This document shows, in pieces, positions 1 to 36,894 of a DNA stretch of 36,894 bases. The number at the start of each line of letters is the position of its first letter. Within the stretch, counting starts at the first letter, position 1. This stretch comes from Elusimicrobiota bacterium (lineage in GTDB: Bacteria > Elusimicrobiota > Elusimicrobia > Elusimicrobiales > UBA9959). The translations under genes and the position numbers were made by a program. Location of the stretch: positions 1-36,894 of the forward strand of contig DAOWGR010000023.1 in the NCBI GenBank assembly GCA_030637365.1. The letters are read 5' to 3'. The notes beneath the pieces were generated by a model. The model saw nothing but the letters and a program-made list of their open reading frames with translations, was not told the origin of the DNA and did no database searches.

Positions 1-732
1 GTTAGAAAATTGATGCCGGGCGAAAATATTATTTATTTCGGGGATACCGCCAGAGTTCCTTACGGAACCAAATCCGCTGATTCGGTTGTGGATTTCTCCT
101 CGCAAATTTCAAATTATCTAATATCAAAAAAAATTAAAATACTGGTTGTTGCTTGCAATACTTCAAGCGCTCTTGCCATTGATAAGCTTAGAAGGAGTAT
201 GGGCGCGCCGGTAGTGGGGGTTATAGAGCCGAGTGTGAATGCTGTTTGCGCCGACGCGAAAAATAAAAAAATTCTTATTCTTGCCACAAGTTCCACCGTT
301 AAAAGTCGGGCGTATTCAAGGCAATTAAATAAAAAAAATAAGAAACTTTCAGTGTATGAAAAAGCCTGTCCTCTTTTTGTTCCAATTATTGAGGAGGGGT
401 GCGCCGGCAAGGATTTTGCCAAGCAAATAGTCAAAGAATATTTATTGCCTTTAAAGAAAAAGAAATTTGACACTATGATATTGGGGTGCACTCATTATCC
501 AATGTTAAAAAAAGTTATCCGAGAGGTGATGGGGAAAAAAGTAAGCGTGATTAACTCTTCCGCTCAGGCGGCGGCGGATGTTTATGAGAAACTGTTTGAT
601 TTGAAATTGCTTAATAAATCCAAAAAAGGTTATGAGCGTTTTATAGTAAGCGATGATCCTGAAAAATTCATGACGCTTGCCGGCAAACTGCTTGATATTG
701 AAATTAAAGAACTGGAAATCAAAAGATTTTAA
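1..732 (+). CDS. murI: Glutamate racemase, 5' end cut by window edge
   Basis: Frame 1 is open from nt 1. The translation contains IYFGDTARVPYGTKS, VVACNTSSA and ILGCTHYP, the two catalytic-Cys motifs of Asp/Glu racemases. Stop TAA at 730-732. Confidence 0.9.
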   Translation, partial: VRKLMPGENIIYFGDTARVPYGTKSADSVVDFSSQISNYLISKKIKILVVACNTSSALAIDKLRRSMGAPVVGVIEPSVNAVCADAKNKKILILATSSTVKSRAYSRQLNKKNKKLSVYEKACPLFVPIIEEGCAGKDFAKQIVKEYLLPLKKKKFDTMILGCTHYPMLKKVIREVMGKKVSVINSSAQAAADVYEKLFDLKLLNKSKKGYERFIVSDDPEKFMTLAGKLLDIEIKELEIKRF

Positions 733-796
733 AAATGTTCGCGATGAGATATTTTTTATCGGAAGGTTAATATTTGATAGAATATGTTTTTAATTG

Positions 797-848
797 CCCT
801 TCCCGCCCGCTTCTTTGCCGAATTGCGGTCTGTAAGCGAGTGGTGGGG
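797..848 (+). repeat. Short (about 52 nt) relative of the palindromic element found at 1766-1846 and 13710-13787
   Basis: Left arm CCTTCCCGCCCGCTT (798-812) pairs with right arm AAGCGAGTGGTGGGG (834-848): 10 Watson-Crick pairs, 3 G-U pairs, 2 mismatches. The right arm is 13/15 identical to AAGCGGGTGGTGGGA of the copy at 1832-1846. The interior is much shorter than in the two long copies. Confidence 0.4.
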
Positions 849-863
849 TTAGTGAGGTGCGAC

Positions 864-1052
864 ATGAAAAGAAAAGCGTTGGTTAAATATCTTGTGCAAC
901 AGGGTTGCAAACTTTTAAGGGAAGGCGGCAAGTATTCCATTTTTGTCAATTCCAAAACTGAAAAAGAAGTTCCGGTAACGAGACACACGGAAATCGCGGA
1001 TTTCACCGCAAGAAAAATATGCAAGGATTTAGGCGTAAAGCCCGTCAGATAA
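864..1052 (+). CDS. hicA: HicA/YcfA-family toxin-like protein (62 aa), no adjacent HicB
   Basis: ATG at 864 is preceded by GTGAGG. MKRKALVKYLVQQGCKLLREGGKYSIFVNSKTEKEVPVTRHTEIADFTARKICKDLGV fits the HicA pattern (REGGxH...V/PRHxEI...ARKIxxxLG). The ORF-track start at 774 is an upstream extension running through the repeat at 797-848. Confidence 0.75.
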   Translation: MKRKALVKYLVQQGCKLLREGGKYSIFVNSKTEKEVPVTRHTEIADFTARKICKDLGVKPVR

Positions 1053-1114
1053 CCCACACACTTACATATTGTCTACAGCTTATTTTAGAGAAAATTTCTA
1101 AGTATAATGTAAGT

Positions 1115-1534
1115 GTGAGGGTAAATTCATTATCGTTATCAATTAATTGGATAAGAATTTCCATAGTTTTATTTTCTTTTATTCTTTTTTGCGCTTGCGC
1201 GAGTAAAATGGATATTCTTCAAACCGGTCCGTGGTCTGATAAGCGCGATTTTAAAGATATTAAGCATTTTATATCAAGAAAACAAATTGAAAAGCCTTGG
1301 ATTGCCATAGCTGTTATTCGCGGCTATAAAGTTAATCCGTCTGATAGAAAAAGTATAAACAAACAGATTGAAAAGGCAAAAAAAATGGCCGCGGACATAG
1401 GAGCCGACGCGGTGGTATTGGAGGAGGGGGCGGTTCCTGAAAAAACTTCTTTTACTGAAGATATTGGGAAAGTTTTTTTAACGGGCATTGCCATAAAATA
1501 TGTTGCCGAAGATTACTCAAAACCAAAAAAATAA
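1115..1534 (+). CDS. Small secreted protein or lipoprotein, unknown function (start uncertain)
   Basis: Hydrophobic leader IRISIVLFSFILFCACAS has a lipobox-like FCAC, followed by a hydrophilic 100-aa domain. The ORF-track start at 1019 overlaps hicA, so GTG at 1115 is a more plausible start. No family recognised. Confidence 0.45.
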   Translation: MRVNSLSLSINWIRISIVLFSFILFCACASKMDILQTGPWSDKRDFKDIKHFISRKQIEKPWIAIAVIRGYKVNPSDRKSINKQIEKAKKMAADIGADAVVLEEGAVPEKTSFTEDIGKVFLTGIAIKYVAEDYSKPKK

Positions 1535-2321
1535 ATATTCCGTTCGAGTCGCCTATGACGCCGATGAGATTAAGAAATGGAATGGAAGAGTCATTGTCGT
1601 GGATTTATTCCGGTTCTCAAATACCGTTTGCGCTCTTATGGCAAGCGGGAGAAAAAACATAAAAGTGTATTCAGAACCCAAATTCGCAGTTATCGCTAAA
1701 AAAAACGCTAAAAACACCGATTTGTTTTCAGAGATTGATTTTCCAGCCATTGACAGATATGACAATCCCACCACCCGCTTATCCCGCTTAAAAGCGGGAT
1801 CAAAAAAAACAAGCGGCGCCAATGGCGCCGCAAGCGGGTGGTGGGACAATTCCCCGTATCTTGCCATGAATTCCACTGACGCCTCCAAGGACGCTATTAT
1901 CGTAACCTGTTCGGGCGCGAAAACGGTTATGGCCGCGCATTGCGCCAAAGAAATAATTATAGGCTGTTTTGCCAATATGCCGCAGCTTTGCGAATACGCG
2001 AAAAAAAATAAAATGAATACTCTGATAGCGCCGGCCTGTATTTTTTATGATAGAAATCATGTGGAAGATTTTATATGTTCGCGCGCTTTACAAGACGCGT
2101 TTAATGGAAAAGATACTTTTCACGCCGCTCTTGAAGAAATACATAAAAGTTCCAGAATTCTTGATTTTATGGCTTTTAGGCCGGAAAACGGAAGAAAAGA
2201 TATTGAAATGATATTGAAGAAAGGAACAATGAAAATTTTACCGAAGGTTGTTATAAGGGGAGTTTTTGCCGAGGTTTTTGATGTTTTAGGCTGTGAAGCG
2301 GGGGCGCGAAATGAAGTTTAA
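1500..2321 (+). CDS. 2-phosphosulfolactate phosphatase (ComB) family-like protein carrying a 28-codon palindromic-element insert
   Basis: VIVVDLFRFSNTV, D-NSP (split by the insert), VTCSGAKTV and VEDFICSRAL resemble the ComB/2-ph_phosp family layout. Overlaps the preceding ORF by 35 nt and queC by 11 nt. Confidence 0.6.
   Translation: MLPKITQNQKNKYSVRVAYDADEIKKWNGRVIVVDLFRFSNTVCALMASGRKNIKVYSEPKFAVIAKKNAKNTDLFSEIDFPAIDRYDNPTTRLSRLKAGSKKTSGANGAASGWWDNSPYLAMNSTDASKDAIIVTCSGAKTVMAAHCAKEIIIGCFANMPQLCEYAKKNKMNTLIAPACIFYDRNHVEDFICSRALQDAFNGKDTFHAALEEIHKSSRILDFMAFRPENGRKDIEMILKKGTMKILPKVVIRGVFAEVFDVLGCEAGARNEV
1766..1846 (+). repeat. 81-nt palindromic element (copy A), translated in frame within the ComB-like gene
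   Basis: Perfect 15-bp terminal inverted repeat, TCCCACCACCCGCTT (1766-1780) and AAGCGGGTGGTGGGA (1832-1846). Internal hairpins ATCCCGCTT/AAGCGGGAT (1781-1800) and GCGGCGCC-AAT-GGCGCCGC (1813-1831). A8 run at 1802-1809. Direct ACAAT at 1762-1766 and 1846-1850. Confidence 0.85.
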
Positions 2322-3000
2322 GAAAAAAGCGGTTATTATGTTTTCAGGCGGGCTTGATTCCACCGCGGCATTGTGTTGGGCGATGGATAAAGGTTATGAA
2401 TGCAACGCCATAACCGTTTCATACGGCCAAAAACATATTAGAGAGAAAAAAAGCGCTCAAAAAATAGCCAAGGTGCTTGGAGTTAAATTATTTGATTTAA
2501 ATTTGGATTTACCATGGCTTAAAAGCAGTTCATTGGTTGACAAAAACAAAAAGATTCCTGATTTTGAAATTTCCGAAATAAGCGGCAAAAGCATTCCGTC
2601 CACTTATGTGCCGGGCAGAAATTTAATTTTCGCGTCCATAGGAGTTTCTTTGGCTGATTCCATTGGAGCTGACGCGGTAATTTTGGGACCGAATATAGTT
2701 GATTATTCCGGCTATCCCGATTGTCGTCCGGTATTTTATAATGCTTTGGAAAAAGCCGTTAATTATGGAACGAAAATCGGAAGTTCGGGCGGTAAAATAA
2801 AACTGCTTATGCCATTGATTAAGATGAGCAAAGCGGATATTGTAAGGCTTTCAATTAAATTAAAAGCTCCGATTAAGCATACTTGGTCATGTTATTCGGG
2901 CTTAAAATATCCATGCGGCGCGTGCGATTCATGCAAGCTTAGGGCCAAAGGTTTCGCCGAGGCGGGTGTCGCGGACCCCGCGTTAAAAGAGAATGCTTAA
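2311..3000 (+). CDS. queC: 7-cyano-7-deazaguanine synthase
   Basis: MKFKKKAVIMFSGGLDSTAALCWA (PP-loop SGGxDS), and a C-terminal Zn cluster CYSG...PCGACDSCKLRAKGF. ATG at 2311 is preceded by GGGGGCG. The ORF-track start at 2293 is an upstream extension. Confidence 0.9.
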   Translation: MKFKKKAVIMFSGGLDSTAALCWAMDKGYECNAITVSYGQKHIREKKSAQKIAKVLGVKLFDLNLDLPWLKSSSLVDKNKKIPDFEISEISGKSIPSTYVPGRNLIFASIGVSLADSIGADAVILGPNIVDYSGYPDCRPVFYNALEKAVNYGTKIGSSGGKIKLLMPLIKMSKADIVRLSIKLKAPIKHTWSCYSGLKYPCGACDSCKLRAKGFAEAGVADPALKENA

Positions 3001-3685
3001 AGCCAAAATAGCGGAAATATTTTGTTCAATTCAAGGCGAGGGTTTATACCTCGGCCAAAAGCAGATTTTTATAAGATTTGCCGGCTGTAATTTATTATGT
3101 GATTATTGCGATGAGCCCAAAGCTTTGCAAAGCGGCAAATTTCCCGCCCAATCTTTCGGGCAGGTTATTAAAAAAATTAAATCGCTGCAAAAAAAAGAAA
3201 ATCCCGAAGCGGTTTCTTTAACCGGCGGGGAGCCGTTGTTGCAGGCGGCTTTCATGGAAAAGCTCTTGCCGATGATTAAAAACACTGGGCTTCAAATTCA
3301 TTTGGAAACAAATGCCGTTTTGGTTGAAGAACTAAAAAGAATAGCTAAAATGACGGATGTTATAGCCGCCGATATAAAATTTCCGAGCTCTACGGGAAAT
3401 TCTTTTTGGACTGAGCATGAGAAATTTTTAAAGATAGCTCCTAAAAAAACTTTTGTTAAGCTTGTCGTCACGAATAAAACGAAAGCGGCGGAAATTAAAA
3501 AAGCGTTTTCAATGGTTAAAAAGGTTTATTCCAAAATACCGGTTTTTTTGCAGCCTGTCACGGAAAAGGGTGAAATAAAAAAACCCGGCAAGGAGTTTTT
3601 TGACAGGGTTGAAAAAATTTCTTCAAATATGGAAATGAAGTATAAAATTTTACCTCAACAACACCCGCTATGGGGAATAAAATAA
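2993..3685 (+). CDS. queE: 7-carboxy-7-deazaguanine synthase (radical SAM)
   Basis: IAEIFCSIQGEGLYLGQKQIFIRFAGCNLLCDYCDE carries the QueE N-terminal motif and the CxxxCxxC radical-SAM cluster. The start overlaps the queC stop (ATGCTTAA). Confidence 0.85.
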   Translation: MLKAKIAEIFCSIQGEGLYLGQKQIFIRFAGCNLLCDYCDEPKALQSGKFPAQSFGQVIKKIKSLQKKENPEAVSLTGGEPLLQAAFMEKLLPMIKNTGLQIHLETNAVLVEELKRIAKMTDVIAADIKFPSSTGNSFWTEHEKFLKIAPKKTFVKLVVTNKTKAAEIKKAFSMVKKVYSKIPVFLQPVTEKGEIKKPGKEFFDRVEKISSNMEMKYKILPQQHPLWGIK

Positions 3686-4011
3686 AGAAGGCGGAAACAG
3701 AAAAAATGAGTGAAGAAACTTTTTTAATTGATTGTCCATTATGCGAAGCCGGGATAGAAGTTGAGAGAAGAACTGGTAAGGTTATAAAACATTGGAAAAA
3801 GCTCAAGCTGAAAAAAGGGGAGGATCCTTTTAAAAAAGCTCTTGAGGGAATCAAGGATAATAAAAATAAACTGGATGATTATTTTTCCGGAGCTCAAGAT
3901 TCCATGGAGAATAAAAAGAAGGAGCTTTTGGATAAATTTGAAAAAGAAAAGAAAAGGATTAAAGATTCCGGCGATACTTCAAAACCGATTAATCCCATGG
4001 ATTTGGATTAA
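3670..4011 (+). CDS. Hypothetical Lys/Glu-rich small protein with a single CPLC motif
   Basis: ORF overlaps the queE end by 16 nt, with an alternative start at ATG 3706. It is followed by a terminator at 4145-4172. No family recognised. Confidence 0.45.
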   Translation: MGNKIKKAETEKMSEETFLIDCPLCEAGIEVERRTGKVIKHWKKLKLKKGEDPFKKALEGIKDNKNKLDDYFSGAQDSMENKKKELLDKFEKEKKRIKDSGDTSKPINPMDLD

Positions 4012-4144
4012 TATAGGGTATAGGGGACAGGGCAGAGGGTGTGGAAGACCGGTGACATAAGATGTAAAAGATTGGAAATTTGTTCGTTATGCTCACAAAA
4101 TTATCCTATTTTTATTGAACGAAATAAACGCTATTTGTGTCATT

Positions 4145-4172
4145 GGACCTATATTTATATAGGTCCTTTTTT
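4145..4172 (+). terminator. Rho-independent terminator closing the queCE unit
   Basis: GGACCTATAT-TT-ATATAGGTCC is a perfect 10-bp stem followed by TTTTTT. Confidence 0.7.
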
Positions 4173-4231
4173 ATTGTTTTTATGCCTTCCTTTCCCTTAC
4201 GGGGATTAGAATTTGTATATAGAATATCAGT

Positions 4232-6133
4232 ATGGCAAACAAGAGGAATTTCATTTTTAGAGCTTTCTTTATGTTTTTTATCTCATTGCAATTGGCCGCG
4301 GGCCAATCGGCTATTGCTTTGGATAAAGATGATGAAATCGGAGATTACAGAGAAAAAATAATAAATACGGCCAGGGAGCTTGGCATTGGCGTTTATGAGG
4401 ATTGGCCCGTTGAATTTGCCTGCGAAGACAATGATTTTAAAAGCGAAGAAATTATTTTTTCAGAACCTGTAAATTTTGGACAAACTTTTGAAGTTCCGCC
4501 GCCGGCGTTCGCATACGCGGATGAAAACAATCAAAACGGCGTTGGCAAAGGGCAAAAATTTAAAATCGGTCAAACGGCGATTAAGCGTCATGATGTTTCC
4601 GCCGGGCGAGCCGCGCCAAAAACAGCGGTTGAAGAGAAGGCCGGAGAATCGTCTTTTTTTAGGAAAGTTTTCACCGGAGTCAAAAATTTCTTTGGTTCAA
4701 TCTTTAAAAAAAATGACCAAACGGAGTCTCAACGGACAAATCGGACTCGGATTTCAAACAAGGTTGAAAAAACCACTTTAGCCGATGAAGTCAAAATATT
4801 TGGATGTCTGGTTACTTTTTTTTACGCTCTTAAAGCCAAAATAATGGACTATGGTTTTTTGCCGTGGACTACCGCCGCTCCGTCATTTGATGAAATATCC
4901 AAAAACGCGATAGCCATGTTAAAAAATTCCGATTTCAAGCAGAGAAAGGCGGGTCAAACATCTTTGCTTAAAGAAGAAGGCTTTATAAAAGAATTGGAAA
5001 TATTATCCGGGGCCAAATTCACTGAAGGAAATACGGTAAAGTTTTTGGTAGACGGCGCGTCTTTCATTGTGAAGTATAAGTTTATAAGAGAGGCGAAAAA
5101 AAGCGTTCATATCGCCAATTACGCTTTTCACGACGATATTACCGGCAATGAAACCGCTGATATGCTTATAGCCAAGAAGAATGAGGGGCTTGATATTAAG
5201 ATAATCGTTGATCATAAAGTCGCTTACATGCTCGGAGGAAAAGTTATTAAACGCATGCAAAAAGCCGGCATAGAAATTTTGCGCTATATGGAATCTGACA
5301 GAACGGGGGATATTTGGCACGCAAAGTTGCAGATAGTGGATGATAAATACGCTATTGTCGGCGGCATGAATTATGGCGATTATTATTCGCATAAAAATCC
5401 CAATGGCCAAAAATGGCGAGATACCGATGTTCTTTATTTTGGCCCGGCCGTAATGGAGACAAAGAAAATCTTTGCCGAAGTTTGGAACAATATGGCCGCG
5501 GAAAAGGGTTTTGAACGCGTGGATATGAATATTCAGCCAAAACCGGATTTTAATGAAGGTTCTTCGCGCGTCGCCGTTGTTTATCAAAATCCTCCGGCGG
5601 CTTCATCCTCGCCGATACTTATGAGTATCCTTAAAGCCATTTACGGCGCGACTGAACGCGTTAACATTGAAAATGCTTATGTTATCGCCATTCCCGCCGT
5701 TAAATATGCCATATTGGATGCCAGAGCGCGAGGTGTTAAAGTAAATGTGCTGACCAATTCAAAGGAAAGCATAGATTGTGACGGTAAACCTATGGCTGAT
5801 GTTATAATTAAAGGACTTAGGCCGTTAATTCGCGCCGGCGTAAAAGTATACTTAAAAAAAGGCGATACGCTTCACAGCAAGTTTATGACTGTTGACGGTG
5901 TTTTTTGTTCCGTCGGCTCCTATAATTTGCATCCCAGGAGTGAAAGATTTGATACGGAATTAAATATAAACATTATCGATTCCGCGAGTGTCGGGCGGCT
6001 TGATTCAATATTCGCCAAAGATTTGGCCAAAGCCATTAAAATAAATTCCGTGGAAGATCTTAATTATAAGTCGAGCTGGTTGTCAAGAATAATAGAAAAA
6101 TATTTCTATGCCATCTTGTCTTCAAACAAATAA
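4232..6133 (+). CDS. Secreted phospholipase D / cardiolipin-synthase-like superfamily protein, copy 1 (two HKD motifs)
   Basis: Signal peptide FIFRAFFMFFISLQLAAGQSAIA. HKD motifs WHAKLQIVDDKYAIVGGMNY and LHSKFMTVDGVFCSVGSYNL. An N-terminal region of about 250 aa has no recognisable family. Confidence 0.85.
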   Translation: MANKRNFIFRAFFMFFISLQLAAGQSAIALDKDDEIGDYREKIINTARELGIGVYEDWPVEFACEDNDFKSEEIIFSEPVNFGQTFEVPPPAFAYADENNQNGVGKGQKFKIGQTAIKRHDVSAGRAAPKTAVEEKAGESSFFRKVFTGVKNFFGSIFKKNDQTESQRTNRTRISNKVEKTTLADEVKIFGCLVTFFYALKAKIMDYGFLPWTTAAPSFDEISKNAIAMLKNSDFKQRKAGQTSLLKEEGFIKELEILSGAKFTEGNTVKFLVDGASFIVKYKFIREAKKSVHIANYAFHDDITGNETADMLIAKKNEGLDIKIIVDHKVAYMLGGKVIKRMQKAGIEILRYMESDRTGDIWHAKLQIVDDKYAIVGGMNYGDYYSHKNPNGQKWRDTDVLYFGPAVMETKKIFAEVWNNMAAEKGFERVDMNIQPKPDFNEGSSRVAVVYQNPPAASSSPILMSILKAIYGATERVNIENAYVIAIPAVKYAILDARARGVKVNVLTNSKESIDCDGKPMADVIIKGLRPLIRAGVKVYLKKGDTLHSKFMTVDGVFCSVGSYNLHPRSERFDTELNINIIDSASVGRLDSIFAKDLAKAIKINSVEDLNYKSSWLSRIIEKYFYAILSSNK

Positions 6134-6150
6134 AAAGAACTTAACAGATT

Positions 6151-8094
6151 ATGGAAAGAATACAGAATATTAATTTGATAACCAAGAGGAATTTTATTTT
6201 CAGAACTTTCTTTATATTTGTTGTTTCATTGCAATTGGCCGCGGGACAATCGGCGATTGCTTTGGATAAAGATGCTGAAATCGGCGATTACAGAGAAAAG
6301 ATAATAAATACGGCCAAGGAGCTTGGCATTGGCGTTTATGAAGATTTGCCCGTTGAATTTGCCGGCGCCACAAGCGGGCGGCGGAATAATTATTCCAAAT
6401 ATGAAAAGTTTGTTTCTTCAAAAACTTTAAATTTTAGAAAAATACCTGAGGTTCCGCCGCCGGCGTTCGCATACGCGAATGAAAATAATCAAAACGGTTT
6501 TGGCAAAGGGAAAGAATTTAAAATTGATCAAACGGAGATTAAGCGTCATGATGTTTCCAATGGGCGCGCGATGCCAAAAACAGCGGCTGAAGAGAAGGCC
6601 GGCGAGCCGTCTTTTTTCGTGAAAGGTTTCACCGGAGTAAGAAATTTCTTTGGTTCAATCTTTAAAAAAAATGACCAAACGGATTCTCGGCGGCAGGTTT
6701 CAAGGAAAATTTCAAAACCGTCTGTCATTGACAATATCAGAGTATGCTGGGGTTATGTATTTAATCTCTTTCACGCCATGAGAGCTGTAATTGTCGATTC
6801 CGGTTTTTTGCCGGGCACTATCGCGGTTCCGTCATTTGATGAAATATCCAAAAACGCCATAGCTATGGTAAAAAATTCCGATTTTAAGCCGAGAAAAGCC
6901 GGACAGCCGTCTTTGCTTAAAGAAGAAGGCTTCATAAAAGAATTGGAAATATTATCCCAAGCGAAGTTTACCGAAGGCAATACGATTAAGTTTCTCATAG
7001 ACGGCAAAGTTTCTTTTGCCATGAAGGATAAACTTATGAAAGAAGCGAAAAAAAGCGTTTATATAGGAGCCTATCTCTTTTTTGACGATATAACCGGTAA
7101 TGAGACCGCCGATATACTTATAGCCAAGAAGAAACAAGGCCTTGATATTAAGATAATTGTTGATCATAAAATCGCTTGTGTGCTCGGAGCAAGAGTTATT
7201 AAACGCATGCAAAAAGCCGGCATAGAAATTTTGCGCTATATGGAATCTGACAGACGGGGGGATTATTGGCATGTAAAATTGTTGATAGTGGATGATAAAT
7301 ACGCTATTGTCGGCGGCATGAATTATGGCGATTATTATTCGCATAAAAATCCCGATGTCCAACAGTGGCGGGATACCGATGTTCTTTATTCCGGTCCGGC
7401 CGTAATGGAGACAAAGAAAATATTTGCCGAAGTTTGGAACAATATGGCCGTTGAGAAGGGGCTTGATTTTAAAAAAATAGATATGGATATTCAGCCAAAA
7501 CCGGATTTTAATGAAGGTTTTTCGCGCGTTGCCGTCGTTTATCAAAATCCTCCGGCGGCTTCATCGTCACCGATACTTTTAAGCATCCTTAAAGCCATTT
7601 ATGGCGCGACGGAGCGCGTTAATATTGAGAATGCCTATTTTATCGCGATTCCCGCTGTTGAGCAGGCTATATTGGATGCCAGAGTGCGAGGAGTGGAGGT
7701 AAATATCCTGACCAATTCCAAGAAAAGTATAAATGAGGGAGCTAAGCAATTCATGTCCGACGCCATACTTAAAAGTCTTCCGCCATTAGTGACGGCCGGC
7801 GTTAATGTGTATATAAAACAAGGAGATAATTTACACAGCAAATTTATGACTGTTGATGGCATTTTCAGCAGTATCGGTTCGTACAATCTTCAACCAAAAT
7901 GCGAAAGATATGAAACGGAATTAAATGTAAATATTATTGATGCCGCAAGTGTCGGGCGGCTTGACGCGGTATTCGCGAAAGACATATCCGAAGCAAAAAA
8001 AATAAATTCAATAGACGAACTTAATCATAATCCCGGTTGGTTGGCGCGAATATTGGAGAAGTATTTCTTTTCCATGCTTTCGCCGGAAAAATAA
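6151..8094 (+). CDS. Secreted PLD-superfamily protein, copy 2
   Basis: Paralogue of copy 1, starting 17 nt after its stop. HKD motifs WHVKLLIVDDKYAIVGGMNY and LHSKFMTVDGIFSSIGSYNL. TTG at 6175 is an alternative start that aligns with the copy 1 start. Confidence 0.85.
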   Translation: MERIQNINLITKRNFIFRTFFIFVVSLQLAAGQSAIALDKDAEIGDYREKIINTAKELGIGVYEDLPVEFAGATSGRRNNYSKYEKFVSSKTLNFRKIPEVPPPAFAYANENNQNGFGKGKEFKIDQTEIKRHDVSNGRAMPKTAAEEKAGEPSFFVKGFTGVRNFFGSIFKKNDQTDSRRQVSRKISKPSVIDNIRVCWGYVFNLFHAMRAVIVDSGFLPGTIAVPSFDEISKNAIAMVKNSDFKPRKAGQPSLLKEEGFIKELEILSQAKFTEGNTIKFLIDGKVSFAMKDKLMKEAKKSVYIGAYLFFDDITGNETADILIAKKKQGLDIKIIVDHKIACVLGARVIKRMQKAGIEILRYMESDRRGDYWHVKLLIVDDKYAIVGGMNYGDYYSHKNPDVQQWRDTDVLYSGPAVMETKKIFAEVWNNMAVEKGLDFKKIDMDIQPKPDFNEGFSRVAVVYQNPPAASSSPILLSILKAIYGATERVNIENAYFIAIPAVEQAILDARVRGVEVNILTNSKKSINEGAKQFMSDAILKSLPPLVTAGVNVYIKQGDNLHSKFMTVDGIFSSIGSYNLQPKCERYETELNVNIIDAASVGRLDAVFAKDISEAKKINSIDELNHNPGWLARILEKYFFSMLSPEK

Positions 8095-8175
8095 GAGTCC
8101 GTTTAAACAGTTTTTATTACCGTGTATGCTTTTTTTCTCCATATAATAACCGGAAGACACATTTGGAGTATTAAT

Positions 8176-10059
8176 ATGACAATCAAGGAAAACTTAATTT
8201 TTAAATTCTTTTTCGTATTTTTTATTTCATTGCGATTGGCCGCGGGACAACCGGCGATTGCTTTGGATAAAGATGATGAATTCGGCGATTATAGAGAAAA
8301 AATAATAAATACGGCCAGAGAGCTTGGCATTGGCGTTTATGAAGATTTGTCCGTTGAATTTGCCGGCGAAGAAATTATTTTTTCAGAACCTGTAAATTTC
8401 GGACAAACTTTTGAAGTTTCGCCGTCGGCATTCGCATACGCGGATGAAAACAATCAGAACGGCTTTGGCAAAGGGCAAGAATTTAAAATCGGTCAAACGG
8501 CGATTAAGCGTTATGATGTTTCCGCCGGGCGCGATATGCCAAAAACAGCGGTTGAAGAGAAGGCCGGAGAATCGTCTTTTTTTCGGGGATTTTTCACCGG
8601 AGTAAGAAATTTCTTTGGTTCAACTTTCAAAAAAAATAATCAAACAGATTCTCAGCGGACCGAGCAGCCTCAGATTCCAAAAAAGAAATCAAGTTCTTCT
8701 TTAGCCGATAAACTCACTGGAGGCATAGCTACTTTTTTTTACACTTTTAAAGCCAAAATAATGGATTCCGGCTTTTTTCCGTGGACCATTGCCGCTCCGT
8801 CATTTGATGAAATATCCAAGAATGCGATAGCTATGGTAAAAAATTCCGGTTTTAAGCCAAGAAAAGTCGGACAGACCTCTTTGCTTAAAGAAGAAGGCTT
8901 TATAAAAGAATTGGAAACATTGACGGGAGCTAAATTTACCGAAGGAAATACAGTGAAGTTTCTAATAGACGGCAAAGCATCTTTTGCTATAAGGGACAAG
9001 CTTATAAGAGAGGCGAAAAAAAGCGTTTATATCGGCACATTTATCTTTCACGATGATATTACCGGCAATGAAACCGCCGATATGCTTGTAGCCAAGAAGA
9101 ATGAGGGAGTTGATGTTAAAATAATTCTTGATCATAAAATTGCTTATATGCTCGGAACAAAAGTTATTAAACGCATGCAAAAAGCCGGAATAGAGATTAT
9201 ACGCCATATGGATTCAAAAAGAACAGGGGATTATTGGCATGTAAAATTGCTGATAGTGGATGATAAATACGCTGTTGTCGGCGGCATAAATTATGGCGAT
9301 TCATATTCTCATAAGGACCCCGACGGTCAAAAATGGCGAGATACCGATGTTTTTTATTCGGGTTTGGCCGTAATGGAGACAAAGAAAATTTTCGCCGAAA
9401 ATTGGAACAGTAAGGTGATGGAAAGTGGGCTTGATTTTGGAAAAGTGGATATGGATATTTCGCCAAGCCCGGGTTTCGATAAAGGTTCGGCTCGCATAGC
9501 GGTGGTTTTCCAAAATCCTCCCAATGCTTCCTCGTCACCGGTGCTTTTTAGTATCCTGAAGGCTATTTATGGCGCCACTGAGCGCGTTAATATTGAGAAT
9601 GCTTATTTTATCGCAATTCCGGCTGTCAGTCAGGCGATATTGGATGCCAAAGCGCGAGGCGTCAAAGTCAATATCCTGACCAATTCCGAGAAAACCATAG
9701 ACGGTGATTGTGACTATATGGCGAATTCCATAATCAAAGGACTTATACCGTTGATTCATGAAGGCATCAATGTATACTTAAAAAAAGGCAATACGCTTCA
9801 CAGTAAATTTATGACTGTTGACGGCGTTTTCTGCTCTATCGGTTCATATAATTTGCGCCCCAGGAGTGAAAGATACGATACGGAACTGAATGTCAATGTT
9901 ATAGACCATATATCCGTTAGGAAACTTGAGGAGGTGTTTGCTAAAGATATATCTGAAGCGACAAAAATAAATTCGGTGGAAGATCTTAATTATAAGCCGA
10001 CTTGGCTGTCAAAAATAATGGAAAAATATTTTTACGCCATGCTTTCGCCGGAAAAATAA
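8176..10059 (+). CDS. Secreted PLD-superfamily protein, copy 3
   Basis: ATG at 8176 is preceded by GGAG (8165-8168) and aligns with the starts of copies 1 and 2. HKD motifs WHVKLLIVDDKYAVVGGINY and LHSKFMTVDGVFCSIGSYNL. The ORF-track start at 8122 is an upstream extension. Confidence 0.85.
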   Translation: MTIKENLIFKFFFVFFISLRLAAGQPAIALDKDDEFGDYREKIINTARELGIGVYEDLSVEFAGEEIIFSEPVNFGQTFEVSPSAFAYADENNQNGFGKGQEFKIGQTAIKRYDVSAGRDMPKTAVEEKAGESSFFRGFFTGVRNFFGSTFKKNNQTDSQRTEQPQIPKKKSSSSLADKLTGGIATFFYTFKAKIMDSGFFPWTIAAPSFDEISKNAIAMVKNSGFKPRKVGQTSLLKEEGFIKELETLTGAKFTEGNTVKFLIDGKASFAIRDKLIREAKKSVYIGTFIFHDDITGNETADMLVAKKNEGVDVKIILDHKIAYMLGTKVIKRMQKAGIEIIRHMDSKRTGDYWHVKLLIVDDKYAVVGGINYGDSYSHKDPDGQKWRDTDVFYSGLAVMETKKIFAENWNSKVMESGLDFGKVDMDISPSPGFDKGSARIAVVFQNPPNASSSPVLFSILKAIYGATERVNIENAYFIAIPAVSQAILDAKARGVKVNILTNSEKTIDGDCDYMANSIIKGLIPLIHEGINVYLKKGNTLHSKFMTVDGVFCSIGSYNLRPRSERYDTELNVNVIDHISVRKLEEVFAKDISEATKINSVEDLNYKPTWLSKIMEKYFYAMLSPEK

Positions 10060-10114
10060 GAGGCGCGGAAGTTCGAAAGCGCGAAATACCGGATAGAAAC
10101 GGAATTATATAAAT

Positions 10115-10150
10115 AAATCGCAAATCCCCGGGATTTGCGATTTGTTTTTT
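10115..10150 (+). terminator. Rho-independent terminator after the PLD triplet
   Basis: AAATCGCAAATCCC / GGGATTTGCGATTT is a near-perfect palindrome followed by G-TTTTTT. Confidence 0.75.
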
Positions 10151-10329
10151 GCAGTGATTTCGTTCTGTTATTTAATTGTTATTTGCAATTTATACATTGA
10201 TGTTTTTTATTTTTATAACTTGCATATTGTTTTTTTGATTTGTCGTTTGCCGCTATTTACTAATTACTGTTTACCGGTTGCTGGTTGTTCTTGTGGCAAT
10301 ATTCCCCTAAAAAACATAAAATATACTCT

Positions 10330-10881
10330 ATGCATGGCGATATAAAAGAAGTGCTTATAACCGAAGAACAAATTAAGGTTCGCGTCAAAGAGCTTGCTGA
10401 AAAAATATCCAAAGACTATAAAGGGCGATGCCCGGTTTTTGTCGGTGTTTTAAAAGGATGCGTGTTTTTTCTTTCAGACCTTTTAAAACACATAACGATT
10501 GATTGCAATGTTGATTTTATGGGTCTTTCTTCTTACTCCGGCACGCAATCAACGGGAATTGTAAGAACAGTCTTGGATTTAAAAGAAAGCATAGAGGATA
10601 AGGATGTTATAATCGTGGAGGATATAGTGGATTCAGGCCTTTCAATGGAATATCTTCTTCATAATTTTAAGAGCAGGCGTCCGAGGTCGGTTAAAATATG
10701 CACTATGCTTGATAAGCCCTCCGCCAGAAAGGTGCGTGTTCCGGTTAAATACGCGGGCTTTGAAATACCCGAGAAATTTGTAGTCGGTTATGGTTTGGAT
10801 TTTAATGAACTTTACCGTAATTTGCCGTATATCGGAGTGATTAAAAAATCAGCTGTTGAAAAGGATAAGAAATGCCGCTAA
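10330..10881 (+). CDS. hpt: Hypoxanthine(-guanine) phosphoribosyltransferase
   Basis: MHGDIKEVLITEEQIKVRVKELAEKIS..., PRPP-binding VIIVEDIVDSGLSM, C-terminal VVGYGLDFNELYRNLPYIGV. The conserved hpt-ftsH pairing is present. Confidence 0.9.
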   Translation: MHGDIKEVLITEEQIKVRVKELAEKISKDYKGRCPVFVGVLKGCVFFLSDLLKHITIDCNVDFMGLSSYSGTQSTGIVRTVLDLKESIEDKDVIIVEDIVDSGLSMEYLLHNFKSRRPRSVKICTMLDKPSARKVRVPVKYAGFEIPEKFVVGYGLDFNELYRNLPYIGVIKKSAVEKDKKCR

Positions 10882-12707
10882 AAAAAATCTCAAATAAAAT
10901 GCCCTTGAATAAAAATACCAGACAAATCCTCTTTTGGATTATTACTTTTCTTCTTTTTATCACGCTTTATCATAACTTTAAAAATCTGGAAACCGTGAAA
11001 CAAATTCCTTATTCGGAATTCAAACAAAAGTTGAAATCCAAAAAAATAATAAAAGTGGTTGTTTCGCCGAATTTGATAAAGGGAGAGATGCAGGATAGCG
11101 GCATGGATGTTAAATTCAGAACTTTGCCTCTTCCCGATTCAAAACTCATTGAAGATATGGAAGCGAGCGGAATTAAATCCTTTTCCGGCGAACCGGATAG
11201 AAGCTGGGTTATAAGTTTGCTTTTAAATGTGGGCTGGATTTTTCTATTTATTTTTTTGTGGTGGTTTTTATTCTTGAGACAATCTCAAATGGGCGGCAAG
11301 GGGGCCATGAGTTTTGGGCGTTCGCGCGCGAAAGAACAGGATTTAAAAAAACAAAAAATCACTTTTAAAGATGTTGCCGGTTGTGATGAGACCAAAGAAG
11401 AATTGAGCGATATCGTGGATTATCTTAAAAATCCAAAAAAATACAAACAATTGGGCGGCGTTTTGCCCAAGGGCATGCTCTTATTCGGCCCTCCGGGAAC
11501 GGGCAAAACTTTGCTTGCCAGAGCGGTCGCCGGAGAAGCTCAAGTTCCGTTTTATACTTCGTCAGGTTCCGAGTTTGTTGAGATGTTTGTCGGCGTGGGG
11601 GCTTCTCGCGTCAGGGATTTGTTTGAAAAAGCCAAAAAAAACGCTCCCGCCATTATATTTGTTGACGAACTGGATGCGGTAGGCAGGCGCAGATTTGCCG
11701 GCATTGGCGGCGGACATGATGAAAGAGAGCAGACCTTAAATCAGCTTTTGGTTGAGCTTGACGGTTTTGAGGGCAATGAAAATGTTATTTTAATAGGCGC
11801 GACCAACAGGCCGGATGTTCTTGATCCCGCGTTGCTTAGGCCGGGGCGTTTTGACAGGCGCATAAATGTTCCCGCGCCGGATATCATGGGCAGAGAGGAA
11901 ATTCTTAAGGTTCACGCTAAAAAAATAAAACTTTCTCCCGATATTGATCTTGGAATCATAGCAAGAAGAACTCCCGGTTTTGTCGGAGCCGATTTGGCCA
12001 ATATTATAAACGAATCAGCCATATTCGCGGCCAGAAAAAACAAAAAATTCGTCGAGATGGAAGATATTGAGGAGTCCATAGAAAGAGTGATAGCGGGTCC
12101 GCAGAGAAAAACAAGAATAATATCCGAGAAAGAGAGAAAGGTCATAGCTTTTCACGAAGCGGGACATGCTCTGATTGCCAAACTTTTGCCTCATACCGAT
12201 CCCGTGCATAAAATTTCCATAGTTCCCAGAGGGCCCGCTTTAGGCTATACCCTTCAATTGCCTGTTGAAGATAAGTATTTAACCACCAAAAGCGAGATTA
12301 TCAATAAGCTTTCAATTCTTTTGGGCGGCAGAGCCGCCGAAGAAATAGTATTTGATGAAATTACAACCGGAGCGCAGGATGATTTGTCCAAGGTGACCAA
12401 TTATGCGCAAAAGATGGTTCTTGAATTCGGGATGAGTGAAAAAATAGGCCTTATCACTTTAAGAAAAGATGAATCTGAAGTATTTCTGGGAAGGGATATT
12501 GCCAAACAGCCGGGTTATTCCAATGAAATGGCTAAGAATGTTGATGATGAGATTAAACGAATAGTCAGCGAGTGTTATGTGAAAGCCAAGGAAATGTTGA
12601 CTGATGAAAGACATTTGCTAAATTCTCTGGCCGAAAAGCTTTTGGAAAAAGAAATTCTGGAATCAGATGAAATTGATTTAATAGTTAATGGCAATGCCGC
12701 CGCATAG
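10872..12707 (+). CDS. ftsH: ATP-dependent zinc metalloprotease FtsH
   Basis: Two TM segments, Walker A GPPGTGKT, Walker [31 protein letters not shown], Zn site HEAGHA. Confidence 0.95.
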
Positions 12708-12745
12708 GGCGCAGTTGCTTACCGCCGAATTCAAGGATTATATCA

Positions 12746-13522
12746 ATGTATATACAATACGCGAAAAATATCATAGATATATTTGTCGTTTATTGTATCG
12801 TTTATCACCTGATACTTCTTATTAAGGGCACCAGAGCCATGCAAGTAATATGGGGAGTTTTTATTCTTGCCATTATTACAGCCATAGCCAAGCTTTTAAA
12901 TTTATCCGCCACAATGTGGATGATGCAGCAATTTTGGCTTGCCGGTATTTTTCTTTTAATCGTGGTGTTTCAGCCTGAAATACGCTCCGCCCTCGCCAAT
13001 ATAGGAGCTAATCCTCTGGGAAGAATTTTAATGCCTCAGGAATATAAATTTATAAAAGAGATGATGAGCGCTTTAAAGACTGCCTCGGATGACAGAACGG
13101 GAATGATTATCGTTCTTGAGCAGGATATGGGGCTTAAAGACATTATGGATACGGGCATTATGATAAGCGGAGAAGTAAGCAAAGAGCTTTTGCTCACAAT
13201 ATTTTTTAATAAGACTCAACTGCATGACGGAGCGGTAATAATAAGCAAAAACCGTTTAATCGCGGCCGGATGCATATTGCCTTTAACCGAACAAAAAGAG
13301 CTTTCAATGATGCTTGGCATGAGGCATAGAGCGGCGCTCGGCCTCAGCGAAATTTGTGATTCCATTATAATTGTGGTGTCCGAGGAGACGGGACAAATTT
13401 CTTTGGCGAGAAACGGCAAGCTTCAGCAATCGGTGGATATTGATAAGCTTGAGAATATGCTTTATACTCTTTACCGTTCAAAATCTGAAAAAACCTTGCT
13501 TAGAAGGCAGTCAAGACAATGA
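12746..13522 (+). CDS. cdaA: Diadenylate cyclase CdaA (DisA_N domain, three N-terminal TM helices)
   Basis: LHDGAVIISKNRLIAAGCILPL, GMRHRAALGLSE and DSIIIVVSEETGQISLA are DAC-domain signatures. Confidence 0.9.
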   Translation: MYIQYAKNIIDIFVVYCIVYHLILLIKGTRAMQVIWGVFILAIITAIAKLLNLSATMWMMQQFWLAGIFLLIVVFQPEIRSALANIGANPLGRILMPQEYKFIKEMMSALKTASDDRTGMIIVLEQDMGLKDIMDTGIMISGEVSKELLLTIFFNKTQLHDGAVIISKNRLIAAGCILPLTEQKELSMMLGMRHRAALGLSEICDSIIIVVSEETGQISLARNGKLQQSVDIDKLENMLYTLYRSKSEKTLLRRQSRQ

Positions 13523-13617
13523 ATCTTCCTGAATTGATAACCAAAAACTGGCAGATTAAAATTCTATCGCTCATAATAGCCGTTCTTATTTGGTATTTTA
13601 AGCTCAGCGGTGTTTAA
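13519..13617 (+). pseudogene. cdaR: 32-codon stub resembling the N-terminal membrane anchor of CdaR/YbbR
   Basis: ATGA overlap with the cdaA stop. MNLPELITKNWQIKILSLIIAVLIWYFKLSGV* resembles the typical YbbR-family N-terminus (xNxxLKxLSLxxAxxLW). No YbbR repeat domains follow. The next gene starts at 13624. Confidence 0.45.
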
Positions 13618-13623
13618 GCGAAT

Positions 13624-15501
13624 ATGGTTAAAAAAGTGCGTAAAAAAAACATCATTTTTTTTGGAATATTTTTATTGATTGGAGTTTTGGGCGCAAATGC
13701 CGCGGATAGTCCCACTATCCGCTTATCGACCGAAGGGCGATCAAAAAAAACAAGCGGCGCCAATAGAGCCGCAAGCGGGTGGCGGGACAGTTTTAATCCT
13801 GCCGGCTGGCAAACCAATAATAATTTTCCTTTAATAGGCTCGCCAAAAGCCAAAAAAGGCGGAACCATGCGTTTTTTTTGGCGCAGTTATCCCGCCACAT
13901 TAAGAACAAACGGCCCTAACGCGAATTTTTTTACCATTCAGGAAATTCAAAGCGTGGTTTATGAATCTTTAATTGATATTCATCCCGAGACAATGGAATA
14001 TATTCCCGGCCTTGCCGATTATTGGCGCGTGTCCCCAGATAAAAGAAAATTTTCATTTCATATAAATCCGAAAGCCGCATGGGCGGACGGAAGTCCGGTT
14101 ACGGCCGAGGATATTGTGGCCACTTGGGAATTTCGGACTCGCGCCGATATAAAAGATCCATATTCGGTTATGATGTGGGCCGATAATTTTGAAAAACCCA
14201 TAGCTGAAAGCGAATATGTTGTTTCGGTTAAAACAAAAAAACTTAATTGGCGTTTGTTTTTATATTTCGGCAGAATGGATATATATTCCGCCAAAGAAAT
14301 GAAAAAACTTGCCGGAAAAGAATATCTTAGGGACTATAATTGGAAGATGCAAATGGGTTCGGGTCCTTATGAATTAAAATCCGAAAACATTAAAAAAGGG
14401 CATTCTTTAATTATTACAAGGCGTGAGGATTATTGGGCCGCCAATGAGCGAAGAAATATCGGCGTTAATAATTTTGACGCGGTATCCTGGATTGTAATTT
14501 TGGATGAAGAATTGGCGTTTGAAAAATTTAAAAAAGGGGAGATTGATTTTTATTATGTTTCAAGGGCGCAGAGATGGGCAAATGAATGTGATTTTGACAA
14601 AATAAAAAAAGGCTGGATACAAAAGCGCAAAATTTATACTCAAGCTCCGGAAAGTTTTTTGGGTTTTGCTTTCAATATGAGAAAGCCGCCTTTTGATAAT
14701 CGCGACGTGAGAAAGGCTTTTTCTTTTCTTCTAAATCGCGAAAAGCTTTTAGACAAGCTTTTTTTTAATGAATACGCCTATATAGACACTTATTTTCCCG
14801 GCGGAGAATGGGGAAATCCAAATAATCCGAAAGTGCGACATAATCCGAGAAGAGCCGCCAAACTTCTTAAAAAGGCGGGATGGAAGAACAGGAATAAAGA
14901 GGGCTGGCTTATTAAAGACGGAAAAATTTTTGAACTGACGCTTGAATACGGGTTTAATGGCTGGACCAAGATTCATAAGGTTATCAAAGAAGATATGAAA
15001 AAAGCCGGAATTAAGCTTAATCTCAAATTGATTGATCCCAGAACCTTGATGAAGAAGGTAAATGAACGCAATTTTACCTTGCATTATAAACTATGGGGCG
15101 GCTTCCTGTTTCCAAATCCCGCCGTTATGTGGTCGTCTGAGCTTGCCGATGAAAAATATAATAATAATTTACCCGGATTTAGAAATGAGAAAGTTGACGC
15201 GCTATGCGCGAAATATGACCGCGCGTTTGACAGAGAAGAGCAGAAAAAAATCATAAAGAAGATTGATGCCGCGATTTTTAGGGAATATCCTTATGCGCTT
15301 TCATGGTATACCGATTTTAATCGTATTCTTTATGCCAATAAATTCGGTCATCCGAAAACATATTTTTCAAAGATTGGAGATTTTAGAGACATAAAAACAC
15401 TTTGGTGGCTGGACGCGCCCAAAGAAAAAGCTTTGTCTGAGGCTGTAAAAGAAAATAAGAGTTTGCCGGTTGGAAAAATCATCCAAAAGCCATGGAAATA
15501 G
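13624..15501 (+). CDS. yejA: ABC transporter substrate-binding protein, family 5, YejA-like, copy 1 (carries palindromic-element insert after signal peptide)
   Basis: Signal peptide IIFFGIFLLIGVLGANA, about 600 aa, paralogue of 15760-17541. Lies in an operon with YejB/YejE-like permeases. Confidence 0.85.
   Translation: MVKKVRKKNIIFFGIFLLIGVLGANAADSPTIRLSTEGRSKKTSGANRAASGWRDSFNPAGWQTNNNFPLIGSPKAKKGGTMRFFWRSYPATLRTNGPNANFFTIQEIQSVVYESLIDIHPETMEYIPGLADYWRVSPDKRKFSFHINPKAAWADGSPVTAEDIVATWEFRTRADIKDPYSVMMWADNFEKPIAESEYVVSVKTKKLNWRLFLYFGRMDIYSAKEMKKLAGKEYLRDYNWKMQMGSGPYELKSENIKKGHSLIITRREDYWAANERRNIGVNNFDAVSWIVILDEELAFEKFKKGEIDFYYVSRAQRWANECDFDKIKKGWIQKRKIYTQAPESFLGFAFNMRKPPFDNRDVRKAFSFLLNREKLLDKLFFNEYAYIDTYFPGGEWGNPNNPKVRHNPRRAAKLLKKAGWKNRNKEGWLIKDGKIFELTLEYGFNGWTKIHKVIKEDMKKAGIKLNLKLIDPRTLMKKVNERNFTLHYKLWGGFLFPNPAVMWSSELADEKYNNNLPGFRNEKVDALCAKYDRAFDREEQKKIIKKIDAAIFREYPYALSWYTDFNRILYANKFGHPKTYFSKIGDFRDIKTLWWLDAPKEKALSEAVKENKSLPVGKIIQKPWK
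13710..13787 (+). repeat. 78-nt palindromic element (copy B), translated in frame within yejA-like copy 1
   Basis: Arms TCCCACTATCCGCTT (13710-13724) and AAGCGGGTGGCGGGA (13773-13787): 12 Watson-Crick pairs, 2 G-U pairs, 1 mismatch. It has the same A8 run (13743-13750) and the same internal order as copy A. It is absent from the paralogue at 15760. Confidence 0.85.
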
Positions 15502-15526
15502 TTCCTTTAAAAACGGAACTATTTCC
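15494..15526 (+). promoter_or_regulatory. Stop-codon-spanning hairpin after yejA copy 1 (no T-run)
   Basis: GGAAATAGTTCC (15494-15505) and GGAACTATTTCC (15515-15526) form a perfect 12-bp stem with a 9-nt loop. The stem includes the TAG stop. Confidence 0.5.
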
Positions 15527-15759
15527 AAGTCACCAGTCACCATGTCTCCAGAATTTGGTAATTAGTAAATGGAAGTTTCGTTAATTAACATCTGTCCTTT
15601 GTTTCTGTTTTTTTGTTCCGTATCGCTGCCACGCTGTAGCTCTGCCGCGCTGTTTCTGTCTCTTTGTAATAAGTTTCTATATTTGATAGTTTATTAACAG
15701 TATTGGGAATTACCAAAAATTTGAGTTCTTATTTTTTTAAAACGAGGTGAAAAACGCGT

Positions 15760-17541
15760 ATGAAAAATATTGTTTTAGCAGGAATTTTTTTACTGTTTGG
15801 GGCATTTGGTTCAAACGCTTTGGCGGATGTTTTTAATCCCGCCGGATGGGACAGCAATAATGATTTTCCTCTGATAGGTTCGCCAAAAGCCCAGAAGGGC
15901 GGCGAGCTTCGTTATTACTGGCAAAGTTTTCCTCCCACATTAAGAACTGAGGGGCCAAATTCAAATTTTGTGCCCAATAATGAGGTTCAAAGTTTGATGT
16001 ATGAATCATTGGTAGGTCTTCATCCCACAACATTGGAATATATTCCGGGACTTGCAAATTACTGGAAGATATCCGCTGACAAAAGAAAGTTTTCATTTCA
16101 TGTAAATCCAAAAGCCGCATGGGCTGACGGCAGCCCCGTTACCGCCGAGGATGTGGTCGCCACTTGGGAATTTCGTATTCGCGAAGATATAAAAGATCCG
16201 TATTCGGTTATGATGTGGGGCGGAAGTTTTGAAAAGCCCGTTGCTGAAAGCAAATATGTGGTTTCGGTAAAGACAAAAGAACTTAATTGGCGTTTATTTT
16301 TATATTTCGGCGGTATGGCGATATATCCGGCTAAAGAAATGAAAGTTCTTACAGGAGAGAAATATCTTAAGGATTATAACTGGAAAATGCAAATGGGTTC
16401 GGGGCCTTATGAAGTAAAACCTGAAAATATTACAAAGGAACATTCTCTGGTTGTTACAAGGCGCGAGGATTATTGGGCCGTCAATGAGCGAAGAAATATC
16501 GGCATTAATAATTTTGATAAAATATCATGGAAAGTTATTTTAGATGAAGAATTGGCTTTTGAGAAATTTAAAAAAGGCGAGATTGATTATTATTATGTCA
16601 ATAAATCACAGAGATGGATTGAGGAATGCGATTTTGACAAAATAAAAAAAGGCTGGGTTCAAAAGAGAAAAATTTATACACAAGCGCCGAAAGGTTTTGG
16701 CGGTTTTGTTTTTAATATGAGAAAGCCGCCTTTTAACAATCGCAATGTCAGAAAGGCCTTTTCTTTTCTTTTTAACCGCGAAAGACTTATAGATAAGCTT
16801 TTTTTTAATGAATATGATTATATAGACAGCTATTATCCCGGTGGAGATTGGGGTAATTCCGATAATCCGAAAATTCGTTATAATCCGCGCCGAGCCGCAA
16901 GGCTTCTTAAAAGAGCCGGTTGGACAAATAGAAACAAAGACGGCTGGCTTGTCAATAAAGACGGAGAAATTTTTGAATTGACTCTTGAATATGGTCAGCA
17001 AGGGTCTACCAGAATTCATAAGGTTATCAAAGAGGAGATAGAAAAAGCGGGAATTAAATTTAATCTTAAATTGATTGATTCCAGAACTTTAATGAAAAAA
17101 GTCAGTGAACGCAAGTTTACTATTCATTTTCAAAGTTGGAGAGCTACATTGTTTCCAAATCCGAAGAGTTCGTGGAATTCAGAGCTTGCCGGAGCGCACA
17201 CAAATAATCTTCCGGGTTTTAAGAATAAAGGAGTGGATGAATTGTGTAAAAAATATAATGTTACATTTGACAGGGCGGAGCAGAAAAAGATTATAGGGGA
17301 AATAGACGGCATAATTTTTAGAGTTCATCCGTATGCTCTTGGATGGTATGGTAATAATAGTCGTGTTCTTTATGAGAATAAATTCGGACATCCTAAAGAG
17401 TATTTTTCAAAAATTGGCGATTACAATGATATAAAAACTTTTTGGTGGTATGATAGGGCAAAAGAAAAAGCTTTATCTGAAGCTATAAAGAGTAATAAAA
17501 GTTTGCCTATCGGAAAAACCATCCAAAAACCGTGGAAATAA
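15760..17541 (+). CDS. yejA: ABC transporter substrate-binding protein, family 5, YejA-like, copy 2
   Basis: Signal peptide IVLAGIFLLFGAFGSNALA. Collinear with copy 1 and highly similar throughout the mature domain. Confidence 0.9.
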   Translation: MKNIVLAGIFLLFGAFGSNALADVFNPAGWDSNNDFPLIGSPKAQKGGELRYYWQSFPPTLRTEGPNSNFVPNNEVQSLMYESLVGLHPTTLEYIPGLANYWKISADKRKFSFHVNPKAAWADGSPVTAEDVVATWEFRIREDIKDPYSVMMWGGSFEKPVAESKYVVSVKTKELNWRLFLYFGGMAIYPAKEMKVLTGEKYLKDYNWKMQMGSGPYEVKPENITKEHSLVVTRREDYWAVNERRNIGINNFDKISWKVILDEELAFEKFKKGEIDYYYVNKSQRWIEECDFDKIKKGWVQKRKIYTQAPKGFGGFVFNMRKPPFNNRNVRKAFSFLFNRERLIDKLFFNEYDYIDSYYPGGDWGNSDNPKIRYNPRRAARLLKRAGWTNRNKDGWLVNKDGEIFELTLEYGQQGSTRIHKVIKEEIEKAGIKFNLKLIDSRTLMKKVSERKFTIHFQSWRATLFPNPKSSWNSELAGAHTNNLPGFKNKGVDELCKKYNVTFDRAEQKKIIGEIDGIIFRVHPYALGWYGNNSRVLYENKFGHPKEYFSKIGDYNDIKTFWWYDRAKEKALSEAIKSNKSLPIGKTIQKPWK

Positions 17542-17563
17542 TCCCACATTAGCGGGATTATTT
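17536..17563 (+). promoter_or_regulatory. Stop-codon-spanning hairpin after yejA copy 2 (no T-run)
   Basis: AAATAATCCC (17536-17545) and GGGATTATTT (17554-17563) form a perfect 10-bp stem with an 8-nt loop. Same position as the hairpin after copy 1, but a different stem sequence. Confidence 0.5.
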
Positions 17564-17675
17564 AGGCAACAGGTTTTTGCAGGTGGCAGGTAACAGGGAA
17601 AGATGTTGAAAAGAGGTTTTTACTCTAAACTCTGAACTCTAAACTTGCTCCTATTTATTTGTTAGGATATACAAA

Positions 17676-18722
17676 ATGCATGGAATGACAACTTATTTTT
17701 TAAGGCGAGTTCTGCTCATACCTATTACATTTATATGCATAACTTTTTTAGTTTATACGGTATTGCGCCTTGTTCCAGGGGGTCCGATAGAGCAGGCTCA
17801 GCTTCAGATAAAAATGGCCGCGATGCAGGAAGGCGGCGCCAGCGGCATTAGTGATGATATGGGAGATTTGCAGATTCCTGAAGAAGCCCTTAATGAATTA
17901 AAGAAATATTATCATTTGGATAAAAGCATTCCGGTGGGTTACGCAAATTGGCTTTGGAAAATAGTAAATTTGGATTTTGGCCGATCATATATTTATGGCG
18001 AGCCTGTATTAAAAGTGATAATTTCCAAGTTCCCGATATCCATATATTTTGGCCTTATAGGTTACTTTGCCTCATGGCTTATTTGCGTGCCTTTGGGTGT
18101 GACAAAAGCCATAAAACACAAATCCTCTTATGATACTGCCACATCCGTTTTGGTATTTATAGGTTATTCAATTCCCGGTTTTGTCGCGTGTCTGATTCTG
18201 CTTGTTCTTTTAGGGGGCGGCAGTTTCCTTGATGTATTCCCTCTTGGCGGATTCAGGTCCGATAATTGGGCTCAACTGGGTTTTTTCGCTAAAATCGCGG
18301 ATCAGCTTCACCATACCGCCATTCCCGTTTTTGGTTATCTTATAGGCGGTTTCGCCACAATGACCATTTTAATGAAAAACTCTTTATTGGATAATCTTGG
18401 TTCCGATTATGTTCGCACCGCTTTCGCCAAAGGTTTATCCGAAAAAAGAGTTATTTTTGTCCATGCCATGAGAAACTCTCTTATTCCCATAACGGCTGGC
18501 GTGGGCCACGCTATCGGGCTTCTGTTCGCGGGCTCGTTCCTGATAGAAAAGACCTGCAATATTCCCGGCATGGGACTTCTGGGTTATACTTCAATTATTC
18601 AAAGAGATTATCCCATAATTCTCGGAACTCTGGTTTTTCTTGTTCTTATCCGTCTGACAGGCAATATTTTTTCCGATATGATATGGGCTCTCATAGATCC
18701 CAGGATAAGGTTTGGAAAGTAG
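17676..18722 (+). CDS. yejB: Peptide ABC transporter permease, YejB-like
   Basis: TYFLRRVLLIPITF...VPGGPIEQ, DFGRSYIYGEPVL, EAA-loop region YVRTAFAKGLSEKRVIFVHAMRNSLIPI, and C-terminal IDPRIRF. Collinear with E. coli YejB as I recall it. Confidence 0.85.
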   Translation: MHGMTTYFLRRVLLIPITFICITFLVYTVLRLVPGGPIEQAQLQIKMAAMQEGGASGISDDMGDLQIPEEALNELKKYYHLDKSIPVGYANWLWKIVNLDFGRSYIYGEPVLKVIISKFPISIYFGLIGYFASWLICVPLGVTKAIKHKSSYDTATSVLVFIGYSIPGFVACLILLVLLGGGSFLDVFPLGGFRSDNWAQLGFFAKIADQLHHTAIPVFGYLIGGFATMTILMKNSLLDNLGSDYVRTAFAKGLSEKRVIFVHAMRNSLIPITAGVGHAIGLLFAGSFLIEKTCNIPGMGLLGYTSIIQRDYPIILGTLVFLVLIRLTGNIFSDMIWALIDPRIRFGK

Positions 18723-18882
18723 TTTGTTTAGGGAATAAGGAAATTAGGTAATTGGGCGCAAAGTAGTAGGAATTTGTTCATGAAGTTTGAAGTTTGTTAT
18801 TTGACTATTTGTATGTTATTTTGTTTTTGGAGCTTTTGTTTTATTTAGGATTTAGAGTTTGTTATTTGGGATTTATCAAGCT

Positions 18883-20268
18883 ATGTTCATTAAGATAATG
18901 GAAATTGTTTTTCTTTTGGCCGCGGGCTACGCGTTTACGCATAAATTATTGCCTTGGGTTTTTATCAAAACGGGAAAAAAACTCGGTTTTAAGATGCGGA
19001 TGACTCCCATTTGGGCGAAAAGGATACGCCGTTTTAAAACCATAAAAAGGGGCTATTATTCCTTTATAATCATTACCACTTTGTTTGTTCTGTCTCTTTT
19101 TCTTGAACTTTATGTAAATGACAAGCCTTTGGCTATTCGTTATGATGAAAAGATAGCTTTTCCCGCTTTAAAAGAATGGGGGAATAAAATTTTATTTTTT
19201 GTTAATATGTCTAATTTTGACAAGAAATCCGATTTTGGTCAAATAGGAAACGATAGCGTGGATTATCGTCTTTTCGCCGAAAGATGCAAGAATCCCAATT
19301 TTGCCAGTAATGCCATAAAAGATAAAAATGATGAAATAAGAGATTTAAAAGATGAGCTTGGAGATATTCCCGTTCCCGATAAATATTCGGATGAAGATGA
19401 AATAGCCGATTACAATGATTTAAAAATTTTAATATCCGATATTAAAAAAGAGATTGGCGAAATTAGAAAAAATGTGGAGATTTTTACAAGCGGCAAGGCA
19501 TGGATAATTATGCCGATATATCCATATTCTCCTTATGAGCATATTCTGGATTTGCCCCAAAGGCCGCCAAATAAACCTTATTTGGCTCATCCCATGGGAA
19601 CCGATGATTCGGGCGCGGATGTTTTGGCTCAGCTTTTTTACGGTTTTAGAATATCGCTTTCTTTTGCTTTGATAGTGGCTTTTATAGGTTATTCGGTAGG
19701 AGTAATTGTTGGCGGCATTATGGGTTATTTTGGCGGTTGGATTGATATAGCCATTCAAAGATTTATTGAAATATGGGGTTCCATTCCTTTTCTTTTTACC
19801 ATTATGATAATCGCGTCCATAATTTCGCCGGGATTTTTATTATTGGCGATTCTTCTTGTATGTCTGCGCAGTTGGATAGGCATCACCTATTATATCAGGG
19901 GAGAATTTTATAGAGAAAAGGCCAAGGATTATGTTCAGGCGGCCATTGCCATGGGCGCCGGCGAATGGTCGGTTATGATGAAGCATATTTTGCCCAATTC
20001 CTTGGTGCCGCTTGTAACTTTCGCTCCTTTCGGCATTGTTTCCTATATAGGCTTATTGGTTTCATTGGATTATTTGGGCTTTGGTTTGCCGGTGGGAACG
20101 CCGAGCTGGGGCAGTTTATTGGACCAGGGCATGAAATATATTAAGTATTATCCTCATCTTATCATTATTCCTTCAGTCGCTTTCGCGTTTACTCTTTTTA
20201 CGGTGGTTATGATTGGCGAGGCGGTTCGCGAAGCGTTTGATCCTAAAGTGTTTTCAAGATTGAGATAA
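18883..20268 (+). CDS. yejE: Peptide ABC transporter permease, YejE-like, with enlarged first periplasmic loop
   Basis: RRFKTIKRGYYSFIIITTLFVLSLFLELYVNDKPLAIRYDEK, GTDDSGADVLAQLFYGFRISL, QRFIEIWGSIPFLF, LDYLGFGLPVGTPSWGSLL and EAVREAFDPK match the YejE layout. ATG at 18883 (or 18898) is preferred over TTG at 18859. Confidence 0.85.
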   Translation: MFIKIMEIVFLLAAGYAFTHKLLPWVFIKTGKKLGFKMRMTPIWAKRIRRFKTIKRGYYSFIIITTLFVLSLFLELYVNDKPLAIRYDEKIAFPALKEWGNKILFFVNMSNFDKKSDFGQIGNDSVDYRLFAERCKNPNFASNAIKDKNDEIRDLKDELGDIPVPDKYSDEDEIADYNDLKILISDIKKEIGEIRKNVEIFTSGKAWIIMPIYPYSPYEHILDLPQRPPNKPYLAHPMGTDDSGADVLAQLFYGFRISLSFALIVAFIGYSVGVIVGGIMGYFGGWIDIAIQRFIEIWGSIPFLFTIMIIASIISPGFLLLAILLVCLRSWIGITYYIRGEFYREKAKDYVQAAIAMGAGEWSVMMKHILPNSLVPLVTFAPFGIVSYIGLLVSLDYLGFGLPVGTPSWGSLLDQGMKYIKYYPHLIIIPSVAFAFTLFTVVMIGEAVREAFDPKVFSRLR

Positions 20269-20273
20269 ATATT

Positions 20274-21278
20274 ATGGATGAAGATAAAGAACACAAAAAA
20301 CTTATAGAGATTAAAGGTCTTAAGACTTATTTTGATATTGAAGGCAAAACGGCAAAAGCTGTTGACGGCGTGGATTTTCATATTAATGAAAATGAGGTTT
20401 TTGGCCTTGTGGGAGAATCGGGATGCGGAAAATCCGTAACCGCTCTCAGCATACTGCGCCTTATTCCCGACCCGCCCGGGAAAATCGCGGCTGGAGAAAT
20501 TCTTTTTAGAGGAAAAGATTTACTGAAATTATCTTATAAGGAAATGCGGGGCATACGCGGCAAAGATATATCCATGATATTTCAGGAGCCGATGACTTCC
20601 CTAAATCCCGTTTTTTCCGTAGGCTGGCAGCTTAAAGAAGCCATTCGTTTTCATCAGGAAGGCATTACGGAAGAAGAGATAGAGAACCGCGCCGTTGAAA
20701 TGCTTAATCTGGTGGGCATACCGGGCGGTGAAAGGCGTTTAAAAGATTATCCGCATCAATTTTCAGGCGGCATGCGCCAAAGAGTTATGATAGCCATGGC
20801 GCTCGCGTGCAATCCCGCTCTCTTGATAGCGGATGAGCCCACTACGGCTTTGGATGTTACCATTCAAGCTCAGATTTTGGAATTGATGCTTAAAGTAAAA
20901 AAGAAAACGCATGACGCCGCCATGCTTTTGATTACGCATGATTTGGCTGTCGTGGCTGAAACCTGCCAGAGAGTGGCCGTTATGTATGGCGGAAAAATAC
21001 AAGAAATATCGGATATCAAATCTTTATTCGCGGAGCCTTTGCATCCTTACACAAAAGGCCTTTTGAGATCTCTCCCGGGTTTTGGCGATAAAGATCAAAA
21101 GCGTTTGCCGACTATAGAAGGAATAGTGCCGAGCATTATGGATTTCCCAAAAGGCTGTAAATTTAATAATCGCTGCGATAAAGCAATGGATATATGTTGC
21201 GAAAAAGAGCCTGAGCTTGAAGAGATATGCGAGGGCCGGAAAGTGAGATGCTGGCTGCATGAGAAAACGGCAGGTTAA
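20274..21278 (+). CDS. Peptide ABC transporter ATP-binding protein (OppD/DppD-like; first half-equivalent of YejF)
   Basis: Walker A GESGCGKS, signature FSGGMRQR, Walker [13 protein letters not shown], and a C-terminal oligopeptide-transporter Cys-rich tail. Confidence 0.9.
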
Positions 21279-21330
21279 GATTAAGGCCAAGGTTGAGAAC
21301 GGAAATAAGTAAGCAGAAAGCGGTAAAGCT

Positions 21331-21375
21331 CTCCCGAATCGGAAATTTGTTTAAAACAAATTTCTTATTCGGGAG
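21331..21375 (+). promoter_or_regulatory. Long intercistronic hairpin between the two ATPase genes
   Basis: CTCCCGAAT-CGG-AAATTTGTTT ... AAACAAATTT-CTT-ATTCGGGAG gives 9 bp plus about 10 bp of stem around a 3x3 internal loop. It lies in a 118-nt gap inside the operon. Confidence 0.5.
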
Positions 21376-21396
21376 CGGACTGGGTAGAAAAAAACA

Positions 21397-22386
21397 ATGA
21401 ATGAAGAAAACATAATTGATATTTCAAATTTAAAAGTTCATTTTCCGATACATGGCGGGCTTTTTTTTAAAAAGATAGGCGATGTTAAAGCTGTTGACGG
21501 AGTGTCATTCGCTTTGAAAGAGGGGGAAACCTTGGGCCTTGTGGGAGAATCGGGCTGTGGAAAGACAACGGTCGGAAAAGCTCTGATAAATCTTGTTAAA
21601 TCCACTTCCGGCGAAATAATGTTCGCCAATAAAAAACAAGAAAAAGTAAATATAGCGAATTTGAGCCGCTCGGAAATGCGTCCGTACCGGGCGGATATTC
21701 AAATGATTTTTCAGGACCCTTATTCATCTTTAAATCCTCGCATGTCGGTTGGCGCCATTATAGAAGAGCCGCTTCTAATACATAATAAGAAGCTTAAAAA
21801 CAAAGAGAGAAAGGAAAGAGTGGCGTGGCTGCTTGAGAAAGTCGGTTTGCGCGGCGAGCAAGCCACCAGATATCCTCATGAATTTTCGGGAGGGCAGCGC
21901 CAGCGAGTGGGAGTTGCCAGAGCGCTCGCGACTAATCCCCGGTTCATAATAGCCGACGAGCCGGTTTCCGCTTTGGATGTTTCCATTCAGGCGCAGGTAA
22001 TAAATCTTCTTCAGGATTTGCAGGATGAATTTAAGCTGACTTATCTTTTTATCGCGCATGACCTTTCCGTAGTTGAGCATATTTCGGACAGAATCGCGGT
22101 AATGTATCTTGGAAATATGGTTGAAATCGGGACAAGCCGAGAAATAAATGAAAACCCTCTTCACCCGTATTCCAAAGCTCTTTTATCCGCCGTTCCTCAT
22201 CCCGATCCCTCCATGCAAAAACGGGAGAGAATAATTCTTACCGGAGATGTTCCAAGTCCATTGGCCAAGCCGTCAGGCTGCGGATTTAGGACAAGATGCC
22301 CTATTGCAAAAGAAGAATGCTCCGAGCGTATTCCCGAACTAAAAGAAAAATCCCCCGGCCATTTCGTCGCCTGCCCGTTTGTATAA
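21397..22386 (+). CDS. Peptide ABC transporter ATP-binding protein (OppF/DppF-like; second half-equivalent of YejF)
   Basis: Walker A GESGCGKTT, signature FSGGQRQR, Walker B FIIADEPVSALD. Confidence 0.9.
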   Translation: MNEENIIDISNLKVHFPIHGGLFFKKIGDVKAVDGVSFALKEGETLGLVGESGCGKTTVGKALINLVKSTSGEIMFANKKQEKVNIANLSRSEMRPYRADIQMIFQDPYSSLNPRMSVGAIIEEPLLIHNKKLKNKERKERVAWLLEKVGLRGEQATRYPHEFSGGQRQRVGVARALATNPRFIIADEPVSALDVSIQAQVINLLQDLQDEFKLTYLFIAHDLSVVEHISDRIAVMYLGNMVEIGTSREINENPLHPYSKALLSAVPHPDPSMQKRERIILTGDVPSPLAKPSGCGFRTRCPIAKEECSERIPELKEKSPGHFVACPFV

Positions 22387-22473
22387 AGAGTATAAAGGTC
22401 TAAGAGTCGCAGAGTCTGAGGGTCTTGGGATTAAAACAGGGCAGCTAAAAAAAATCCTTTAATCCTTTCCGGT

Positions 22474-23121
22474 CTATTTCTGAATTTTAAATATATTTTT
22501 TATGTATTGCCAATGCCAATGGATGTGAAACAGAGATATCATAAACATCGCTATGCCCGCTTCCGTATGCCATAGCATGATATTAAAAGGCAGTTTAATC
22601 CTTATGCCGTAATTTATCATTATAACCAGCAGAATTCCGAGCAAGCCGGATATTAAAAATGTGAGCAATAGGGCAAAATTCCAAAATTTAAAGTGGGTTT
22701 TGGCTTCTATGATTTTTTTCTTATACAGGATAATGCCGATAAGGTACAAAAGAAGCAAAAACGCGCTTATGGGAAAAAGATGATATGGCTTTTTGCCGGA
22801 GGTTTTTTTAATGGCGGCTTTTTTTGTAGTTTTAACGGTTTTTTTGGGGGCAATCGGCGGTTTTATGTTTTGCGATGTTTGAGCCGGGATGTTCTTTTTC
22901 CGCTTGTTGTTTTCTGATATCTGTTTTCTGCTTTCCACTTTGTTAACAATATCTTTTATCTGAGGGTTTGATTGAATATAATCGCATATTCCGTCATTAT
23001 CCTTATCCACGCACATGCCGCATGGCGCGTCGCATTCAGTCAGCCCTTTAGGGCAGGCGCTTTCCCCGAATACCGTTAAAGGCAATGAGCATAATATCAT
23101 GGCGAATGCTATTTTTTTCAT
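22474..23121 (-). CDS. Hypothetical Cys-rich membrane protein (signal peptide, CxxxxxxC..PCGMC..DGICD module, Lys-rich linker, three His-containing TM helices)
   Basis: MKKIAFAMILCSLPLTVFG signal peptide. The C-terminal TM block with WHTEAGIAMFMISLFHIHWHW is reminiscent of DUF4405/cytochrome-b-like membrane domains, but I am not certain of this. Confidence 0.6.
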   Translation of the reverse strand: MKKIAFAMILCSLPLTVFGESACPKGLTECDAPCGMCVDKDNDGICDYIQSNPQIKDIVNKVESRKQISENNKRKKNIPAQTSQNIKPPIAPKKTVKTTKKAAIKKTSGKKPYHLFPISAFLLLLYLIGIILYKKKIIEAKTHFKFWNFALLLTFLISGLLGILLVIMINYGIRIKLPFNIMLWHTEAGIAMFMISLFHIHWHWQYIKNIFKIQK

Positions 23122-23183
23122 ATTGTTTCTTAAAGCCTAAATAGAGTTTACAAATTTTAGATTGATTCGTGAAAATAGTCGGA

Positions 23184-24686
23184 CTAAGAATTAAGGAGTG
23201 TTTTTTTGCGTTCCGTCCAAAGGGTGAAATTGAAAGTGGAGCCTTCGTTTAGCGCGCTTTCCGCCCATAGTCGGCCTTTGTGTCGTTCTATTATGCGTTG
23301 GACCGTACTCAGACCTATGCCGGTTCCGGGAAATTCAGACAGAATGTGAAGGCGTTGAAAGGGTTTGAATATCTTGTTTACATATTTCATGTCAAAGCCG
23401 CAACCATTGTCTTTTACGAAATAAATATTTTGGTGTTCTTTTTTCATCATTCCGAATTCTATCGCGGGTTTTTCGGTTTTTTTCGTGAATTTCCACGCAT
23501 TTTCCAGCAGATTCTCAAGAGATTCCATCAGAAGACCGGGATCTCCGGTTGTTTCAATGCCTTCCGCCACAATAATATTTACATGCCGCGCGGGTTCGCT
23601 TTCTTGCAGGCGTTCAATGATTTTCTTTGCCAGAGCCGTCATATCCACGGTCTTGCAGTCCATTTCCTGGCGTATGATACTGGAGAGTTTGAGCAAATTG
23701 TCTATAATTTCCGCCATATGTTGGCAGTTGTTCTGCACTTTTCCGATATATGCTCTGCCGGTATCGTCCAAGACATTTGAATATTCCTGTTCCAGAAAGG
23801 TGATAAAGCCATCCATGCGTCTTAACGGGCCGCGTAAATCGTGCGACGCGGAATAGGTAAAAGCTTCCAATTCTTTATTCGCCATTTTTAATTCGGCCGT
23901 TCTCTCCGTTACATTGTCTTCCAGGTCATTGCGGGCTTTGATAAGTTCACTTGTTGCCGTGTCGCGTTCACGGCTCCTTTCCCGAAGATTTTTAAGCATG
24001 TAATTAAAGCTTTCGGCCAGTATTCCGATTTCATCGCCGCGGTTTATATCGGTTTTTAAAGAATAGTCTTGATTATGGGCGATACTTCTGGTTAATTCGG
24101 CCAATTGCAGTATGGGCCGCGATATCAGCCTTTGGACGCGCGTGGTCAGGATGAAGACAATTATGGCCACGCAAAATGCCAATATGATGATTAGTTTTAC
24201 GCGGTCCCAAATTTTTTCCGCCAAGAGCGCGGTGGAAACGCACATATGAAGTGTGCCGTAATATTTACCTTTATAAGTCATCGGTTCATAAACAGCAAGG
24301 TGCCCTTTTGTGAAGAGAGTATAAGTTTCTTCCCGCGCAATTGGTGTTTTCAGTTTTTTTCGCTCGAACTTTTTTCCATCGCGAGCGTAGGCGGCAAAAA
24401 TATTTCCGCGAATGTCGTAAATTGCCGCATGCTCTATGTTTTTTATAAGAGAAAGTTTTTCAAGCGCTTGCGAGGCTTCATCTTCGTATTCGAAAACCAG
24501 ATCTCCAATACAGTATTCCGCCGTTATTTTGGCGTTTAGAATGGAATCTTCTATCAATTCTTTTCGGAAATTACGGGTATCAAGCGCCGTTATTACGGCA
24601 AAACCGAGCACTAACGCGAAGAAAGCCACCGCCATTATGAGAGATGTTAGTTTGGCGTTTACCGACAAATTTTCAAGAGATTTCAT
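23184..24686 (-). CDS. Sensor histidine kinase (2 TM + periplasmic loop, HAMP, HisKA, HATPase_c)
   Basis: HAMP region RPILQLAELTRSIA...GDEIGILAESFNYMLKNL, H-box FTYSASHDLRGPLRRM, N/G boxes NLLENAWKF, DNGCGFD and GTGIGLS. The start overlaps the upstream stop (ATGA). Confidence 0.9.
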   Translation of the reverse strand: MKSLENLSVNAKLTSLIMAVAFFALVLGFAVITALDTRNFRKELIEDSILNAKITAEYCIGDLVFEYEDEASQALEKLSLIKNIEHAAIYDIRGNIFAAYARDGKKFERKKLKTPIAREETYTLFTKGHLAVYEPMTYKGKYYGTLHMCVSTALLAEKIWDRVKLIIILAFCVAIIVFILTTRVQRLISRPILQLAELTRSIAHNQDYSLKTDINRGDEIGILAESFNYMLKNLRERSRERDTATSELIKARNDLEDNVTERTAELKMANKELEAFTYSASHDLRGPLRRMDGFITFLEQEYSNVLDDTGRAYIGKVQNNCQHMAEIIDNLLKLSSIIRQEMDCKTVDMTALAKKIIERLQESEPARHVNIIVAEGIETTGDPGLLMESLENLLENAWKFTKKTEKPAIEFGMMKKEHQNIYFVKDNGCGFDMKYVNKIFKPFQRLHILSEFPGTGIGLSTVQRIIERHKGRLWAESALNEGSTFNFTLWTERKKTLLNS

Positions 24687-25327
24687 TTTGTGTCACCGCC
24701 GTACACCATTGTCGCCAAGCGTAAAAGTTTTGAATTGATGACAAGGCCGCTTTTGCGGGCGCCGCCGAGATTTATATTGAAACGGATATGTTTACTTTTT
24801 TTGTAAAGAGCGATATGCGTCCCGCGCCGAGCCAGTTTTTTACCGTCTCCCACGATAAGTATCGGCCTATTGCCGGTTATGGAAAGTATGTCAGCCAGCC
24901 GCTTGTTTTCGTTTTTTGCTATAAAAAGCATATGACAGTGTTCAAGAGTGTCTTCGTTTTTCATTTGGCGCAATATTACACGGCGATTTTTTATTTTCCT
25001 GGTCTTTGCCAGTTTTTTGAGATAAGGACCGATTAAGGTTTTTCCAATCAGAGTTATGATAAAAGGTTCGTTTGGATCTGAAAAAGTTTTTTCGGGCCAG
25101 TCAATAAATTGGGTTATTCTTACCAGAAATTCGGCTTTTACCTGGTATTCAAAAAATTTATGCGACGAGGCGGTTGCCAAATCTCGGTTTGAGCCGGCGA
25201 TTAGCCCGAACAATATAAGAAAAGTCGTTAGGATTATTCGCCCGATTGACGGTTTGTTTGGAATGGTTGTTTTTGCTGAAAGATTTTGAAACAAAATGGA
25301 TTTTAGTCGGCTAAGCAAGTTTGTCAT
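24683..25327 (-). CDS. YfiR-like periplasmic protein (DUF4154)
   Basis: EYQVKAEFLVRITQFIDWP...HCHMLFIAKNE...ILIVGD...IRFNINLGGARKSGLVINSKLLRLA follows the DUF4154 pattern end to end. Confidence 0.8.
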   Translation of the reverse strand: MTNLLSRLKSILFQNLSAKTTIPNKPSIGRIILTTFLILFGLIAGSNRDLATASSHKFFEYQVKAEFLVRITQFIDWPEKTFSDPNEPFIITLIGKTLIGPYLKKLAKTRKIKNRRVILRQMKNEDTLEHCHMLFIAKNENKRLADILSITGNRPILIVGDGKKLARRGTHIALYKKSKHIRFNINLGGARKSGLVINSKLLRLATMVYGGDTK

Positions 25328-25379
25328 AGTCTTTTTTTAATAGTTCCTCATGGTCCGGGATAGAATGAAAATATGAAAT

Positions 25380-27611
25380 TTAAAATTTAAGCGTTAAGCC
25401 TCCGTATATGCTGATCGGGTCCTGAGGAGACGCTCCAAAACCTTCGTCCGGAGCTCTTGTGGGATTGGAGTAACGGGCATTTGTCAGATTTTGTATGTTT
25501 AAAAATATTGAAAGCTCCTTGTCTCCAATCGGTATATCATTGTATTTGGCATAAAAATTCATAATGGCGAAAGGGTCGCTGCTTTGCTTTGTTCCGCTGA
25601 TGAGGTTTCTGTTATAACTGCGCGATTGATATATAAAACGAGGAGAAATGCTCCATCTGCCAAATGTCGCGTCCACTCCCGCTCGGGCGGAGTCTTTCGC
25701 GCTGTAGGAAAGAAATGTGGCCCCTTCCGAATAACCCTCGGAATATGTATAAGCCGCGTAAATCACCATGTCAATTTTGCCGAGGTTTGTGATGGCGTCC
25801 ATGCGCAGTGTTCCGCCGTAAATTCTGCCGATATCGTCAGTGTTTACAAAGGTTTGAATATAAGAGACCGGAACACCCTTGAAAGATGTTATGGTTTTAT
25901 CCCTTTTTGTTCTAATCATGTCATAAACATAAGAGTTATAACCATTGAAGCTTAACCAGAATGTATCGGTGAATTTATAACTTGCTTCCAATTGAAATGA
26001 ACGGATTTTTTCCGGTTTTAAATCCGTATTGGGAAGATAAAAATAAGAGCTTCTAAGGCCCGTAACGGTGTTTGTGTCCGCGTAAAAAGAGCCGTAATGC
26101 TGATAGGTTTTATCGGGAGAAGGAGCAAGGAAGGCTTCTCCGTAAAGCAATTTGAAGTTAGTTTTTTTATGCGGTTTAAATACAAGGCCTGCTCTGGGAT
26201 TGAGGTAGTCTCCGTAACGGCTATTACGGTCATAACGGATTCCGAGTGTGGCTTGGACGGCGGAATACTCTTTAAAATTAAATTGCGCGTAGGCTCCGGT
26301 ATTGCTGTATTCATTAAAATAGAAATCCTGTGAAATTCCCAGATAAGTTCCCGAACTGTCGTATATATCGGAGCCCGGATAGACGAAACCTTGAGAATCC
26401 GCGCTTAAATCTCTATTGTAAGCGCTTGAAAGGTCGGCGGTGCGCGGCAGAACCAGGTGATCTTGATAAGACAGGCCGAAAAGAAAGAGGCTTTCTTCGC
26501 CTATTTTACAGTTTGCTTTTTCTTCAATTACGGAGCTTTTATCCCTAGCGTATTTATACGCGTCATCATAGTTTGAATAAATATTAATAAATTTGGTTTC
26601 GGGATCCAATTCATAGAAATGAGACGATAATGATGTGTTAAATGTCCACTTTTCGTTTTCGGAGCGATAAATATGGTTGCCGGAAAGAGTTTCATAATTT
26701 GTTTTGACAATCGCGTCTTCGGCATATAAAGAGTATTCCGGCTTCATTCCAAGCGAGGAAGAATGAGATTCCGACATTTTTACCCAGCCCAATTCAAAAT
26801 TGTTCATGCTTAGCCGGACATGAGTAAAAAAAGCGTTTTCATCGGCATTAAAGTCGCGGAACGGAACAGTGGTTTCTCCTGTAAAAGTTTTCATTCTTCC
26901 TGTTTGGTATTCTGAATTGTACCATGAAAAATCGCTTGAATGATATTTTGGCATGGAAGGTCCGTCCGAATGATAACTGTCGGCGGTTACGGAAAAAAAC
27001 GCATTTTCCAGAAATCTAATTTTGCCGCCCGCGACAGCGGAATAGTTTTGCGTATTGTAATTTCCATAGGAGCCGGAAAGATTTTGATTTTCCAAGTCTT
27101 CACCGCTTTTAGTGACGATATTTATTACTCCCGTGAAAGCGTCCGCTCCGTATAATGCCGACATCGGTCCCAGCACTATTTCCACTCTTTTGGCGTTTTT
27201 GAGGGAAAATTGTCTTCCCAGAGTGTAAAAATTCCCCGTAACGGGAGTGACTTGCATGCCGTCAATGAAAATTTGAATTCGTTCATTGCCGTTTATGCCT
27301 TGTACTGTCAAAATATTGCCGGTATCCGTTCCGGCCAAGTGCGCTATTTCTATTTGAGGCATATCCTCAAGAAGGTCAAGCAAAGTGGAGTAGCCTCGGG
27401 CTTTGATGGTTTCTTCGGTTATAACATGGGCCAATGCGCCAGACTCCGATGGTTTCTCGTCCGTAAAAGAAGACGCTTTTATCGGAACATTCAGCAGAGC
27501 TTCCAGCGTTAGTCCTTCAAGTTCCGAGGCAAAAGCTGAGGTGCGGCCAAATGGAGCGAGAGTTTCGGTGGCCGCGATTATCGCTATAAGAAAAAATTTT
27601 ATCGGTTTCAT
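25380..27611 (-). CDS. TonB-dependent outer-membrane receptor
   Basis: Signal peptide. Plug domain ITEETIKARGYSTLLDLLEDMPQIEI...VEIVLGPMSALYGADAFTGVINIVTK. A long beta-rich barrel ends in the terminal aromatic residue ...GGLTLKF. Confidence 0.9.
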   Translation of the reverse strand: MKPIKFFLIAIIAATETLAPFGRTSAFASELEGLTLEALLNVPIKASSFTDEKPSESGALAHVITEETIKARGYSTLLDLLEDMPQIEIAHLAGTDTGNILTVQGINGNERIQIFIDGMQVTPVTGNFYTLGRQFSLKNAKRVEIVLGPMSALYGADAFTGVINIVTKSGEDLENQNLSGSYGNYNTQNYSAVAGGKIRFLENAFFSVTADSYHSDGPSMPKYHSSDFSWYNSEYQTGRMKTFTGETTVPFRDFNADENAFFTHVRLSMNNFELGWVKMSESHSSSLGMKPEYSLYAEDAIVKTNYETLSGNHIYRSENEKWTFNTSLSSHFYELDPETKFINIYSNYDDAYKYARDKSSVIEEKANCKIGEESLFLFGLSYQDHLVLPRTADLSSAYNRDLSADSQGFVYPGSDIYDSSGTYLGISQDFYFNEYSNTGAYAQFNFKEYSAVQATLGIRYDRNSRYGDYLNPRAGLVFKPHKKTNFKLLYGEAFLAPSPDKTYQHYGSFYADTNTVTGLRSSYFYLPNTDLKPEKIRSFQLEASYKFTDTFWLSFNGYNSYVYDMIRTKRDKTITSFKGVPVSYIQTFVNTDDIGRIYGGTLRMDAITNLGKIDMVIYAAYTYSEGYSEGATFLSYSAKDSARAGVDATFGRWSISPRFIYQSRSYNRNLISGTKQSSDPFAIMNFYAKYNDIPIGDKELSIFLNIQNLTNARYSNPTRAPDEGFGASPQDPISIYGGLTLKF

Positions 27612-27739
27612 AAAATCTCCTGTTAAAAACAGATGGCGCTATTGCCTGTGTTTTCGTTTACGGATTTCATTCGCTTTTATCCGTCTGTGGTCTCGTCCGC
27701 GTTGTGAAGCCGCGGAAGGACAAATAGACCGGGCGAATT

Positions 27740-28195
27740 TTATTTATACGCGTTTTTAGGCATCATTTTGACAATTAAAAACCAGAAATTTTCCATCGTT
27801 CTCATTACATTTTCAAAATCCTCCATTTTGACCGGCTTGGAGATAAAACAGTTCGCGTGATGATTATAGGTTTTTATGACATCTTCATCGGCTTTGGAAG
27901 AGGTCAGTATTATGACGGGAATAGTTCTTAATTCAGGGTCTTCTTTTATTTCCGTGAGCACTTCATGGCCGTCTTTTTTTGGGAGGTTTAAATCCAGAAG
28001 AATAATGTCCGGCCTGGGAGAATTCATATATTCCCCTTCTTTGCGCAGATATGCCATGGCCTCCACTCCGTCCGCGGCCACACTGATATTATTTTTTACT
28101 TTAGCCTTTTTGAATACCTGCAGGATAAAAAATGTGTCATCATCATTATCCTCCACCAGAAGTATTTCAATAGGTTCATGGTTGATTTTATCCAT
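27740..28195 (-). CDS. Stand-alone CheY-like response-regulator receiver
   Basis: EILLVEDNDDDTFF, DIILLDLNLPKKDG, PVIILTSS and CFISKP. ATG at 28195 is preceded by GGGGG. The ORF-track start at 28222 is an upstream extension. Confidence 0.9.
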   Translation of the reverse strand: MDKINHEPIEILLVEDNDDDTFFILQVFKKAKVKNNISVAADGVEAMAYLRKEGEYMNSPRPDIILLDLNLPKKDGHEVLTEIKEDPELRTIPVIILTSSKADEDVIKTYNHHANCFISKPVKMEDFENVMRTMENFWFLIVKMMPKNAYK

Positions 28196-28302
28196 GGTGC
28201 CCCCAAATTTTAAATTTATCATCCGGCGTTATTTTCAGCGCCAAACGATTGTTGCGTCGCGATTAAAACAATAATTTCCCTCACACATATTTTACTTCAA
28301 AT

Positions 28303-28473
28303 TTAATAAAAAAAACAGTGCCGGCGCGAGCGCGTTAAATTTTTACGATTATTCTCATCAATAAAACCGCCGCATGGCGAATAACATTCAATTATCCCTT
28401 TAGGGCAGTCGATTTCACCGAATACCGTTAAGGGCAATGAGCATAATGCCAGGGCGAATATAATTTTTTTTAC
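28303..28473 (-). pseudogene. Truncated paralogue of the 5' end of the Cys-rich membrane protein gene (22474-23121); start codon apparently lost
   Basis: Minus-strand translation is VKKIIFALALCSLPLTVFGEIDCPKGIIECYSPCGGFIDENN...*, compared with MKKIAFAMILCSLPLTVFGESACPKGLTECDAPCGMCVDKDN in the full gene. GTA occupies the ATG position. Nucleotide similarity also extends about 35 nt upstream. Confidence 0.6.
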
Positions 28474-28525
28474 AAGGTTAACTCCGGATAAAGTTTACAG
28501 ATTACAGGTTAAATTTTGGCGCGTA

Positions 28526-29305
28526 TTATATGGAAGAAGTTTCTATCGCGATATCAATTAATTTTTTTAATTTTTGTTTGACATGTTTTGAATCAAACTG
28601 CGGGTCCCATTTGTCTTCCCCCAAAATATCCGAAACCACCAGGCAAGAAGCCATTTTCACTTTTCTGAATTCCGCGACCGCGAAAAGCGCTGATGTTTCC
28701 ATGTCCACCGTTTTGATGCCTTCTTGCTTATAGTGTTTGATTTCGGAGATTGTTTCTCTATAAGGAGCGTCAATGGTCCAAGTCGCGCCCATTTCAAAAT
28801 CAATATTGTTTTTCTCCAATGATTTTTTAAACATTGAGGTTAATTTTTTGCTTGGATAGCTGTATTTTCCATGAGGCAAATAGTGATAGCTGACGCCTTC
28901 GTCTCGCAGAGCTTTTTCACAAAGAAATATGCCGAAATTTTTCAAGCCTCCGCAGGAACCAATGTTTAAAAATTGGTTTCCTCCCAATGAAATCAGTTCT
29001 TCAAGCACAGTGGTGGCGTTTGGCGCGCCAATGCCGGTCATTTGAACCAAAGCGATATCTTTATGCCGGTAAATTGTGATTAGTCTGTGCATTTTGATTA
29101 TTTTGGGTGAGTATTTTTTTTCAAAATAATTCAGCAAATAAGGATAATATATGAGAATATATTTGGATGGCTTGTTTTTTGTTTCTTCTTTCGCGTATTT
29201 GCTCCAGCTAATGGAATCTGATGGAGAAAATAAAGCTTTTTCAAAATATTTGTTTTTAAAATTGGGATAGCCCATAATAATATCGGAAATTGATTGGCGC
29301 GCCAA
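28526..29305 (-). CDS. Nucleoside phosphorylase family protein (PNP_UDP_1; uridine/purine nucleoside phosphorylase-like)
   Basis: GIGAPNATTVLEELISLGGNQFLNIGSCGGL and VDMETSALFAVAEF are family signatures. The start is either TTG at 29305 or ATG at 29275. Confidence 0.7.
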   Translation of the reverse strand: MARQSISDIIMGYPNFKNKYFEKALFSPSDSISWSKYAKEETKNKPSKYILIYYPYLLNYFEKKYSPKIIKMHRLITIYRHKDIALVQMTGIGAPNATTVLEELISLGGNQFLNIGSCGGLKNFGIFLCEKALRDEGVSYHYLPHGKYSYPSKKLTSMFKKSLEKNNIDFEMGATWTIDAPYRETISEIKHYKQEGIKTVDMETSALFAVAEFRKVKMASCLVVSDILGEDKWDPQFDSKHVKQKLKKLIDIAIETSSI

Positions 29306-29333
29306 AATTTTATTTTTTAGCGTTTAAAAAAAT

Positions 29334-29352
29334 ACGGAAGGGGAGGGATTCG
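29334..29352 (-). repeat. 19-nt duplicate of the tRNA-Ser 3' end (att-like scar)
   Basis: ACGGAAGGGGAGGGATTCG at 29334-29352 is identical to 29503-29521, which covers the T-loop/T-stem 3' half, the acceptor 3' strand, the discriminator and one further nt of the tRNA. Confidence 0.8.
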
Positions 29353-29503
29353 CCTACTGCATTCACAGAGTTCACTGCGTAGGCTCCCCTTCGCTCACTG
29401 GCAGCATAGCTTTTTCCTCGCAACGCTCGGCGTTCGCTACGCTTCGAATCCCTACGCAAGTCAAATTGTTGACTTGCTCTTTTCGCAAGTTGGAAATATC
29501 AAA

Positions 29504-29591
29504 CGGAAGGGGAGGGATTCGAACCCTCGAAAGCCATTAAGACTTTACCGGTTTTCAAGACCGGCTCCTTAAACCGCTCGGACACCCTTCC
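29504..29591 (-). tRNA. tRNA-Ser (anticodon UGA), class II with long variable arm
   Basis: Minus strand reads GGAAGGG-TG-TCC-GAGCGGTTTAA-GGA-G-CCGGT-CTTGAAA-ACCGG-TAAAGTCTTAATGGCTTTC-GAGGG-TTCGAAT-CCCTC-CCCTTCC-G. The 7-bp acceptor, 3-bp D stem, 5-bp anticodon stem, 6-bp variable stem, T-arm and G73 all fold. CCA is not encoded. Confidence 0.95.
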
Positions 29592-29636
29592 AGAAGCATA
29601 ATTATACAAAATTTGAAAAATATAGCTTATAATGAG

Positions 29637-29775
29637 AGGAGGCTTTTTTATTTAATGTATAATCATTATATTAAGGGAAATAAACCGCTTATTTGAGTTC
29701 ACGGAGGAGCGTTGTTAAATGCTCCGGAAAACACTCTTGTCGCTTCTACAAAGGCTTTTGAAAATGGAACCGATA
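29637..29775 (+). pseudogene. Degenerate duplicate of the glpQ promoter plus first 35 or so codons
   Basis: Aligns base by base with 30537-30673 (TTAATGTATAATC identical; roughly three quarters identity overall by eye). The ATG position is mutated, there is one extra nt, and a TGA stop follows KGNKPLI. Confidence 0.7.
29658..29663 (+). promoter_or_regulatory. Candidate -10 box (TATAAT) in the duplicated glpQ leader, now upstream of the receiver gene
   Basis: Consensus TATAAT preceded by TG. An identical box lies at 30556-30561. No good -35 box was seen. Confidence 0.3.
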
Positions 29776-29790
29776 TGGAGGAAAAAAATT

Positions 29791-30432
29791 ATGTCTAAAA
29801 AAAACATGAAAATTCTTATTGTGGAGGACAATCCCGACGATCTTTTTCTGCTCATAAAAGAGCTGAAAAAGTCGCGCTTATCCGACATAAAACCGGAAAC
29901 GGCCGATACCGTGAAAGCGGCCCTTGAAATTTTAAAAAAGAAGCGATTTGATTGTATTCTTTCCGACCTTTCCCTTCCCGATACCCATGACGGAGTAGAT
30001 ACTTTTACGCGGATTAACGGGGCCGCCCCGCAAATCCCCATAATATTGCTGACGGCGTTTGACAGCGAAACGCTCGCGCTGAAACTCGTTAAGAAAGGGG
30101 CTCAAGATTACATTGTCAAGGGAAAGTTCACTCCCGAACTGTTGGCGCGTTCGATTTTTTACGCCATAGAACGCAAAGCTTTGAACGACAGGCAGGAGGA
30201 TTTGATCGCGCGGCTCAAGAAGGCGCTTAAAGAAATAAAGACGCTGTCGGGCTTGTTGCCCATATGCGCGAGCTGTAAAAAGATAAGGGACGACAAAGGG
30301 TATTGGCACATGGTGGAGACTTATATATCCTCCCACGCGAATGTTGAATTCACGCATGCCATTTGCCCCGACTGCATGGAAGAGCTTTATCCTGAATTTC
30401 TGGATAAAAAAGATAAAAAACCGAAAAAATAA
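29791..30432 (+). CDS. Response-regulator receiver fused to a C-terminal CxxC...CxxC module
   Basis: ATG at 29791 lies 9 nt after GGAGG. MKILIVEDNPDDL, CILSDLSLPD, IILLTAF and YIVKG. C-terminus LLPICASCKKIRDDKGYWHMVETYISSHANVEFTHAICPDCMEE. The ORF-track start at 29719 lies within the glpQ pseudo-fragment. Confidence 0.9.
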   Translation: MSKKNMKILIVEDNPDDLFLLIKELKKSRLSDIKPETADTVKAALEILKKKRFDCILSDLSLPDTHDGVDTFTRINGAAPQIPIILLTAFDSETLALKLVKKGAQDYIVKGKFTPELLARSIFYAIERKALNDRQEDLIARLKKALKEIKTLSGLLPICASCKKIRDDKGYWHMVETYISSHANVEFTHAICPDCMEELYPEFLDKKDKKPKK

Positions 30433-30555
30433 ATAGCCGATTAAAGAGTTTTTGCCAATCGGCTGATGCTTTAATAGCGAGGCGTTAACCTTCAATTTCC
30501 ATCCCCTTGCGCGTTAAGCGTTGCTTATTTCGGCCTGAGGGGCTTTAAGTTAATG

Positions 30556-30561
30556 TATAAT
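30556..30561 (+). promoter_or_regulatory. Candidate -10 box (TATAAT) 8 nt upstream of the glpQ ATG
   Basis: TATAAT ends at 30561 and the ATG is at 30570, with no Shine-Dalgarno between them. This would imply a leaderless or near-leaderless glpQ mRNA. Confidence 0.3.
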
Positions 30562-30569
30562 CTTTTACT

Positions 30570-31331
30570 ATGGGGAATAAACCTTTAATTTTGGCTCACA
30601 GAGGAGCGCTGCTAAATGCGCCCGAAAATACGCTTAAGGCGTTTATGAGGGCTTTTGAAAATGAAGCCGATGGCATTGAATGCGATATCAGAATTACCAA
30701 AGACGGCGAGTTTATAGCTTTTCATGATGAAACCACCGAACGCGTTGCGGGCGTAAATTGGCAGATAAAGAAAACAAAATACGCTCAATTAAGAAACATT
30801 GAAGTTTTTGGCAAAGAACCCATAGCTCATTTGGACGATATTTTAAAACTTCTTTTAAAATGGCCGGATAAATTATGTTTTTTTGAAGTGTGCTTTGATG
30901 ACTCCGATGATGTTGAACGCCTGACTCAAAAAGTAAAAGAGGCCGGTCTCGCGAAGCGTTCCTATATTTTGACTTTTTCAAACAGAAAACATTTATTAAA
31001 AAGAGCTAAAGAAGCCGCGCCTGAAATGGGCATATCGGTTATGCCGCTATTGCCGACAAAAATTATTCAGACCGCTCGCAAAGCCGGCGCTAATTCCGTT
31101 TGCGCGGGCTGGGTTGATTTGCCGGGAGCGAAACAATTGTTTACAATGTCGGCAAAACTTTATAATTTTAAAAAACAAATCAGAGACGCGAAGAAACTTG
31201 ATATTTTTGTAAGCGGCGGAGTGGCCAATACCCATAAAGAAATTGAATGGTTTTGCGAGCAAGGCATTGAAGGCGTATGGACTGATGATGTCTTGCTGGC
31301 TTTGGAAGTGATACGAGGCTCTGAGAAATAA
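30570..31331 (+). CDS. glpQ: Glycerophosphodiester phosphodiesterase
   Basis: ILAHRGALLNAPENTLKAF, ADGIECDIRITKDGEFIAFHDETTER (the HRG / E-D / HD GDPD motifs). Confidence 0.85.
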   Translation: MGNKPLILAHRGALLNAPENTLKAFMRAFENEADGIECDIRITKDGEFIAFHDETTERVAGVNWQIKKTKYAQLRNIEVFGKEPIAHLDDILKLLLKWPDKLCFFEVCFDDSDDVERLTQKVKEAGLAKRSYILTFSNRKHLLKRAKEAAPEMGISVMPLLPTKIIQTARKAGANSVCAGWVDLPGAKQLFTMSAKLYNFKKQIRDAKKLDIFVSGGVANTHKEIEWFCEQGIEGVWTDDVLLALEVIRGSEK

Positions 31332-31363
31332 TTATTTCTTAGAGCGCCTAAATAGGGGGAAGC

Positions 31364-32056
31364 ATGGTTAAATATTCGGCTTGTATTGCGGTGGCGCTGG
31401 CGATAGTATATGGAATAATACTTTCATATCCGGGAATGTTTTTTAAGTATAGTTATGAGTATAAAAACATGACCGTTTACAGCCATGAAACCCTAAAAGG
31501 CGATATTGACGGTGTTTGGGATGCCGTTCATGAGAAGATGGTTTTATCCGAATTTTTTAATCCCGATTTTAAATTTTGTTTTTATATTGTAAAAGGTTTA
31601 AAGGAATACTCTTTTTTAACCGCCTTTAAAGGAAAAAATTATTCTTATCTCTGTCCGTTAAGCGGCAAGATTTTTTTGGTTTCGGCCGATTTTGAAAAAA
31701 ACGAAGCAAATTGTAAAAATTGCGATGAAAAAAGCGTCAGGGATTTGGATATTATCATGGCGAGCGCGGCAATGAAGAGTATTCTCCGGCAAAATTCCGA
31801 ATTTTTAAAATATATATTCATTAGTGAATGGAAAAAAGAAGGCTATGGGGAGTATATCGCGGGTGAAAGCGGATATTTTGAATTTTCGGAAATATGCGGA
31901 AACGAAACGGATAATCTGTGGCTGGAATTTTATAAGCGCCATCTTGCCATGAAAATGCTGATGATTGAGGATAAATATTCATTTGCCGCCGTTCTTGAAA
32001 AAAATGTCAGTTATGAAGGCATGCTAAAGCGTCTTAAAGAAAGGCATTGCAGATAG
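31364..32056 (+). CDS. Hypothetical membrane-anchored protein (one N-terminal TM), paralogue starts at 36796
   Basis: N-terminal TM ACIAVALAIVYGIILSYPGMFF. ATG is preceded by GGGGGAAG. No family recognised. Confidence 0.6.
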   Translation: MVKYSACIAVALAIVYGIILSYPGMFFKYSYEYKNMTVYSHETLKGDIDGVWDAVHEKMVLSEFFNPDFKFCFYIVKGLKEYSFLTAFKGKNYSYLCPLSGKIFLVSADFEKNEANCKNCDEKSVRDLDIIMASAAMKSILRQNSEFLKYIFISEWKKEGYGEYIAGESGYFEFSEICGNETDNLWLEFYKRHLAMKMLMIEDKYSFAAVLEKNVSYEGMLKRLKERHCR

Positions 32057-32219
32057 TTAGTCGCTGGCGGAGCCCTTTTAATTCCCGAAGAAAAATAAAA
32101 TCATATGCCGTTCTCTCTCTTTCATTTTTGGGCCGTATGCTCGCGCGGCTTTCGCTGCGAATAAAAAACTCAAAAAAATCGGGGAAGAATTTCAATTATA
32201 GGCTGGAATGATTTTTTGG

Positions 32220-34343
32220 CTATTTCACTATCTTGCCGGCATAAATCCATTCGCTTTTTTTCGTTTTGCCTATTATAACCCAAACCTCAAGCCAGATATG
32301 ATTGGTTTTTCGCGGAAGAATGTCATCTGAAATGGATGTGCCAAGACTTAATTTTACATTGTCATTATAACTGATAAATGGAGCCCAAGCTTTTTTTAAT
32401 TTGGTTTTATACAGGTGCCCGCCTCTGTCATAGCTTGAGTAAACCTGCATAAATATTCTTTGAACTGATCCTAATGTTGTCCTAAGGTTATGAACAGCTT
32501 TTGGATCTATGTATTTCCATGCTAAGGTTATTTCATAATAATGTTCGCCTTTTTTAAGCGTTGCCCTGACATTTTCAAGAAGTGTGACTCTTTCCCAAAA
32601 GTTACCCTCGTTAAGTAAATCAAATTTTTTAAAATCAATGCCAGGCAGATTGGCGGGGAAGACCTTTCCGCTCAGAGAGGATGTTTCCTCTTTTTCTTTT
32701 TTTGATTTATCTTCATTAATTTCAGTTGTTTGTTTTTCTTCCGCTTCCAATCTTTTTCGCTTATTTTCAGCAATTTTTTCTTGAAATTGTTTGTCCCATC
32801 TTTCTTTTTGTTGTTTGTCAATTTCAATTTGTTCCGCTTTAAAAATTTTCTCTTGCTCTTTCCAGAGGTTCTTTTTACAATCGGTAAAACGATTTTGGGA
32901 GTTTGGCGGAATCGTTATGCCAAGTTTTTTAAATTCATCAAGGCAGGATAAAATGGAATTCCATTCTCCTGTCCATCGTGACAGTTCATCTGAGCGGAAA
33001 GGCTCCAAAGGTATTTGTCCGGCAAACTCAATTCGTTTGAGGATCTCTCTTTCTTTTTCAATTAGATTAAGCAGACGATCTGTTTCAGCCTTATTCGCTT
33101 TATATTTTCTTGTTTTTTCGTTTCTTTCTCTGCCTTTGGCAAGTCTGCGTTCGCAACCATCAAGAGTGGTAAGATCGCTTGTTGACAGGGAAATTTTTTC
33201 TTCTTTAAACGCGGCGAGGCATTTTTTAAGGGCTTCTTTTTCCTCATTTACTTGAGTTTCAGTTAAATTCATTTCAGCTGCCAAAGCTCTGGCATCTTCC
33301 AATTCACCTTCGCAAACGATATAGCTGTTTTTTACTTTGGTTGAAACGGGATAGCCGATTTTATTGAGTTCGTTAATGCATTTCTCAATTCGTTCATTAA
33401 ATTTATCTTTTCCGCTTTTCTTATTTTTTATTGCCAAATCCAAAGCTTTTAAGCAAGCTTCTTCGGAGGAAAAAGTTGATGGCGGATGAAGGCTTGCGTT
33501 TCTAAACTGAGACAAACAGGTTTGAACATTGCCCCTTTCACCGAGATTTTTTTCAGCTTTTGCGGTTGATCGTCTCGCCCATTGTTTTGTTTCGCGCTTC
33601 TTTTGAGCTTTTTCCGCTTTTTCTTTAGCAAGCCATTTTTCATCTCGTTTTCTAATTCTTTCGCGTTCCTCTTCAGCTGTCGGCTGAAAACTTGAAAGCC
33701 ATTTGGCATGTCTTGCTTTTTTTTCTTTTTCAGTTAGTTTTCGAGGCGCGGTTTTTTTATTTTTGGATGAGGTCTTGTCGGATTTTCCGGTTAAAGTAGA
33801 ATCGCATTTTTCAAAAACCGGTGAAAAAGAATGTCTGGAATATCCTTTATTAAGCAAATTATAACAACAGTTTTGAAAAGCTTTGCTTTGCAGGAGGTTT
33901 CCTCCTCGCTTAACTTTAATGGATCTTTGGCATGCCTCGTAAGATTTTTTTGCCGAAGAATTTATTGAGCCGTATTCGCAAAAGAGCCGCCGAAGACATT
34001 GTTCATGAGAGGCGCTTCCGGAAGATTTTTTATTCGCTTTTTTTTTGTTTAGAATTTTATTGCAATTCCACCTTCCCAATGCTATTTTTTTATGAGAATA
34101 ACCTTGTTTCAAAAGTTTTCGATGGCAATTTTGCCGGTCCTGCGGCAGCGGTTTGCGTTTGCGATACGCTCTAAGAGCGGTTAGGCAATTGGCATAATAT
34201 TCATCGCATTGAATATCCCAATATCCATATTCCACTACCAGAGTTTCTAAACATGTTTTATGTTTAGGAGTGAAAGAGAGGCTTATATCGGGCAATAAAA
34301 CGCAAATCAAACCCATTGTCAGAATAGTTAAATTTTTTTTCAT
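32220..34343 (-). CDS. Large secreted protein: repeated Cys-containing modules, Lys/Glu-rich coiled-coil segments, distinct C-terminal 170-aa domain
   Basis: Signal peptide MKKNLTILTMGLICVLLPDISLSF. Recurrent CL..(L/F)...C...C...L.K.GY...C modules. The start codon abuts the upstream stop (TAA-ATG on the minus strand at 34346-34341). No family recognised. Confidence 0.75.
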   Translation of the reverse strand: MKKNLTILTMGLICVLLPDISLSFTPKHKTCLETLVVEYGYWDIQCDEYYANCLTALRAYRKRKPLPQDRQNCHRKLLKQGYSHKKIALGRWNCNKILNKKKANKKSSGSASHEQCLRRLFCEYGSINSSAKKSYEACQRSIKVKRGGNLLQSKAFQNCCYNLLNKGYSRHSFSPVFEKCDSTLTGKSDKTSSKNKKTAPRKLTEKEKKARHAKWLSSFQPTAEEERERIRKRDEKWLAKEKAEKAQKKRETKQWARRSTAKAEKNLGERGNVQTCLSQFRNASLHPPSTFSSEEACLKALDLAIKNKKSGKDKFNERIEKCINELNKIGYPVSTKVKNSYIVCEGELEDARALAAEMNLTETQVNEEKEALKKCLAAFKEEKISLSTSDLTTLDGCERRLAKGRERNEKTRKYKANKAETDRLLNLIEKEREILKRIEFAGQIPLEPFRSDELSRWTGEWNSILSCLDEFKKLGITIPPNSQNRFTDCKKNLWKEQEKIFKAEQIEIDKQQKERWDKQFQEKIAENKRKRLEAEEKQTTEINEDKSKKEKEETSSLSGKVFPANLPGIDFKKFDLLNEGNFWERVTLLENVRATLKKGEHYYEITLAWKYIDPKAVHNLRTTLGSVQRIFMQVYSSYDRGGHLYKTKLKKAWAPFISYNDNVKLSLGTSISDDILPRKTNHIWLEVWVIIGKTKKSEWIYAGKIVK

Positions 34344-36674
34344 TTATTTGCTTTCGTTTAAAATAACATATTGAGTGAAAGTGTCTTGAGCCAGTCTGTT
34401 ATATTTATTGATGGCGGCTTTATCGGCGATATGTTCTTTTTGAGAGGCATAATAAACGGAAAGCAGAGAATATGTCCGGCCGAGATAAAAATGAGCCAGA
34501 GCCAAATCGGGGTTTTTTGCCGCAGCGCCGCTTATGATTTCAGCCGCTTTGAGAAGGCCTTTTTCATTATAGCGTTTAACCATCAGATTCACGATTCCCG
34601 AGTATGACCGTTTATAATATTCCGCCAATTTTTTGCCTTTTTTCAAAGCATAAGAGTCAAAATTCTCTTTGCTCGGCCGTTCTCCTGATAAATCAAAAGT
34701 CTTTAAATCCGATACCGCTCGCGCTTGAAGTGAAAAAGATTCGCCCACGGCGCTAAGAGTCGCCTTGAAACCGAGGTTCATGGCCTTTCTTTGGGAGAGA
34801 TATCCTTGGAGCAGTGAAAGATAAGGATTGTTTGAATCAAAAGTTTTATTGTCTTCAAGTTTATTTGACCATTTATCATAGGTGGAATTTTTAGCCGCGC
34901 TTTTTTTTGTGAGATAAGCAAAAATTTCAGAGAAAGTCCTTTCGCTCATAATTGATTTGGCGAAAGGTTTTAATTCGGAGTTTTCCGGTATTTTATCGTA
35001 AGTGTTTTTAATCCGATCGGACATTTCTCTAAGTTCTTTTGGAAATTTAAGATGGCGCTGTTCGGCCGCCGCCCTTTCAATCAATTGCCCCGCGTATTCT
35101 TTAGCCAGCAGAGTATTTTCATCCGCGCCGGCTTTATTAAGATGATTAAGAGCGTTTTGAGCAAGATCCGGTTTTACGGTTATTAAACTCAAATAAAAAA
35201 TGCCGAGCGCTCTTTCACCGAGTTCGGGTGAAAGTCTCAATACCTCCTTATATTCGGCAAACGCGCTGTTTAAAAGTTCGTTTACGGTTGATAAATCTAT
35301 TTTTTCTTTTTTATTTTTTGGGGAGTATGTCCATTTTGGAAAGCTCAAGCCCGTGCCTATAAAATGTTCGTTTGCTTCAGTTATTTGATTCCGGAGAACA
35401 TTCAGGGCGAGCAGGCGATAAATATTTCCAAGTTTAAGATGATAATGGGGATTTTCTTTATCCGTTTCAACGGCTTTTTCAAAAGTGGAAATAATTTCCT
35501 CTGAAATTGGCAAGATATTGAAATGGCGGCTTGTTTGAATCAATTGCCGATATTCGGCGAACATAAGCGAACGGCTTTTTTTGATGTTTTTTTCAACTAT
35601 GCGGCCGGCTTTCCACGAGGCTTTTCCTTCGGGAATATTTTCAGGCAAAGGAAGCGCGGCAAACTTTAAAGAATCCTCAACCGCTTTTTTAAGGGCGCCG
35701 GCATTTTCCCAATCAAAATCCGCGGGCAATTCCAATTCTTTCGGCTTTTGCCCGGTTGAGGTTACAAAGCGCTGTCTGTCTCTAATAGCGGGAGAAGTTT
35801 TTTTTGCTTCTTCAACGCTTTCCATATATTTAAGGGCTTTAATAAATTGTGGCGGATGGGTGACGCTTTGTATTTTTTCTTGAGCCTTGCGATAAGATGT
35901 CAGAGCTTCATCCAGACGCTTATAAAACATTTCCAAAAGCATGGCGTTTCCAAGCCGATATAAATCGGCCCCGCTTTGAGCGGCGCCAAGTTCAGTGATT
36001 TTTTTGCGGATATTTGAAAGTTTGATATTAATATAAAATTTTTGGGCGAGCGGAGAATTTAAGATTCTATTGAAATTTTCTTTTTTTAGCGTTTGATTAT
36101 TTTGAGATAATTCTGTTTTTTTTGGAGCATCGGCAGTCTTTTCAGCCGGAGAAGACGGAATGAACAGAGCTTTTTGATATTCTTTGAAATTATCTTTGGA
36201 TAAACGGATTATGGGGGGCAAAAATAAGCCGTCATTGGTTGTTATGTCCCTCAATGTTAAAGCCGCCTGCCGATATAATATGGGAGGCAGCATGGTTGTT
36301 TCCACGGTGACGATATTTTCGGCGAATTGGCTGTCTATGCTGTACATGCCGCCGGAGATATATTGTGATATCCTGTCTGAAAGCCCGATTCTCATGTCTG
36401 CGGGTTTGTAAAGTTTTTTGCGGATATCGGAATAAATATTGAGAGCTTGTTTGAATTGTTTTTTATAAAGCTTTTTTTTGGCGCCGCTCTTTTTTATTTT
36501 AAGTCCTTCATTGTAAAACTTATTTGCTTCCGCCAGTTTTTGTTTAAAATCCGCTGTGTCTATAAGTCTTTTCTCAGAGCCTTTTCCTTGAGCTTGGATG
36601 GAATTTGCGGCTGAGAAAGCAAATACGGCAATTAGCGTCAATGAAAACAATTTTTTTAATTTGTAAATATTCAT
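34344..36674 (-). CDS. Large secreted TPR-like/all-helical protein
   Basis: Signal peptide LFSLTLIAVFAFSAANSIQA. Several TPR-like helices (AFAEYKEVLRLSPE, LALAHFYLGRTYSLL, ALTSYRKAQEK). ATG is preceded by a G8 run (GGGGGGGG). No specific family recognised. Confidence 0.75.
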   Translation of the reverse strand: MNIYKLKKLFSLTLIAVFAFSAANSIQAQGKGSEKRLIDTADFKQKLAEANKFYNEGLKIKKSGAKKKLYKKQFKQALNIYSDIRKKLYKPADMRIGLSDRISQYISGGMYSIDSQFAENIVTVETTMLPPILYRQAALTLRDITTNDGLFLPPIIRLSKDNFKEYQKALFIPSSPAEKTADAPKKTELSQNNQTLKKENFNRILNSPLAQKFYINIKLSNIRKKITELGAAQSGADLYRLGNAMLLEMFYKRLDEALTSYRKAQEKIQSVTHPPQFIKALKYMESVEEAKKTSPAIRDRQRFVTSTGQKPKELELPADFDWENAGALKKAVEDSLKFAALPLPENIPEGKASWKAGRIVEKNIKKSRSLMFAEYRQLIQTSRHFNILPISEEIISTFEKAVETDKENPHYHLKLGNIYRLLALNVLRNQITEANEHFIGTGLSFPKWTYSPKNKKEKIDLSTVNELLNSAFAEYKEVLRLSPELGERALGIFYLSLITVKPDLAQNALNHLNKAGADENTLLAKEYAGQLIERAAAEQRHLKFPKELREMSDRIKNTYDKIPENSELKPFAKSIMSERTFSEIFAYLTKKSAAKNSTYDKWSNKLEDNKTFDSNNPYLSLLQGYLSQRKAMNLGFKATLSAVGESFSLQARAVSDLKTFDLSGERPSKENFDSYALKKGKKLAEYYKRSYSGIVNLMVKRYNEKGLLKAAEIISGAAAKNPDLALAHFYLGRTYSLLSVYYASQKEHIADKAAINKYNRLAQDTFTQYVILNESK

Positions 36675-36795
36675 ACCCCCCCCCTAACTTTGTTCTTAAG
36701 CGCGTTATAGAAGCATATTATACTTATTTAGCTAAATAATCGGCGGAGAACACTGCTTATTATATTTTATTTACAAATGTGTTGTAACACAAAGG

Positions 36796-36894
36796 TTGAA
36801 AATTTTGGATTGTATTATGATGGCGCCGGCGATAGTATATGGAATAATGCGTTCATATACGGGAATGTTTTTTAAGAATAGTTATGAGTATAAA
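36796..36894 (+). CDS. Paralogue of 31364-32056, 3' end cut by window edge (start TTG 36796 or ATG 36817)
   Basis: ...DCIMMAPAIVYGIMRSYTGMFFKNSYEYK compares with ...ACIAVALAIVYGIILSYPGMFFKYSYEYK. Nucleotide similarity is high over the last 85 or so nt of the window. Confidence 0.6.
   Translation, partial: MKILDCIMMAPAIVYGIMRSYTGMFFKNSYEYK

Follow-up and report, generated by a model that had tools for sequence, protein, structure and literature searches.

The palindrome at nt 1766-1846 of the window (the whole stretch of Elusimicrobiota DNA analysed here, 36,894 nt) is, on comparison with orthologous genes, an insertion within a ComB-family gene, and very probably a copy of a non-autonomous, MITE-like mobile palindromic element that has colonised a small clade of uncultured Elusimicrobia. 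The behaviour, invasion of genes by a palindrome, is already known from Rickettsia; the Elusimicrobia repeat family itself is undescribed.

An insertion beside the DNSP motif

The host gene (1500-2321, plus strand) would encode a 273-aa protein resembling 2-phosphosulfolactate phosphatases, of which the insert makes up residues 89-116. It is a ComB-family gene by its PF04029 match (59.6 bits, against a cut-off of 26.4) and by its modelled fold, the enzyme activity being predicted from these; those of its 166 homologues that are named are from Elusimicrobia. The AF2 model of the insert-bearing protein has a mean pLDDT of 88 and keeps the ComB fold, with 1vr0 (E 7e-12), 2z0j and 2yyv as its best Foldseek matches, and all 31 residues invariant in a 119-sequence alignment are present. 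The insert itself has no confident AF2 structure (pLDDT about 48), and the host protein would tolerate the peptide as a disordered loop.

The reading frame runs unbroken through the element (...RYDN PTTRLSRLKAGSKKTSGANGAASGWW DNSPY), as the initial annotation of this DNA had noted in proposing that its removal restores a conserved DNSP motif. This proposal is borne out by the orthologues: in 116 of the 119 aligned PF04029 sequences RY-DNSP is uninterrupted, including one 80% identical outside the insert, and only the remaining three carry an insert at this site, so that distant orthologues have no homologous peptide there. At the DNA level, the empty site reads TAT GAT AAT TCT, with one GATAAT, and the filled site GAT AAT-core-GAT AAT, with two. 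A second site, near the N-terminus of another ComB gene, reads AAT GAT TAT TCC when empty and AAT AAT TAT-core-GAT TAT TCC when filled.

The same comparison places the boundaries of the window copy. Empty orthologous sites have a single GAYAAT and filled ones have two, which gives a target-site duplication of CAA at 1763-1765, within GACAAT, and again at 1847-1849 (both plus strand); G1845-A1846 of the element, CAA 1847-1849 and T1850 together restore GAC AAT, which encodes Asp-Asn in the invariant DNSP. A flanking ACAAT direct repeat had been reported here. The repeat is real, and is better read as a 3-bp CAA duplication inside GACAAT...GACAAT that partly overlaps the ends of the inverted repeats. 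Because of this overlap any length of duplication between 1 and 6 bp is formally compatible with the sequence, 3 bp being the best fit. Throughout the family the duplication (TAA, TTA, TGA or CAA) follows GA, and the flanks differ among sites while matching within a site: CAA/CAA, TTA/TTA, TGA/TGA, TAA/TAA and, in one case, TAG/CAG.

The core between the duplications is exactly 81 nt (subtype A, to which the window copy belongs) or 78 nt (subtype B) in all intact copies, which with a duplication of about 3 bp adds exactly 84 or 81 nt, or 28 or 27 whole codons, per insertion. The consensus ends are (T)CCCACCACCCGCTT...AAGCGGGTGGTGGG(A), forming terminal inverted repeats of 15-16 nt that enclose two interior hairpins with an A7-8 run between them. 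In the window copy the arms are TCCCACCACCCGCTT (1766-1780) and AAGCGGGTGGTGGGA (1832-1846), which are 100% complementary over their 15 nt, and the interior is laid out as initially described: hairpin 1 at 1781-1800, an A8 run at 1802-1809 and hairpin 2 at 1813-1831, all on the plus strand. The minimum-energy fold is indeed the three-way junction that had been suggested, at -60.4 kcal/mol, a value matched by none of 200 dinucleotide shuffles (-25.2 +/- 3.1; z = -11.3). All 31 pairs of the covariance model are Watson-Crick in this copy, which scores 104.5 bits. The opposite strand folds equally well (-62.0 kcal/mol).

Further copies and turnover

A second intact copy, of subtype B, lies in the window in an SBP_bac_5 solute-binding protein gene (13624-15501, plus strand), with TAG at 13707-13709, a 78-nt core at 13710-13787 and CAG at 13788-13790. 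It had been recognised in the initial annotation, correctly as to codon phase, with its limits given as 13706-13791. The match is unambiguous (nhmmer E about 1e-29; covariance model 88.7 bits), and strand and codon phase are those of the ComB copy, while the stems are partly decayed, with 24 of 30 pairs Watson-Crick and a fold of -40.4 kcal/mol (z = -5.3). The insert directly follows the signal peptide (..ANAAD|SPTIRLS...GWRDS|FNPAGW). The adjacent paralogue (15760-17541, plus strand) reads ..NALAD V FNPAGW.., and by this alignment is a built-in empty-site control.

Searches beyond the window brought the number of intact copies to eight, drawn from about 80 kb of several MAGs and from independent NCBI, ENA and Logan assemblies: in ComB genes of three genomes, at the N-terminus of a ComB protein, in the SBP gene, in genes for an HI0933-like flavoprotein and for MurC, and on the 3' side of hicA. 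There are five in-frame protein sites, spread over four protein families, as well as intergenic copies, and degenerate copies have E values of 2e-7 to 4e-9 with the covariance model.

By the same model, the 36.9-kb window holds two intact copies, two degenerate copies and one remnant. One degenerate, AT-enriched copy (1053-1121, plus strand; 31.9 bits, E 2e-7) sits precisely at the stop codon of a HicA-toxin gene (864-1052, plus strand; PF07927) and reads TAA (1050-1052)|CCCACACACTTACAT...ATGTAAGTGTGAGGG|TAA (1122-1124), with arms 94% complementary. Orthologous copies are found at this site in loci L004 (68.9 bits) and L002 (21 bits), and the site is empty in L003 and L136. On the other, upstream side of hicA is a short degenerate copy, CCCTTCCCGCCCGCTT...AAGCGAGTGGTGGGG (797-848, given no strand; 15.4 bits), flanked by TTG and TTA; its orthologue at 3917-3989 of L002 scores 37.4 bits, and the site is absent in L003 and L136.

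The remnant, GGCGCCACAAGCGGGCGGCGG before AATAAT at about 6364-6385 (plus strand), lies inside a PLD-like gene (6151-8094). Its score alone is weak (nhmmer E 0.02; covariance model 8.6 bits). It matches the element 3' end at 22 of 27 bases and shares the element's frame (GATSGRRNN vs GAASGWWDN), and a tandem paralogue (4232-6133) lacks exactly 15 nt at this position and has GACAAT there. By alignment it is thus a probable 15-nt in-frame remnant of an element 3' end. These three family members (797-848, 1053-1121 and the remnant) had been missed in the initial annotation.

The family looks rare. When 1.84 billion representative proteins were searched exhaustively with a profile, just two insert-bearing sequences came back, P0121 and P0122, from a database whose 50%-identity representatives hide most insert-bearing alleles; a further match, P0123, is an unrelated tandem-repeat protein. 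A word-index protein search with two translated element frames found P0122 only and missed known carriers, and is therefore neither a census nor a test of the antisense frames. A scan of reference genomes with the loose pattern GCTTATY N{30,55} GCCGCAAGCGGG gave many chance matches, with L031 the sole true copy among the matches listed. A stricter pattern gave ten matches in JGI metagenomes, none fitting the element model, and searches of IMG/VR and of plasmids and phages gave no true copy.

Occupancy of the ComB site is patchy. The insert-bearing P0002 is 91% identical to the empty P0004 (RY|DNSP uninterrupted), and in the gene tree empty orthologues lie between P0001 and P0003, which both bear the insert. 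The copies differ as well: the window copy is of subtype A with a CAA duplication, its closest relative (89%) being the flavoprotein copy from another genome, and the ComB copies of the orthologues are of subtype B with a TAA duplication. Read from the sequences, this combination implies repeated insertion or precise excision: the same codon beside the invariant DNSP would have been repeatedly hit, or precisely vacated, in separate lineages. Within clusters of at least 90% identity there is no filled/empty polymorphism, and so no sign of present-day movement. The ComB inserts are 81-85% identical between lineages, and synonymous third positions in their host genes 67-72%; this reflects either constraint or recent replacement, which are indistinguishable here.

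Movement, fold and reading frame

In the mechanism proposed, the element would insert at GA|TWA-like sites, duplicating about 3 bp, and would be mobilised in trans, presumably by a DDE-type transposase. IS5-family subgroups and PIF/Harbinger-like elements are among those that generate 3-bp duplications. No transposase, and no longer element sharing the terminal repeats, was found in the window or at the loci examined; within the window nothing larger is bounded by the same repeats.

Mobility by another route is unlikely, and is the strongest of the alternatives: a single-strand or site-specific mechanism that recognises the hairpins, driven for instance by an HUH enzyme of the IS200/IS605 or RAYT type, or by a recombinase with a folded strand as its substrate. 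The invariant GA and the GATAA-like repeats on both sides would then be a cleavage or target motif, not the product of a staggered cut. The left flank does have GA at every independent site, and the right end of the element also reads ..GGGA; the element is a single compact folded palindrome with conserved subterminal hairpins; and the same codon has been hit repeatedly in orthologous genes, which suggests sequence-specific targeting. However, the 3 bp next to the core vary from site to site and match within a copy, as a true duplication predicts and a fixed end does not, the element ends, unlike those of IS200/IS605, are perfect inverted repeats, and no RAYT or TnpA gene is present at any locus examined.

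A second alternative, which we consider improbable, is that the element is a functional structured RNA within mRNAs (a regulatory element, processing site or small RNA) kept for its fold, with its spread secondary. In its favour are the high stability of the fold (z = -11), compensatory changes in each of the three helices, and conservation of the inserts above that of synonymous sites. In the alignment of intact copies, pairing holds in 92.9% of stem cells and drops to 35-52% if the partners are slid; both sides have changed in 11 pairs, which none of 500 shuffles matched; and helix 1, paired in 97.5% of cells across the eight copies, includes three of these double changes. The stems nevertheless contain 11 G-U and 10 A-C cells. 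An RNA working on one strand should favour the former; their equality, together with the similar folding of both strands, points to a double-stranded palindrome, and the reading as strand-specific RNA was rejected on this ground. The host contexts are also unlike one another (a loop at an active-site motif, the position after a signal peptide, N-termini, a stop codon), and copies decay, some of them down to remnants.

No Rfam family matches the element at or above its gathering score. A weak match to RAGATH-24 (RF03049), which would favour an RNA, has 23.4 bits on the window's ComB copy against a gathering score of 45.3. In both, a long stem closes a junction of several hairpins, and the ends of the ComB copy match loosely (UGACAaUCC...GGACA), but one RAGATH-24 hairpin is missing from the element. 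Identity with RAGATH-24 was rejected, the match being below threshold and absent from the second window copy, the L003 copy and the other loci.

Returning to the mobile element, its relation to the reading frame can be considered from the target outwards. A TAA target fits into an ORF in just two phases, GAT AAx and xxG ATA Axx. In the latter the element is read in a stop-containing frame; in the former it yields an open hydrophilic peptide, PTTRLS..KK..SG..AASGW. Of six possible readings, one persists inside genes. The ComB copy itself is free of stops in frames +0, +2, -1 and -2, with stops in +1 and -0, in keeping with the earlier observation of one other open sense frame and at least one open antisense frame. 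All coding copies nonetheless use a single frame, encoding PTTRLS...SG...AASGW. Among candidate GAT[AT]A sites in the genes of the window, 80 of 250 (32%) would give that frame and orientation; for five copies found through DNA or gene homology, not by peptide search, the corresponding probability is 0.32^5 = 0.003, a real excess of in-frame insertions. Selection would be the cause of this bias in frame and orientation, and the insert would, as far as can be judged from the letters, be translated.

Orientation alone is not significantly biased when the constraints set by target phase and stop codons are taken into account (0.51^5 to 0.82^5). A terminator scan suggests one further contribution. 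The A8 run and hairpin 2 (1802-1831) form, on the minus strand, a module resembling an intrinsic terminator, GCGGCGCCATTGGCGCCGC then TTGTTTTTTTT. In the ComB copy, where the feature is confined to the minus strand, its hairpin, read from 1831 to 1813, has -16.2 kcal/mol and is followed by TTGTTTTTTT, 9 of the 10 nt after it being T; the arrangement is present in seven of the eight intact copies (-5 to -16 kcal/mol, 7-9 T among the 10 nt that follow) and is absent from every sense strand. The module fits the hairpin plus U-tract criterion of intrinsic (Rho-independent) terminators, and may act as one. The surviving orientation would place it antisense, so that the host mRNA should not be terminated. 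As a cause of the co-orientation of element and host gene the terminator is a hypothesis only: most of the bias is already accounted for by target phase together with stop codons, and since what is left is not significant by itself, the argument is plausible and unneeded.

It is possible, if rather doubtful, that the element is specialised for living in genes, a "codon-safe" invader and a site-specific, active generator of loop insertions in proteins of uncultured Elusimicrobia. The grounds for considering this are its whole-codon length, the two subtypes one codon apart, the single open, disorder-prone frame, the GA|TAA target, which within an ORF has one stop-free phase and so selects that frame, the antisense terminator-like module, and the repeated filling or precise vacating of one ComB codon.

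The constant frame might also be explained by a selected protein module of 27-28 residues, moved between genes by recombination, with the palindromy of the DNA incidental. Conserved peptide ends (PTT.L..., AASGW) and one frame in every coding copy are what such a module would show, but this is very improbable. Intergenic copies exist; the conserved ends are translated inverted repeats; changes that preserve pairing rewrite the middle of the peptide (SRLKAGS, SPERRL, SPKGRL, LPMGQL); the insert has no confident modelled structure; and the flanking duplications mark insertion at the DNA level. That the insert arose in assembly or binning, as a chimera joined through a repeat, is scarcely credible even though every sequence comes from metagenome assemblies, as the identical insert-bearing ComB occurs in an NCBI contig and an independent ENA scaffold (with cluster members in other ENA contigs), the flavoprotein copy in both an NCBI MAG and the Logan assembly of a different run, and the reading frames are intact on either side.

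Relation to known palindromic repeats

MITE anatomy (terminal inverted repeats with a target duplication) is not usually described for the Rickettsia palindromic elements (RPEs), to which the initial annotation had compared the ComB insert. The comparison holds as an analogy of behaviour, with in-frame insertion in one frame at five protein sites, and not as membership of the RPE families. In Rickettsiales, RPE-1 to RPE-10 (Ogata et al. 2000) are repetitive palindromes of 100-150 bp (PMC1779305) that lie between genes and also, in frame, within unrelated housekeeping genes (PMC10969869, PMC1779305). The element described here likewise occurs between genes and, with a constant peptide frame, within unrelated ones (five sites in four protein families), contributes a tolerated, family-specific peptide, and survives in its older copies as lineage-specific protein inserts or remnants. 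It is set apart by length (78 or 81 nt) and host (Elusimicrobia), and by its clear inverted repeats, matched 3-bp duplication, strict whole-codon length and one-sided terminator-like module.

The phenomenon known first from Rickettsia, selfish palindromic DNA surviving in essential genes, probably by being translated, is here cleanly exemplified in a remote phylum that has hardly been studied. The anatomy of this element is clearer than that of the Rickettsia elements: it has inverted repeats and duplications that match, and there are empty sites, two length classes one codon apart and remnants of in-frame decay. The copies that lie next to a residue of the catalytic motif and immediately behind a signal peptide amount to a natural experiment on the acquisition of protein loops, and the patchy occupancy of one codon among orthologues lets insertion-site specificity or precise excision be approached directly, if on a small scale.

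Among bacterial MITEs, the Correia elements of Neisseria make in-frame fusions. The Elusimicrobia element resembles MITEs in being small and without a transposase gene (the only long open frame is that of the host), in having terminal inverted repeats and a short A/T-rich target duplication, in being folded, and in that it could be co-transcribed and translated with its host genes. The duplication is seen at two sites against empty orthologues, at the DNA level, and at one against a paralogue, its length being 3, and up to 6, bp. The element is a separate sequence family in a different phylum; most MITEs, moreover, are mainly intergenic, with in-frame cases incidental, whereas intact copies of this element, in what is a small and partly biased sample, are mostly intragenic and in one frame. 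Published in-frame-fusing examples include QMITE1 and QMITE2 of Coxiella (PMC5896051), and intragenic ERIC and BOX elements and MITEs of Anabaena have also been described (reviews PMC10969869, PMC3184786).

As a further comparison, REPs are extragenic sequences of 20-40 nt, mobilised by RAYTs and without target duplications, and the terminator-like pneumococcal SPRITE repeats are intergenic. Like REP/BIME and SPRITE repeats, the element is a G+C-rich palindrome in an A+T-richer genome, with a terminator-like hairpin and T-run. It differs in forming a three-way junction with terminal inverted repeats and in lying inside ORFs with the terminator-like module antisense; at 78 or 81 nt, intragenic and with a flanking duplication, it was not assigned to the REP/BIME group.

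Translational-bypass inserts, such as the "byps" of Magnusiomyces mitochondrial genes and the insert in phage T4 gene 60, usually carry stops or break the frame. They share with the element a G+C-rich hairpin in coding sequence and identical flanking codons (here GAY AAT) as potential take-off and landing sites. The coding copies of the element, by contrast, are stop-free and a multiple of three in length, with subtypes 3 nt apart, which argues that the insert is translated. As a remote variant, the identical flanking codons and strong hairpin may let some ribosomes hop the insert.

For annotation, the 27-28-residue insert should not be counted as a lineage-specific protein feature, and repeats of this family probably add to the contig breaks in these MAGs.

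The insert in the ComB gene

The ComB-family gene at 1500-2321 (+ strand; PF04029 by Pfam match) continues uninterrupted across copy 1 of the element (1766-1846), as the initial annotation had noted, and comparison of the sequences shows that copy 1 is an insertion in it. ComB homologues come nearly all from Elusimicrobia MAGs. Among 119 aligned, three have additional residues where ...RY otherwise meets the invariant DNSP (the window protein, P0001, and the homologues P0002 and P0003); the motif is uninterrupted in the other 116, which bears out both the position of the insert and the earlier proposal that its removal restores D-N-S-P. In the DNA, orthologues without the insert read TAT GAT AAT TCT, with a single GAT AAT, and filled ones TAT GAT AAT, then the core, then GAT AAT TCT: the right-hand duplication restores the Asp-Asn codons on the 3′ side, so that the motif stays intact. 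In a fourth orthologue (P0006) the element lies elsewhere, close to the N-terminus (AAT AAT TAT, core, GAT TAT TCC), where its empty relative P0010 has AAT GAT TAT TCC. Two distant orthologues, P0032 and P0093, have in common a 24-residue insert (EAELNTDLCHLAPPSAANRNGGI and EAELNTELCRFAPPPAANHKGGI; columns 231-254 of the ComB alignment A1) that is unrelated to the element and lies elsewhere in the protein, perhaps a further case of a repeat inserted in frame, in another lineage of Elusimicrobia.

The insert is presumably translated as part of its host protein. The window ComB protein retains all 31 invariant residues of the 119-sequence alignment, and its AlphaFold2 model from that alignment has the ComB fold (mean pLDDT 88, pTM 0.85), with the ComB-family structures 1vr0 (also found by sequence), 2z0j, and 2yyv as top structural matches. 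Confidence across residues 91-110 is about 48, the strands on either side are intact, and the insert peptide is hydrophilic (GRAVY -0.76). For the flavoprotein that carries another copy, alignments with PDB homologues cover the sequence on either side of the insert and leave about 39 query residues there unmatched. As to placement in a surface loop, the model predicts a low-confidence loop with the fold kept, from which we infer, rather than read directly, a disordered excursion at the surface.

Fold of copy 1 and the nature of its complementarity

On re-reading, the parts of copy 1 all match their first description: two perfectly complementary arms, TCCCACCACCCGCTT (1766-1780, + strand) and AAGCGGGTGGTGGGA (1832-1846, + strand), and in the interior a hairpin (1781-1800), an A8 run (1802-1809), and a second hairpin (1813-1831). 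The predicted single-strand fold of the 89-nt stretch is exactly the three-way junction that had been proposed, at -60.4 kcal/mol against -25.2 +/- 3.1 kcal/mol for dinucleotide shuffles (n=200; z = -11.3). The opposite strand folds equally well (-62.0 kcal/mol). Frames +0, +2, -1, and -2 are without stops, in agreement with the additional open sense and antisense frames reported initially.

In a MAFFT alignment of eight copies, the three helices have standard pairs in 92.9% of their cells, against 35-52% with slid partners, and 11 pairs have changed on both sides, a number that none of 500 shuffles reached. By this check over the eight copies, covariation is present in all three helices and strand preference is absent: G-U and A-C cells are balanced (11 and 10), and since both strands also fold alike, there is no sign of selection for the RNA of one strand. 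The complementarity of the element is that of a double-stranded palindrome, whose upkeep could reflect needs of the transposition machinery, master-copy turnover, or hairpin-templated repair. An Rfam scan gave no gathering-level match at the element; RAGATH-24 was rejected, as copy 1 scores 23.4 bits against a threshold of 45.3 and the match does not recur in other copies.

Copies, ends, and reading frame

Copies were sought with nhmmer and a covariance model built from eight copies; the census is small and partly biased, several loci having been chosen for carrying the insert. The element proves to be a dispersed repeat, as suspected, with eight intact copies in unrelated protein genes and intergenic DNA: at the DNSP site of ComB in the window, L002 (GCA_022013385.1), and L003 (GCA_030614195.1); at the ComB N-terminus in L004; in an SBP_bac_5 gene of the window; in an HI0933-like flavoprotein (L031 and, independently, a Logan assembly); at the start of MurC (L135); and in intergenic DNA, exactly on the hicA stop codon (L004). 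Intact cores come in two lengths only, 78 nt in subtype B and 81 nt in subtype A. The second copy reported in the window is real and on the same (+) strand and codon phase as copy 1, but its core is 13710-13787, not 13706-13791. It directly follows the signal peptide of the SBP protein, and the L002 orthologue of this gene has a shortened remnant.

In all, the 37 kb of the window contain one vestige besides two intact and two degenerate copies. The degenerate copies flank the hicA toxin gene (864-1052), one just 5′ of its ribosome-binding site (797-848; the orthologous L002 copy scores 37.4 bits) and one at its stop codon (1053-1121; 31.9 bits by the covariance model, E 2e-7); L003 and L136 have no copy at either site. 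Next to the window hicA (797-1124 region) there is no evident hicB antitoxin gene. A mechanically called ORF (1019-1534) begins within the degenerate element at 1053-1121, but L002 and L003 orthologues of 127-137 aa suggest a true start near 1140, which would make that element intergenic; the gene starting there encodes a small protein whose signal sequence resembles that of lipoproteins. The vestige is in the PLD-like gene at 6151-8094, which has a 15-nt in-frame excess over its tandem paralogue. The region matches the 3′ end of the element at 22 of 27 bases and adjoins AATAAT, where the paralogue has GACAAT; from its sequence, it looks like a decayed remnant. Two tandem paralogue pairs, PLD-like (4232-6133 and 6151-8094, with two PLDc_2 domains) and SBP_bac_5 (13624-15501 and 15760-17541, the latter without insert), thus carry the element or a remnant in one member only, an internal control. 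A representative protein search also returned P0123 (211 aa), an unrelated protein whose six tandem repeats with EEPTTRLSW match the PTTRLS end of the insert profile; the match, to a short motif, was put down to chance, and P0123 was not counted in the family.

The 3 bp on each side of the core vary among sites and agree within a site: CAA/CAA (left/right) in window ComB; TAA/TAA in L002 and L003 ComB, the flavoprotein, MurC, and the hicA-3′ copies of the window and L004; TTA/TTA at the ComB N-terminus and in the L002 copy upstream of hicA; TGA/TGA in L002 hicA-3′; and TAG/CAG in the window SBP gene. The outermost core pair is T...A, or C...G in two copies, and so is part of the inverted repeat. 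These ends agree with a 3-bp TWA-type target duplication after an invariant GA, although up to 6 bp is formally possible, given the overlap between repeat ends and flanks. Core and duplication together come to 81 or 84 nt, so insertion never shifts the reading frame.

Every coding copy found encodes PTT(R)L...KK..G....A.SG(W), in the frame first proposed. Within an ORF, a GA|TAA target permits only the GAT AAx and xxG ATA Axx phases; xGA TAA is a stop codon, exactly where the hicA copies sit, and in the xxG ATA phase the element is read as IPPPAY...*, with stops in most copies. Of 250 GAT[AT]A sites in window genes, both strands counted, the viable sense phase accounts for 80 (32%). All five copies found without use of the peptide (window ComB, window SBP, PLD remnant, ComB N-terminal, flavoprotein) fall in this class, with a chance of 0.32^5 = 0.003, which suggests purifying selection against the other frame and orientation classes. 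Antisense insertions in the open, translatable -1 frame (LSHHPLAA...) are absent among the copies found. The minus strand alone has a G+C-rich hairpin followed by T7-9 (terminator scan, copy 1; 7 of 8 copies), so that reversed copies would put an intrinsic-terminator-like signal, of putative activity, into the host mRNA. Its avoidance is an attractive reason for co-orientation, which a sample with so few reversed-insertion sites (17 of 250) cannot prove.

Mobility and known systems

On a ComB protein tree with the insert masked, the DNSP-filled proteins form no clade: filled P0002 and empty P0004 are 91% identical, while P0001 and P0003 are placed elsewhere, with empty orthologues between. The window ComB copy belongs to subtype A, has a CAA duplication, and is nearest to the flavoprotein copy of another genome (89%); those of L002 and L003 belong to subtype B and have TAA, and the one in L002 is nearest to the N-terminal copy of L004 (86%). 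Either the same ComB codon was struck more than once, or there were several precise losses and one replacement; under either, the element has been mobile within the clade, presumably through a transposase acting on it. Between lineages the inserts share 81-85% identity and the synonymous third positions of the same genes 67-72%, which fits turnover or constraint. No filled/empty polymorphism was found within protein clusters of at least 90% identity, and present-day activity is therefore unsupported.

In-frame colonization of genes is the hallmark of Rickettsia palindromic elements (100-150 bp, coding and intergenic; PMC1779305, PMC10969869), and incidental in-frame MITE fusions occur in Coxiella, enterobacteria, pneumococci, and cyanobacteria (PMC5896051, PMC3184786, PMC10969869). 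The element acts like both, and it has the structure of a MITE, being small, with inverted repeats at its ends and a duplicated target. The likeness to Rickettsia elements noted initially is one of behavior, in-frame spread in genes, and not a demonstrated kinship in sequence. A literature search on palindromic repeats in Elusimicrobia yielded nothing relevant, and the element did not turn up in Rfam, plasmids, phages, IMG/VR, or, with the one sequence pattern used, JGI metagenomes. It is an undescribed family, although in-frame palindrome insertion itself is already known; four things set it apart from the textbook case: the design is strictly one of whole codons, the two subtypes differ by a single codon, one and the same codon next to a catalytic motif is occupied repeatedly, and the terminator-like module lies on the antisense strand only.

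A second palindromic repeat of about 110 nt, absent from the window, is found in opposite orientations in L002 (7350-7465) and L031 (2395-2505), both from MAG GCA_022013385.1. Its terminal inverted repeats are CCCAAAAGCTCACAT...ATGTGAGCTTTTGGG; as it begins with CCCA and finishes with TGGG, like the element studied here, it may be a second MITE family with a related transposase.

At the gathering level of Rfam the window gives a single match, an 88-nt tRNA whose variable arm is long (29504-29591, - strand; 57.9 bits), for which the printed alignment suggests anticodon UGA and a Ser-type class II identity. Two near-perfect intergenic hairpins with 1-nt loops, at 21331-21375 (22-nt arms) and 10111-10147 (18-nt arms; 14.6 bits by the covariance model), are unrelated to the element in sequence and are probably ordinary terminators.

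Follow-up and report, generated by a model that had tools for sequence, protein, structure and literature searches.

A tandem array of three predicted Sec-exported, non-lipoprotein cardiolipin synthase-like enzymes at a conserved Elusimicrobia locus

The window analysed, a 36,894-nucleotide stretch of DNA from an Elusimicrobia genome, contains three tandem + strand ORFs for proteins of the two-HKD phospholipase D (PLD) superfamily, of 633, 639 or 647, and 627 aa. The original prediction had described a tandem triplet of paralogues with intergenic gaps of 17 and 81 nt, flanked by terminators at 4145 and 10115, and the ORF coordinates and hairpins found here agree with it: the three same-strand copies are mutually 72-76% identical in protein and ~78% at the nucleotide level, and are arranged as follows.

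4145..4166, + strand: terminator-like hairpin with a 9-bp stem and T-run, closing the upstream queC-queE-small ORF unit
4232..6133, + strand: paralogue 1, 633 aa, predicted exported Cls-like two-HKD enzyme
6151..8094, + strand: paralogue 2, 647 aa with ATG 6151 or 639 aa with TTG 6175
8176..10059, + strand: paralogue 3, 627 aa from ATG 8176
5242..5640, + strand: tract of copy 1 with 91-95% nucleotide identity to 7194-7593 of copy 2 (~78% overall)
10115..10143, no strand assigned: palindromic hairpin of 13 bp with T-runs on both sides, ending the three-gene unit

The alternative TTG start of paralogue 2 is in register with the starts of paralogues 1 and 3. For paralogue 3, whose longest ORF spans 8122-10059, ATG 8176 is preferred: it agrees with the database gene call (P0001), is in register with the starts of paralogues 1 and 2, and is preceded by a GGAG located 9 nt 5'. 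The hairpin at 4145-4166 ends the upstream unit, so that the PLD array would begin its own transcript, and that at 10115-10143 has the form of a bidirectional terminator of the three-gene unit. A search of Rfam over the whole window returned a tRNA-Ser only, and no leader RNA 5' of the array. Long antisense ORFs at 5003-5587 and 6952-7545 were dismissed as genes, as their mutual mirroring is that of ORFs lying opposite homologous coding sequence. An assembly artefact was ruled out by the ~78% DNA identity of the copies, their differing spacers and a second, independently assembled sequence of this organism (L001): it is 99.8% identical across 12.9 kb, and the 3' part of copy 2, copy 3 and hpt follow one another there as they do here.

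The three copies are, from sequence comparison, recent, monophyletic, lineage-specific tandem duplicates: with the nearest relative they share 63-66% identity for its copy A and 51-55% for its copy B. The high-identity tract at 5242..5640 is probably a gene-conversion tract, by which the copies would have been partly homogenised. Values of dN/dS among them (0.25-0.28) indicate purifying selection, and they may act as co-transcribed isoenzymes, each maintained by selection.

The triplet is flanked by queC, queE, hpt, ftsH, cdaA and an oligopeptide ABC transporter. The order queC-queE-small ORF-PLD-hpt-ftsH-cdaA is conserved at ~45 Elusimicrobia loci, where the PLD gene is usually present once, in two copies at six loci and in three only here; judged by this gene order, it is a core syntenic gene of the Elusimicrobiales. 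Dispersed paralogues of the family are also common, at 2-3 per Elusimicrobia MAG. The proposed contrast with single-copy cardiolipin synthases was thus misplaced, since E. coli has three and these MAGs commonly have several. The original prediction would have failed had the orthologues been ordinary single-copy cardiolipin synthases, which is half the case: at the syntenic site most of them occur singly, yet they differ from ordinary ClsA in that all have an export signal and a tether. As had been noted, immunity and secretion-system genes are absent from the neighbourhood within the window, and no mobile-element genes were found near the triplet.

The segments of the proteins, given in full for paralogue 1, are these.

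4232..4318, + strand: signal peptide, residues 1-29
4322..4402, + strand: conserved acidic helix motif DKDDEIGDYREKIINTARELGIGVYED, residues 31-57, 27 aa
4418..4786, + strand: variable linker, residues ~63-185, predicted disordered
4655..4714, + strand: Phe/Lys-rich amphipathic helix FFRKVFTGVKNFFGSIFKKN, inside an insertion in the linker
6613-6672 (copy 2) and 8578-8637 (copy 3), + strand: equivalents of the Phe/Lys helix
4802..4864, + strand: family-wide amphipathic/hydrophobic helix GCLVTFFYALKAKIMDYGFLP
4874..6130, + strand: two-lobed PLD catalytic module, residues ~215-633, pLDDT mostly >85
5318-5371 and 5873-5926, + strand: HKD1 and HKD2 of paralogue 1
7270-7323 and 7834-7887, + strand: HKD1 and HKD2 of paralogue 2
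9238-9291 and 9799-9852, + strand: HKD1 and HKD2 of paralogue 3

The catalytic motifs are intact, as predicted: H-x-K-x4-D-x6-G-[GS]-x-N occurs twice in all three proteins. Neither motif varies among 31 members of the family, and at the 123 family-conserved positions each copy deviates at only 5-7, which, like the dN/dS values, favours catalytic competence. Pfam PLDc_2 and PLDc each match twice per protein (PLDc_2 at 128-131 bits against a cut-off of 27), and the AlphaFold2 model is a confident two-lobed PLD fold, matched by Foldseek to PLD1/2, PssA and Streptomyces PLD (E 1e-18 to 1e-21); the two motifs and two-lobed alpha/beta fold are those of the two-HKD phospholipase D superfamily. PDB sequence and Foldseek searches gave generic PLD-fold matches, with no solved bacterial Cls nearer than PssA.

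Among curated families the best match was TIGR04265 (cardiolipin synthase; E 1e-43 to 1e-45, profile positions 73-481 of 483), followed by PRK12452 and ClsB, and homology to cardiolipin synthases starts at residue ~215-218. The scores fall short of the equivalog cut-offs, with 149-155 bits against 290 for TIGR04265 and 107-116 against 281 for ClsB (NF008427); every curated cardiolipin-synthase model scores at about half its cut-off, so the product may not be cardiolipin. Against E. coli, BLASTP gave E 1e-19 to 1e-22 for ClsA and ClsB and 1e-13 to 1e-15 for ClsC.

A Sec-type signal ending in AAGQ(S/P)AIA, proposed earlier, is present at the N-terminus of all three copies. In paralogue 1 it comprises a positive n-region (MANKRN), a hydrophobic core, Gly at -6 and A-I-A at -3 to -1, and is trailed by the acidic stretch LDKDDE. 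Positive n-regions are found in 67 of 77 family members and small-x-small sites in 71 of 77. This N-terminal segment (KD19 1.67-1.86) is the only one hydrophobic enough for a membrane helix, and the order of positive n-region and acidic flank predicts an N-in/C-out orientation. None of the three signals contains Cys, hence a lipobox cysteine is absent, and Cys first appears at residue 64, 199 and 512, respectively. The signal would carry the protein across the inner membrane and then either be cleaved after AIA or be retained as an N-in/C-out anchor. The window also encodes a TonB-dependent receptor, from which it follows that the organism has an outer membrane. With its export signal, the enzyme probably works outside the cytoplasm.

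What the original prediction took for an unassigned N-terminal domain of 250 aa resolves instead into the signal peptide, the acidic helix motif, a linker and an amphipathic helix, and is mostly flexible tether. Its conserved blocks were all found, with copy 3 reading SPSAFAYADENNQNG where the others read PPP, and so was the hydrophobic or amphipathic stretch. AlphaFold2 gave pLDDT <50 at residues 23-38, 47-146 and 153-186, with isolated helices only, values that may stem in part from a shallow alignment and not from true disorder. Residues 1-260, compared with 1.84 billion representative proteins, gave nine matches and no nameable domain; the nine were fragments from the same lineage or family members aligning just residues 1-74 or 178-260, and residues ~75-178 found no relatives outside this lineage in that set. 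Full-length Pfam searches at E<=0.1 gave nothing N-terminal to the PLD lobes besides a PASTA match, rejected as spurious (E 0.06-0.07, below cut-off), and PDB sequence and Foldseek searches gave no match for the N-terminus.

The acidic helix motif DKDDEIGDYREKIINTARELGIGVYED is common to most close family members and confined to this PLD family, with a role possibly in docking or sorting. The linker has 118-129 aa in the triplet versus 18-88 aa, proline-rich and unconserved, in relatives, its length here being due to a lineage-specific orphan insertion of ~85 aa (paralogue 1 residues ~92-183). Within the insertion lies the FFRKVFTGVKNFFGSIFKKN helix, whose hydrophobic moment of 0.65 and mean hydrophobicity of 0.20 are those of a surface-seeking helix. 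The GCLVTFFYALKAKIMDYGFLP helix, ~150 residues downstream of the first segment, occupies the position of the second membrane helix of ClsA and, with KD19 of 1.44, 1.16 and <1.0 in the three copies, appears too weakly hydrophobic for spanning the membrane. Conserved acidic helix and flexible linker (proline-rich in most relatives) would together tether the enzyme, and amphipathic helices, one in the family and two in this lineage, would keep the catalytic module at the membrane surface.

Of characterised enzymes, the following come closest. In Acinetobacter baumannii and other Proteobacteria, the cardiolipin synthase ClsO is an outer-membrane lipoprotein exposed at the surface, and with it a diderm makes phospholipid beyond the cytoplasm (PMC12846801, PNAS 2026). 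Like the triplet, ClsO is a two-HKD Cls-like enzyme with an N-terminal export signal and an extended linker between the N-terminal anchor and the globular catalytic domain. However, in ClsO, and in every homologue listed for it, the signal is Sec/SPII and includes a lipobox Cys, whereas the signal of the triplet family is of the Sec/SPI type with no Cys; ClsO is ClsC-like, whereas the triplet family, compared with the three E. coli enzymes, is farthest from ClsC. The ClsO dataset includes zero Elusimicrobia members (PMC12846801). The triplet thus has neither the lipobox cysteine of ClsO nor ClsC as its closest E. coli relative.

ClsA, whose family (TIGR04265) scores best and aligns over the entire catalytic region with both HKD motifs, is 23-25% identical in its E. 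coli form, the catalytic domain of which can face the periplasm (PMC11698083). At the N-terminus of ClsA, a short loop separates two helices of strong hydrophobicity, in contrast to the one signal-like segment, 60-160 aa tether and weak amphipathic helix of the triplet family, in which the two-helix N-terminus is not found. E. coli ClsB and ClsC, likewise two-HKD (about 24% and 21-24% identity), have no membrane helices and no export signal (PMC12846801), unlike the triplet with its N-terminal signal. Streptomyces PLD (PDB 1v0r/1f0i and engineered variants), a Sec-secreted, soluble enzyme with transphosphatidylation activity, shares the two HKD motifs and a similar fold (Foldseek E ~1e-18), but its sequence similarity is marginal (profile E 1e-3 to 1e-5) and it is without the tether or amphipathic-helix architecture. 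The best reading of the sequences is therefore a Cls-like branch of the phospholipase D superfamily, Sec-exported and non-lipoprotein, lying outside ClsA, ClsB, ClsC and ClsO.

For its function we favour, at slightly better than even confidence and by analogy with the logic of ClsO, the remodelling of envelope lipids by a Cls-like transphosphatidylase that is exported without being a lipoprotein; this role, named in the original prediction, is plausible. The two HKD motifs would build one active site, at which one envelope phospholipid would pass its phosphatidyl group to another, as when cardiolipin is made from PG+PG or PG+PE. Judging from the chemistry of the family, this transfer needs no nucleotide energy and so could run outside the cytoplasm. 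A hydrolytic PLD activity would also be compatible with the sequences. Secreted hydrolytic phospholipases D, digesting foreign membranes of host, prey or competitor or scavenging phosphate and headgroups, and expanded for dosage or substrate range, would likewise account for a signal peptide without a further membrane anchor and for a fold match to secreted Streptomyces PLD about equal to that with synthases. More distant signal-bearing relatives occur in predatory Bdellovibrionota, exoenzymes commonly expand in tandem, and a GDPD gene lies 20 kb off. We nevertheless regard this as unlikely: the housekeeping position is fixed at the ~45 loci and the gene is usually single there, which fits a core enzyme better than the host- or competitor-targeting function originally suggested, and secretion-system, immunity and mobile-element genes are absent nearby. 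Moreover, cardiolipin synthases match at E 1e-43 versus ~1e-5 for the Streptomyces-type PLD PDB profile, and the homologues in Acinetobacter and Neisseria formerly misread as secreted PLD toxins proved to be ClsO synthases (PMC12846801). A T6SS PLD effector (Tle5/PldA-like) was rejected, with no VgrG/Hcp or immunity neighbours and a Sec-type signal present.

That the proteins are ordinary inner-membrane ClsA-like synthases, with two uncleaved helices, a cytoplasmic catalytic module and an unusually long periplasmic loop, seems to us improbable. Both segments are helical in the AlphaFold2 model, the TIGR04265 alignment opens just past the second hydrophobic stretch, as in ClsA, and that stretch in copy 1 comes nearest to a membrane helix; but in all three copies its KD19 is under the usual threshold of ~1.6, it is broken by K, K and D and is still less hydrophobic in relatives, and the c-region of the first segment is a textbook one, an A-x-A site preceded by Gly at -6, of a type conserved family-wide. 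We give very little credence to exported nucleases of the superfamily (Nuc/NucT-like) or anti-phage PLD proteins (DISARM DrmC-like). Nuc enzymes are periplasmic and there are weak domain-level matches to NucT (E 1e-4 to 1e-6) and DrmC (E 1e-8 to 1e-13), but these are far under the curated cut-offs (20-26 bits versus 211-297 for NucT, 33-50 versus 133 for DrmC) and cover one HKD lobe only, while the full-length match is to cardiolipin synthases. Nuc/NucT enzymes are defined by a single, dimerising HKD domain of ~155-180 aa, as against two HKD lobes in the triplet; neither the DISARM partners drmA/B/MTase nor other defence genes lie nearby, and PADLOC gave just weak single-lobe DrmC/Mko matches.

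Taken more widely, the envelope-lipid transphosphatidylase suggests a picture that we hold only tentatively and consider rather doubtful as a whole: Elusimicrobiales and some Bdellovibrionota would make or remodel part of their phospholipids in the periplasm or at the outer membrane. The Cls-like enzyme responsible would be Sec-exported but not lipidated, with a short docking helix, a proline-rich tether and an amphipathic helix to hold it, and would have an origin independent of proteobacterial ClsO; the three copies with the added Phe/Lys helix would be isoenzymes specialised for different lipids or membranes. A search of the literature on Elusimicrobia lipids or PLD found nothing relevant. 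Before the description of ClsO in 2026, which deals just with proteobacterial lipoproteins, diderm phospholipid synthesis was assigned to the inner membrane alone. If true, this reading would add a deep-branching, mostly uncultured phylum, with a different anchoring solution, to the known range of extracytoplasmic lipid synthesis, and the family would be one of phylum-wide, syntenically fixed, exported, non-lipidated Cls-like enzymes. Triplication alone is ordinary gene-family dynamics. Loci with one, two or three copies and with short to long tethers would form a natural series for tests of how such enzymes reach the membrane.

Analysis of the ORFs bore out the tandem of three consecutive plus-strand PLD paralogues, and the gaps and flanking terminators of the original prediction were all recovered:

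4145-4166, hairpin with a T-run
4232-6133, + strand, copy 1 ORF, 633 aa
6151-8094, + strand, copy 2 ORF, 647 aa
8122-10059, + strand, copy 3 ORF in its longest form (627 aa from ATG 8176)
10115-10143, 13-bp palindrome with T-runs on both flanks

With intergenic spacers of only 17 and then 81 nt between the hairpin and the palindrome, the three genes look like one transcription unit. The true start of copy 3 is almost certainly ATG 8176, which is in register with the starts of copies 1 and 2, lies 9 nt downstream of a GGAG and is used in an independent database gene call (P0001); copy 2 may alternatively start at TTG 6175, which has in common with the copy 3 start a conserved TATTAAT-start context. 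L001, an independent assembly of this organism with 99.8% identity to the window across 12.9 kb, shows the same gene order, in which copy 2 (3' part) is followed by copy 3 and then hpt. The three proteins are 74-76% identical, contain every sequence block quoted originally and each retain, as predicted, two intact H-x-K-x4-D-x6-G-[GS]-x-N motifs. Antisense ORFs in copy 1 (5003-5587, - strand, 194 aa) and copy 2 (6952-7545, - strand, 197 aa) were rejected as genes, their mutual likeness arising only from the opposing homologous coding sequence.

Pfam PLDc_2/PLDc matched twice per protein, and the best curated families were cardiolipin synthases, with TIGR04265 first (149-155 bits, E 1e-43 to 1e-45; profile positions 73-481 of 483 aligned to residues ~218-645) and PRK12452 and ClsB ranking after it. 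Scores with these models were about half of their own cut-offs, so that the proteins fall below those of both ClsA and ClsB, and identities to the E. coli enzymes in direct comparison were 23-25% (ClsA), ~24% (ClsB) and 21-24% (ClsC). These values indicate, at the level of sequence, a separate branch of Cls-like PLD enzymes that is the equivalog of no named one. An AlphaFold2 model built from a 31-sequence family alignment was confident from ~residue 215 on and had a two-lobed PLD fold, for which Foldseek matched human PLD1/2, PssA, Streptomyces PLD and 7e0m (E 1e-18 to 1e-21).

The N-terminal part of the model comprised isolated helices only (residues 3-29, 37-49, 141-158 and 183-206), with pLDDT <50 at residues 23-38, 47-146 and 153-186. 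The family alignment revealed a common plan in which the signal peptide is followed by a short motif (x-Y-x-E-K-I-x-x-T-A-x-x-L-G-I-x-V-Y-E-D-F-P-V in most close members), an unconserved linker, an amphipathic helix (G-Y-x-x-T-x-[WY]-x-x-x-x-A-Q-I-x-D-x-G-x-x-P-W) and the conserved catalytic part, beginning at P-S-F-E-E-I-S. The linker has 18-88 aa (median 44) and a median 21.5% proline in relatives; in the three window proteins it has 118-129 aa and just 4-5% proline, its greater length being due to an insertion of ~85 aa. When residues 1-260 were searched exhaustively with HMMER against 1.84 billion representatives, residues ~75-178 were covered, among the nine matches, only by fragments from the same lineage. 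Low pLDDT, the unconserved linker and this orphan insertion argue, from model and alignment, that the proposed unassigned 250-aa N-terminal domain is no domain. The amphipathic stretch noted in the same region did hold up. The insertion contains a Phe/Lys-rich helix (FF[RV]xxFTGV[KR]NFFGSxFKKN; hydrophobic moment 0.52-0.65, mean hydrophobicity 0.18-0.31) that in each of the three copies plots above the line for surface helices drawn by Eisenberg.

Consistent with the predicted Sec-type signal, the sole segment with membrane-helix hydrophobicity was the N-terminal one (KD19 1.67-1.86, the usual threshold being ~1.6), while the downstream helix gave 1.44, 1.16 and <1.0 in the three copies. A positive n-region, a core, Gly at -6 and A-I-A at -3 to -1, followed by acidic LDKDDE, form the arrangement expected of a cleavable Sec/SPI signal; in the family, 67 of the 77 members with usable starts have the positive n-region and 71 a small-x-small site after the core. 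Cleaved or not, the signal would by the positive-inside rule orient the proteins N-in/C-out. As the first cysteine occurs no earlier than residue 64, 199 and 512, respectively, the sequences are those of non-lipoproteins. A TonB-dependent receptor gene in the window shows that the organism has an outer membrane; we infer translocation, signal cleavage and final location, like the target membrane and the reaction catalysed, from sequence.

Copies 1-3 are best read as exported Cls-like transphosphatidylases acting on envelope phospholipids, in which the N-terminal helix and linker would tether the catalytic module and the amphipathic helices would hold the enzyme at a membrane surface. PLD-type cardiolipin synthesis does not require nucleotide energy and is thus feasible outside the cytoplasm. 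That these are secreted hydrolytic PLDs, which would fit the signal and the Streptomyces PLD match, is unlikely given the curated-family ranking. Ordinary two-helix ClsA proteins with a long loop are less probable still: ClsA has a two-helix N-terminal anchor and the window proteins do not. A nuclease or defence role is very improbable.

Precedents exist for catalysis beyond the cytoplasm. In E. coli ClsA the catalytic domain is able to turn round and face the periplasm (PMC11698083). The A. baumannii enzyme ClsO, a lipoprotein cardiolipin synthase, resides in the outer membrane, exposed at the cell surface; an extended linker separates its lipid anchor from its catalytic domain, and its homologues were formerly misread as secreted PLD toxins (PMC12846801). 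The window family may be alike in concept, but its sequences do not have the defining features of ClsO, lacking both the lipobox cysteine and ClsC kinship (ClsC is the most distant, not the closest, of the three E. coli enzymes). The ClsO survey, with entries for Sec/SPII proteins only, contains no Elusimicrobia. Taken as a whole, the Elusimicrobia family resembles a version, without the lipoprotein anchor, of the extracytoplasmic cardiolipin synthases that have only recently been recognised.

A scan of one genome per GTDB species yielded 122 relatives, of which the best 80 were kept (79 distinct loci), all from Elusimicrobiota MAGs or MAGs labelled only "bacterium", and many of these MAGs have two or three dispersed loci. 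When the proteins that flank the array in the window were mapped to the 79 loci, ~45 of them had the order queC, queE, a ~101-113 aa ORF, PLD, hpt, ftsH, cdaA. The PLD gene thus recurs, singly at the syntenic site in most loci and doubled in six (L002, L003, L018, L020, L026 and L042); the triplet does not, being found, among the best 80 of 122 relatives, only in the window. Neighbours of the array are housekeeping genes, and no secretion, immunity, defence or mobile-element gene was found near it, which bears out the original remark on secretion and immunity genes. The triplet is real but less exotic than proposed: it has no new N-terminal domain, and it is not an effector battery but a core gene that was duplicated locally.

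The window's 113-aa ORF (3670-4011, + strand; C-P-L-C motif, Lys/Glu-rich tail) has no Pfam match, is separated from the array by a terminator and has homologues (50-91% identity) flanked by queE and PLD in the ~45 loci. A second Elusimicrobia clade (L056-L081, e.g. L062 and L070) has signal-peptide-bearing Cls-like PLDs, 39-45% identical to the window proteins. Their N-terminal extensions (150-250 aa) are of a different kind and frequently rich in Ala/Pro; the genes occupy other genomic positions, and many of the MAGs that carry them have the syntenic copy as well.

Catalytic regions are 72-75% identical among copies 1-3; in comparison with the closest relative, L003, identity is 63-66% for its copy A and 51-55% for the copy B type. 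The triplet therefore arose within this lineage from a copy-A-type gene. All three copies appear functional from their sequences: they are under purifying selection (dS 0.57-0.63, dN/dS 0.25-0.28), and each departs from the 123 family-conserved positions at just 5-7. dS is uneven along the genes, 0.17-0.4 across much of the 5' third versus ~1.0 in the C-terminal lobe, and one tract of copy 1 (5242-5640) has 91-95% DNA identity to copy 2 (7194-7593), which looks like gene conversion. The first 100 nt of L001 are identical to copy 1 and the sequence then runs on as copy 2, hence L001 is broken or chimeric at this repeat. The L003 tandem genes (10001-11662 and 12950-14638) encode proteins with 92% identity in their first 66 residues (signal and acidic motif) but only 52% in the catalytic part, a sign that the 5' end alone has evolved in concert or is under strong shared constraint, and so of the same homogenisation outside the window. 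Between them L003 encodes a 345-aa protein (11703-12740, + strand) with a signal peptide, HEAT repeats and a permuted papain-like YaeF/YiiX (Peptidase_C92) domain, of which the window has no equivalent.

Elsewhere in the window, two adjacent large ORFs (32220-34343, - strand, 707 aa; 34344-36674, - strand, 776 aa) gave no Pfam match at E<=1e-5. About 20 kb downstream of the array, and with no link to it, is a gene for a glycerophosphodiester phosphodiesterase (GDPD; 30570-31331, + strand), for which lipid headgroup products could be substrates. The cluster at 22474-28222 (- strand), encoding the TonB-dependent receptor, a YfiR/HmsC-like protein, a CHASE8-HAMP histidine kinase, a response regulator and a 215-aa ORF with no Pfam match, resembles a YfiBNR-like envelope-signalling arrangement.

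Follow-up and report, generated by a model that had tools for sequence, protein, structure and literature searches.

Rickettsia palindromic elements (RPEs) are short palindromes repeated within unrelated housekeeping genes (Ogata et al. 2000, as related in PMC10969869 and PMC3184786); they are always in frame and encode a conserved peptide at positions that the protein fold tolerates, and filled and empty sites are found among relatives (PMC10969869, PMC3184786). Bacterial MITEs include Correia/NEMIS of Neisseria, RUP and BOX of pneumococcus, ERIC, and QMITE1 and QMITE2 of Coxiella (PMC3184786, PMC5896051, PMC3049150). A third group, the REP/REPIN and IS200/IS605-derived elements, is extragenic and without terminal inverted repeats or duplications, and mostly carries a GTAG/CGTC tag (PMC3733652).

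The window, a stretch of 36,894 nucleotides from an Elusimicrobiota bacterium, contains a yejA-like gene with an extra 81 nt. With a probability of about 80%, this segment is a copy of a non-autonomous MITE-like transposable element, inserted in frame, tolerated by its host protein and behaving like an RPE. About ten copies of the element were found at no fewer than six loci in four or five genomes, and three of them besides the one in yejA (copy B) are in the window (Table 1).

An extra 27 codons in a yejA-like gene

The protein of yejA-like copy 1 reads ANAADSPTIRLSTEGRSKKTSGANRAASGWRDSFNPAGW, and that of its tandem paralogue (15760-17541) reads SNALADVFNPAGW. Copy B together with the 3-bp duplicated target adds exactly 27 codons, which encode residues ~30-56, just past the predicted signal peptide. 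The first-pass annotation predicted a discrete indel, and nucleotide alignment bears this out with one block gap against the paralogue (net 78 nt, as an additional codon is present close by in the paralogue) and a gap of exactly 81 nt against the yejA orthologue of L043. The paralogue is an empty site as proposed, and the orthologues, which are also empty, provide a better control: copy B is absent from those of four related Elusimicrobiota MAGs (L043, L044, L045 and L046). The exact empty site is preserved in L043 as GCA AAT GCC ACG GAT AGT TTT AAT, with a single GAT AGT TTT where the filled site of the window is GA-TAG-[78 nt]-CAG-TTTT. At the protein level, the closest orthologues (P0003 to P0006) are 598-599 aa long or partial, versus 625 aa, and all are without the 27 residues. 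Loss of the segment by deletion would require that exactly the element and one repeat were removed in four separate genomes.

Judged from its sequence, copy B is an in-frame copy of a small mobile palindromic element, in agreement with the original observation. It is the second such copy of the window, 82.6% identical to copy A in the ComB-like gene, from which it differs by a 3-nt indel in hairpin 1 as previously described, and it is recognized by covariance model R1 with 91 bits (E = 2.6e-22). Folded as the sense strand, copy B has an energy of -34.3 kcal/mol (z = -4.9), compared with -54.9 kcal/mol (z = -9.8) for copy A. The proposed arms of copy B pair at 12/15 positions, the three that are not Watson-Crick being T13716:G13781, T13718:G13779 and A13714:C13783, and the A8 run is present at 13743-13750.

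The segment might instead not be mobile at all, and have arisen by chimeric assembly, by local duplication or in place as a low-complexity linker specific to the lineage, since the window is a metagenome assembly and the insert is in a region of the YejA-like protein that varies in length among homologues. This explanation is refuted by the results: the sequence of copy B recurs unchanged in ENA assemblies made independently from two samples (L001 and L048), 82-89% identical sequence is present in two unrelated genes and between genes in a different lineage of genus rank, and the boundaries are exact with a duplicated target. Copy B is not an assembly artefact.

Table 1. Element copies, their parts and their host genes in the window
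Feature	Position	Strand	Remarks
Left half of target-site duplication of short variant, TTG	794-796
Short, partly deleted variant	797..848	+	Between promoter-like region and hicA ribosome-binding site
Right half of target-site duplication of short variant, TTA	849-851
Left half of duplication of stop-codon copy, TAA	1050-1052
Decayed AT-rich copy	1053..1121	+	Exactly at hicA stop codon; CM 18.7 bits, E = 0.017
Right half of duplication of stop-codon copy, TAA	1122-1124
ComB-like gene (2-phosphosulfolactate phosphatase family)	1500-2321		Host of copy A, in frame; Pfam PF04029
Duplication of copy A, CAA	1763-1765 and 1847-1849
Element copy A, 81 nt	1766..1846	+	All pairs Watson-Crick; CM 98.5 bits
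yejA-like copy 1 (SBP_bac_5 / YejA-like periplasmic binding protein)	13624..15501	+	Host of copy B, intact; Pfam PF00496
Left half of target-site duplication of copy B, TAG	13707..13709	+	Single GA-TAG-TTTT in empty site of L043
Element copy B, whole palindromic element, 78 nt	13710..13787	+	CM R1; absence from orthologues and paralogue
Left terminal inverted repeat, 5' arm of outer stem	13710..13724	+	TCCCACTATCCGCTT
Hairpin 1	13725..13741	+	ATCGACC GAA GGGCGAT; one A.G mismatch
A-rich single-stranded spacer	13742..13753	+	CAAAAAAAACAA; T-run on reverse strand
Hairpin 2	13754..13772	+	GCGGCGCC AAT AGAGCCGC; partly decayed in copy B
Right terminal inverted repeat, 3' arm of outer stem	13773..13787	+	AAGCGGGTGGCGGGA
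Right half of target-site duplication of copy B, CAG	13788..13790	+	One T-to-C change since insertion
Empty site in tandem paralogue	15826..15834	+	GAT GTT TTT

At least six distinct insertion sites are distributed over the window, L044, L047, L049 and L035. At the ComB site L043 is empty (TAT GAT AAT TCT), and both the window (CAA/CAA) and L044 (TAA/TAA) carry a copy. The site upstream of hicA is likewise empty in L043 (TTTAATTAGTGAGG) and filled in the other two genomes, the short variant of the window being orthologous to L044 3012-3071 (CM 33.9 bits, E = 1.2e-6). The copy at the hicA stop codon, with arms of 16 nt that are 94% complementary, has a counterpart at the same site in L044 (3275-3352). 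Elsewhere, a gene for an HI0933-like flavoprotein is filled in L047 (TAA/TAA), and the closest orthologue protein (P0123) spans the site as WDKTSF; the site upstream of fba is filled in L049 (TAA/TAA) and empty in L050 and L047; and L035, an Elusimicrobia MAG of 50% GC, possesses an intergenic copy. Every site is empty in L043 and L051, which come from one MAG. Decay is visible in hairpin 2 of copy B and in both copies downstream of hicA (33-43% GC). Three further candidates were rejected: the 373-aa fba call of L051 has an over-extended start, P0122 (the second HMMER match) is a low-complexity repeat protein, and the length differences among PLD-like paralogues are small local indels.

As far as seen, the family is confined to one Elusimicrobiota lineage. 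Among 185,579 species genomes, a pattern for the central hairpin-2 motif had 24 matches, none of them a true copy: all were chance matches in GC-rich genomes with similarity confined to the pattern itself. A pattern for the arms had 16 matches in JGI metagenomes, 15 of them by chance and one a true copy (L035). Among viral contigs there was one chance match, and none to the 18-nt end; the plasmid collection contained no match. No Rfam family matches it either: the sole gathering-level match in the window is a tRNA at 29504-29591, and in E-value mode the best scores on the copies were 13-21 bits versus thresholds of 50-125. Ribozymes (hammerhead and others) and attC sites of integrons were rejected, given the empty Rfam result and the lack of a conserved core and of R'/R'' motifs.

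Fold, ends and target duplication

Full-length copies of the element are 76-81 nt long and short variants 52-66 nt, with no transposase gene inside. The 15-bp terminal inverted repeats of the family are TCCCACCACCCGCTT and AAGCGGGTGGTGGGA, the end sequence is TCCCACCACCCGCTTATC, and the outermost bases are TCCC.../...GGGA; the element is GC-rich within an AT-rich genome. The predicted fold is Y-shaped, an outer 15-bp stem enclosing two short GC-rich hairpins separated by the A-run. Helix 1 is 98.9% paired over six copies, and the arms of copy A are 100% complementary. Across copies, pairing holds in 93.7% of cells, versus 38-50% in slid controls, and none of 500 shuffles matched the observed pairing values. 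Compensatory (both-sided) changes occur in 10 of the 30 pairs, and in hairpin 1 they distinguish the copies at 4/7 pairs.

By the pattern of these substitutions, the fold is kept by compensatory changes. They imply that the palindrome is maintained, yet are equally compatible with maintenance at the DNA and at the RNA level. The first-pass annotation had seen a weak hint of structure in the sense RNA, in the form of G-U pairs that would be A-C on the other strand; this did not hold up when all three helices of five good copies were examined on the sense strand, with 7 G-U-type and 5 A-C-type mismatches (binomial p = 0.77). Such a pattern would also be obtainable, without any RNA function, from an excess of C-to-T change on the non-template strand. 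The structural conservation of the two internal hairpins is not needed by a transposase that recognizes terminal repeats only, and counts against a MITE.

Where the window and L044 have copies at the same site, both halves of the duplication and the hairpin subtype differ; the unpaired spacer differs at 5/12 positions and the stems at ~8/60, half of them compensated. These differences are not what neutral drift after a single ancestral insertion would give, and by their sequences the copies that share a site in sister genomes seem to have arisen independently, which is a puzzle.

The flanks ATAGT and ACAGT of copy B were previously compared to a 5-bp duplication. A genuine target duplication was indeed found, but it probably extends over 3 bp only (TAG/CAG), and the terminal T...A pair would be the element's own. 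At four sites (YejA, ComB, upstream of hicA and upstream of fba), the triplet is present once when empty and twice when filled. All ten sites are compatible with a duplication of 3 bp if two single mismatches are allowed and L035 is given 4 bp, whereas a 5-bp duplication fails at five. The ATAAT-like 5-bp duplication was dropped because the short variants and stop-codon copies fit 3 bp only, and with it were dropped the IS1380-type and Tn3-type parents that it had suggested. A 3-bp duplication with an element-owned terminal T...A pair is the better fit. The triplets begin with T at 8/10 sites and most end with A, though CAA and TAG also occur. The five sites of long variants all have A at position -1 (p = 0.002) and T as the first duplicated base, and four have G at position -2 (p = 0.01). 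On this comparison of sites the target duplication is real and mostly TNA-like. Duplications of 3 bp with the sequence TNA or TWA are made by DDE insertion sequences of the IS5 family and IS1031 type, and by PIF/Harbinger elements of eukaryotes. No transposase or full-length insertion sequence with the ends of the element was found in the Pfam listings of ~250 kb of Elusimicrobia DNA.

Mobilization as single-stranded DNA by a Y1 (HUH) transposase, the apparent duplication then being a fixed left target and a similar motif at the right end, would suit the two subterminal hairpins of conserved structure and variable sequence, the strict orientation, and the resemblance of the flanking trinucleotides to one another (TAA, TAG, TGA). 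It is very unlikely, as the element has 15-bp terminal inverted repeats such as IS200/IS605 ends do not have, and the flanking triplets behave as a genuine duplication, varying between sites (TAA, TAG, TGA, TTA, CAA) with matching halves within each site and single in empty sites. Half of the copies are inside genes, and there is no GTAG or CGTC tag, the mark of most REPs (PMC3733652).

Orientation, reading frame and survival of insertions

Every copy is in the sense orientation relative to its flanking genes, although the unbiased count is only 4/4 copies (p = 0.125); L047 was excluded from it because the query that retrieved its copy was a peptide in the sense frame. On its minus strand, copy A fits the consensus in a scan for intrinsic terminators, with 8 G-C pairs, a loop of 3 nt and TTGTTTTTTT as its tail; the minus strand of copy B was not flagged, because its hairpin 2 has decayed. 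The reverse strand of an intact copy thus reads as a putative intrinsic terminator, and this is plausibly why all copies are sense to genes.

Orientation and fold might also indicate that the element is a functional structured nucleic-acid module kept by the host, either an insulator that terminates antisense transcription or a stabilizer or regulator of mRNA, with mobility secondary. In genomes that range from 37 to 50% GC, compensation has kept all three helices, the spacer diverges more than the stems where the window and L044 share a site, all copies are sense, a canonical terminator is predicted on the reverse strand, and short variants are located in the 5' leaders of hicA and fba. Such a role is nevertheless rather improbable: close relatives differ in carrying it, all sites of L043 and L051 being empty, several copies are visibly decaying, and there is no excess of G-U over A-C on the sense strand. 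Quasi-palindrome correction or conversion between copies can yield compensated changes without selection, and the orientation count is small.

The four coding copies, including the duplication, are 84, 81, 81 and 84 nt long, all multiples of three and free of stop codons in the frame of the host; the intergenic copy of L035 has a length that three does not divide. All five long copies are open in frame +1. Three hosts (YejA-like, ComB-like and HI0933-like) read the element in the same frame as a peptide PT(T/I)RLS...SGW(W/R)D, which in YejA-like copy 1 includes PTIRLSTEGRSK. The codon phase shared by copies A and B, each beginning with CCC, had been pointed out before and was confirmed; it is not a separate property of the element, being largely forced, since with a GA^TRR target every phase other than GAT-RRx contains a stop codon. 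In structure models the encoded peptide appears to fall in tails or loops of low confidence. The AF2 model of YejA copy 1 has a mean pLDDT of 90.2, with the body above 90 and residues 1-53 below 50, and the AlphaFold model of P0121 (mean pLDDT 91.9) drops below 50 only at insert residues 142-166, between two strands. Presumably the insert is translated along with its host gene, and would give the protein a floppy tail.

Ribosome bypassing is known from gene 60 of phage T4, and the mitochondrial 'byp' elements of Magnusiomyces are reportedly bypassed by the ribosome as well. Copy B resembles byp elements in having a very stable hairpin between short direct repeats within a coding sequence, and the insert might go untranslated by bypassing or by removal from mRNA, with the direct repeats as take-off and landing sites. 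This is hardly credible, however: bypassing would remove any constraint on length and frame, and all four coding copies are stop-free multiples of three, which the intergenic copy is not. There is also no stop codon after the would-be take-off codon, and the repeats that flank copy B now differ (TAG versus CAG).

According to the favoured explanation, insertion of the MITE-like element would proceed by a staggered cut and fill-in that duplicates 3 bp of target, preferentially at GA^TRR, with a transposase that is absent from the window and presumably supplied in trans. Copy B would have landed at GA^TAG, three codons past the predicted signal-peptide cleavage site of the periplasmic binding protein. 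Three filters may determine which insertions persist: the element plus duplication would have to be a multiple of three; it would have to be in the GAT-RRx phase, the only consistently stop-free frame; and it would have to be in the sense orientation, which places the A-run in the mRNA rather than a hairpin-plus-T-run terminator. Selection would presumably underlie both orientation and phase. An insert that passed all three filters would therefore be transcribed and translated, in this case as a disordered N-terminal tail of 27 residues that the protein tolerates. The broader proposition of an RPE-like system, in which at least two unrelated families of structured mini-elements add peptides to housekeeping proteins, with a fold that is actively maintained once inserted, sites that are re-occupied independently in sister lineages and a reverse strand that serves as a portable terminator to silence antisense transcription of the host gene, is unlikely.

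These insertions extend the phenomenon of in-frame palindromic elements, best known from Rickettsia, to the free-living and little-studied phylum Elusimicrobiota, where they reach essential genes. For annotation, they account for odd segments of 27-28 low-confidence residues in otherwise conserved proteins of Elusimicrobia. They also suggest a rule for the survival of insertions (correct orientation, correct phase and a length divisible by three), which can be tested since the reverse orientation should terminate transcription.

Comparison with known systems

The element resembles REP/REPIN and IS200/IS605-derived elements in being a small GC-rich hairpin repeat with structure more conserved than sequence and a bias of orientation. 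It differs from REP/REPIN by its TCCC.../...GGGA ends, the intragenic location of half of its copies and the presence of a duplication, and from IS200/IS605-derived elements, which have no inverted repeats, one fixed tetra- or pentanucleotide target and no duplication. SPRITE is likewise a mobile repeat with a fold like an intrinsic terminator, and the terminator-like fold of both would constrain placement relative to transcription. SPRITE is AT-rich, ~105 bp long and found preferentially behind convergent genes, in the orientation that terminates, whereas the Elusimicrobiota element has its terminator-like face on the non-transcribed strand and copies inside transcription units. The 3-bp duplication, mostly T-N-A (TAA, TGA, TTA, TAG), is like that of IS5-type insertion sequences, which is a lead to the parent and not a classification.

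Like MITEs, the element is shorter than 200 bp, has no coding capacity of its own and possesses stem-forming terminal inverted repeats and short target duplications; occasional in-frame fusion to host genes and co-transcription with neighbours are further shared features. Small size, terminal inverted repeats, a duplication in filled versus empty sites and several unrelated loci were all found. It differs from classical MITEs in its unrelated sequence, its compact Y-shaped fold with two covarying internal hairpins, its high GC content in an AT-rich genome and the high share of copies in coding sequence, and no partner insertion sequence is known for it.

With RPEs the element shares in-frame insertion into unrelated protein genes, a conserved peptide, a tolerated position, and filled and empty sites. 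RPEs are ~105-150 bp long and belong to an alphaproteobacterial genus, so that the element of 76-81 nt is set apart by length and by the phylum of its host. Further differences from RPEs are its clear terminal inverted repeats of 15 bp, the duplication of 3 bp, the preference for certain targets, and the additional copies in 5' leaders and between genes. In contrast to the RPE case, the filled and empty sites here are clean and both the duplication and the preferred target are defined, so that the mechanism of insertion can be worked out. The best reading is a new MITE-like family that behaves like Rickettsia palindromic elements.

Insertion in yejA and its effect on host proteins

The palindromic element within the first of two tandem yejA-like genes (copy B) is real, and the first-pass annotation was right to read it as a mobile palindrome inserted in frame, with an empty site as control; the evidence is a discrete indel and an exact empty site in a related genome. 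Alignment of the two paralogues gives a single block gap, and the 27 residues are absent from the closest orthologues of YejA copy 1. The syntenic locus of L043 (GCA_964534135.1) reads GCA AAT GCC ACG GAT AGT TTT AAT, and the window reads GCA AAT GCC GCG GA-TAG-[78 nt]-CAG-TTT AAT; the yejA of L043 is an exact empty site, where the sequence present twice in the window occurs once. The site is also empty in the loci L044, L045 and L046. The window is AT-rich (40% GC), and the nearest homologues of its proteins come from metagenome-assembled genomes labelled Elusimicrobia or Elusimicrobiales by their sources.

The arms, mismatches, A8 run, flanks and second copy (copy A, in a ComB-like gene) described earlier are all present in the window, and the codon phase common to copies A and B is seen in the sequence. 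The palindrome lies far outside chance expectation: the fold z-score is -9.8 in copy A and -4.9 in copy B, and covariance-model E-values for the element are 1e-22 to 1e-24. The same element sequences were found in two independent ENA assemblies.

Judged from the sequence, the N-terminus of YejA copy 1 combines a basic n-region with a hydrophobic core and ANA|AD, which puts the insert three residues past the likely cleavage site. In the AlphaFold2 model of YejA copy 1 (67-sequence alignment; mean pLDDT 90.2), pLDDT is below 50 at residues 1-53, with the folded body beginning near residue 57; in the model of the HI0933-like host (mean pLDDT 91.9), the sole low-confidence stretch is the insert, residues 142-166, between two strands. 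The inserts are therefore located where least harm is to be expected, and the same has been reported of Rickettsia palindromic elements (PMC10969869).

Copies, structure and target of the element

Further copies came from a covariance model built on four copies, from a pattern scan of metagenomes, and from an HMMER search of 1.84 billion representative proteins with the encoded peptide as query. The window holds four copies, versus two in the first-pass annotation. An orphan hicA, for which no adjoining hicB partner was recognised, is bracketed by two copies in both the window and L044, one between a promoter-like region and the ribosome-binding site and the other exactly at the stop codon; the hicA of L043 is present without either flanking copy.

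Coordinates of the element, its host genes and neighbouring repeats (window positions unless a locus is named)
Feature	Position	Duplication	Remarks
yejA-like copy 1	13624-15501		ORF for SBP_bac_5 / YejA-like binding protein
Tandem yejA-like paralogue	15760-17541		downstream of copy 1
Copy B, arms	13710-13724 and 13773-13787	TAG/CAG	three non-Watson-Crick positions; flanks ATAGT and ACAGT
Copy B, A8 run	13743-13750		
Copy A	1766-1846	CAA/CAA	82.6% identical to copy B; 3-nt indel in first hairpin
L044 copy			ComB site
ComB site	1763-1849; L044 3964-4047		
L035 copy		TGAA (4 bp needed)	intergenic; Elusimicrobia bacterium CG08_land, 50% GC
P0121 / L047 copy			in frame; HI0933-like flavoprotein
Orphan hicA	864-1052		
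hicA with both copies	794-1124; L044 3012-3352		
Short variant upstream of hicA	797-848; L044	TTG/TTA (window) and TTA/TTA	L043 site empty
Decayed copies	1053-1121; L044	TGA/TGA in L044	exactly at hicA stop codon
hicA stop-codon site	1050-1124; L044 3272-3355		
Short variant, fba leader	L049		L050 and L047 sites empty
Four sites of the element		TAA/TAA	
Second-family inserts	L049 5560-5646 and 5755-5844; L050 6250-6339		87-90 nt
PLD-like paralogues	4232-10059		three in tandem
Stop-codon hairpins	10111-10147 and 15493-15527		16-18-nt arms
ABC ATPase spacer palindrome	21331-21375		22-nt arms
yejA-spacer repeat units	L043 11750-12080		

All good copies share a Y-shaped fold comprising a 15-pair outer stem, a 7-bp hairpin, an A-rich spacer of 12-15 nt and an 8-bp hairpin, for which Rfam holds no family match. 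In a model-derived alignment of six copies, which is fitted to the model and hence biased towards structure, 93.7% of cells are paired versus 38-50% with slid partners, both sides have changed in 10 of 30 pairs, and 0 of 500 shuffles match any observed pairing measure. Hairpin 2 of the L035 copy is misaligned there, yet pairs when parsed by hand; together with the pairing statistics, this means that the palindrome is maintained. The strand asymmetry once thought to hint at a sense-RNA structure was not borne out, mismatches on the sense strand of five copies being G-U-type in seven cases versus A-C-type in five (p = 0.77).

The flanks across all ten sites fit a 3-bp duplication when the T...A pair outside CCC...GGG is counted to the element; a 5-bp duplication fails at five of them. 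At each of the five long-variant sites the duplication has T in first position and is directly preceded by GA or TA (p about 0.002 to 0.01 each), and the favoured target is therefore GA^TRR. The codon phase common to the copies follows from this target: in phase xGA-TAA the target itself is a stop codon, in xxG-ATA-A the element is read in a frame containing a stop, and GAT-RRx is the only phase that survives in genes. Coding copies measure 84, 81, 81 and 84 nt with the duplication, and the intergenic copy of L035 has a length not divisible by three.

Every copy is sense to its gene or operon, the count without bias being 4/4 (p = 0.125) after exclusion of L047, which was found via the sense-frame peptide. 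The reverse strand shows hairpin 2 with 8 G-C pairs and a loop of 3 nt and, after it, TTGTTTTTTT; for copy A a consensus scan flagged this arrangement as an intrinsic terminator, and for copy B it did not, because hairpin 2 has decayed there. A copy inserted antisense within a transcription unit would probably have polar effects and be lost, which would leave sense copies.

By gene identity the window is closer to L044 than it is to L043, where all sites are empty, so the ComB and hicA copies common to the window and L044 could be ancestral. Three observations from the sequences argue against a simple ancestral origin: both duplication halves at the ComB site are CAA in the window versus TAA in L044; the hicA stop-codon site has TAA/TAA versus TGA/TGA; and copy A has identities of 0.89 to L047, 0.85 to copy B and 0.78 to the same-site L044 copy, from which it also differs in hairpin-1 subtype. 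The same-site elements are of different subtypes at both sites. These differences suggest independent re-insertion or conversion between copies. The target motif alone would not account for the same-site copies, because it occurs 9.6 times per kb.

Other repeats and paralogues nearby

HI0933-like flavoprotein genes of related Elusimicrobia carry a second, unrelated in-frame palindromic insert family, absent from the window, with ends GCCCCATTAGAAAT / ATTTCTAACGGGGC and the encoded peptide APL(E/K)...FLTGQ; two of its copies lie in one gene. A third kind of insert, 22 residues long (ETPMSNKRGSGSESSETKALGD), is seen at the protein level in the homologue P0123, at yet another position of the flavoprotein family (alignment columns 264-285). 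The spacer of two ABC ATPase genes in the window contains a near-perfect palindrome (CTCCCGAATCGGAAATTTGTTT / AAACAAATTTCTTATTCGGGAG), and the corresponding L044 spacer a different palindrome, which is GC-rich (CTATGGCGGGG...CCCCGCCATAG). The repeated GC-rich units in the spacer between the yejA paralogues of L043 (GGCCATAGGC / GGCATAGC ...) are another small repeat family and are missing in the window, in L044 and in L045. The tandem paralogues of a secreted PLD-like (PLDc_2) protein of roughly 640 aa are 72-90% identical in DNA, with small indels concentrated in one N-terminal segment. Two hairpins, directly past or spanning stop codons, are found where the third PLD paralogue and yejA copy 1 end, and are likely to be ordinary terminators or stabilisers.

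Relation to known mobile elements

No paper connecting Elusimicrobia with such elements was found in the literature. The element fits the structural definition of a MITE (non-autonomous inverted-repeat transposable element), being small and present at multiple loci, with inverted repeats and a target duplication that the empty sites prove; no parent insertion sequence was found. The TNA-like 3-bp duplication may point to an IS5-type (IS1031-like) enzyme. Rickettsia palindromic elements resemble it in their in-frame insertion, but size and host set the present element apart, as do its clear repeats and its duplication. SPRITE shares its terminator-like fold (PMC3049150); the features of REP/REPIN and of IS200/IS605-derived elements are not those of the present element. 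The element is a new family of an already known kind.

What the first reader, a model, noticed from the sequence alone, without database searches (positions are those of the whole stretch)
28303..28505. About 140-bp duplicate of the upstream region and first 35 codons of the Cys-rich membrane protein gene brackets the whole signalling cluster
- 28370-28505 aligns with 23018-23156. Both are on the minus strand and similarity is high by eye, for example CCCTTTAGGGCAG..CGAATACCGTTAA.GGCAATGAGCATAAT.
- The aligned block covers about 35 nt upstream of the start plus the signal peptide and the first Cys motif.
- The distal copy has lost its ATG (GTA) and terminates after 56 codons.
- On the minus strand the order is: truncated 5' copy, receiver, TonB receptor, YfiR-like, kinase, intact gene.
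- The same geometry, with a similar duplicate length, is seen at glpQ (29637-29775 and 30537-30673). There too, a receiver gene is the first gene after the truncated copy.
- A duplicated homology block flanking an insert is what a Campbell-type single crossover produces when circular DNA carries about 140 bp of target sequence. This points to a recurrent insertion or promoter-capture mechanism rather than random decay.
Basis: partly seen in the sequence, partly recalled or inferred. Interest (0 to 1): 0.6.

Follow-up and report, generated by a model that had tools for sequence, protein, structure and literature searches.

The report
Displaced gene start beside inserted cluster
The short "duplicate" is the old front end of a membrane-protein gene, pushed aside by a 5.35-kb block that carries four signalling genes and its own replacement front end for that gene. 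Sister strains in other seafloor samples lack exactly this block, so this is an ordinary gain/loss polymorphism made by recombination.

Summary
28348-28516 repeats 22996-23166 (77-83% identity, E 5e-24), and glpQ has a similar pair (E 3e-20).

The decisive evidence comes from public cold-seep and marine-sediment metagenomes:
- Strains about 2% divergent (runs X5, X6, X7) join window 22995 directly to 28348. They lack exactly 5,352 bp.
- In those strains the "fragment" is the in-frame 5' end of one intact Cys-rich gene next to the phosphorylase gene, with a GTG start.
- The window's intact copy differs from that allele by about 23% up to nt 132 and by 1.4% just after it.

So the two copies are the junction repeats of a homology-guided insertion/deletion. 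The segment carries a replacement promoter and N-terminus. The displaced start is now decaying (GTG>GTA, promoter motif mutated), whereas in X6 it is still intact.

A more distant relative (L008/L052) has a full-length Cys-rich gene in front of the same spacer and cluster. That arrangement is the likely source of the second copy.

The glpQ pair is older. L050 keeps relic pieces up to residue 239 of 253, and sister strains have a relic 41 nt shorter. The shared "140 bp" length is therefore coincidental erosion.

The Campbell-type geometry and the predicted empty site are confirmed. A 140-bp circle, a recurrent dedicated mechanism and the gain-versus-loss direction are not shown. No recombinase lies in the segment.

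The parts
28348..28525 (-). Displaced 5' end (x') of the resident Cys-rich gene. It comprises a 52-nt upstream spacer with the promoter-like motif (TCTGTAAACT here, TTTGTAAACT in all relatives), the dead start GTA at 28473-28471, the signal peptide and the first Cys motif (42 codons).
   Evidence: It is 97-99% identical to the 5' end of the uninterrupted gene in runs X5/X6/X7, where the start is GTG.
22996..28347 (-). The 5,352-bp insertion/deletion segment that is absent from sister strains. On the minus strand it holds the receiver-upstream spacer, four signalling genes, then a second promoter and the first 42 codons of a Cys-rich gene.
   Evidence: Joint 22995|28348 ('skips 5352', 5 nt fit both sides) in contigs of X5, X6 and X7. 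Depth over the cluster in X5 is 0.
28223..28347 (-). Spacer upstream of the receiver gene. It is homologous to the distal part of the spacer that follows a full-length Cys-rich gene in L008 (L008 868-1030).
   Evidence: It is also conserved in L011/L053.
27740..28222 (-). Receiver-only response regulator. The likely start is at 28198.
   Evidence: Pfam Response_reg, E 8e-21. Orthologues in L008, L011 and L053 are 79-80% identical at amino-acid level.
25380..27611 (-). TonB-dependent receptor.
   Evidence: Pfam Plug + TonB_dep_Rec_b-barrel. Orthologues are 83-85% identical at amino-acid level.
24683..25327 (-). YfiR/HmsC-like periplasmic protein (DUF4154).
   Evidence: Pfam, E 8e-38.
23184..24686 (-). 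Sensor histidine kinase (CHASE8-HAMP-HisKA-HATPase_c).
   Evidence: Orthologues P0144 and P0145 are 74-76% identical.
22996..23183 (-). Incoming replacement 5' end: a 62-nt native-type upstream region (TTTGTAAACT motif), the ATG at 23121 and 42 codons. It is about 23% divergent from the resident 5' end.
   Evidence: The upstream region is homologous to L008 -58..-1. It shows about 30 differences in 131 nt to the uninterrupted allele, against 2 in 138 nt just downstream.
22474..23121 (-). Intact Cys-rich membrane-protein gene (215 aa). It is a chimera of the incoming 5' end (nt 1-~130) and the resident body.
22387..22473 (.). Native spacer between the Cys-rich gene and the convergent ABC ATPase gene. 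This is the ancestral junction.
   Evidence: Homologous to the same spacer in L003, L009 and L013 (Smith-Waterman z 9-11).
28526..29305 (-). PNP_UDP_1 phosphorylase gene, the left flank of the polymorphic site.
   Evidence: Flank contigs of the cluster-less strain are 97-99.7% identical.
29503..29592 (-). tRNA-Ser(UGA). In L002 it is the native upstream neighbour of glpQ.
29633..29775 (+). glpQ' relic: native upstream region with the TGTATAAT motif plus codons 1-35 (AAG for ATG, TGA at codon 8). It is contiguous with the tRNA, as intact glpQ is in L002.
   Evidence: The relic is longer in L050 and 41 nt shorter in X1-minor/X5/X7.
29791..30432 (+). RR213 response-regulator gene. It lies between the glpQ relic and glpQ and has only 16 nt (with GGAGG) of upstream sequence of its own.
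30537..31331 (+). Intact glpQ (GDPD family), with 33 nt of upstream sequence shared with the relic.

Best explanation
What it is:
- The fragment is the displaced 5' end of the resident Cys-rich membrane-protein gene: promoter-like motif, start codon, signal peptide and first Cys motif.
- In the window's strain a 5,352-bp segment sits in register after codon 42 of that gene.
- The segment consists of a spacer, four signalling genes (receiver, TonB-dependent receptor, YfiR-like protein, CHASE8 kinase) and, at its far end, a second and about 23%-divergent promoter plus first 42 codons of a Cys-rich gene.
- The gene therefore stays intact but is read from the incoming 5' end. The old 5' end is stranded next to the phosphorylase gene.

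What the repeats are:
- The two roughly 180-bp copies are the left and right junction repeats of a homology-guided reciprocal recombination. One partner is the resident gene. The other is a Cys-rich gene copy linked to the cluster.
- Such a module (full-length Cys-rich gene - spacer - cluster) exists in the related L008/L052 lineage.
- The state is polymorphic. Strains about 2% divergent carry the single uninterrupted gene.

What happens afterwards: the stranded end decays. In the window GTG became GTA and TTTGTAAACT became TCTGTAAACT. In run X6 both are still intact.

Shown:
- both alleles and the exact joint;
- the mosaic of the intact copy;
- the full-length gene at the same position in a relative;
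- the allelic series of decay.

Inferred:
- Recombination was guided by homology, either as a Campbell-type single crossover or as one homologous end plus one illegitimate joint.
- Direction: I lean about 55:45 to recent gain over recent loss.

The glpQ pair has the same geometry but a separate and older history. A (near) full-length glpQ duplicate upstream of RR213 has been eroded by deletions. This fits duplication of [RR, tRNA-Ser, glpQ] followed by loss of one copy of each. Its surviving 5' part probably supplies the promoter for RR213.
For: 1. Empty-site allele.
- Contigs in X5 (630 nt, depth 3.0), X7 and X6 (depth 4.0) join 22995 to 28348. X5 has zero depth over 23705-28200.
- Flanks differ by 30 of 1,372 nt, or 2.2%.
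- That allele reads GTG...FIDENN|DGICDYIQSN in frame.

2. Not an assembly chimera.
- The longest identical run between the repeats is 15 nt, shorter than the 31-mers used.
- The contig differs from the window on both sides of the joint.
- The joint is seen in three runs from two studies.

3. Mosaic of the window's intact copy against the uninterrupted allele:

| Gene nt | Differences | Divergence |
|---|---|---|
| 2-132 | ~30/131 | 23% |
| 133-270 | 2/138 | 1.4% |
| 271-378 | 21/108 | 19% |
| 379-581 | 7/203 | 3.4% |

The first switch coincides with the end of the fragment.

4. The intact copy keeps the native spacer to ABC2 (z 9-11 to L003, L009, L013). Both flanks of the site are therefore resident.

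5. Source module.
- L008 carries a full-length gene, a 238-nt spacer, then receiver and TonB receptor, orthologous to the window at 79-84%.
- L052 overlaps L008 (94.8%) and shows the kinase followed directly by ABC2.
- Relative to L008 the window lacks about 560 nt.

6. The fragment evolved under constraint until recently.
- Against L007 it shows pN 0.196, pS 0.63, omega 0.17. The intact copy shows pN 0.20, pS 0.66, omega 0.15.
- The conserved residues C23, P24, G26, C34 and D39 are retained.

7. Decay series.
- X6's cluster-bearing contig (28297-28550) has GTG and TTTG.
- The window and X1-X4 have GTA and TCTG.

8. glpQ pair.
- L050 (same sample as L008) has tRNA - relic - RR - glpQ, with relic pieces matching residues 1-21, 70-97, 111-121 and 212-239.
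- The RR-glpQ spacer is homologous between the window and L050 (z 14).
- L002 and L051 show the order RR, tRNA, glpQ.
Against: - Direction is unresolved. Synonymous divergence of the cluster genes to L008/L052 (0.45-0.74) matches that of the host genes (0.40-0.59). This fits long vertical residence of the cluster and hence secondary loss in X5/X6/X7.
- No circular form or back-joint was seen. The runs are only contigs, though, and contigs drop rare forms.
- The repeats are 77% identical, which is poor substrate for RecA-type recombination.
- A second divergent patch (nt 271-378) is not explained by one simple crossover. It needs either a longer patchily repaired tract or a separate event.
- No relative shows the kinase directly followed by a Cys-rich gene, other than the window-type allele itself. 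A donor arrangement is therefore inferred, not seen.
- The fragment's N-terminus is not especially close to L008's gene (60-62% nt).
- All relatives are short metagenome contigs. L008/L052 and L008/L050 are linked only by a 115-nt overlap or by coming from the same sample.
Confidence: 0.72

Rival explanations
1. A circular DNA carrying only about 140 bp of target homology integrates by a single crossover. This would be a recurrent, dedicated insertion or promoter-capture mechanism that acted at both the Cys-rich gene and glpQ.
For: - The exchange point of the two alleles lies at the inner edge of the short repeat, and the intact copy becomes resident-type immediately after it.
- Both loci have a receiver gene first after the short copy.
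- RR213 has no upstream region of its own.
Against: - L008 has a full-length gene at the fragment's position, so the short block is a truncation product somewhere in the history.
- The glpQ relic in L050 spans to residue 239 of 253, and relic length varies between strains.
- The two receivers are only 33% identical, and the junctions share no motif.
- Repeat divergence differs greatly between the pairs: dS 0.40 for the Cys-rich pair against 0.79 for glpQ.
- The second divergent patch at nt 271-378 lies outside any 140-bp substrate.
- No circle was seen.
Confidence: 0.15
2. Purely intragenomic history for pair 1. A tandem duplication of [Cys-rich gene + cluster] occurred within the lineage. One cluster copy was then lost and the upstream gene copy eroded. 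No incoming DNA is involved, and the cluster-less strains are later deletions between the repeats.
For: - The genome is rich in tandem paralogues (4217-10062, 13791-17540).
- The cluster shows no composition anomaly (GC 0.40-0.445 against 0.39-0.45 in the flanks).
- Cluster dS to L008/L052 equals host dS.
- The model fits glpQ well.
Against: - The repeats differ by 23%, yet the fragment is 97-99% identical to the functional 5' end in strains only 2% away. Both blocks also show purifying selection against outgroups. An eroding duplicate should be neutral and should resemble its sister copy.
- The intact copy retains the native downstream spacer, which a duplicated [gene + cluster] unit would not restore.
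- This history needs truncation, excision and decay all within 1-2% divergence.
Confidence: 0.2
3. A site-specific integrative element of the dusA/prfC-targeting type. [quoted passage not shown]
For: The geometry is the same as for IMEVchUSA3 in dusA and SXT in prfC: a new promoter and a divergent N-terminus of the same length (61% identity over 35 residues there, PMC8409611; 64% over 42 residues here). The joint is precise and in register, with a 12-nt near-identical stretch (10 of 12; 5 nt exact) at both junctions.
Against: - The 5,352-bp segment has no integrase, excisionase or transfer gene. It holds only four signalling genes.
- There is no identical core longer than 5 nt at the joints.
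- The cluster occurs in other contexts without these ends (L011/L053, L052).
Confidence: 0.06
4. Chance similarity or an assembly artefact.
For: None beyond the low complexity of an AT-rich genome.
Against: - E-values are 5e-24 and 3e-20 within 37 kb.
- The repeats are in register with a reading frame.
- The arrangement is reproduced in independent assemblies of four runs and in MAG contig L001.
Confidence: 0.01

Closest known systems
Integrative elements that target the 5' end of a gene and restore it (SXT/R391 in prfC; dusA-specific elements such as IMEVchUSA3; PMC8409611)
   Same: - The insert sits inside the first ~40 codons of the target.
- It supplies a new promoter and a divergent N-terminus of the same length.
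- The native 5' end is left stranded at the other junction.
- An empty site exists in related strains.
   Different: - Those elements encode a tyrosine integrase and a directionality factor, and recombine at a short identical core.
- Here the segment has no recombinase.
- The only shared sequence is a 77%-identical gene-derived block.
- The cargo is a chromosomal-type signalling operon.
Campbell-type single-crossover integration and its reverse (deletion between direct repeats by homologous recombination or single-strand annealing). This rests on established knowledge of bacterial recombination.
   Same: - Direct repeats of target homology flank the insert.
- The single-copy allele is the reciprocal recombinant.
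- The repeats are mosaic at the exchange point.
   Different: - No circular form was observed.
- Homology is short and only 77% identical.
- One junction (fragment|spacer) looks illegitimate or deletion-derived.
Homology-facilitated illegitimate recombination (PMC3240628), as invoked for displacement of T6SS effector modules and Rhs tips that leaves orphan pieces (PMC5361080)
   Same: - One end of the incoming DNA is anchored by a conserved gene part while the other is joined illegitimately.
- The resident part is displaced but kept as an orphan next to the new module.
   Different: - There the conserved anchor is the 5' part and the orphans are 3' tips or immunity genes. Here the anchor is the gene body and the orphan is the 5' end.
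- Competence or conjugation in this Elusimicrobiota lineage is unknown.
Duplication-random loss model of gene-order change with pseudogene relics (described for mitochondrial genomes, PMC5745709)
   Same: This applies to the glpQ pair. The order RR, tRNA, glpQ in L002/L051 becomes tRNA, glpQ-relic, RR, glpQ. The relic is a decaying copy whose length differs between lineages.
   Different: - This is a bacterial chromosome.
- No remnant of the second tRNA copy was found.
- A homologous-recombination origin cannot be excluded.

Membership tests
Campbell-type (homology-guided reciprocal) insertion/deletion | Direct repeats derived from the target flank the segment. | tested here: met
   22996-23166 and 28348-28516 lie on the same strand, 77-83% identical, E 5e-24.
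Campbell-type (homology-guided reciprocal) insertion/deletion | An allele without the segment exists, and its single copy is the recombinant of the two repeats. | tested here: met
   The joint 22995|28348 is seen in X5, X6 and X7. Its 5' part equals the fragment (97-99%) and its body equals the intact copy (98.6% over nt 133-270).
Campbell-type (homology-guided reciprocal) insertion/deletion | A circular intermediate, or a joint of the two segment ends. | tested here: inconclusive
   No back-joint appears in the contig-level data of 8 runs. Contigs drop rare forms, and raw reads were not available for these runs.
Site-specific integrative element (integrase-mediated, dusA/prfC type) | An integrase or recombinase gene inside the element. 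| tested here: not met
   Pfam on all ORFs of 22996-28347 finds Response_reg, Plug/TonB barrel, DUF4154 and CHASE8-HAMP-HisKA-HATPase only.
Site-specific integrative element (integrase-mediated, dusA/prfC type) | An identical short att core at both junctions. | tested here: not met
   Only 5 nt fit both sides of the joint. There is 10/12 identity around it.
Site-specific integrative element (integrase-mediated, dusA/prfC type) | [quoted passage not shown] | tested here: met
   The intact gene reads from the incoming ATG at 23121, with its own TTTGTAAACT motif. Its N-terminus is 64% identical to the displaced one. Expression was not tested.
Transposon / IS-mediated insertion | A transposase, terminal inverted repeats and a short target-site duplication. 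| tested here: not met
   No transposase domain and no inverted repeat at the segment ends in the window. In another lineage (L011/L053/L054) the cluster is flanked by inverted repeats and an IS110-family gene.
Pseudogene stump of a full-length duplicate (duplication-loss) | Relatives show a longer or complete copy at the same position. | tested here: met
   Pair 1: L008 has a full-length gene before the same spacer. glpQ: the L050 relic reaches residue 239 of 253.
Pseudogene stump of a full-length duplicate (duplication-loss) | The stump evolves neutrally, with an excess of non-synonymous change relative to the functional copy. | tested here: inconclusive
   - Fragment against the intact copy gives omega 0.65 with position-blind changes (12/9/10).
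- Against outgroup L007 the fragment's pN (0.196) equals that of the intact copy (0.200), based on 43 codons.
- The glpQ relic shows pN 0.17-0.20, against 0.06-0.12 for glpQ.
Duplication-random loss (glpQ pair) | A remnant of the second copy of the co-duplicated tRNA lies between RR and glpQ. | tested here: not met
   Smith-Waterman of 30433-30545 and the L050 spacer against the tRNA region gives z about 0.

The most novel reading that the evidence does not exclude
The 5.35-kb segment is a recombinase-less, homology-targeted "5'-end-swap" cassette. On this reading a chromosomal signalling operon travels between strains attached to a divergent promoter plus the first 42 codons of its target gene. 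It inserts in register and re-heads the target, as dusA- or prfC-targeting elements do, but uses only host recombination. The glpQ/RR213 locus would be an older product of the same process. This would make re-heading of a gene a general route for gaining regulators together with a promoter.
Probability: 0.15. Interest if true: 0.6.

Novelty: new member of a known kind. Interest (0 to 1): 0.4.

Why it matters
- It gives a clean natural example, in an uncultured Elusimicrobiota population from cold seeps, of how a whole signalling operon is gained or lost at one site without any mobile-element gene.
- Both alleles, the exact joint and a step-by-step decay series of the displaced gene start are visible in public data.
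- It shows that short 5' gene fragments in such genomes can be junction scars of recent recombination, not only old pseudogenes.
- It also shows that the same gene can be headed by two signal peptides/N-termini that are 23% divergent in DNA within one species.
- For annotation, the 56-codon reading is not a gene in this strain.
- The result is a useful case study, not a new principle.

Tried and rejected
1. I first concluded that the fragment was simply the stump of an old tandem paralogue. This rested on L008's full-length gene and the ~560-nt gap. The read-level data showed that the fragment is the resident gene's own 5' end in sister strains, so I revised that view.

2. I took the sequence after the kinase in L011 as a remnant of a downstream Cys-rich gene. 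I rejected this. It is a terminator plus a dispersed repeat that is 95-98% identical between lineages whose genes are only ~75-80% identical.

3. The 67-aa ORF upstream of the gene in L002 is not a counterpart of the fragment. It is an unrelated small membrane protein.

4. A metagenome scan with the TonB receptor found nothing. The 776-aa protein is not on record, so I could not see beyond the window's right end.

5. Promoter and terminator consensus scans were uninformative: 23 sites found against 17 expected.

6. Rfam found only the tRNA.

7. Composition shows no foreign signature for the cluster.

8. A search for a tRNA remnant between RR213 and glpQ was negative.

9. Distant homologues of the Cys-rich gene (L014-L049) are not linked to the cluster.

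10. The minor joint in X1 (22994|28355) is another species' gene (L007-like DDNGNCDY), not an empty site.

Full report
**1. The observation**

The repeat is real.
- Self-comparison of the window gives 28369-28470 ~ 23017-23118 (83% over 102 nt, E 5e-24). The ungapped repeat is 132 nt at 77%.
- With gaps, similarity runs from about 45 nt upstream of the start to codon 42-44.
- The distal copy reads VKKIIF...CFFY* with GTA at the start position.
- The gene order is as described. Pfam confirms a receiver, a TonB-dependent receptor, a YfiR/HmsC-like protein (DUF4154) and a CHASE8-HAMP-HisKA-HATPase kinase. A PNP_UDP_1 phosphorylase lies upstream.
- The glpQ pair is also real (77% over 129 nt, E 3e-20). 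Its copy has AAG for ATG and a TGA at codon 8.
- The window holds two more short duplicates and several tandem paralogue arrays.

**2. Source and relatives**

- An identical phosphorylase lies on a contig of MAG GCA_023143635.1.
- The closest genome hit for the cluster is an Elusimicrobiota MAG.
- Runs that hold the sequence are cold-seep and marine-sediment metagenomes.
- The Cys-rich protein (here X) belongs to a small family of 22 hits.
- In moderately distant relatives (L002, L003, L009, L012, L013) one X gene is convergent with the ABC ATPase genes and no signalling cluster is nearby.
- The window's intact copy keeps that native X-ABC2 spacer (z 9-11). It therefore sits in the ancestral context.

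**3. A full-length gene at the fragment's position in a relative**

- L008 has a 209-aa X gene, a 238-nt spacer, then a receiver and TonB receptor orthologous to the window's (79-84% DNA identity).
- L052 overlaps L008 (94.8% over 115 nt). It shows the kinase followed directly by ABC2, with no X gene between them.
- Aligned to L008, the window has X homology from -45 to about +130. It then lacks about 560 nt, and homology resumes in the spacer at 28346.
- L008's X is not followed by the native spacer.
- L008's X is more diverged from the window's intact copy (dS 0.95) than seven neighbouring genes are (dS 0.40-0.74).
- So a module "X - spacer - cluster" exists in this clade. Its X is a different copy from the resident one.

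**4. The decisive evidence: two alleles in nature**

- Laying public contigs on the window showed the window-type arrangement in runs X1-X4.
- Runs X5 and X7 carry a joint from 22995 straight to 28348 ("skips 5352", 5 nt shared). X5 has no depth over the cluster, and its flanks are 2.2% divergent.
- Run X6, from a third study, holds both forms at similar depth.
- In the uninterrupted allele (X*) the window's "fragment" is the 5' end of an intact gene. Position 28471 is C, giving a GTG start. The upstream motif is TTTGTAAACT as in all orthologues. The frame continues ...FIDENN|DGICDYIQSN.
- The contig cannot be a repeat-induced chimera. The two repeats share no identical run longer than 15 nt, and the contig differs from the window on both sides of the joint.

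**5. Mosaic structure**

X* compared with the window's intact copy:

| Gene nt | Differences | Divergence |
|---|---|---|
| 2-132 | ~30/131 | 23% |
| 133-270 | 2/138 | 1.4% |
| 271-378 | 21/108 | 19% |
| 379-581 | 7/203 | 3.4% |

- The substitutions in nt 271-378 are real, for example ISAFLLLLYL against ISVSLFLLYL.
- The intact gene is therefore a chimera. Its first ~130 nt and 62-nt upstream region are foreign to the resident allele, and its body is resident.
- The switch coincides with the end of the stranded fragment.
- This is the geometry of a reciprocal recombination between the resident gene and a cluster-linked copy. [quoted passage not shown]
- Here, however, the 5,352-bp segment has no recombinase, and only 5 nt are identical at the joints.

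**6. Decay after displacement**

- X6's cluster-bearing contig (28297-28550) still has GTG and TTTGTAAACT.
- The window and X1-X4 have GTA and TCTGTAAACT. X3 and X4 carry one further SNP.
- Against the outgroup L007 the fragment shows the same constraint as the intact copy (pN 0.196 against 0.200; omega 0.17 against 0.15). Fragment against intact copy gives pS 0.31, pN 0.22.
- Both N-terminal blocks thus have long functional histories, and the stranded state is young.

**7. Direction and mechanism (inferred)**

Gain and loss are mirror images and give the same two alleles.

Arguments for recent gain:
- The fragment's long history of constraint.
- The fresh-to-decayed allelic series.
- Fewer recent steps are needed.

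Arguments for loss:
- The cluster genes are as diverged from L008/L052 as the host genes are.
- The cluster's composition is native.

I lean 55:45 to gain.

How the joints formed:
- The right joint is in register and must be homology-guided.
- The left joint (codon 42 | spacer position +75 relative to L008) is either an illegitimate joint made in the same event or a later ~560-nt deletion in a full-length hybrid copy.
- The first option corresponds to homology-facilitated illegitimate recombination (PMC3240628; an analogous displacement model is in PMC5361080).
- The second divergent patch hints at a longer, patchily repaired tract or at an independent exchange.

**8. The glpQ pair**

- In L002 the tRNA-Ser(UGA) is followed directly by glpQ, and the RR213 gene lies on the other side of the tRNA.
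- In L051 an RR213-family gene follows a paralogous TonB-DUF4154-kinase-receiver cluster and abuts the tRNA.
- The window and L050 share tRNA - glpQ relic - RR213 - glpQ. Their RR-glpQ spacers are homologous (z 14).
- L050's relic contains collinear pieces matching glpQ residues 1-21, 70-97, 111-121 and 212-239, with stops and frameshifts.
- The window keeps only residues 2-34. A sister strain (X1-minor, X5, X7) has lost 41 nt more.
- The window's relic is as far from its own glpQ (dS 0.79) as glpQ is from its orthologues.
- L050's two copies are 94% identical over 82 nt. Either conversion between the copies or unequal decay has occurred.
- This is an old, (near) full-length duplicate in erosion. 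It fits duplication of [RR, tRNA, glpQ] followed by loss of one copy of each (compare PMC5745709), although no tRNA remnant was found.
- RR213 has only 16 nt of its own upstream sequence, so the relic's conserved TGTATAAT region probably drives it. This is inferred.
- No tRNA-glpQ empty allele was seen in eight runs.

**9. Verdict**

- The specific claims do not hold: a 140-bp substrate, one recurrent mechanism at both loci, and "not decay". The similar lengths are coincidental end points of erosion or truncation.
- The two receiver genes are only 33% identical.
- The phenomenon belongs to known kinds: homology-guided island gain/loss with junction scars, and duplication-loss relics. It is a well-documented new instance in an uncultured lineage.

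Noticed in passing
window 1766-1851 and 13710-13792: An 83-86-nt palindromic element (terminal inverted repeat CCCACCACCCGCTT / AAGCGGGTGGTGGG; RNA fold -60 kcal/mol, z -10) is inserted in frame in two unrelated genes. These are the 273-aa ORF at 1500-2321 and the substrate-binding protein gene at 13624-15501. The element adds about 27 residues. It is absent from the L002 orthologue and from the tandem paralogue at 15760-17541. It resembles the Rickettsia palindromic elements that insert in frame into genes (PMC10969869).
   Followed up: partly
window 29341-29474; L002 1469-1601: A 134-nt conserved non-coding element lies just 3' of tRNA-Ser(UGA). An 85%-identical copy lies 3' of the other tRNA-Ser(CGA) in L002. 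It folds moderately well (z -3.9) and matches no Rfam family. It may mark an exchange between the two tRNA-Ser loci, or it may be an unknown small RNA.
   Followed up: partly
window 36800-36894 vs 31370-31465: This is a third 5'-end duplicate (88.5% over 96 nt), of the unknown 230-aa gene downstream of glpQ. It has a possible TTG start and runs off the window end. Two large unknown genes (707 and 776 aa) lie between the copies and are absent from L002. The geometry may be the same, but it cannot be judged.
   Followed up: partly
L011 61-184 / 5758-5878; L053; L054 1896-3060: In another lineage the same four-gene cluster is flanked by inverted 124-183-nt repeats, and an IS110-family transposase gene follows one of them. 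This suggests an IS-bounded, possibly mobile version of the cluster.
   Followed up: partly
L007 2699-3063: A 77-aa GIY-YIG ORF is inserted immediately 5' of tRNA-Ser(UGA). It is flanked by a 28-nt direct repeat that includes the tRNA's 5' end.
   Followed up: no
L051 1-3791: An RR213-family regulator directly follows a paralogous TonB receptor - DUF4154 - CHASE8 kinase - receiver cluster and abuts tRNA-Ser(UGA). RR213 probably belongs functionally to this type of signalling cluster.
   Followed up: no
window 22744-22851: A second sharply bounded divergent patch (21 differences in 108 nt) separates the window's Cys-rich gene from the sister-strain allele, inside otherwise 97-99% identical sequence. 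The gene appears to be a recombination mosaic within the species.
   Followed up: partly
window 4217-10062 and 13624-17541: There are three tandem paralogues of a ~640-aa protein with HKD-like motifs (77-80% DNA identity) and two tandem SBP_bac_5-type binding-protein genes (77%). The region is prone to tandem duplication.
   Followed up: no
L011 958-3189: The TonB-receptor gene is split into two ORFs in MAG contig L011 but is intact (743 aa) in the 99.5%-identical contig L053. This is probably a sequencing or assembly error, or a very recent pseudogene.
   Followed up: no

What the first reader, a model, noticed from the sequence alone, without database searches (positions are those of the whole stretch)
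29637..30673. Receiver gene sandwiched between a decayed and an intact copy of the glpQ promoter and 5' coding region (promoter capture)
- 29637-29775 and 30537-30673 are collinear. GGCTTT..TTAATGTATAATC is almost identical, and the match continues through the equivalent of the first 35 glpQ codons up to GGCTTTTGAAAATG.A.CCGAT.
- In the upstream copy the ATG is mutated, one extra nt shifts the frame, and a TGA follows KGNKPLI.
- Similarity stops about 15 nt before the receiver-gene ATG (29791), which has its own GGAGG.
- The receiver gene therefore appears to be transcribed from a copy of the glpQ promoter (TATAAT at 29658-29663).
- In the intact copy the TATAAT box ends only 8 nt before the glpQ ATG and there is no Shine-Dalgarno, implying a leaderless glpQ mRNA.
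- Same architecture and similar duplicate length as at 28370-28505 and 23018-23156.
Basis: seen in the sequence. Interest (0 to 1): 0.6.

Follow-up and report, generated by a model that had tools for sequence, protein, structure and literature searches.

The report
Dead gene stump feeding a regulator
The "duplicated promoter" in front of the receiver gene is the worn-down stump of an older, once complete copy of the neighbouring phosphodiesterase gene; its promoter has stayed intact and probably now drives the receiver gene, which makes this an ordinary but well-documented natural case of promoter capture.

Summary
The repeat is real: 29637-29775 and 30536-30673 are collinear, about 77% identical, with one indel (blastn E 5e-22).

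It is not a short duplication of promoter plus 5' end.
- The upstream copy sits where relatives (L011, L013, L017, L018) have their only glpQ-like (GDPD) gene, directly beside tRNA-Ser(UGA).
- A diverged lineage with the same layout (L016) still carries four collinear pieces of that copy, up to codon 239.
- A sister strain (L002) carries a different internal deletion.

So this is a decaying whole-gene relic.

Its partner is the g230 stump at 36799-36894, which abuts the efflux-pump gene that follows g230 in relatives. The ancestral unit tRNA | glpQ-g230 | pump is therefore split by about 7 kb (29776 to about 36798). That segment carries the receiver gene, a second glpQ-g230 pair and two unknown genes.

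The 20-nt promoter block shows no change in either pseudogene lineage (0/20), against 18/89 and 22/75 changes downstream. This supports continued use, presumably for the receiver gene.

A TATAAT box lies 6-8 nt before the start codon in nine close orthologs (72-86% protein identity) plus the intact copies in the window and L016, which supports a leaderless glpQ mRNA.

No transcript data exist. How the insertion arose is unresolved. This is a known kind of event.

The parts
29503..29592 (-). tRNA-Ser(UGA), the conserved left flank of the ancestral glpQ locus
   Evidence: ARAGORN and Rfam tRNA at 57.9 bits. The same tRNA lies directly upstream of glpQ in L011, L013, L017 and L018.
29601..29608 (-). 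TGTATAAT box 8 nt upstream of the tRNA 5' end, the probable tRNA promoter. It lies inside the 25-nt spacer AATTATACAAAATTTGAAAAATATA, which is conserved in relatives.
   Evidence: One of only three TGTATAAT octamers in the window. The spacer is conserved in L011, L013, L015, L016 and L018. Its promoter function is inferred.
29644..29663 (+). Promoter block TTTTTTATTTAATGTATAAT of the dead glpQ copy (copy A), with TATAAT at 29658-29663. It is the proposed promoter of the receiver gene.
   Evidence: 0/20 differences from the ortholog consensus here and in the L016 pseudogene, against 18/89 and 22/75 downstream (one-sided Fisher p 0.018 and 0.0025). No terminator-like site lies between it and 29791.
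29673..29774 (+). Pseudogene stump of glpQ copy A. Codons 1 to about 31 carry ATG>AAG, a +1 frameshift and a TGA at 29694. They are fused to about 8 nt from codons 237-239.
   Evidence: tblastn: 24/33 identities to glpQ residues 2-34, E 5e-13. Substitutions fall on all codon positions. The stump is collinear with the tRNA plus glpQ region of L011 and L017. L016 keeps four pieces up to codon 239. L002 carries a different deletion.
29775..29790 (+). Left junction of the inserted segment and the ribosome-binding site of the receiver gene (GGAGG at 29777-29781)
   Evidence: Homology to the RR3 gene region of L011/L018 starts at 29784. The junction sequences of the window, L002 and L016 are compared.
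29791..30432 (+). Receiver gene (RR3): a CheY-like receiver domain followed by a C-terminal Cys-rich region (CxxC...CxxC) that matches no Pfam family
   Evidence: PF00072, E 6e-22. Orthologs in L011/L018 (71% nt identity) and L017 (70%) lie on the other side of the tRNA.
30433..30535 (+). Spacer of unknown origin between the receiver gene and live glpQ. The first ~16 nt match the sequence downstream of RR3 in L011. It contains the hairpin AGCCGATT...AATCGGCT and a weak tRNA-Ser-like signal on the + strand.
   Evidence: There is no tRNA hit with the Rfam model. The spacer is homologous to the L016 spacer.
30550..30561 (+). Core promoter TTAATGTATAAT of live glpQ (copy B). TATAAT ends 8 nt before the ATG. 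The T-rich upstream half of the ancestral block is not conserved here.
   Evidence: 4/20 differences in the window and 5/20 in L016, all upstream of TTAATG.
30570..31331 (+). Intact GDPD-family (GlpQ/UgpQ-like) phosphodiesterase gene, copy B
   Evidence: PF03009, E 1e-24. 52 homologs were found; the named ones among the closest are all Elusimicrobia.
31364..32056 (+). Intact g230 (230 aa, no family match), copy B. It is the conserved downstream partner of glpQ.
   Evidence: It follows glpQ in the eight relatives whose contigs extend past glpQ. No Pfam or NCBIfam hit.
32220..36674 (-). Two large genes of unknown function (707 aa; 776 aa with a weak TPR hit), the right-hand cargo of the inserted segment
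   Evidence: ORFs; Pfam. Absent from this locus in L003, L007, L015 and L017.
36799..36894 (+). Pseudogene stump of g230 copy A (codons 2-42, start codon lost). It runs off the end of the window. In L001 it abuts the efflux-pump gene that follows g230 in relatives.
   Evidence: 88% identity to 31370-31465. tblastn E 6e-16. L001 7448-10268 is 84-85% identical to the ACR_tran gene of L003 and L017. Alignment.
28348..28479 (-). A separate stump of the same kind. It holds the upstream region and codons 1-42 of g215 (intact copy at 22474-23121) and lies upstream of the RR1-TonB receptor-DUF4154-histidine kinase operon (23184-28222).
   Evidence: tblastn E 9e-19; Pfam for the operon.

Best explanation
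Shown. In close relatives the locus reads tRNA-Ser(UGA) (minus strand), then about 90 nt, then glpQ-g230, then an AcrB-type pump gene on the minus strand. In the lineage of this window that unit (copy A) is split, between glpQ codon ~239 and the g230 start, by a segment of about 7 kb. The segment carries a receiver gene that in relatives sits on the far side of the tRNA, a second glpQ-g230 pair (copy B) and two unknown genes.

Copy A became redundant and broken. glpQ(A) lost its last ~15 codons, and g230(A) lost its start and its upstream gene. Both are decaying by point mutation and by internal deletions that differ between strains.

Inferred.
- The stump's promoter still fires and transcribes the receiver gene through a leader of about 120 nt. 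This would explain why the promoter block has not changed while everything behind it erodes, and why deletions stop short of it.
- Copy B keeps only the core -10 box, 8 nt from its ATG, and is probably made as a leaderless mRNA.
- The insertion was guided by homology. Either it was a local segmental duplication followed by deletions, or DNA from a close relative with a differently arranged locus was integrated. The inserted segment carries the same two genes as the site it landed in.
For: Position:
- Window 29504-29773 is collinear with the tRNA, spacer and glpQ start of L011 (77%) and L017 (85%).
- L013, the closest glpQ relative (86% amino-acid identity), has tRNA-Ser, 94 nt, then glpQ, with no receiver gene between.

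Whole-gene relic:
- L016 has the same derived order. Its pseudogene holds collinear pieces matching glpQ nt 1-85, 221-273, 337-364 and 637-717 in different reading frames. It ends at VWID just before the receiver gene's ribosome-binding site.

Ongoing erosion:
- L002, and matching contigs in runs X1 and X3, join codon ~16 directly to codons 235-239. The window's deletion is different.

The other end of the structure:
- The g230 stump is followed in L001 by the pump gene (84-85% identity) that follows g230 in L003 and L017.
- The two g230 copies are 88% identical and share states not seen in any relative.

Promoter constraint:
- 0/20 changes in both pseudogene lineages, against 18/89 and 22/75 downstream.
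- No terminator-like site lies before the receiver gene.
- The only other TGTATAAT in the window sits 8 nt before the tRNA.

Leaderless glpQ:
- TATAAT lies 6-8 nt before the ATG, with no Shine-Dalgarno sequence, in nine close orthologs plus the intact copies in the window and L016.
- Several orthologs at 45-52% identity have TAnAAT 6 nt before the ATG.

Not an assembly artefact:
- The junctions are present in independent assemblies: L001, L002, L016 and Logan contigs.
Against: - No transcript data exist, so neither start site is shown.
- The promoter-block test rests on 20 sites in two lineages.
- A second TATAAT at 29628-29633 or an unrecognised promoter could serve the receiver gene. Read-through from the receiver gene into glpQ is not excluded.
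- Many genes in the window lack an obvious Shine-Dalgarno sequence, so its absence at glpQ says little on its own.
- The origin is unresolved. The tandem-duplication route predicts a minus-strand tRNA relic in 30433-30535, and none was found. The only signal there is weak and on the other strand.
- In L016 the first 63 nt of the stump are 95% identical to the live copy, against 76% in the window. This calls for gene conversion or a more complex history.
Confidence: 0.65

Rival explanations
1. One reading: a short segment (promoter plus about 35 codons) was copied as such, or a cassette was inserted with a target duplication of about 135 nt. The mechanism would produce duplicates of similar length at three places in the window.
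For: Three stumps of similar size (31-42 codons) lie within 15 kb. Two of them stand in front of signalling genes on the same strand.
Against: - The L016 stump holds pieces up to codon 239.
- The L002 stump is shorter and differently joined, so length is not fixed.
- The upstream copy, not the downstream one, is in the ancestral position.
- The g230 stump stands in front of no gene on its own strand.
Confidence: 0.07
2. A segment from another Elusimicrobiaceae strain, with the order receiver gene, glpQ, g230 and the two unknown genes, was taken up. It was integrated at the homologous locus by homology-facilitated illegitimate recombination, in one step or two. The resident copies became redundant.
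For: - The insert carries the same two genes as its target, which argues for guidance by homology.
- Flank genes are 84-86% identical to L003 and L017, but glpQ(B) is 78% and g230(B) 73%, while L003 and L017 share 94-95% there.
- The glpQ stump is no closer to its own live copy (76%) than to other species' genes (77-82%).
- Strains are mosaic around the junction.
Against: - The two g230 copies are each other's closest relatives (88%, shared derived states), so a donor would have to be very close.
- The receiver gene is native to this neighbourhood.
- No donor arrangement was found among 43 loci.
- No competence or mobility genes are seen in the window.
Confidence: 0.3
3. A purely local route. 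A tandem duplication of the receiver gene, the tRNA and glpQ codons 1-239 fused glpQ to the receiver gene. The first receiver-gene copy and the second tRNA were then lost. A second event placed the two unknown genes between two g230 copies.
For: - The receiver gene lies 50-500 nt to the left of the tRNA in L011, L017 and L018.
- A single duplication junction at glpQ codon 239 / receiver-gene ribosome-binding site would explain the left half.
- Promoter capture through duplication junctions is documented experimentally (PMC6614815).
Against: - No minus-strand tRNA relic lies between the receiver gene and live glpQ.
- No first receiver-gene copy lies to the left of the tRNA.
- The route needs at least four events.
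Confidence: 0.3
4. A site-specific integrative element targeting tRNA-Ser brought in the receiver gene.
For: An 18-nt copy of the tRNA 3' end lies at 29336-29353. A weak tRNA-like signal is present at 30434-30512.
Against: - No integrase or other recombinase domain was found in the genes scanned.
- The repeats that flank the receiver gene are glpQ sequence, not tRNA sequence.
- The 18-nt repeat lies on the other side of the tRNA and belongs to a separate 140-nt element. That element also occurs about 65 nt from tRNA-Ser(CGA) in L017 and about 1 kb from it in L003.
Confidence: 0.03

Closest known systems
Promoter capture at a duplication or deletion junction. Examples are the rnk-citT fusion in the E. 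coli long-term evolution experiment (as cited in PMC3575422 and PMC6614815) and the activation of promoterless transferred genes (PMC6614815, PMC11111574).
   Same: A rearrangement junction places a gene behind the promoter of an unrelated upstream gene, and a truncated copy of that upstream gene remains between promoter and captured gene.
   Different: - This is a natural and old case, shared by lineages 19% apart in DNA.
- The truncated gene has since eroded to a stump.
- The junction is one end of a 7-kb insert that also carries a replacement copy of the broken genes.
- Transcription from the captured promoter is inferred, not measured.
Putative mobile promoters, also called promoter reuse (Nijveen, Matus-Garcia and van Passel; PMC3575422)
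   Same: Two similar promoter copies stand in front of non-homologous genes.
   Different: There are only two copies, they are adjacent, and they are by-products of a gene duplication or insertion. There is no sign of a promoter moving on its own.
Integrated prophages and elements that carry a replacement end for the gene they interrupt, such as phage 21 and e14 in icd of E. coli (from my own knowledge, not checked here)
   Same: The insert supplies a working copy of the interrupted gene, and the displaced original fragment is left as a diverged direct repeat.
   Different: No integrase or att site is present. Here the whole gene pair is replaced, and the cargo consists of ordinary cellular genes.
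Leaderless bacterial mRNAs, common in Actinobacteria and Deinococcus (from my own knowledge)
   Same: A -10 box lies 6-8 nt from the start codon and there is no Shine-Dalgarno sequence.
   Different: This has not been described for Elusimicrobia as far as I know, and it is not tested here.

Membership tests
Promoter capture by rearrangement | A novel junction puts the gene downstream of another gene's promoter on the same strand | tested here: met
   The glpQ(A) promoter and stump are followed by the receiver gene's ribosome-binding site. The junction is shared by the window, L002 and L016. In relatives the receiver gene lies elsewhere.
Promoter capture by rearrangement | The captured gene is transcribed from that promoter | not testable with these tools
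   No RNA runs hold this sequence. Indirect support: 0/20 changes in the promoter block of two pseudogene lineages and no terminator-like site in between.
Pseudogene relic of a GDPD (glpQ-like) gene | Collinear homology to the gene, with a lost start, frameshifts, stops and deletions | tested here: met
   Window: residues 2-34, E 5e-13, with ATG>AAG, +1 frameshift and TGA. L016: four pieces up to codon 239. Substitutions fall on all codon positions.
Leaderless mRNA | -10 box about 6-8 nt upstream of the start codon with no Shine-Dalgarno sequence, conserved among orthologs | tested here: met
   Nine close orthologs plus the intact copies in the window and L016. Several distant orthologs show the same.
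Leaderless mRNA | The transcription start coincides with the start codon | not testable with these tools
   No transcript data.
tRNA-targeting integrative element | A recombinase gene, and direct repeats of the tRNA 3' end bounding the insert | tested here: not met
   No recombinase domain in the genes scanned. The flanking repeats are glpQ and g230 sequence. The 18-nt tRNA repeat lies outside the insert.
Putative mobile promoter | Promoter copies dispersed in front of unrelated genes, independent of the original gene | tested here: not met
   Only two glpQ-type copies exist. The upstream one is attached to remnants of its own gene.

The most novel reading that the evidence does not exclude
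The three stump-insert-intact structures within 15 kb (g215, glpQ, g230) could be products of one recurrent, homology-guided way of taking up or relocating DNA in these Elusimicrobiaceae. An example would be homology-facilitated illegitimate recombination with close relatives. Such a process would routinely leave the target gene's promoter in front of the incoming genes, and so would wire new signalling genes to housekeeping promoters.
Probability: 0.12. Interest if true: 0.55.

Novelty: new member of a known kind. Interest (0 to 1): 0.3.

Why it matters
The case shows, in an uncultivated cold-seep bacterium, how a gene can end up behind a foreign promoter, and how selection then keeps the promoter while the dead gene behind it is whittled away. 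Different strains record successive stages of that erosion.

It also offers sequence-based support for a leaderless mRNA in a phylum whose promoters are uncharacterised as far as I know.

It carries a practical warning. Short repeats of gene starts can be the last remains of whole-gene duplications, so their length should not be read as the signature of a mechanism.

It does not point to a new kind of system.

Tried and rejected
- Chance similarity: rejected (E 5e-22).
- Assembly artefact: rejected. The junctions recur in independent assemblies and in a second lineage.
- First genome-contig scan with the single protein: found nothing. The profile scans found only more distant loci with no further example of the derived layout.
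- Minus-strand tRNA relic in the spacer between the receiver gene and glpQ: not found.
- Plus-strand tRNA-like signal in that spacer: it reached 1 of 2000 shuffles and 2 of 980 window segments. It drops to p of about 0.04 without the first 22 nt. It is absent from L016 and is not seen by the Rfam tRNA model. I left it unexplained.
- Rfam: nothing but the tRNA.
- The sigma-70 scan does not report the glpQ promoters because they lack a -35 match.
- TGnTATAAT is not the right motif, because the TG abuts the hexamer directly.
- The leader RNA fold is unremarkable (z -1.5).
- L003 has a cyclase gene inserted between the tRNA and glpQ. I searched it for a glpQ remnant and found none.
- Further pieces of g215 in its stump: none. 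For g230 there is only a marginal match to residues 195-204 (E 0.13).
- RNA-seq runs: none available.
Full report
**1. What is in the sequence**

The window is from an uncultivated member of the Elusimicrobia. The closest named homologs of its proteins are Elusimicrobia or Elusimicrobiaceae MAGs, and the sequence occurs in cold-seep metagenomes.

Around the finding lie:
- tRNA-Ser(UGA), 29503-29592, minus strand;
- a receiver-domain gene, 29791-30432 (PF00072);
- a GDPD-family gene, 30570-31331 (PF03009). It has no closer assignment, so "glpQ" is used here only as a label;
- a conserved 230-aa gene with no family match (g230), 31364-32056.

The reported repeat is real. 29637-29775 and 30536-30673 align with one indel at about 77% identity (blastn E 5.5e-22). 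Differences between the copies are spread over all codon positions (6/8/11). Intact orthologs differ mainly at third positions.

**2. Which copy is the original**

I fetched loci from relatives through their glpQ and receiver proteins.
- In L011/L018, L013 and L017, tRNA-Ser(UGA) is followed after about 85-95 nt by the only glpQ gene.
- L015's contig is cut inside a tRNA-like sequence in the same position, with the conserved spacer following it.
- Window 29504-29773 (tRNA, spacer and the decayed copy) is collinear with that arrangement: 77% to L011 and 85% to L017.
- The live copy matches relatives only from 30544, which is 26 nt before its ATG.

The decayed copy is therefore the one in the ancestral place.

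The receiver gene has orthologs in L011/L018 (71% nt identity) and L017 (70%). There they lie on the other side of the tRNA. In L011/L018 it is the last gene of an operon encoding a response regulator, a TonB-dependent receptor, DUF4154, a histidine kinase and two further response regulators.

**3. It was a whole gene**

L016 comes from the same study. Its receiver protein is 83% identical and its DNA is 81% identical over 29772-31150. It has the same derived order: tRNA, pseudogene, receiver gene, glpQ.

Its pseudogene contains four collinear pieces in different frames, matching glpQ nt 1-85, 221-273, 337-364 and 637-717. It ends at VWID (codon 239) just before the receiver gene's ribosome-binding site.

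L002 is a sister strain, 99% identical in the receiver gene and glpQ. It joins codon ~16 directly to GTGTTTGAACCGAT, which corresponds to codons 235-239. The same variant is present as contigs in two runs that also hold the window's form.

The window's own stump ends in the same GAACCGAT, with the same extra A. It is therefore codons 1 to about 31 fused to codons 237-239. The two deletions are independent. The length of about 135 nt is what is left in this strain, not the size of a duplicated unit.

**4. The other end of the structure**

The repeat pair 31370-31465 / 36799-36894 (88%) is the 5' end of g230 and a second stump of it. The stump covers codons 2-42 and has lost its start codon.

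In L001, which extends past the window, this stump is followed on the minus strand by a gene 84-85% identical to the AcrB-type pump gene. In L003 and L017 that pump gene lies immediately after g230.

The ancestral unit tRNA | glpQ-g230 | pump therefore survives as two stumps, each next to its ancestral flank. Between them lies 29776 to about 36798: the receiver gene, a 137-nt spacer, intact glpQ and g230, and two genes of unknown function on the minus strand.

The break points in the old unit are glpQ codon ~239 and the g230 start. These lie only about 40 nt apart in relatives, where the two genes overlap.

The two g230 copies share states found in no relative, so they are each other's closest kin.

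**5. Promoters**

A 20-nt block, TTTTTTATTTAATGTATAAT, precedes glpQ in close orthologs. It is intact or differs at one position in L007, L011, L013, L014, L015 and L017, and its T-rich half is less conserved in L003. TATAAT lies 6-8 nt before the ATG and there is no Shine-Dalgarno-like run.

Several orthologs at 45-52% identity have TAnAAT 6 nt before the ATG. This supports a leaderless mRNA. However, many genes in the window lack an obvious Shine-Dalgarno sequence, and no RNA data exist.

In both pseudogene lineages the block shows 0/20 changes, against 18/89 (window) and 22/75 (L016) changes downstream (one-sided Fisher p 0.018 and 0.0025). The variant strain also shows no change there. No terminator-like site lies between the block and the receiver gene.

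The only other TGTATAAT in 36.9 kb is on the minus strand, 8 nt before the tRNA. That fits a -10 element.

I infer that the dead gene's promoter is maintained because it transcribes the receiver gene.

The live copy keeps only TTAATGTATAAT. The T-rich half differs in both the window and L016 (4/20 and 5/20 changes).

**6. How it arose**

This is unresolved. The insert contains the very genes it interrupts, which argues for a homology-guided or local process and against random insertion. I considered two routes.

(a) Local duplication. A tandem duplication of the receiver gene, the tRNA and glpQ codons 1-239 would create the left junction in one step. It predicts a minus-strand tRNA relic in 30433-30535, which I did not find. 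It also needs further events for the right half.

(b) Uptake of a differently arranged locus from a close relative. The flank genes are 84-86% identical to L003/L017, while glpQ(B) and g230(B) are 78% and 73%. The glpQ stump is no closer to its own live copy than to other species' genes. Against this, the two g230 copies are sisters, and no donor arrangement was found.

In L016 the first 63 nt of the stump are 95% identical to the live copy, which points to gene conversion between the copies.

There is no recombinase gene and there are no att-like repeats around the insert.

**7. The third pair**

22996-23127 / 28348-28479 is a g215 stump (upstream region plus codons 1-42) in front of the RR1-TonB receptor-DUF4154-kinase operon, on the same strand. 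The architecture matches that of glpQ. No further gene pieces were detected, and no relative was informative.

**8. Comparison with what is known, and verdict**

The closest known phenomenon is promoter capture at rearrangement junctions (PMC6614815, PMC3575422). This case meets the structural criterion. The transcriptional criterion is untested.

It is not a mobile promoter and not a tRNA-targeted island.

It is a clear natural example with several stages of erosion preserved, but it is a known kind of event. Interest 0.3.

Noticed in passing
window 1766-1851 and 13710-13792: An ~85-nt palindromic element (terminal inverted repeats CCCACCACCCGCTT / AAGCGGGTGGTGGG and two inner hairpins; DNA fold -38.6 kcal/mol, z -10) sits in frame inside two unrelated genes: a ComB-like phosphatase gene and an SBP_bac_5 gene. 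In the binding-protein gene it accounts for 28 extra residues, and it stays in frame in the phosphatase gene. The paralogous binding-protein gene at 15760 lacks it. It resembles the Rickettsia palindromic elements that insert into coding sequence (from my own knowledge). No copy was found in the 43 fetched loci.
   Followed up: partly
window 29336-29474: A ~140-nt element lies just beyond the 3' end of tRNA-Ser(UGA) and begins with an 18-nt copy of the tRNA 3' end (CGGAAGGGGAGGGATTCG). An 85% identical copy lies about 65 nt from tRNA-Ser(CGA) in L017 (17979-18111), and a further copy lies about 1 kb from it in L003 (15631-15813). It may be a small element that targets tRNA-Ser genes, or an att remnant.
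   Followed up: partly
window 30434-30512: A weak collinear resemblance to the sense strand of tRNA-Ser(UGA), running from the D loop to the 3' end, lies in the spacer after the receiver gene. It reached 1 of 2000 shuffles and 2 of 980 window segments. It is not significant in L016 and is not found by the Rfam tRNA model. Its orientation is opposite to the native tRNA. Unexplained.
   Followed up: yes
window 29791-30432 (residues ~150-213): The receiver protein ends in a Cys-rich region (LLPICASCKKIRDDKGYWHMVETYISSHANVEFTHAICPDCMEEL) with no Pfam or NCBIfam match. The full-length protein search returned 1631 proteins at E<=1e-30, some with PAS domains, but I did not check whether they share this tail. 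It may be an unannotated output domain.
   Followed up: no
window 4217-10059: Three tandem paralogs (72-90% identity across repeat blocks) of a 633-647-aa PLD-domain protein. The first (ATG at 4232) has TAGAAT 6 nt before its start codon and no Shine-Dalgarno sequence, which makes it another candidate leaderless gene.
   Followed up: no
L003 5528-6906; L016 39-264: The interval between tRNA-Ser and glpQ varies among relatives. L003 has a guanylate-cyclase-domain gene and an Hsp20-like fragment there, with no glpQ duplication. L003, L015 and L016 also carry a second, truncated tRNA-like sequence with a UCA anticodon loop, which ARAGORN does not call. Many assemblies break within 50-300 nt upstream of glpQ.
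   Followed up: partly
window 29600-29800 versus L002 and runs X1, X3: Sister strains are about 99% identical in the receiver gene and glpQ but 8-15% different in the stump and the junction. In run X3 the first 266 nt of the receiver gene differ by 5%. This suggests recombination break points around the junction.
   Followed up: partly

Follow-up and report, generated by a model that had tools for sequence, protein, structure and literature searches.

Gene organization and junction

Do two adjacent genes for large exported proteins in an uncultured genus of Elusimicrobia encode a single extracytoplasmic system, and what might such a system do? The genes, here termed P1 and P2, are located in a stretch of 36,894 nucleotides that was analysed as a whole (the window; Table 1). 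The first-pass annotation of the window had proposed that the stop codon of the 776-aa gene directly abuts the ATG of the 707-aa gene and that this implies coupled translation and probably a stoichiometric complex. The abutment is confirmed by the open reading frames and by the junction, which reads ...AGC AAA TAA ATG AAA... The junction GAnnnnAAATAAATGAnAAA is identical, with a spacing of 0 nt, in three species (window, G174, and G349) and has been kept despite a synonymous divergence of ~0.9–1.0 of the two further species, which indicates that it is maintained and not due to chance. Upstream of P2, there are only weak purine-rich tracts, whereas strong G-run sites precede P1. The junction of L033 differs, with a TGA stop codon, a 26-nt gap, and a Shine-Dalgarno sequence for P2 (GGGGAAG). 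The spacing of translationally coupled pairs is found in the window, G174, and G349 but not in L033. As judged from these sequences, the stop-to-start joining in three of the four lineages favours termination-reinitiation, by which P2 would be made in step with P1; the separate Shine-Dalgarno sequence and the spacer of L033 indicate that coupling is dispensable and not universal for the pair. Short or zero intergenic spacing is associated with both coupling and heteromeric complexes (PMC10666635), and P1 and P2 may form a stoichiometric complex.

Table 1. Coordinates of the gene pair, its parts, and its flanks in the window
Feature	Position	Strand	Basis or remark
P1 gene	34344..36674	-	ORF, 776 aa
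P2 gene	32220..34343	-	ORF, 707 aa; modular protein
P1-P2 junction (TAA/ATG)	34341..34346	-	0-nt spacing; both ORFs in one frame
P1 signal peptide (putative), ~aa 1-29	36588..36674	-	MNIYKLKKLFSLTLIAVFAFSAANSIQAQ; read from sequence
Best P1 TPR-like motif, aa 385-421	35412..35522	-	Pfam and PDB matches
P2 signal peptide (putative), ~aa 1-24	34272..34343	-	Hydropathy; equivalents in all orthologues
Variable N-terminal Cys modules, aa 28-181	33801..34262	-	Alignments, unit list
First E/K/R-rich charged helix region, aa 200-270	33534..33746	-	Composition, DSSP
Conserved P2 core, aa 271-490	32874..33533	-	Invariant columns, unit list, DSSP helices
Last charged helix and linker of P2, aa 490-555	32679..32873	-	Composition, DSSP
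C-terminal beta-sandwich domain (predicted), ~150 aa	32223..32678	-	AF2; ends W-I-Y-A-G-K-I-V-K
-10-like TATAAT	36717..36722	-	Within AAATAAGTATAATATG; 42 nt upstream of P1 ATG
G-run Shine-Dalgarno-like site of P1	36676..36684	-	Sequence
Decayed stub of 230-aa membrane-protein gene	36799..36894	+	Cut by window end
Intact 230-aa membrane-protein gene	31364..32056	+	Convergent with P2; other edge of extra block

The pair had also been described as inverted relative to its neighbours, with its own divergent promoter, and as bracketed by paralogous genes. A promoter-like element of its own is indeed present: TATAAT precedes P1 by 40–43 nt in the window, L001 (G174), and L006 (G349), and is still kept in L001, where the upstream DNA is unrelated to that of the window. 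The Shine-Dalgarno-like site of P1 also has equivalents in L001 (GGGAGGG) and L006 (GGGGGA). However, the upstream neighbour, located just outside the window, is an RND/AcrB-type transporter gene in the same orientation, so inversion with a divergent promoter does not describe the pair adequately. The bracketing by paralogs is not supported; the element at the upstream edge is a dead stub (~170 nt in full, as read from L002) that lacks a start codon and carries an internal deletion but is still 88% identical to positions 31370–31465 and also gives a tblastn-type match (E 2.5e-7).

Distribution and linkage

The pair is present in four lineages (window, G174, G349, and L033) and occupies three different genomic neighbourhoods, with P1 and P2 side by side and in unchanged order throughout, even in L033, whose proteins are 40–44% identical to those of the window. 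Among 401 sampled genomes of Elusimicrobiota, the P1 and P2 genes occur in the same three and in no others; every genome with either gene has both, in line with the idea of a joint system. The sister species G128, where the orthologue of the 230-aa membrane-protein gene is located 8 nt from the RND gene, has an empty site without P1 and P2, which indicates that the pair is optional. The distribution shows a very rare, lineage-restricted accessory cassette of a few uncultured Elusimicrobia, and the dN/dS ratios (0.13–0.24 for P1 against its orthologues, 0.26–0.32 for P2) show that both are genuine genes subject to purifying selection.

This pattern bears on the possibility that P1 and P2 are two independent envelope proteins that share an operon without interacting physically. 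The spacer of L033 agrees with such independence, as does the occurrence of the C-terminal domain of P2 elsewhere, without P1 (see below), but the explanation appears unlikely because order and adjacency are preserved in all four lineages and three contexts despite the low identity of the L033 proteins, G128 has neither gene, through loss or otherwise, and the zero-spacing junction is conserved at a dS of ~1.

It is very improbable that the pair is cargo of a phage or another mobile element, e.g., a receptor-binding, surface-exclusion, or host-envelope-modifying pair. Although the presence/absence polymorphism, the duplicated gene fragment at the flank, and the three different contexts would fit such an origin, integrase, transposase, and phage genes are absent from the 4.9-kb cassette and its immediate surroundings, and its GC content (0.37–0.42) hardly differs from that of the flanking DNA. 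In BFVD, uncharacterised phage proteins are the best fold matches of the C-terminal domain of P2 (E 1.2e-3), but these matches are not significant and involve a low-confidence model, and the pair has no credible PHROG match (E at least 0.014, in low-complexity helices).

Two exported proteins outside known families

Neither protein could be assigned to a family by sequence searches against Pfam, NCBIfam, PHROGs, PADLOC, or PDB, as the first-pass annotation had anticipated; the PADLOC models yielded no matches to the pair. The claim of that annotation that both proteins carry Sec-type signal peptides and lack transmembrane segments is supported by inspection and hydropathy: a basic n-region precedes a hydrophobic core, with small residues around the putative cleavage site. 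P1 has a single hydrophobic segment, at the N terminus, and no other of transmembrane grade; the N termini of its orthologues are equivalent (basic start, hydrophobic core). The only hydrophobic window of P2 (Kyte-Doolittle, 19 residues, >1.6) is the signal peptide region. Because neither protein has an outer-membrane or secretion-system signal, both most likely remain periplasmic or within the cell envelope.

P1 contains no cysteine and shares 72–84% identity with its orthologues within the genus and 44% with that of L033; homologues beyond the four lineages were not detected. Its description as all-helical with TPR-like repeats holds for the helices, which make up the entire AF2 model (DSSP; mean pLDDT only 37.6), whereas the TPR signal is weak and sub-threshold. 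In Pfam searches, P1 of the window scored 22.1 bits with TPR_17 (cut-off 24.4; single site, aa 397–421) and 17.5 bits with TPR_11 (cut-off 26.8), and P0002 reached 23.0 bits with TPR_11, also below the cut-off; a PDB profile match to designed CTPR proteins (E 1.9e-4) covers one repeat (aa 387–413). Membership in the Pfam TPR clan could not be demonstrated, since there are no tandem 34-residue repeats above the gathering thresholds; P1 is TPR-like only.

P2 and its orthologues have identities over aligned columns of 63% (P0004), 61% (P0012), and 42% (P0005); BLASTP local alignments of orthologues gave 53% and 40%. Sixteen of its 20 cysteines form eight C-x20-22-C helical units. The N-terminal Cys module is present in two copies in the window and G349 but in one in G174 and L033, whereas all eight cysteines of units 5–8 are invariant across the four orthologues. 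These four units (C-x21-22-C) and an IGYP motif characterize the conserved core, into which a long charged helix is inserted (aa 394–435). The Cys modules had been considered N-terminal; they do exist but extend to aa 489, interleaved with charged helices. Of the three highly charged long helices of P2, the first lies in a region with 55% charged and 11% hydrophobic residues (helix aa 223–266, pLDDT up to 75), and the last in a region where 56% of the residues are charged and 16 pairs of opposite charge occur at i/i+4 (helix aa 510–546). A gene for a DsbA-like thioredoxin-fold protein is present in all four genomes of the genus, but neither DsbB nor VKOR was found in the genus; disulfides in P2 are therefore not assured, and the Cys pairs could serve otherwise.

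The AF2 model of P2 (DSSP; mean pLDDT 53.1) is helical up to aa 546 and beta-structured from aa 560 to 707, which bears out the distinct, beta-rich C-terminal domain noted previously. With nine strands and one helix (pLDDT 50–76), the modelled domain appears to resemble a generic Ig-like sandwich: the best Foldseek match in PDB has an E-value of 5e-3 (none ≤ 1e-3), and the matches (factor XIII sandwich, Asf1, nanobodies, ester-bond adhesin repeats, and CBM21) have TM-scores of 0.35–0.56 relative to small targets. In terms of sequence, it is a new and very rare family: when 1.84 billion representative proteins were searched exhaustively, it occurred in only five clusters. Two of these clusters are small proteins that consist of a signal peptide and this domain alone (P0007 and P0008), which indicates an independent exported module; their genes have no P1-like neighbour, which means that the domain can do without P1.

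The properties of this domain also allow us to evaluate whether P2 is a secreted effector, similar to polymorphic toxins with an exchangeable C-terminal "warhead", and P1 its TPR chaperone or protector. The accessory nature of the cassette would be compatible with such a role, as would the neighbourhood in G174 (methyltransferase, AAA_14/DUF4143, DUF6036), which looks like a mobile or defence island, and the rapid divergence of P2 in G349, where the C-terminal domain (35–36% identity) and the N-terminal module have pN/pS ratios of 0.62–0.67 vs 0.16–0.35 in the core. However, the ends and many core positions of the C-terminal domain are conserved in all forms, which argues for one diverging family and against swapped warheads, and its apparent resemblance is to a plain Ig-like sandwich. 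Since no toxin, enzyme, or secretion-system domain emerged in any search, no conserved small immunity-like gene is located downstream, and the export of P1 sets it apart from effector chaperones, which are cytoplasmic, we consider this role improbable.

Proposed role

We propose that the pair is an accessory operon that encodes an exported envelope scaffold (P1) and a stalk-and-head binding protein (P2) acting as a complex, and assign this interpretation a probability of about one half. The two genes would form a small operon with its own promoter, and both products would be exported across the inner membrane. P1 may serve as a TPR-like alpha-solenoid for docking or assembly, whereas P2 would be an elongated protein. 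Its stalk would combine long, rigid helices of high charge with helical hairpins that Cys pairs probably staple together, and the small Ig-like beta-sandwich at the C-terminal end would be a head that binds a ligand. A novel extracytoplasmic system, as suggested by the first-pass annotation, is possible. We are doubtful about a more far-reaching version, in which the pair would be an envelope module of a kind not seen before that can be exchanged horizontally, with P2 as a rigid stalk that spans the periplasm or reaches the surface, P1 as its dedicated TPR-like assembly partner, and the C-terminal domain as the founder of a new Ig-like binding family that other bacteria also employ by itself, as a small secreted protein.

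If substantiated, the pair would contribute two protein families and a small exported domain that are new but assembled from familiar parts (TPR-like solenoid, Cys-paired helical hairpins, charged single helices, Ig-like sandwich). It would also illustrate cleanly that an envelope cassette can be optional in the phylum Elusimicrobiota, for which, to our knowledge, there is almost no experimental biology. The reach is limited; only a few uncultured lineages have these families, and no long-standing question becomes testable through them.

Comparison with known systems

Diderm bacteria possess periplasmic scaffolds with TPR or TPR-like structure, such as NlpI, BamD, CpoB/YbgF, and the TPR parts of BcsC, PgaA, and PelB. 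P1 resembles them in its export signal and predicted all-helical structure, in its helix-turn-helix motifs (A..F/Y.LG..Y, e.g., NPHYHLKLGNIYRLLAL and NPDLALAHFYLGRTYSLL), and in having its likely partner encoded alongside, but is larger (776 aa), with long non-repeat stretches and scores below the Pfam TPR cut-offs, and lacks a lipobox, a porin domain, and a coiled-coil domain.

The Helicobacter cysteine-rich proteins and other Sel1-like-repeat proteins consist of disulfide-bridged alpha/alpha repeats. P2 shares with them the exported helical-hairpin repeats with a Cys pair per repeat that could staple the helices (for context, see PMC3851747 and PMC4597128). However, its cysteines are spaced by 20–22 residues, as opposed to the short spacing in Sel1-like repeats, its units alternate with 40-residue charged helices and are followed by a beta domain, and its disulfides are putative. 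Assignment to this type was rejected because neither P2 of the window nor P0004, P0005, and P0012 has a Sel1 match (PF08238) at E ≤ 1.

TolA-type proteins span the envelope with a long charged helix and carry a small C-terminal binding domain. P2 has a comparable long helical region, rich in K/E/A/R, ahead of a small globular C-terminal domain, and P1 might be its TPR partner in the way that CpoB is the partner of TolA. By contrast, its signal peptide is short and cleavable-looking (hydrophobic core of ~13 residues, then P-D), without a transmembrane anchor, and the fold predicted for its C-terminal domain is an all-beta sandwich rather than alpha/beta. A TolA/TonB type was rejected because of the missing anchor and because Pfam and NCBIfam gave no match to TolA_III, TonB_C, or other TolA/TonB models.

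Translationally coupled gene pairs commonly overlap by 4 or 1 nt (ATGA, TGATG), whereas the spacing of P1 and P2 is exactly 0 (TAAATG), and the 26 nt of L033 correspond to a distance that nearly abolished coupling in the cited experiments (PMC10666635, PMC6728339). As in such pairs, which are enriched for subunits of heteromeric complexes (PMC10666635, PMC6728339), P1 and P2 are co-directional, and the start codon directly follows the stop codon.

Two abutting genes for exported proteins

The abutting stop and start codons described in the first-pass annotation are confirmed by direct reading: the junction between the genes encoding the 776-aa product (P1) and the 707-aa product (P2) is AGC AAA TAA ATG AAA, with 0 nt between stop and start and both genes in the same frame. 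The TAAATG junction and its flanks are unchanged in two further species despite a dS of ~0.6-1.0, a divergence at which dN/dS against the orthologues (pairwise Nei-Gojobori) is 0.13-0.24 for P1 and 0.26-0.32 for P2. Because of these ratios and the identity of the junction, P1 and P2 are judged to be real genes. A read-through fusion of the in-frame reading frames was rejected, as P2 starts with a signal peptide of its own in every lineage and is preceded by a 26-nt spacer holding a GGGGAAG site, in another frame than the P1 homologue, in the most divergent lineage with the pair (contig L033).

Each protein has one N-terminal hydrophobic segment and, by hydropathy, no other segment of transmembrane grade, in agreement with the earlier assignment of an export signal without transmembrane segments to both; cysteines number 0 in P1 and 20 in P2. 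The earlier failure to place either protein in a family also holds: Pfam, NCBIfam, PHROGs, and PADLOC gave nothing above cut-off for P1, P2, and four orthologues, and the sole match in PDB profile searches was that of P1 to one repeat of designed consensus TPR (CTPR) proteins (E 1.9e-4).

All three pair-bearing members of the genus have the sequence AAATAAGTATAATATG (AATAGGTATAATAT in genome G349) at 40-43 nt before the P1 start. It is kept amid unrelated DNA, and the cassette therefore carries its own promoter-like site.

Coordinates of the gene pair and of features in its genomic context
Feature	Contig	Coordinates	Strand	Length or basis
P1 open reading frame	window	34344-36674	-	776 aa
P2 open reading frame	window	32220-34343	-	707 aa
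Shine-Dalgarno-like G9 run before P1	window	36676-36684	-	sequence reading
TATAAT box upstream of P1	window	36717-36722	-	sequence reading
Block additional to G128	window	32056 to about 36988		4.93 kb
Stub, part within the window	window	36799-36894		
Match of the stub in the 230-aa gene region	window	31370-31465		
Stub region	L002	1124-1320		stub of ~170 nt
Empty site in G128	L032	4315-4322		8 nt
Six co-directional reading frames	window	4232-17541		~590-650 aa each
Oligopeptide-type ABC ATPase gene	window	21397-22386		
Tandem repeat upstream of the G174 pair	L001	9425-9560		repeat of ~60 nt
Additional membrane-protein gene in G349	L017	3454-3996		180 aa
CsgG-like N-terminus	L033	2805-3095		
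Stand-alone domain gene	L034	3435-4052		
Stand-alone domain gene	L035	276-698		

Strict linkage in few lineages

A word-seeded search of 5.8 billion proteins matched only proteins of Elusimicrobia MAGs, all close relatives: P0001 (99%), P0002 (72%), and P0003 (partial) for P1, and P0004 (53%) for P2. The P2 search overlooked known orthologues because its candidate list was crowded by low-complexity words. In a HMMER-scored six-frame search of 401 Elusimicrobiota genomes, both genes were detected together in three genomes, all of one genus (G000, G174, and G349); the pair was found neither in the fourth member (G128) nor in any other of the 401 genomes, where the remaining P1 "matches" were single TPR motifs (E > 3e-4). 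A scan of metagenome contigs returned no P1 relatives, and the G174 contig was the sole return of a genome-contig scan with P2.

A fourth full-length P2 (P0005; 655 aa, 40% identity) is encoded on L033, where the last 247 aa of a homologue of P1 (44% identity, E 6e-61) are encoded directly upstream; the GC content of this contig is 0.47-0.50 vs ~0.39 in the window. The co-occurrence on which the pairing had been made to depend is borne out, with adjacency and gene order kept in all four lineages and no genome containing one gene alone. The system is rare and limited to a handful of uncultured lineages.

The two exported products share one promoter-like site; their genes are strictly linked and have zero spacing in three lineages. 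Such short spacings are associated with termination-reinitiation, and subunits of heteromeric complexes are over-represented among gene pairs of this kind (PMC10666635). Since a spacing of ~20 nt nearly abolishes coupling (PMC10666635), the L033 lineage must use a separate ribosome-binding site for P2.

Genomic context of the cassette

The neighborhood differs from that first described, which was a pair inverted relative to its neighbors, with a divergent promoter and paralogous genes on either side. On the contig of a near-identical strain (L002), which extends beyond the end of the window, the gene that comes next upstream encodes an RND/AcrB-type transporter in the same direction, 292 nt away; in G349, too, a co-directional RND/AcrB-type gene lies upstream of the pair, after a gap of 124 nt. 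One of the presumed paralogous brackets is a decayed stub. Its part within the window is 88% identical to the 230-aa membrane-protein gene (at 31364) at the 5' end of the latter; the stub no longer has a start codon or ribosome-binding site and carries a large internal deletion.

In G128, the site is exactly empty: the orthologous RND gene, whose protein is 89% identical, meets the 230-aa gene tail to tail at a distance of 8 nt, and the same GDPD gene comes after the latter. Relative to G128, the window lineage has an additional block comprising P2, P1, the promoter region, and the stub, with a GC content near that of its flanks. The direct copies of the 230-aa gene at both block edges would fit a circle that integrated by a single crossover within this gene, with one copy decaying afterwards; loss of the block in G128 may fit equally well. 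That the pair is cargo of a mobile element is highly improbable, given that it is accompanied by no mobile-element gene and has no PHROG match. The RND pump and the 230-aa gene were rejected as functional partners of the pair, because in G128 they adjoin each other without it, and in G174 and L033 it lies elsewhere.

In G174, the pair is divergent from genes for a nucleotidyl-transferase and GT4, and genes of the kind found in mobile islands lie nearby; the 630-nt intergenic region upstream of the pair contains a tandem repeat (catagccttggccgtctgatggacatagtcctttgttacgacacccgg...). G349 has an additional gene between P2 and the 230-aa gene, which encodes a multi-pass membrane protein without a Pfam family or a counterpart in the window. 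Elsewhere in the window, six co-directional reading frames upstream of the ABC ATPase gene look like an array of paralogs.

The gene after the pair in L033 has a CsgG-like N-terminus (Pfam CsgG, E 1.7e-4, 21.4 bits vs a cut-off of 20.8), at which point the contig ends. CsgG is the curli-type outer-membrane secretion channel; were the link to hold in longer contigs, it would suggest how P2 may be exported.

Architecture of P1 and P2

P1 had been described as all-helical with TPR-like repeats. Its AF2 model, which was used for secondary-structure tendency only (pLDDT 37.6, shallow five-row alignment), is all-helical, and further motifs of the A..Y.LG..Y type are visible by eye (e.g., aa 236-268, 468-515, and 708-740), but the one Pfam TPR site (aa 397-421) is below threshold and a strict TPR regular expression found no match. 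P1 is thus TPR-like in sequence, yet fails the TPR family test.

In P2, the signal peptide is followed by eight units that fit C-[LIHY]-x2-[LF]...C, their cysteines separated by 20-22 residues, which make up four modules of four cysteines each. One copy of the first module is found in G174 and L033, two in the window and G349. All four orthologues share the eight cysteines of units 5-8 and the motifs IGYP and IP-E-FR-DE--RW without change. Three regions in which more than half of the residues are charged (aa 205-266, 394-435, and 490-555) have predicted helices of 37-44 residues, poor in hydrophobic residues (11-21%) and with many opposite charges at i/i+4, a pattern typical of single stable helices or weak coiled coils. 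The weak AF2 model (4-5-row alignment, mean pLDDT 53.1) has nine predicted strands and one helix at aa 556-707, a sandwich of moderate confidence (pLDDT 50-76). The proposed layout of Cys modules, charged helices, and a beta-rich C-terminus is thus recovered, except that the Cys units are not confined to the N-terminus but interspersed with the helices. Foldseek with this model gave no match at E <= 1e-3 in PDB or BFVD, only generic Ig-like sandwiches (PDB, best E 5e-3) and uncharacterized phage proteins (BFVD, best E 1.2e-3).

Divergence in G349 is much greater inside the C-terminal domain and in the first Cys module (pN/pS 0.62-0.67) than in the core (0.16-0.35). Fast-evolving ends of P2 and an accessory cassette would suit an effector (P2) with its chaperone (P1), but toxin, secretion, and immunity signals are all lacking, which makes this explanation improbable.

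When 1.84 billion representative proteins were searched exhaustively with HMMER, the C-terminal domain turned up in five clusters only: P0004, the G349 form (fragment P0006, full length P0012), P0005, P0007, and P0008. P0007 (205 aa) and P0008 (140 aa) have a signal peptide and the domain, nothing more; the domain end W-[IL]-Y-A-G-K-[IV]-x-K/R is almost invariant in all forms, including these. The stand-alone genes, located on metagenome contigs, have no P1-like neighbor, as expected if P1 and P2 were merely co-expressed without contact; this explanation is unlikely, since it fits poorly with their strict co-occurrence in three contexts. One stand-alone gene adjoins deoxyhypusine-synthase-like and ornithine/arginine decarboxylase genes.

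A putative envelope complex and its likeness to known systems

Of the first-pass annotation as a whole, the observation is confirmed and the interpretation holds in part, without its claims on the setting. Neither protein has a barrel, lipobox, or known sorting domain. We consider it about an even chance (~0.5) that both are retained in the envelope, where P1 would serve as a scaffold and P2 as a long stalk bearing a binding head; any specific ligand of this head is much less certain. The evenly spaced Cys pairs on the helical hairpins of P2 suggest possible disulfide staples. A DsbA-like Thioredoxin_4 gene is present in all four genomes of the genus (E ~1e-24), but no homologue of DsbB or VKOR was found in them.

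The likeness to known systems is a resemblance of design, not a family assignment, because no membership test run for those kinds was passed. P1 can be likened to periplasmic TPR scaffolds, and P2 both to disulfide-bridged helical repeat proteins of the Sel1/Hcp type and, in its combination of charged helix and small end domain, to TolA-like proteins; the two are new sequence families made from familiar parts.
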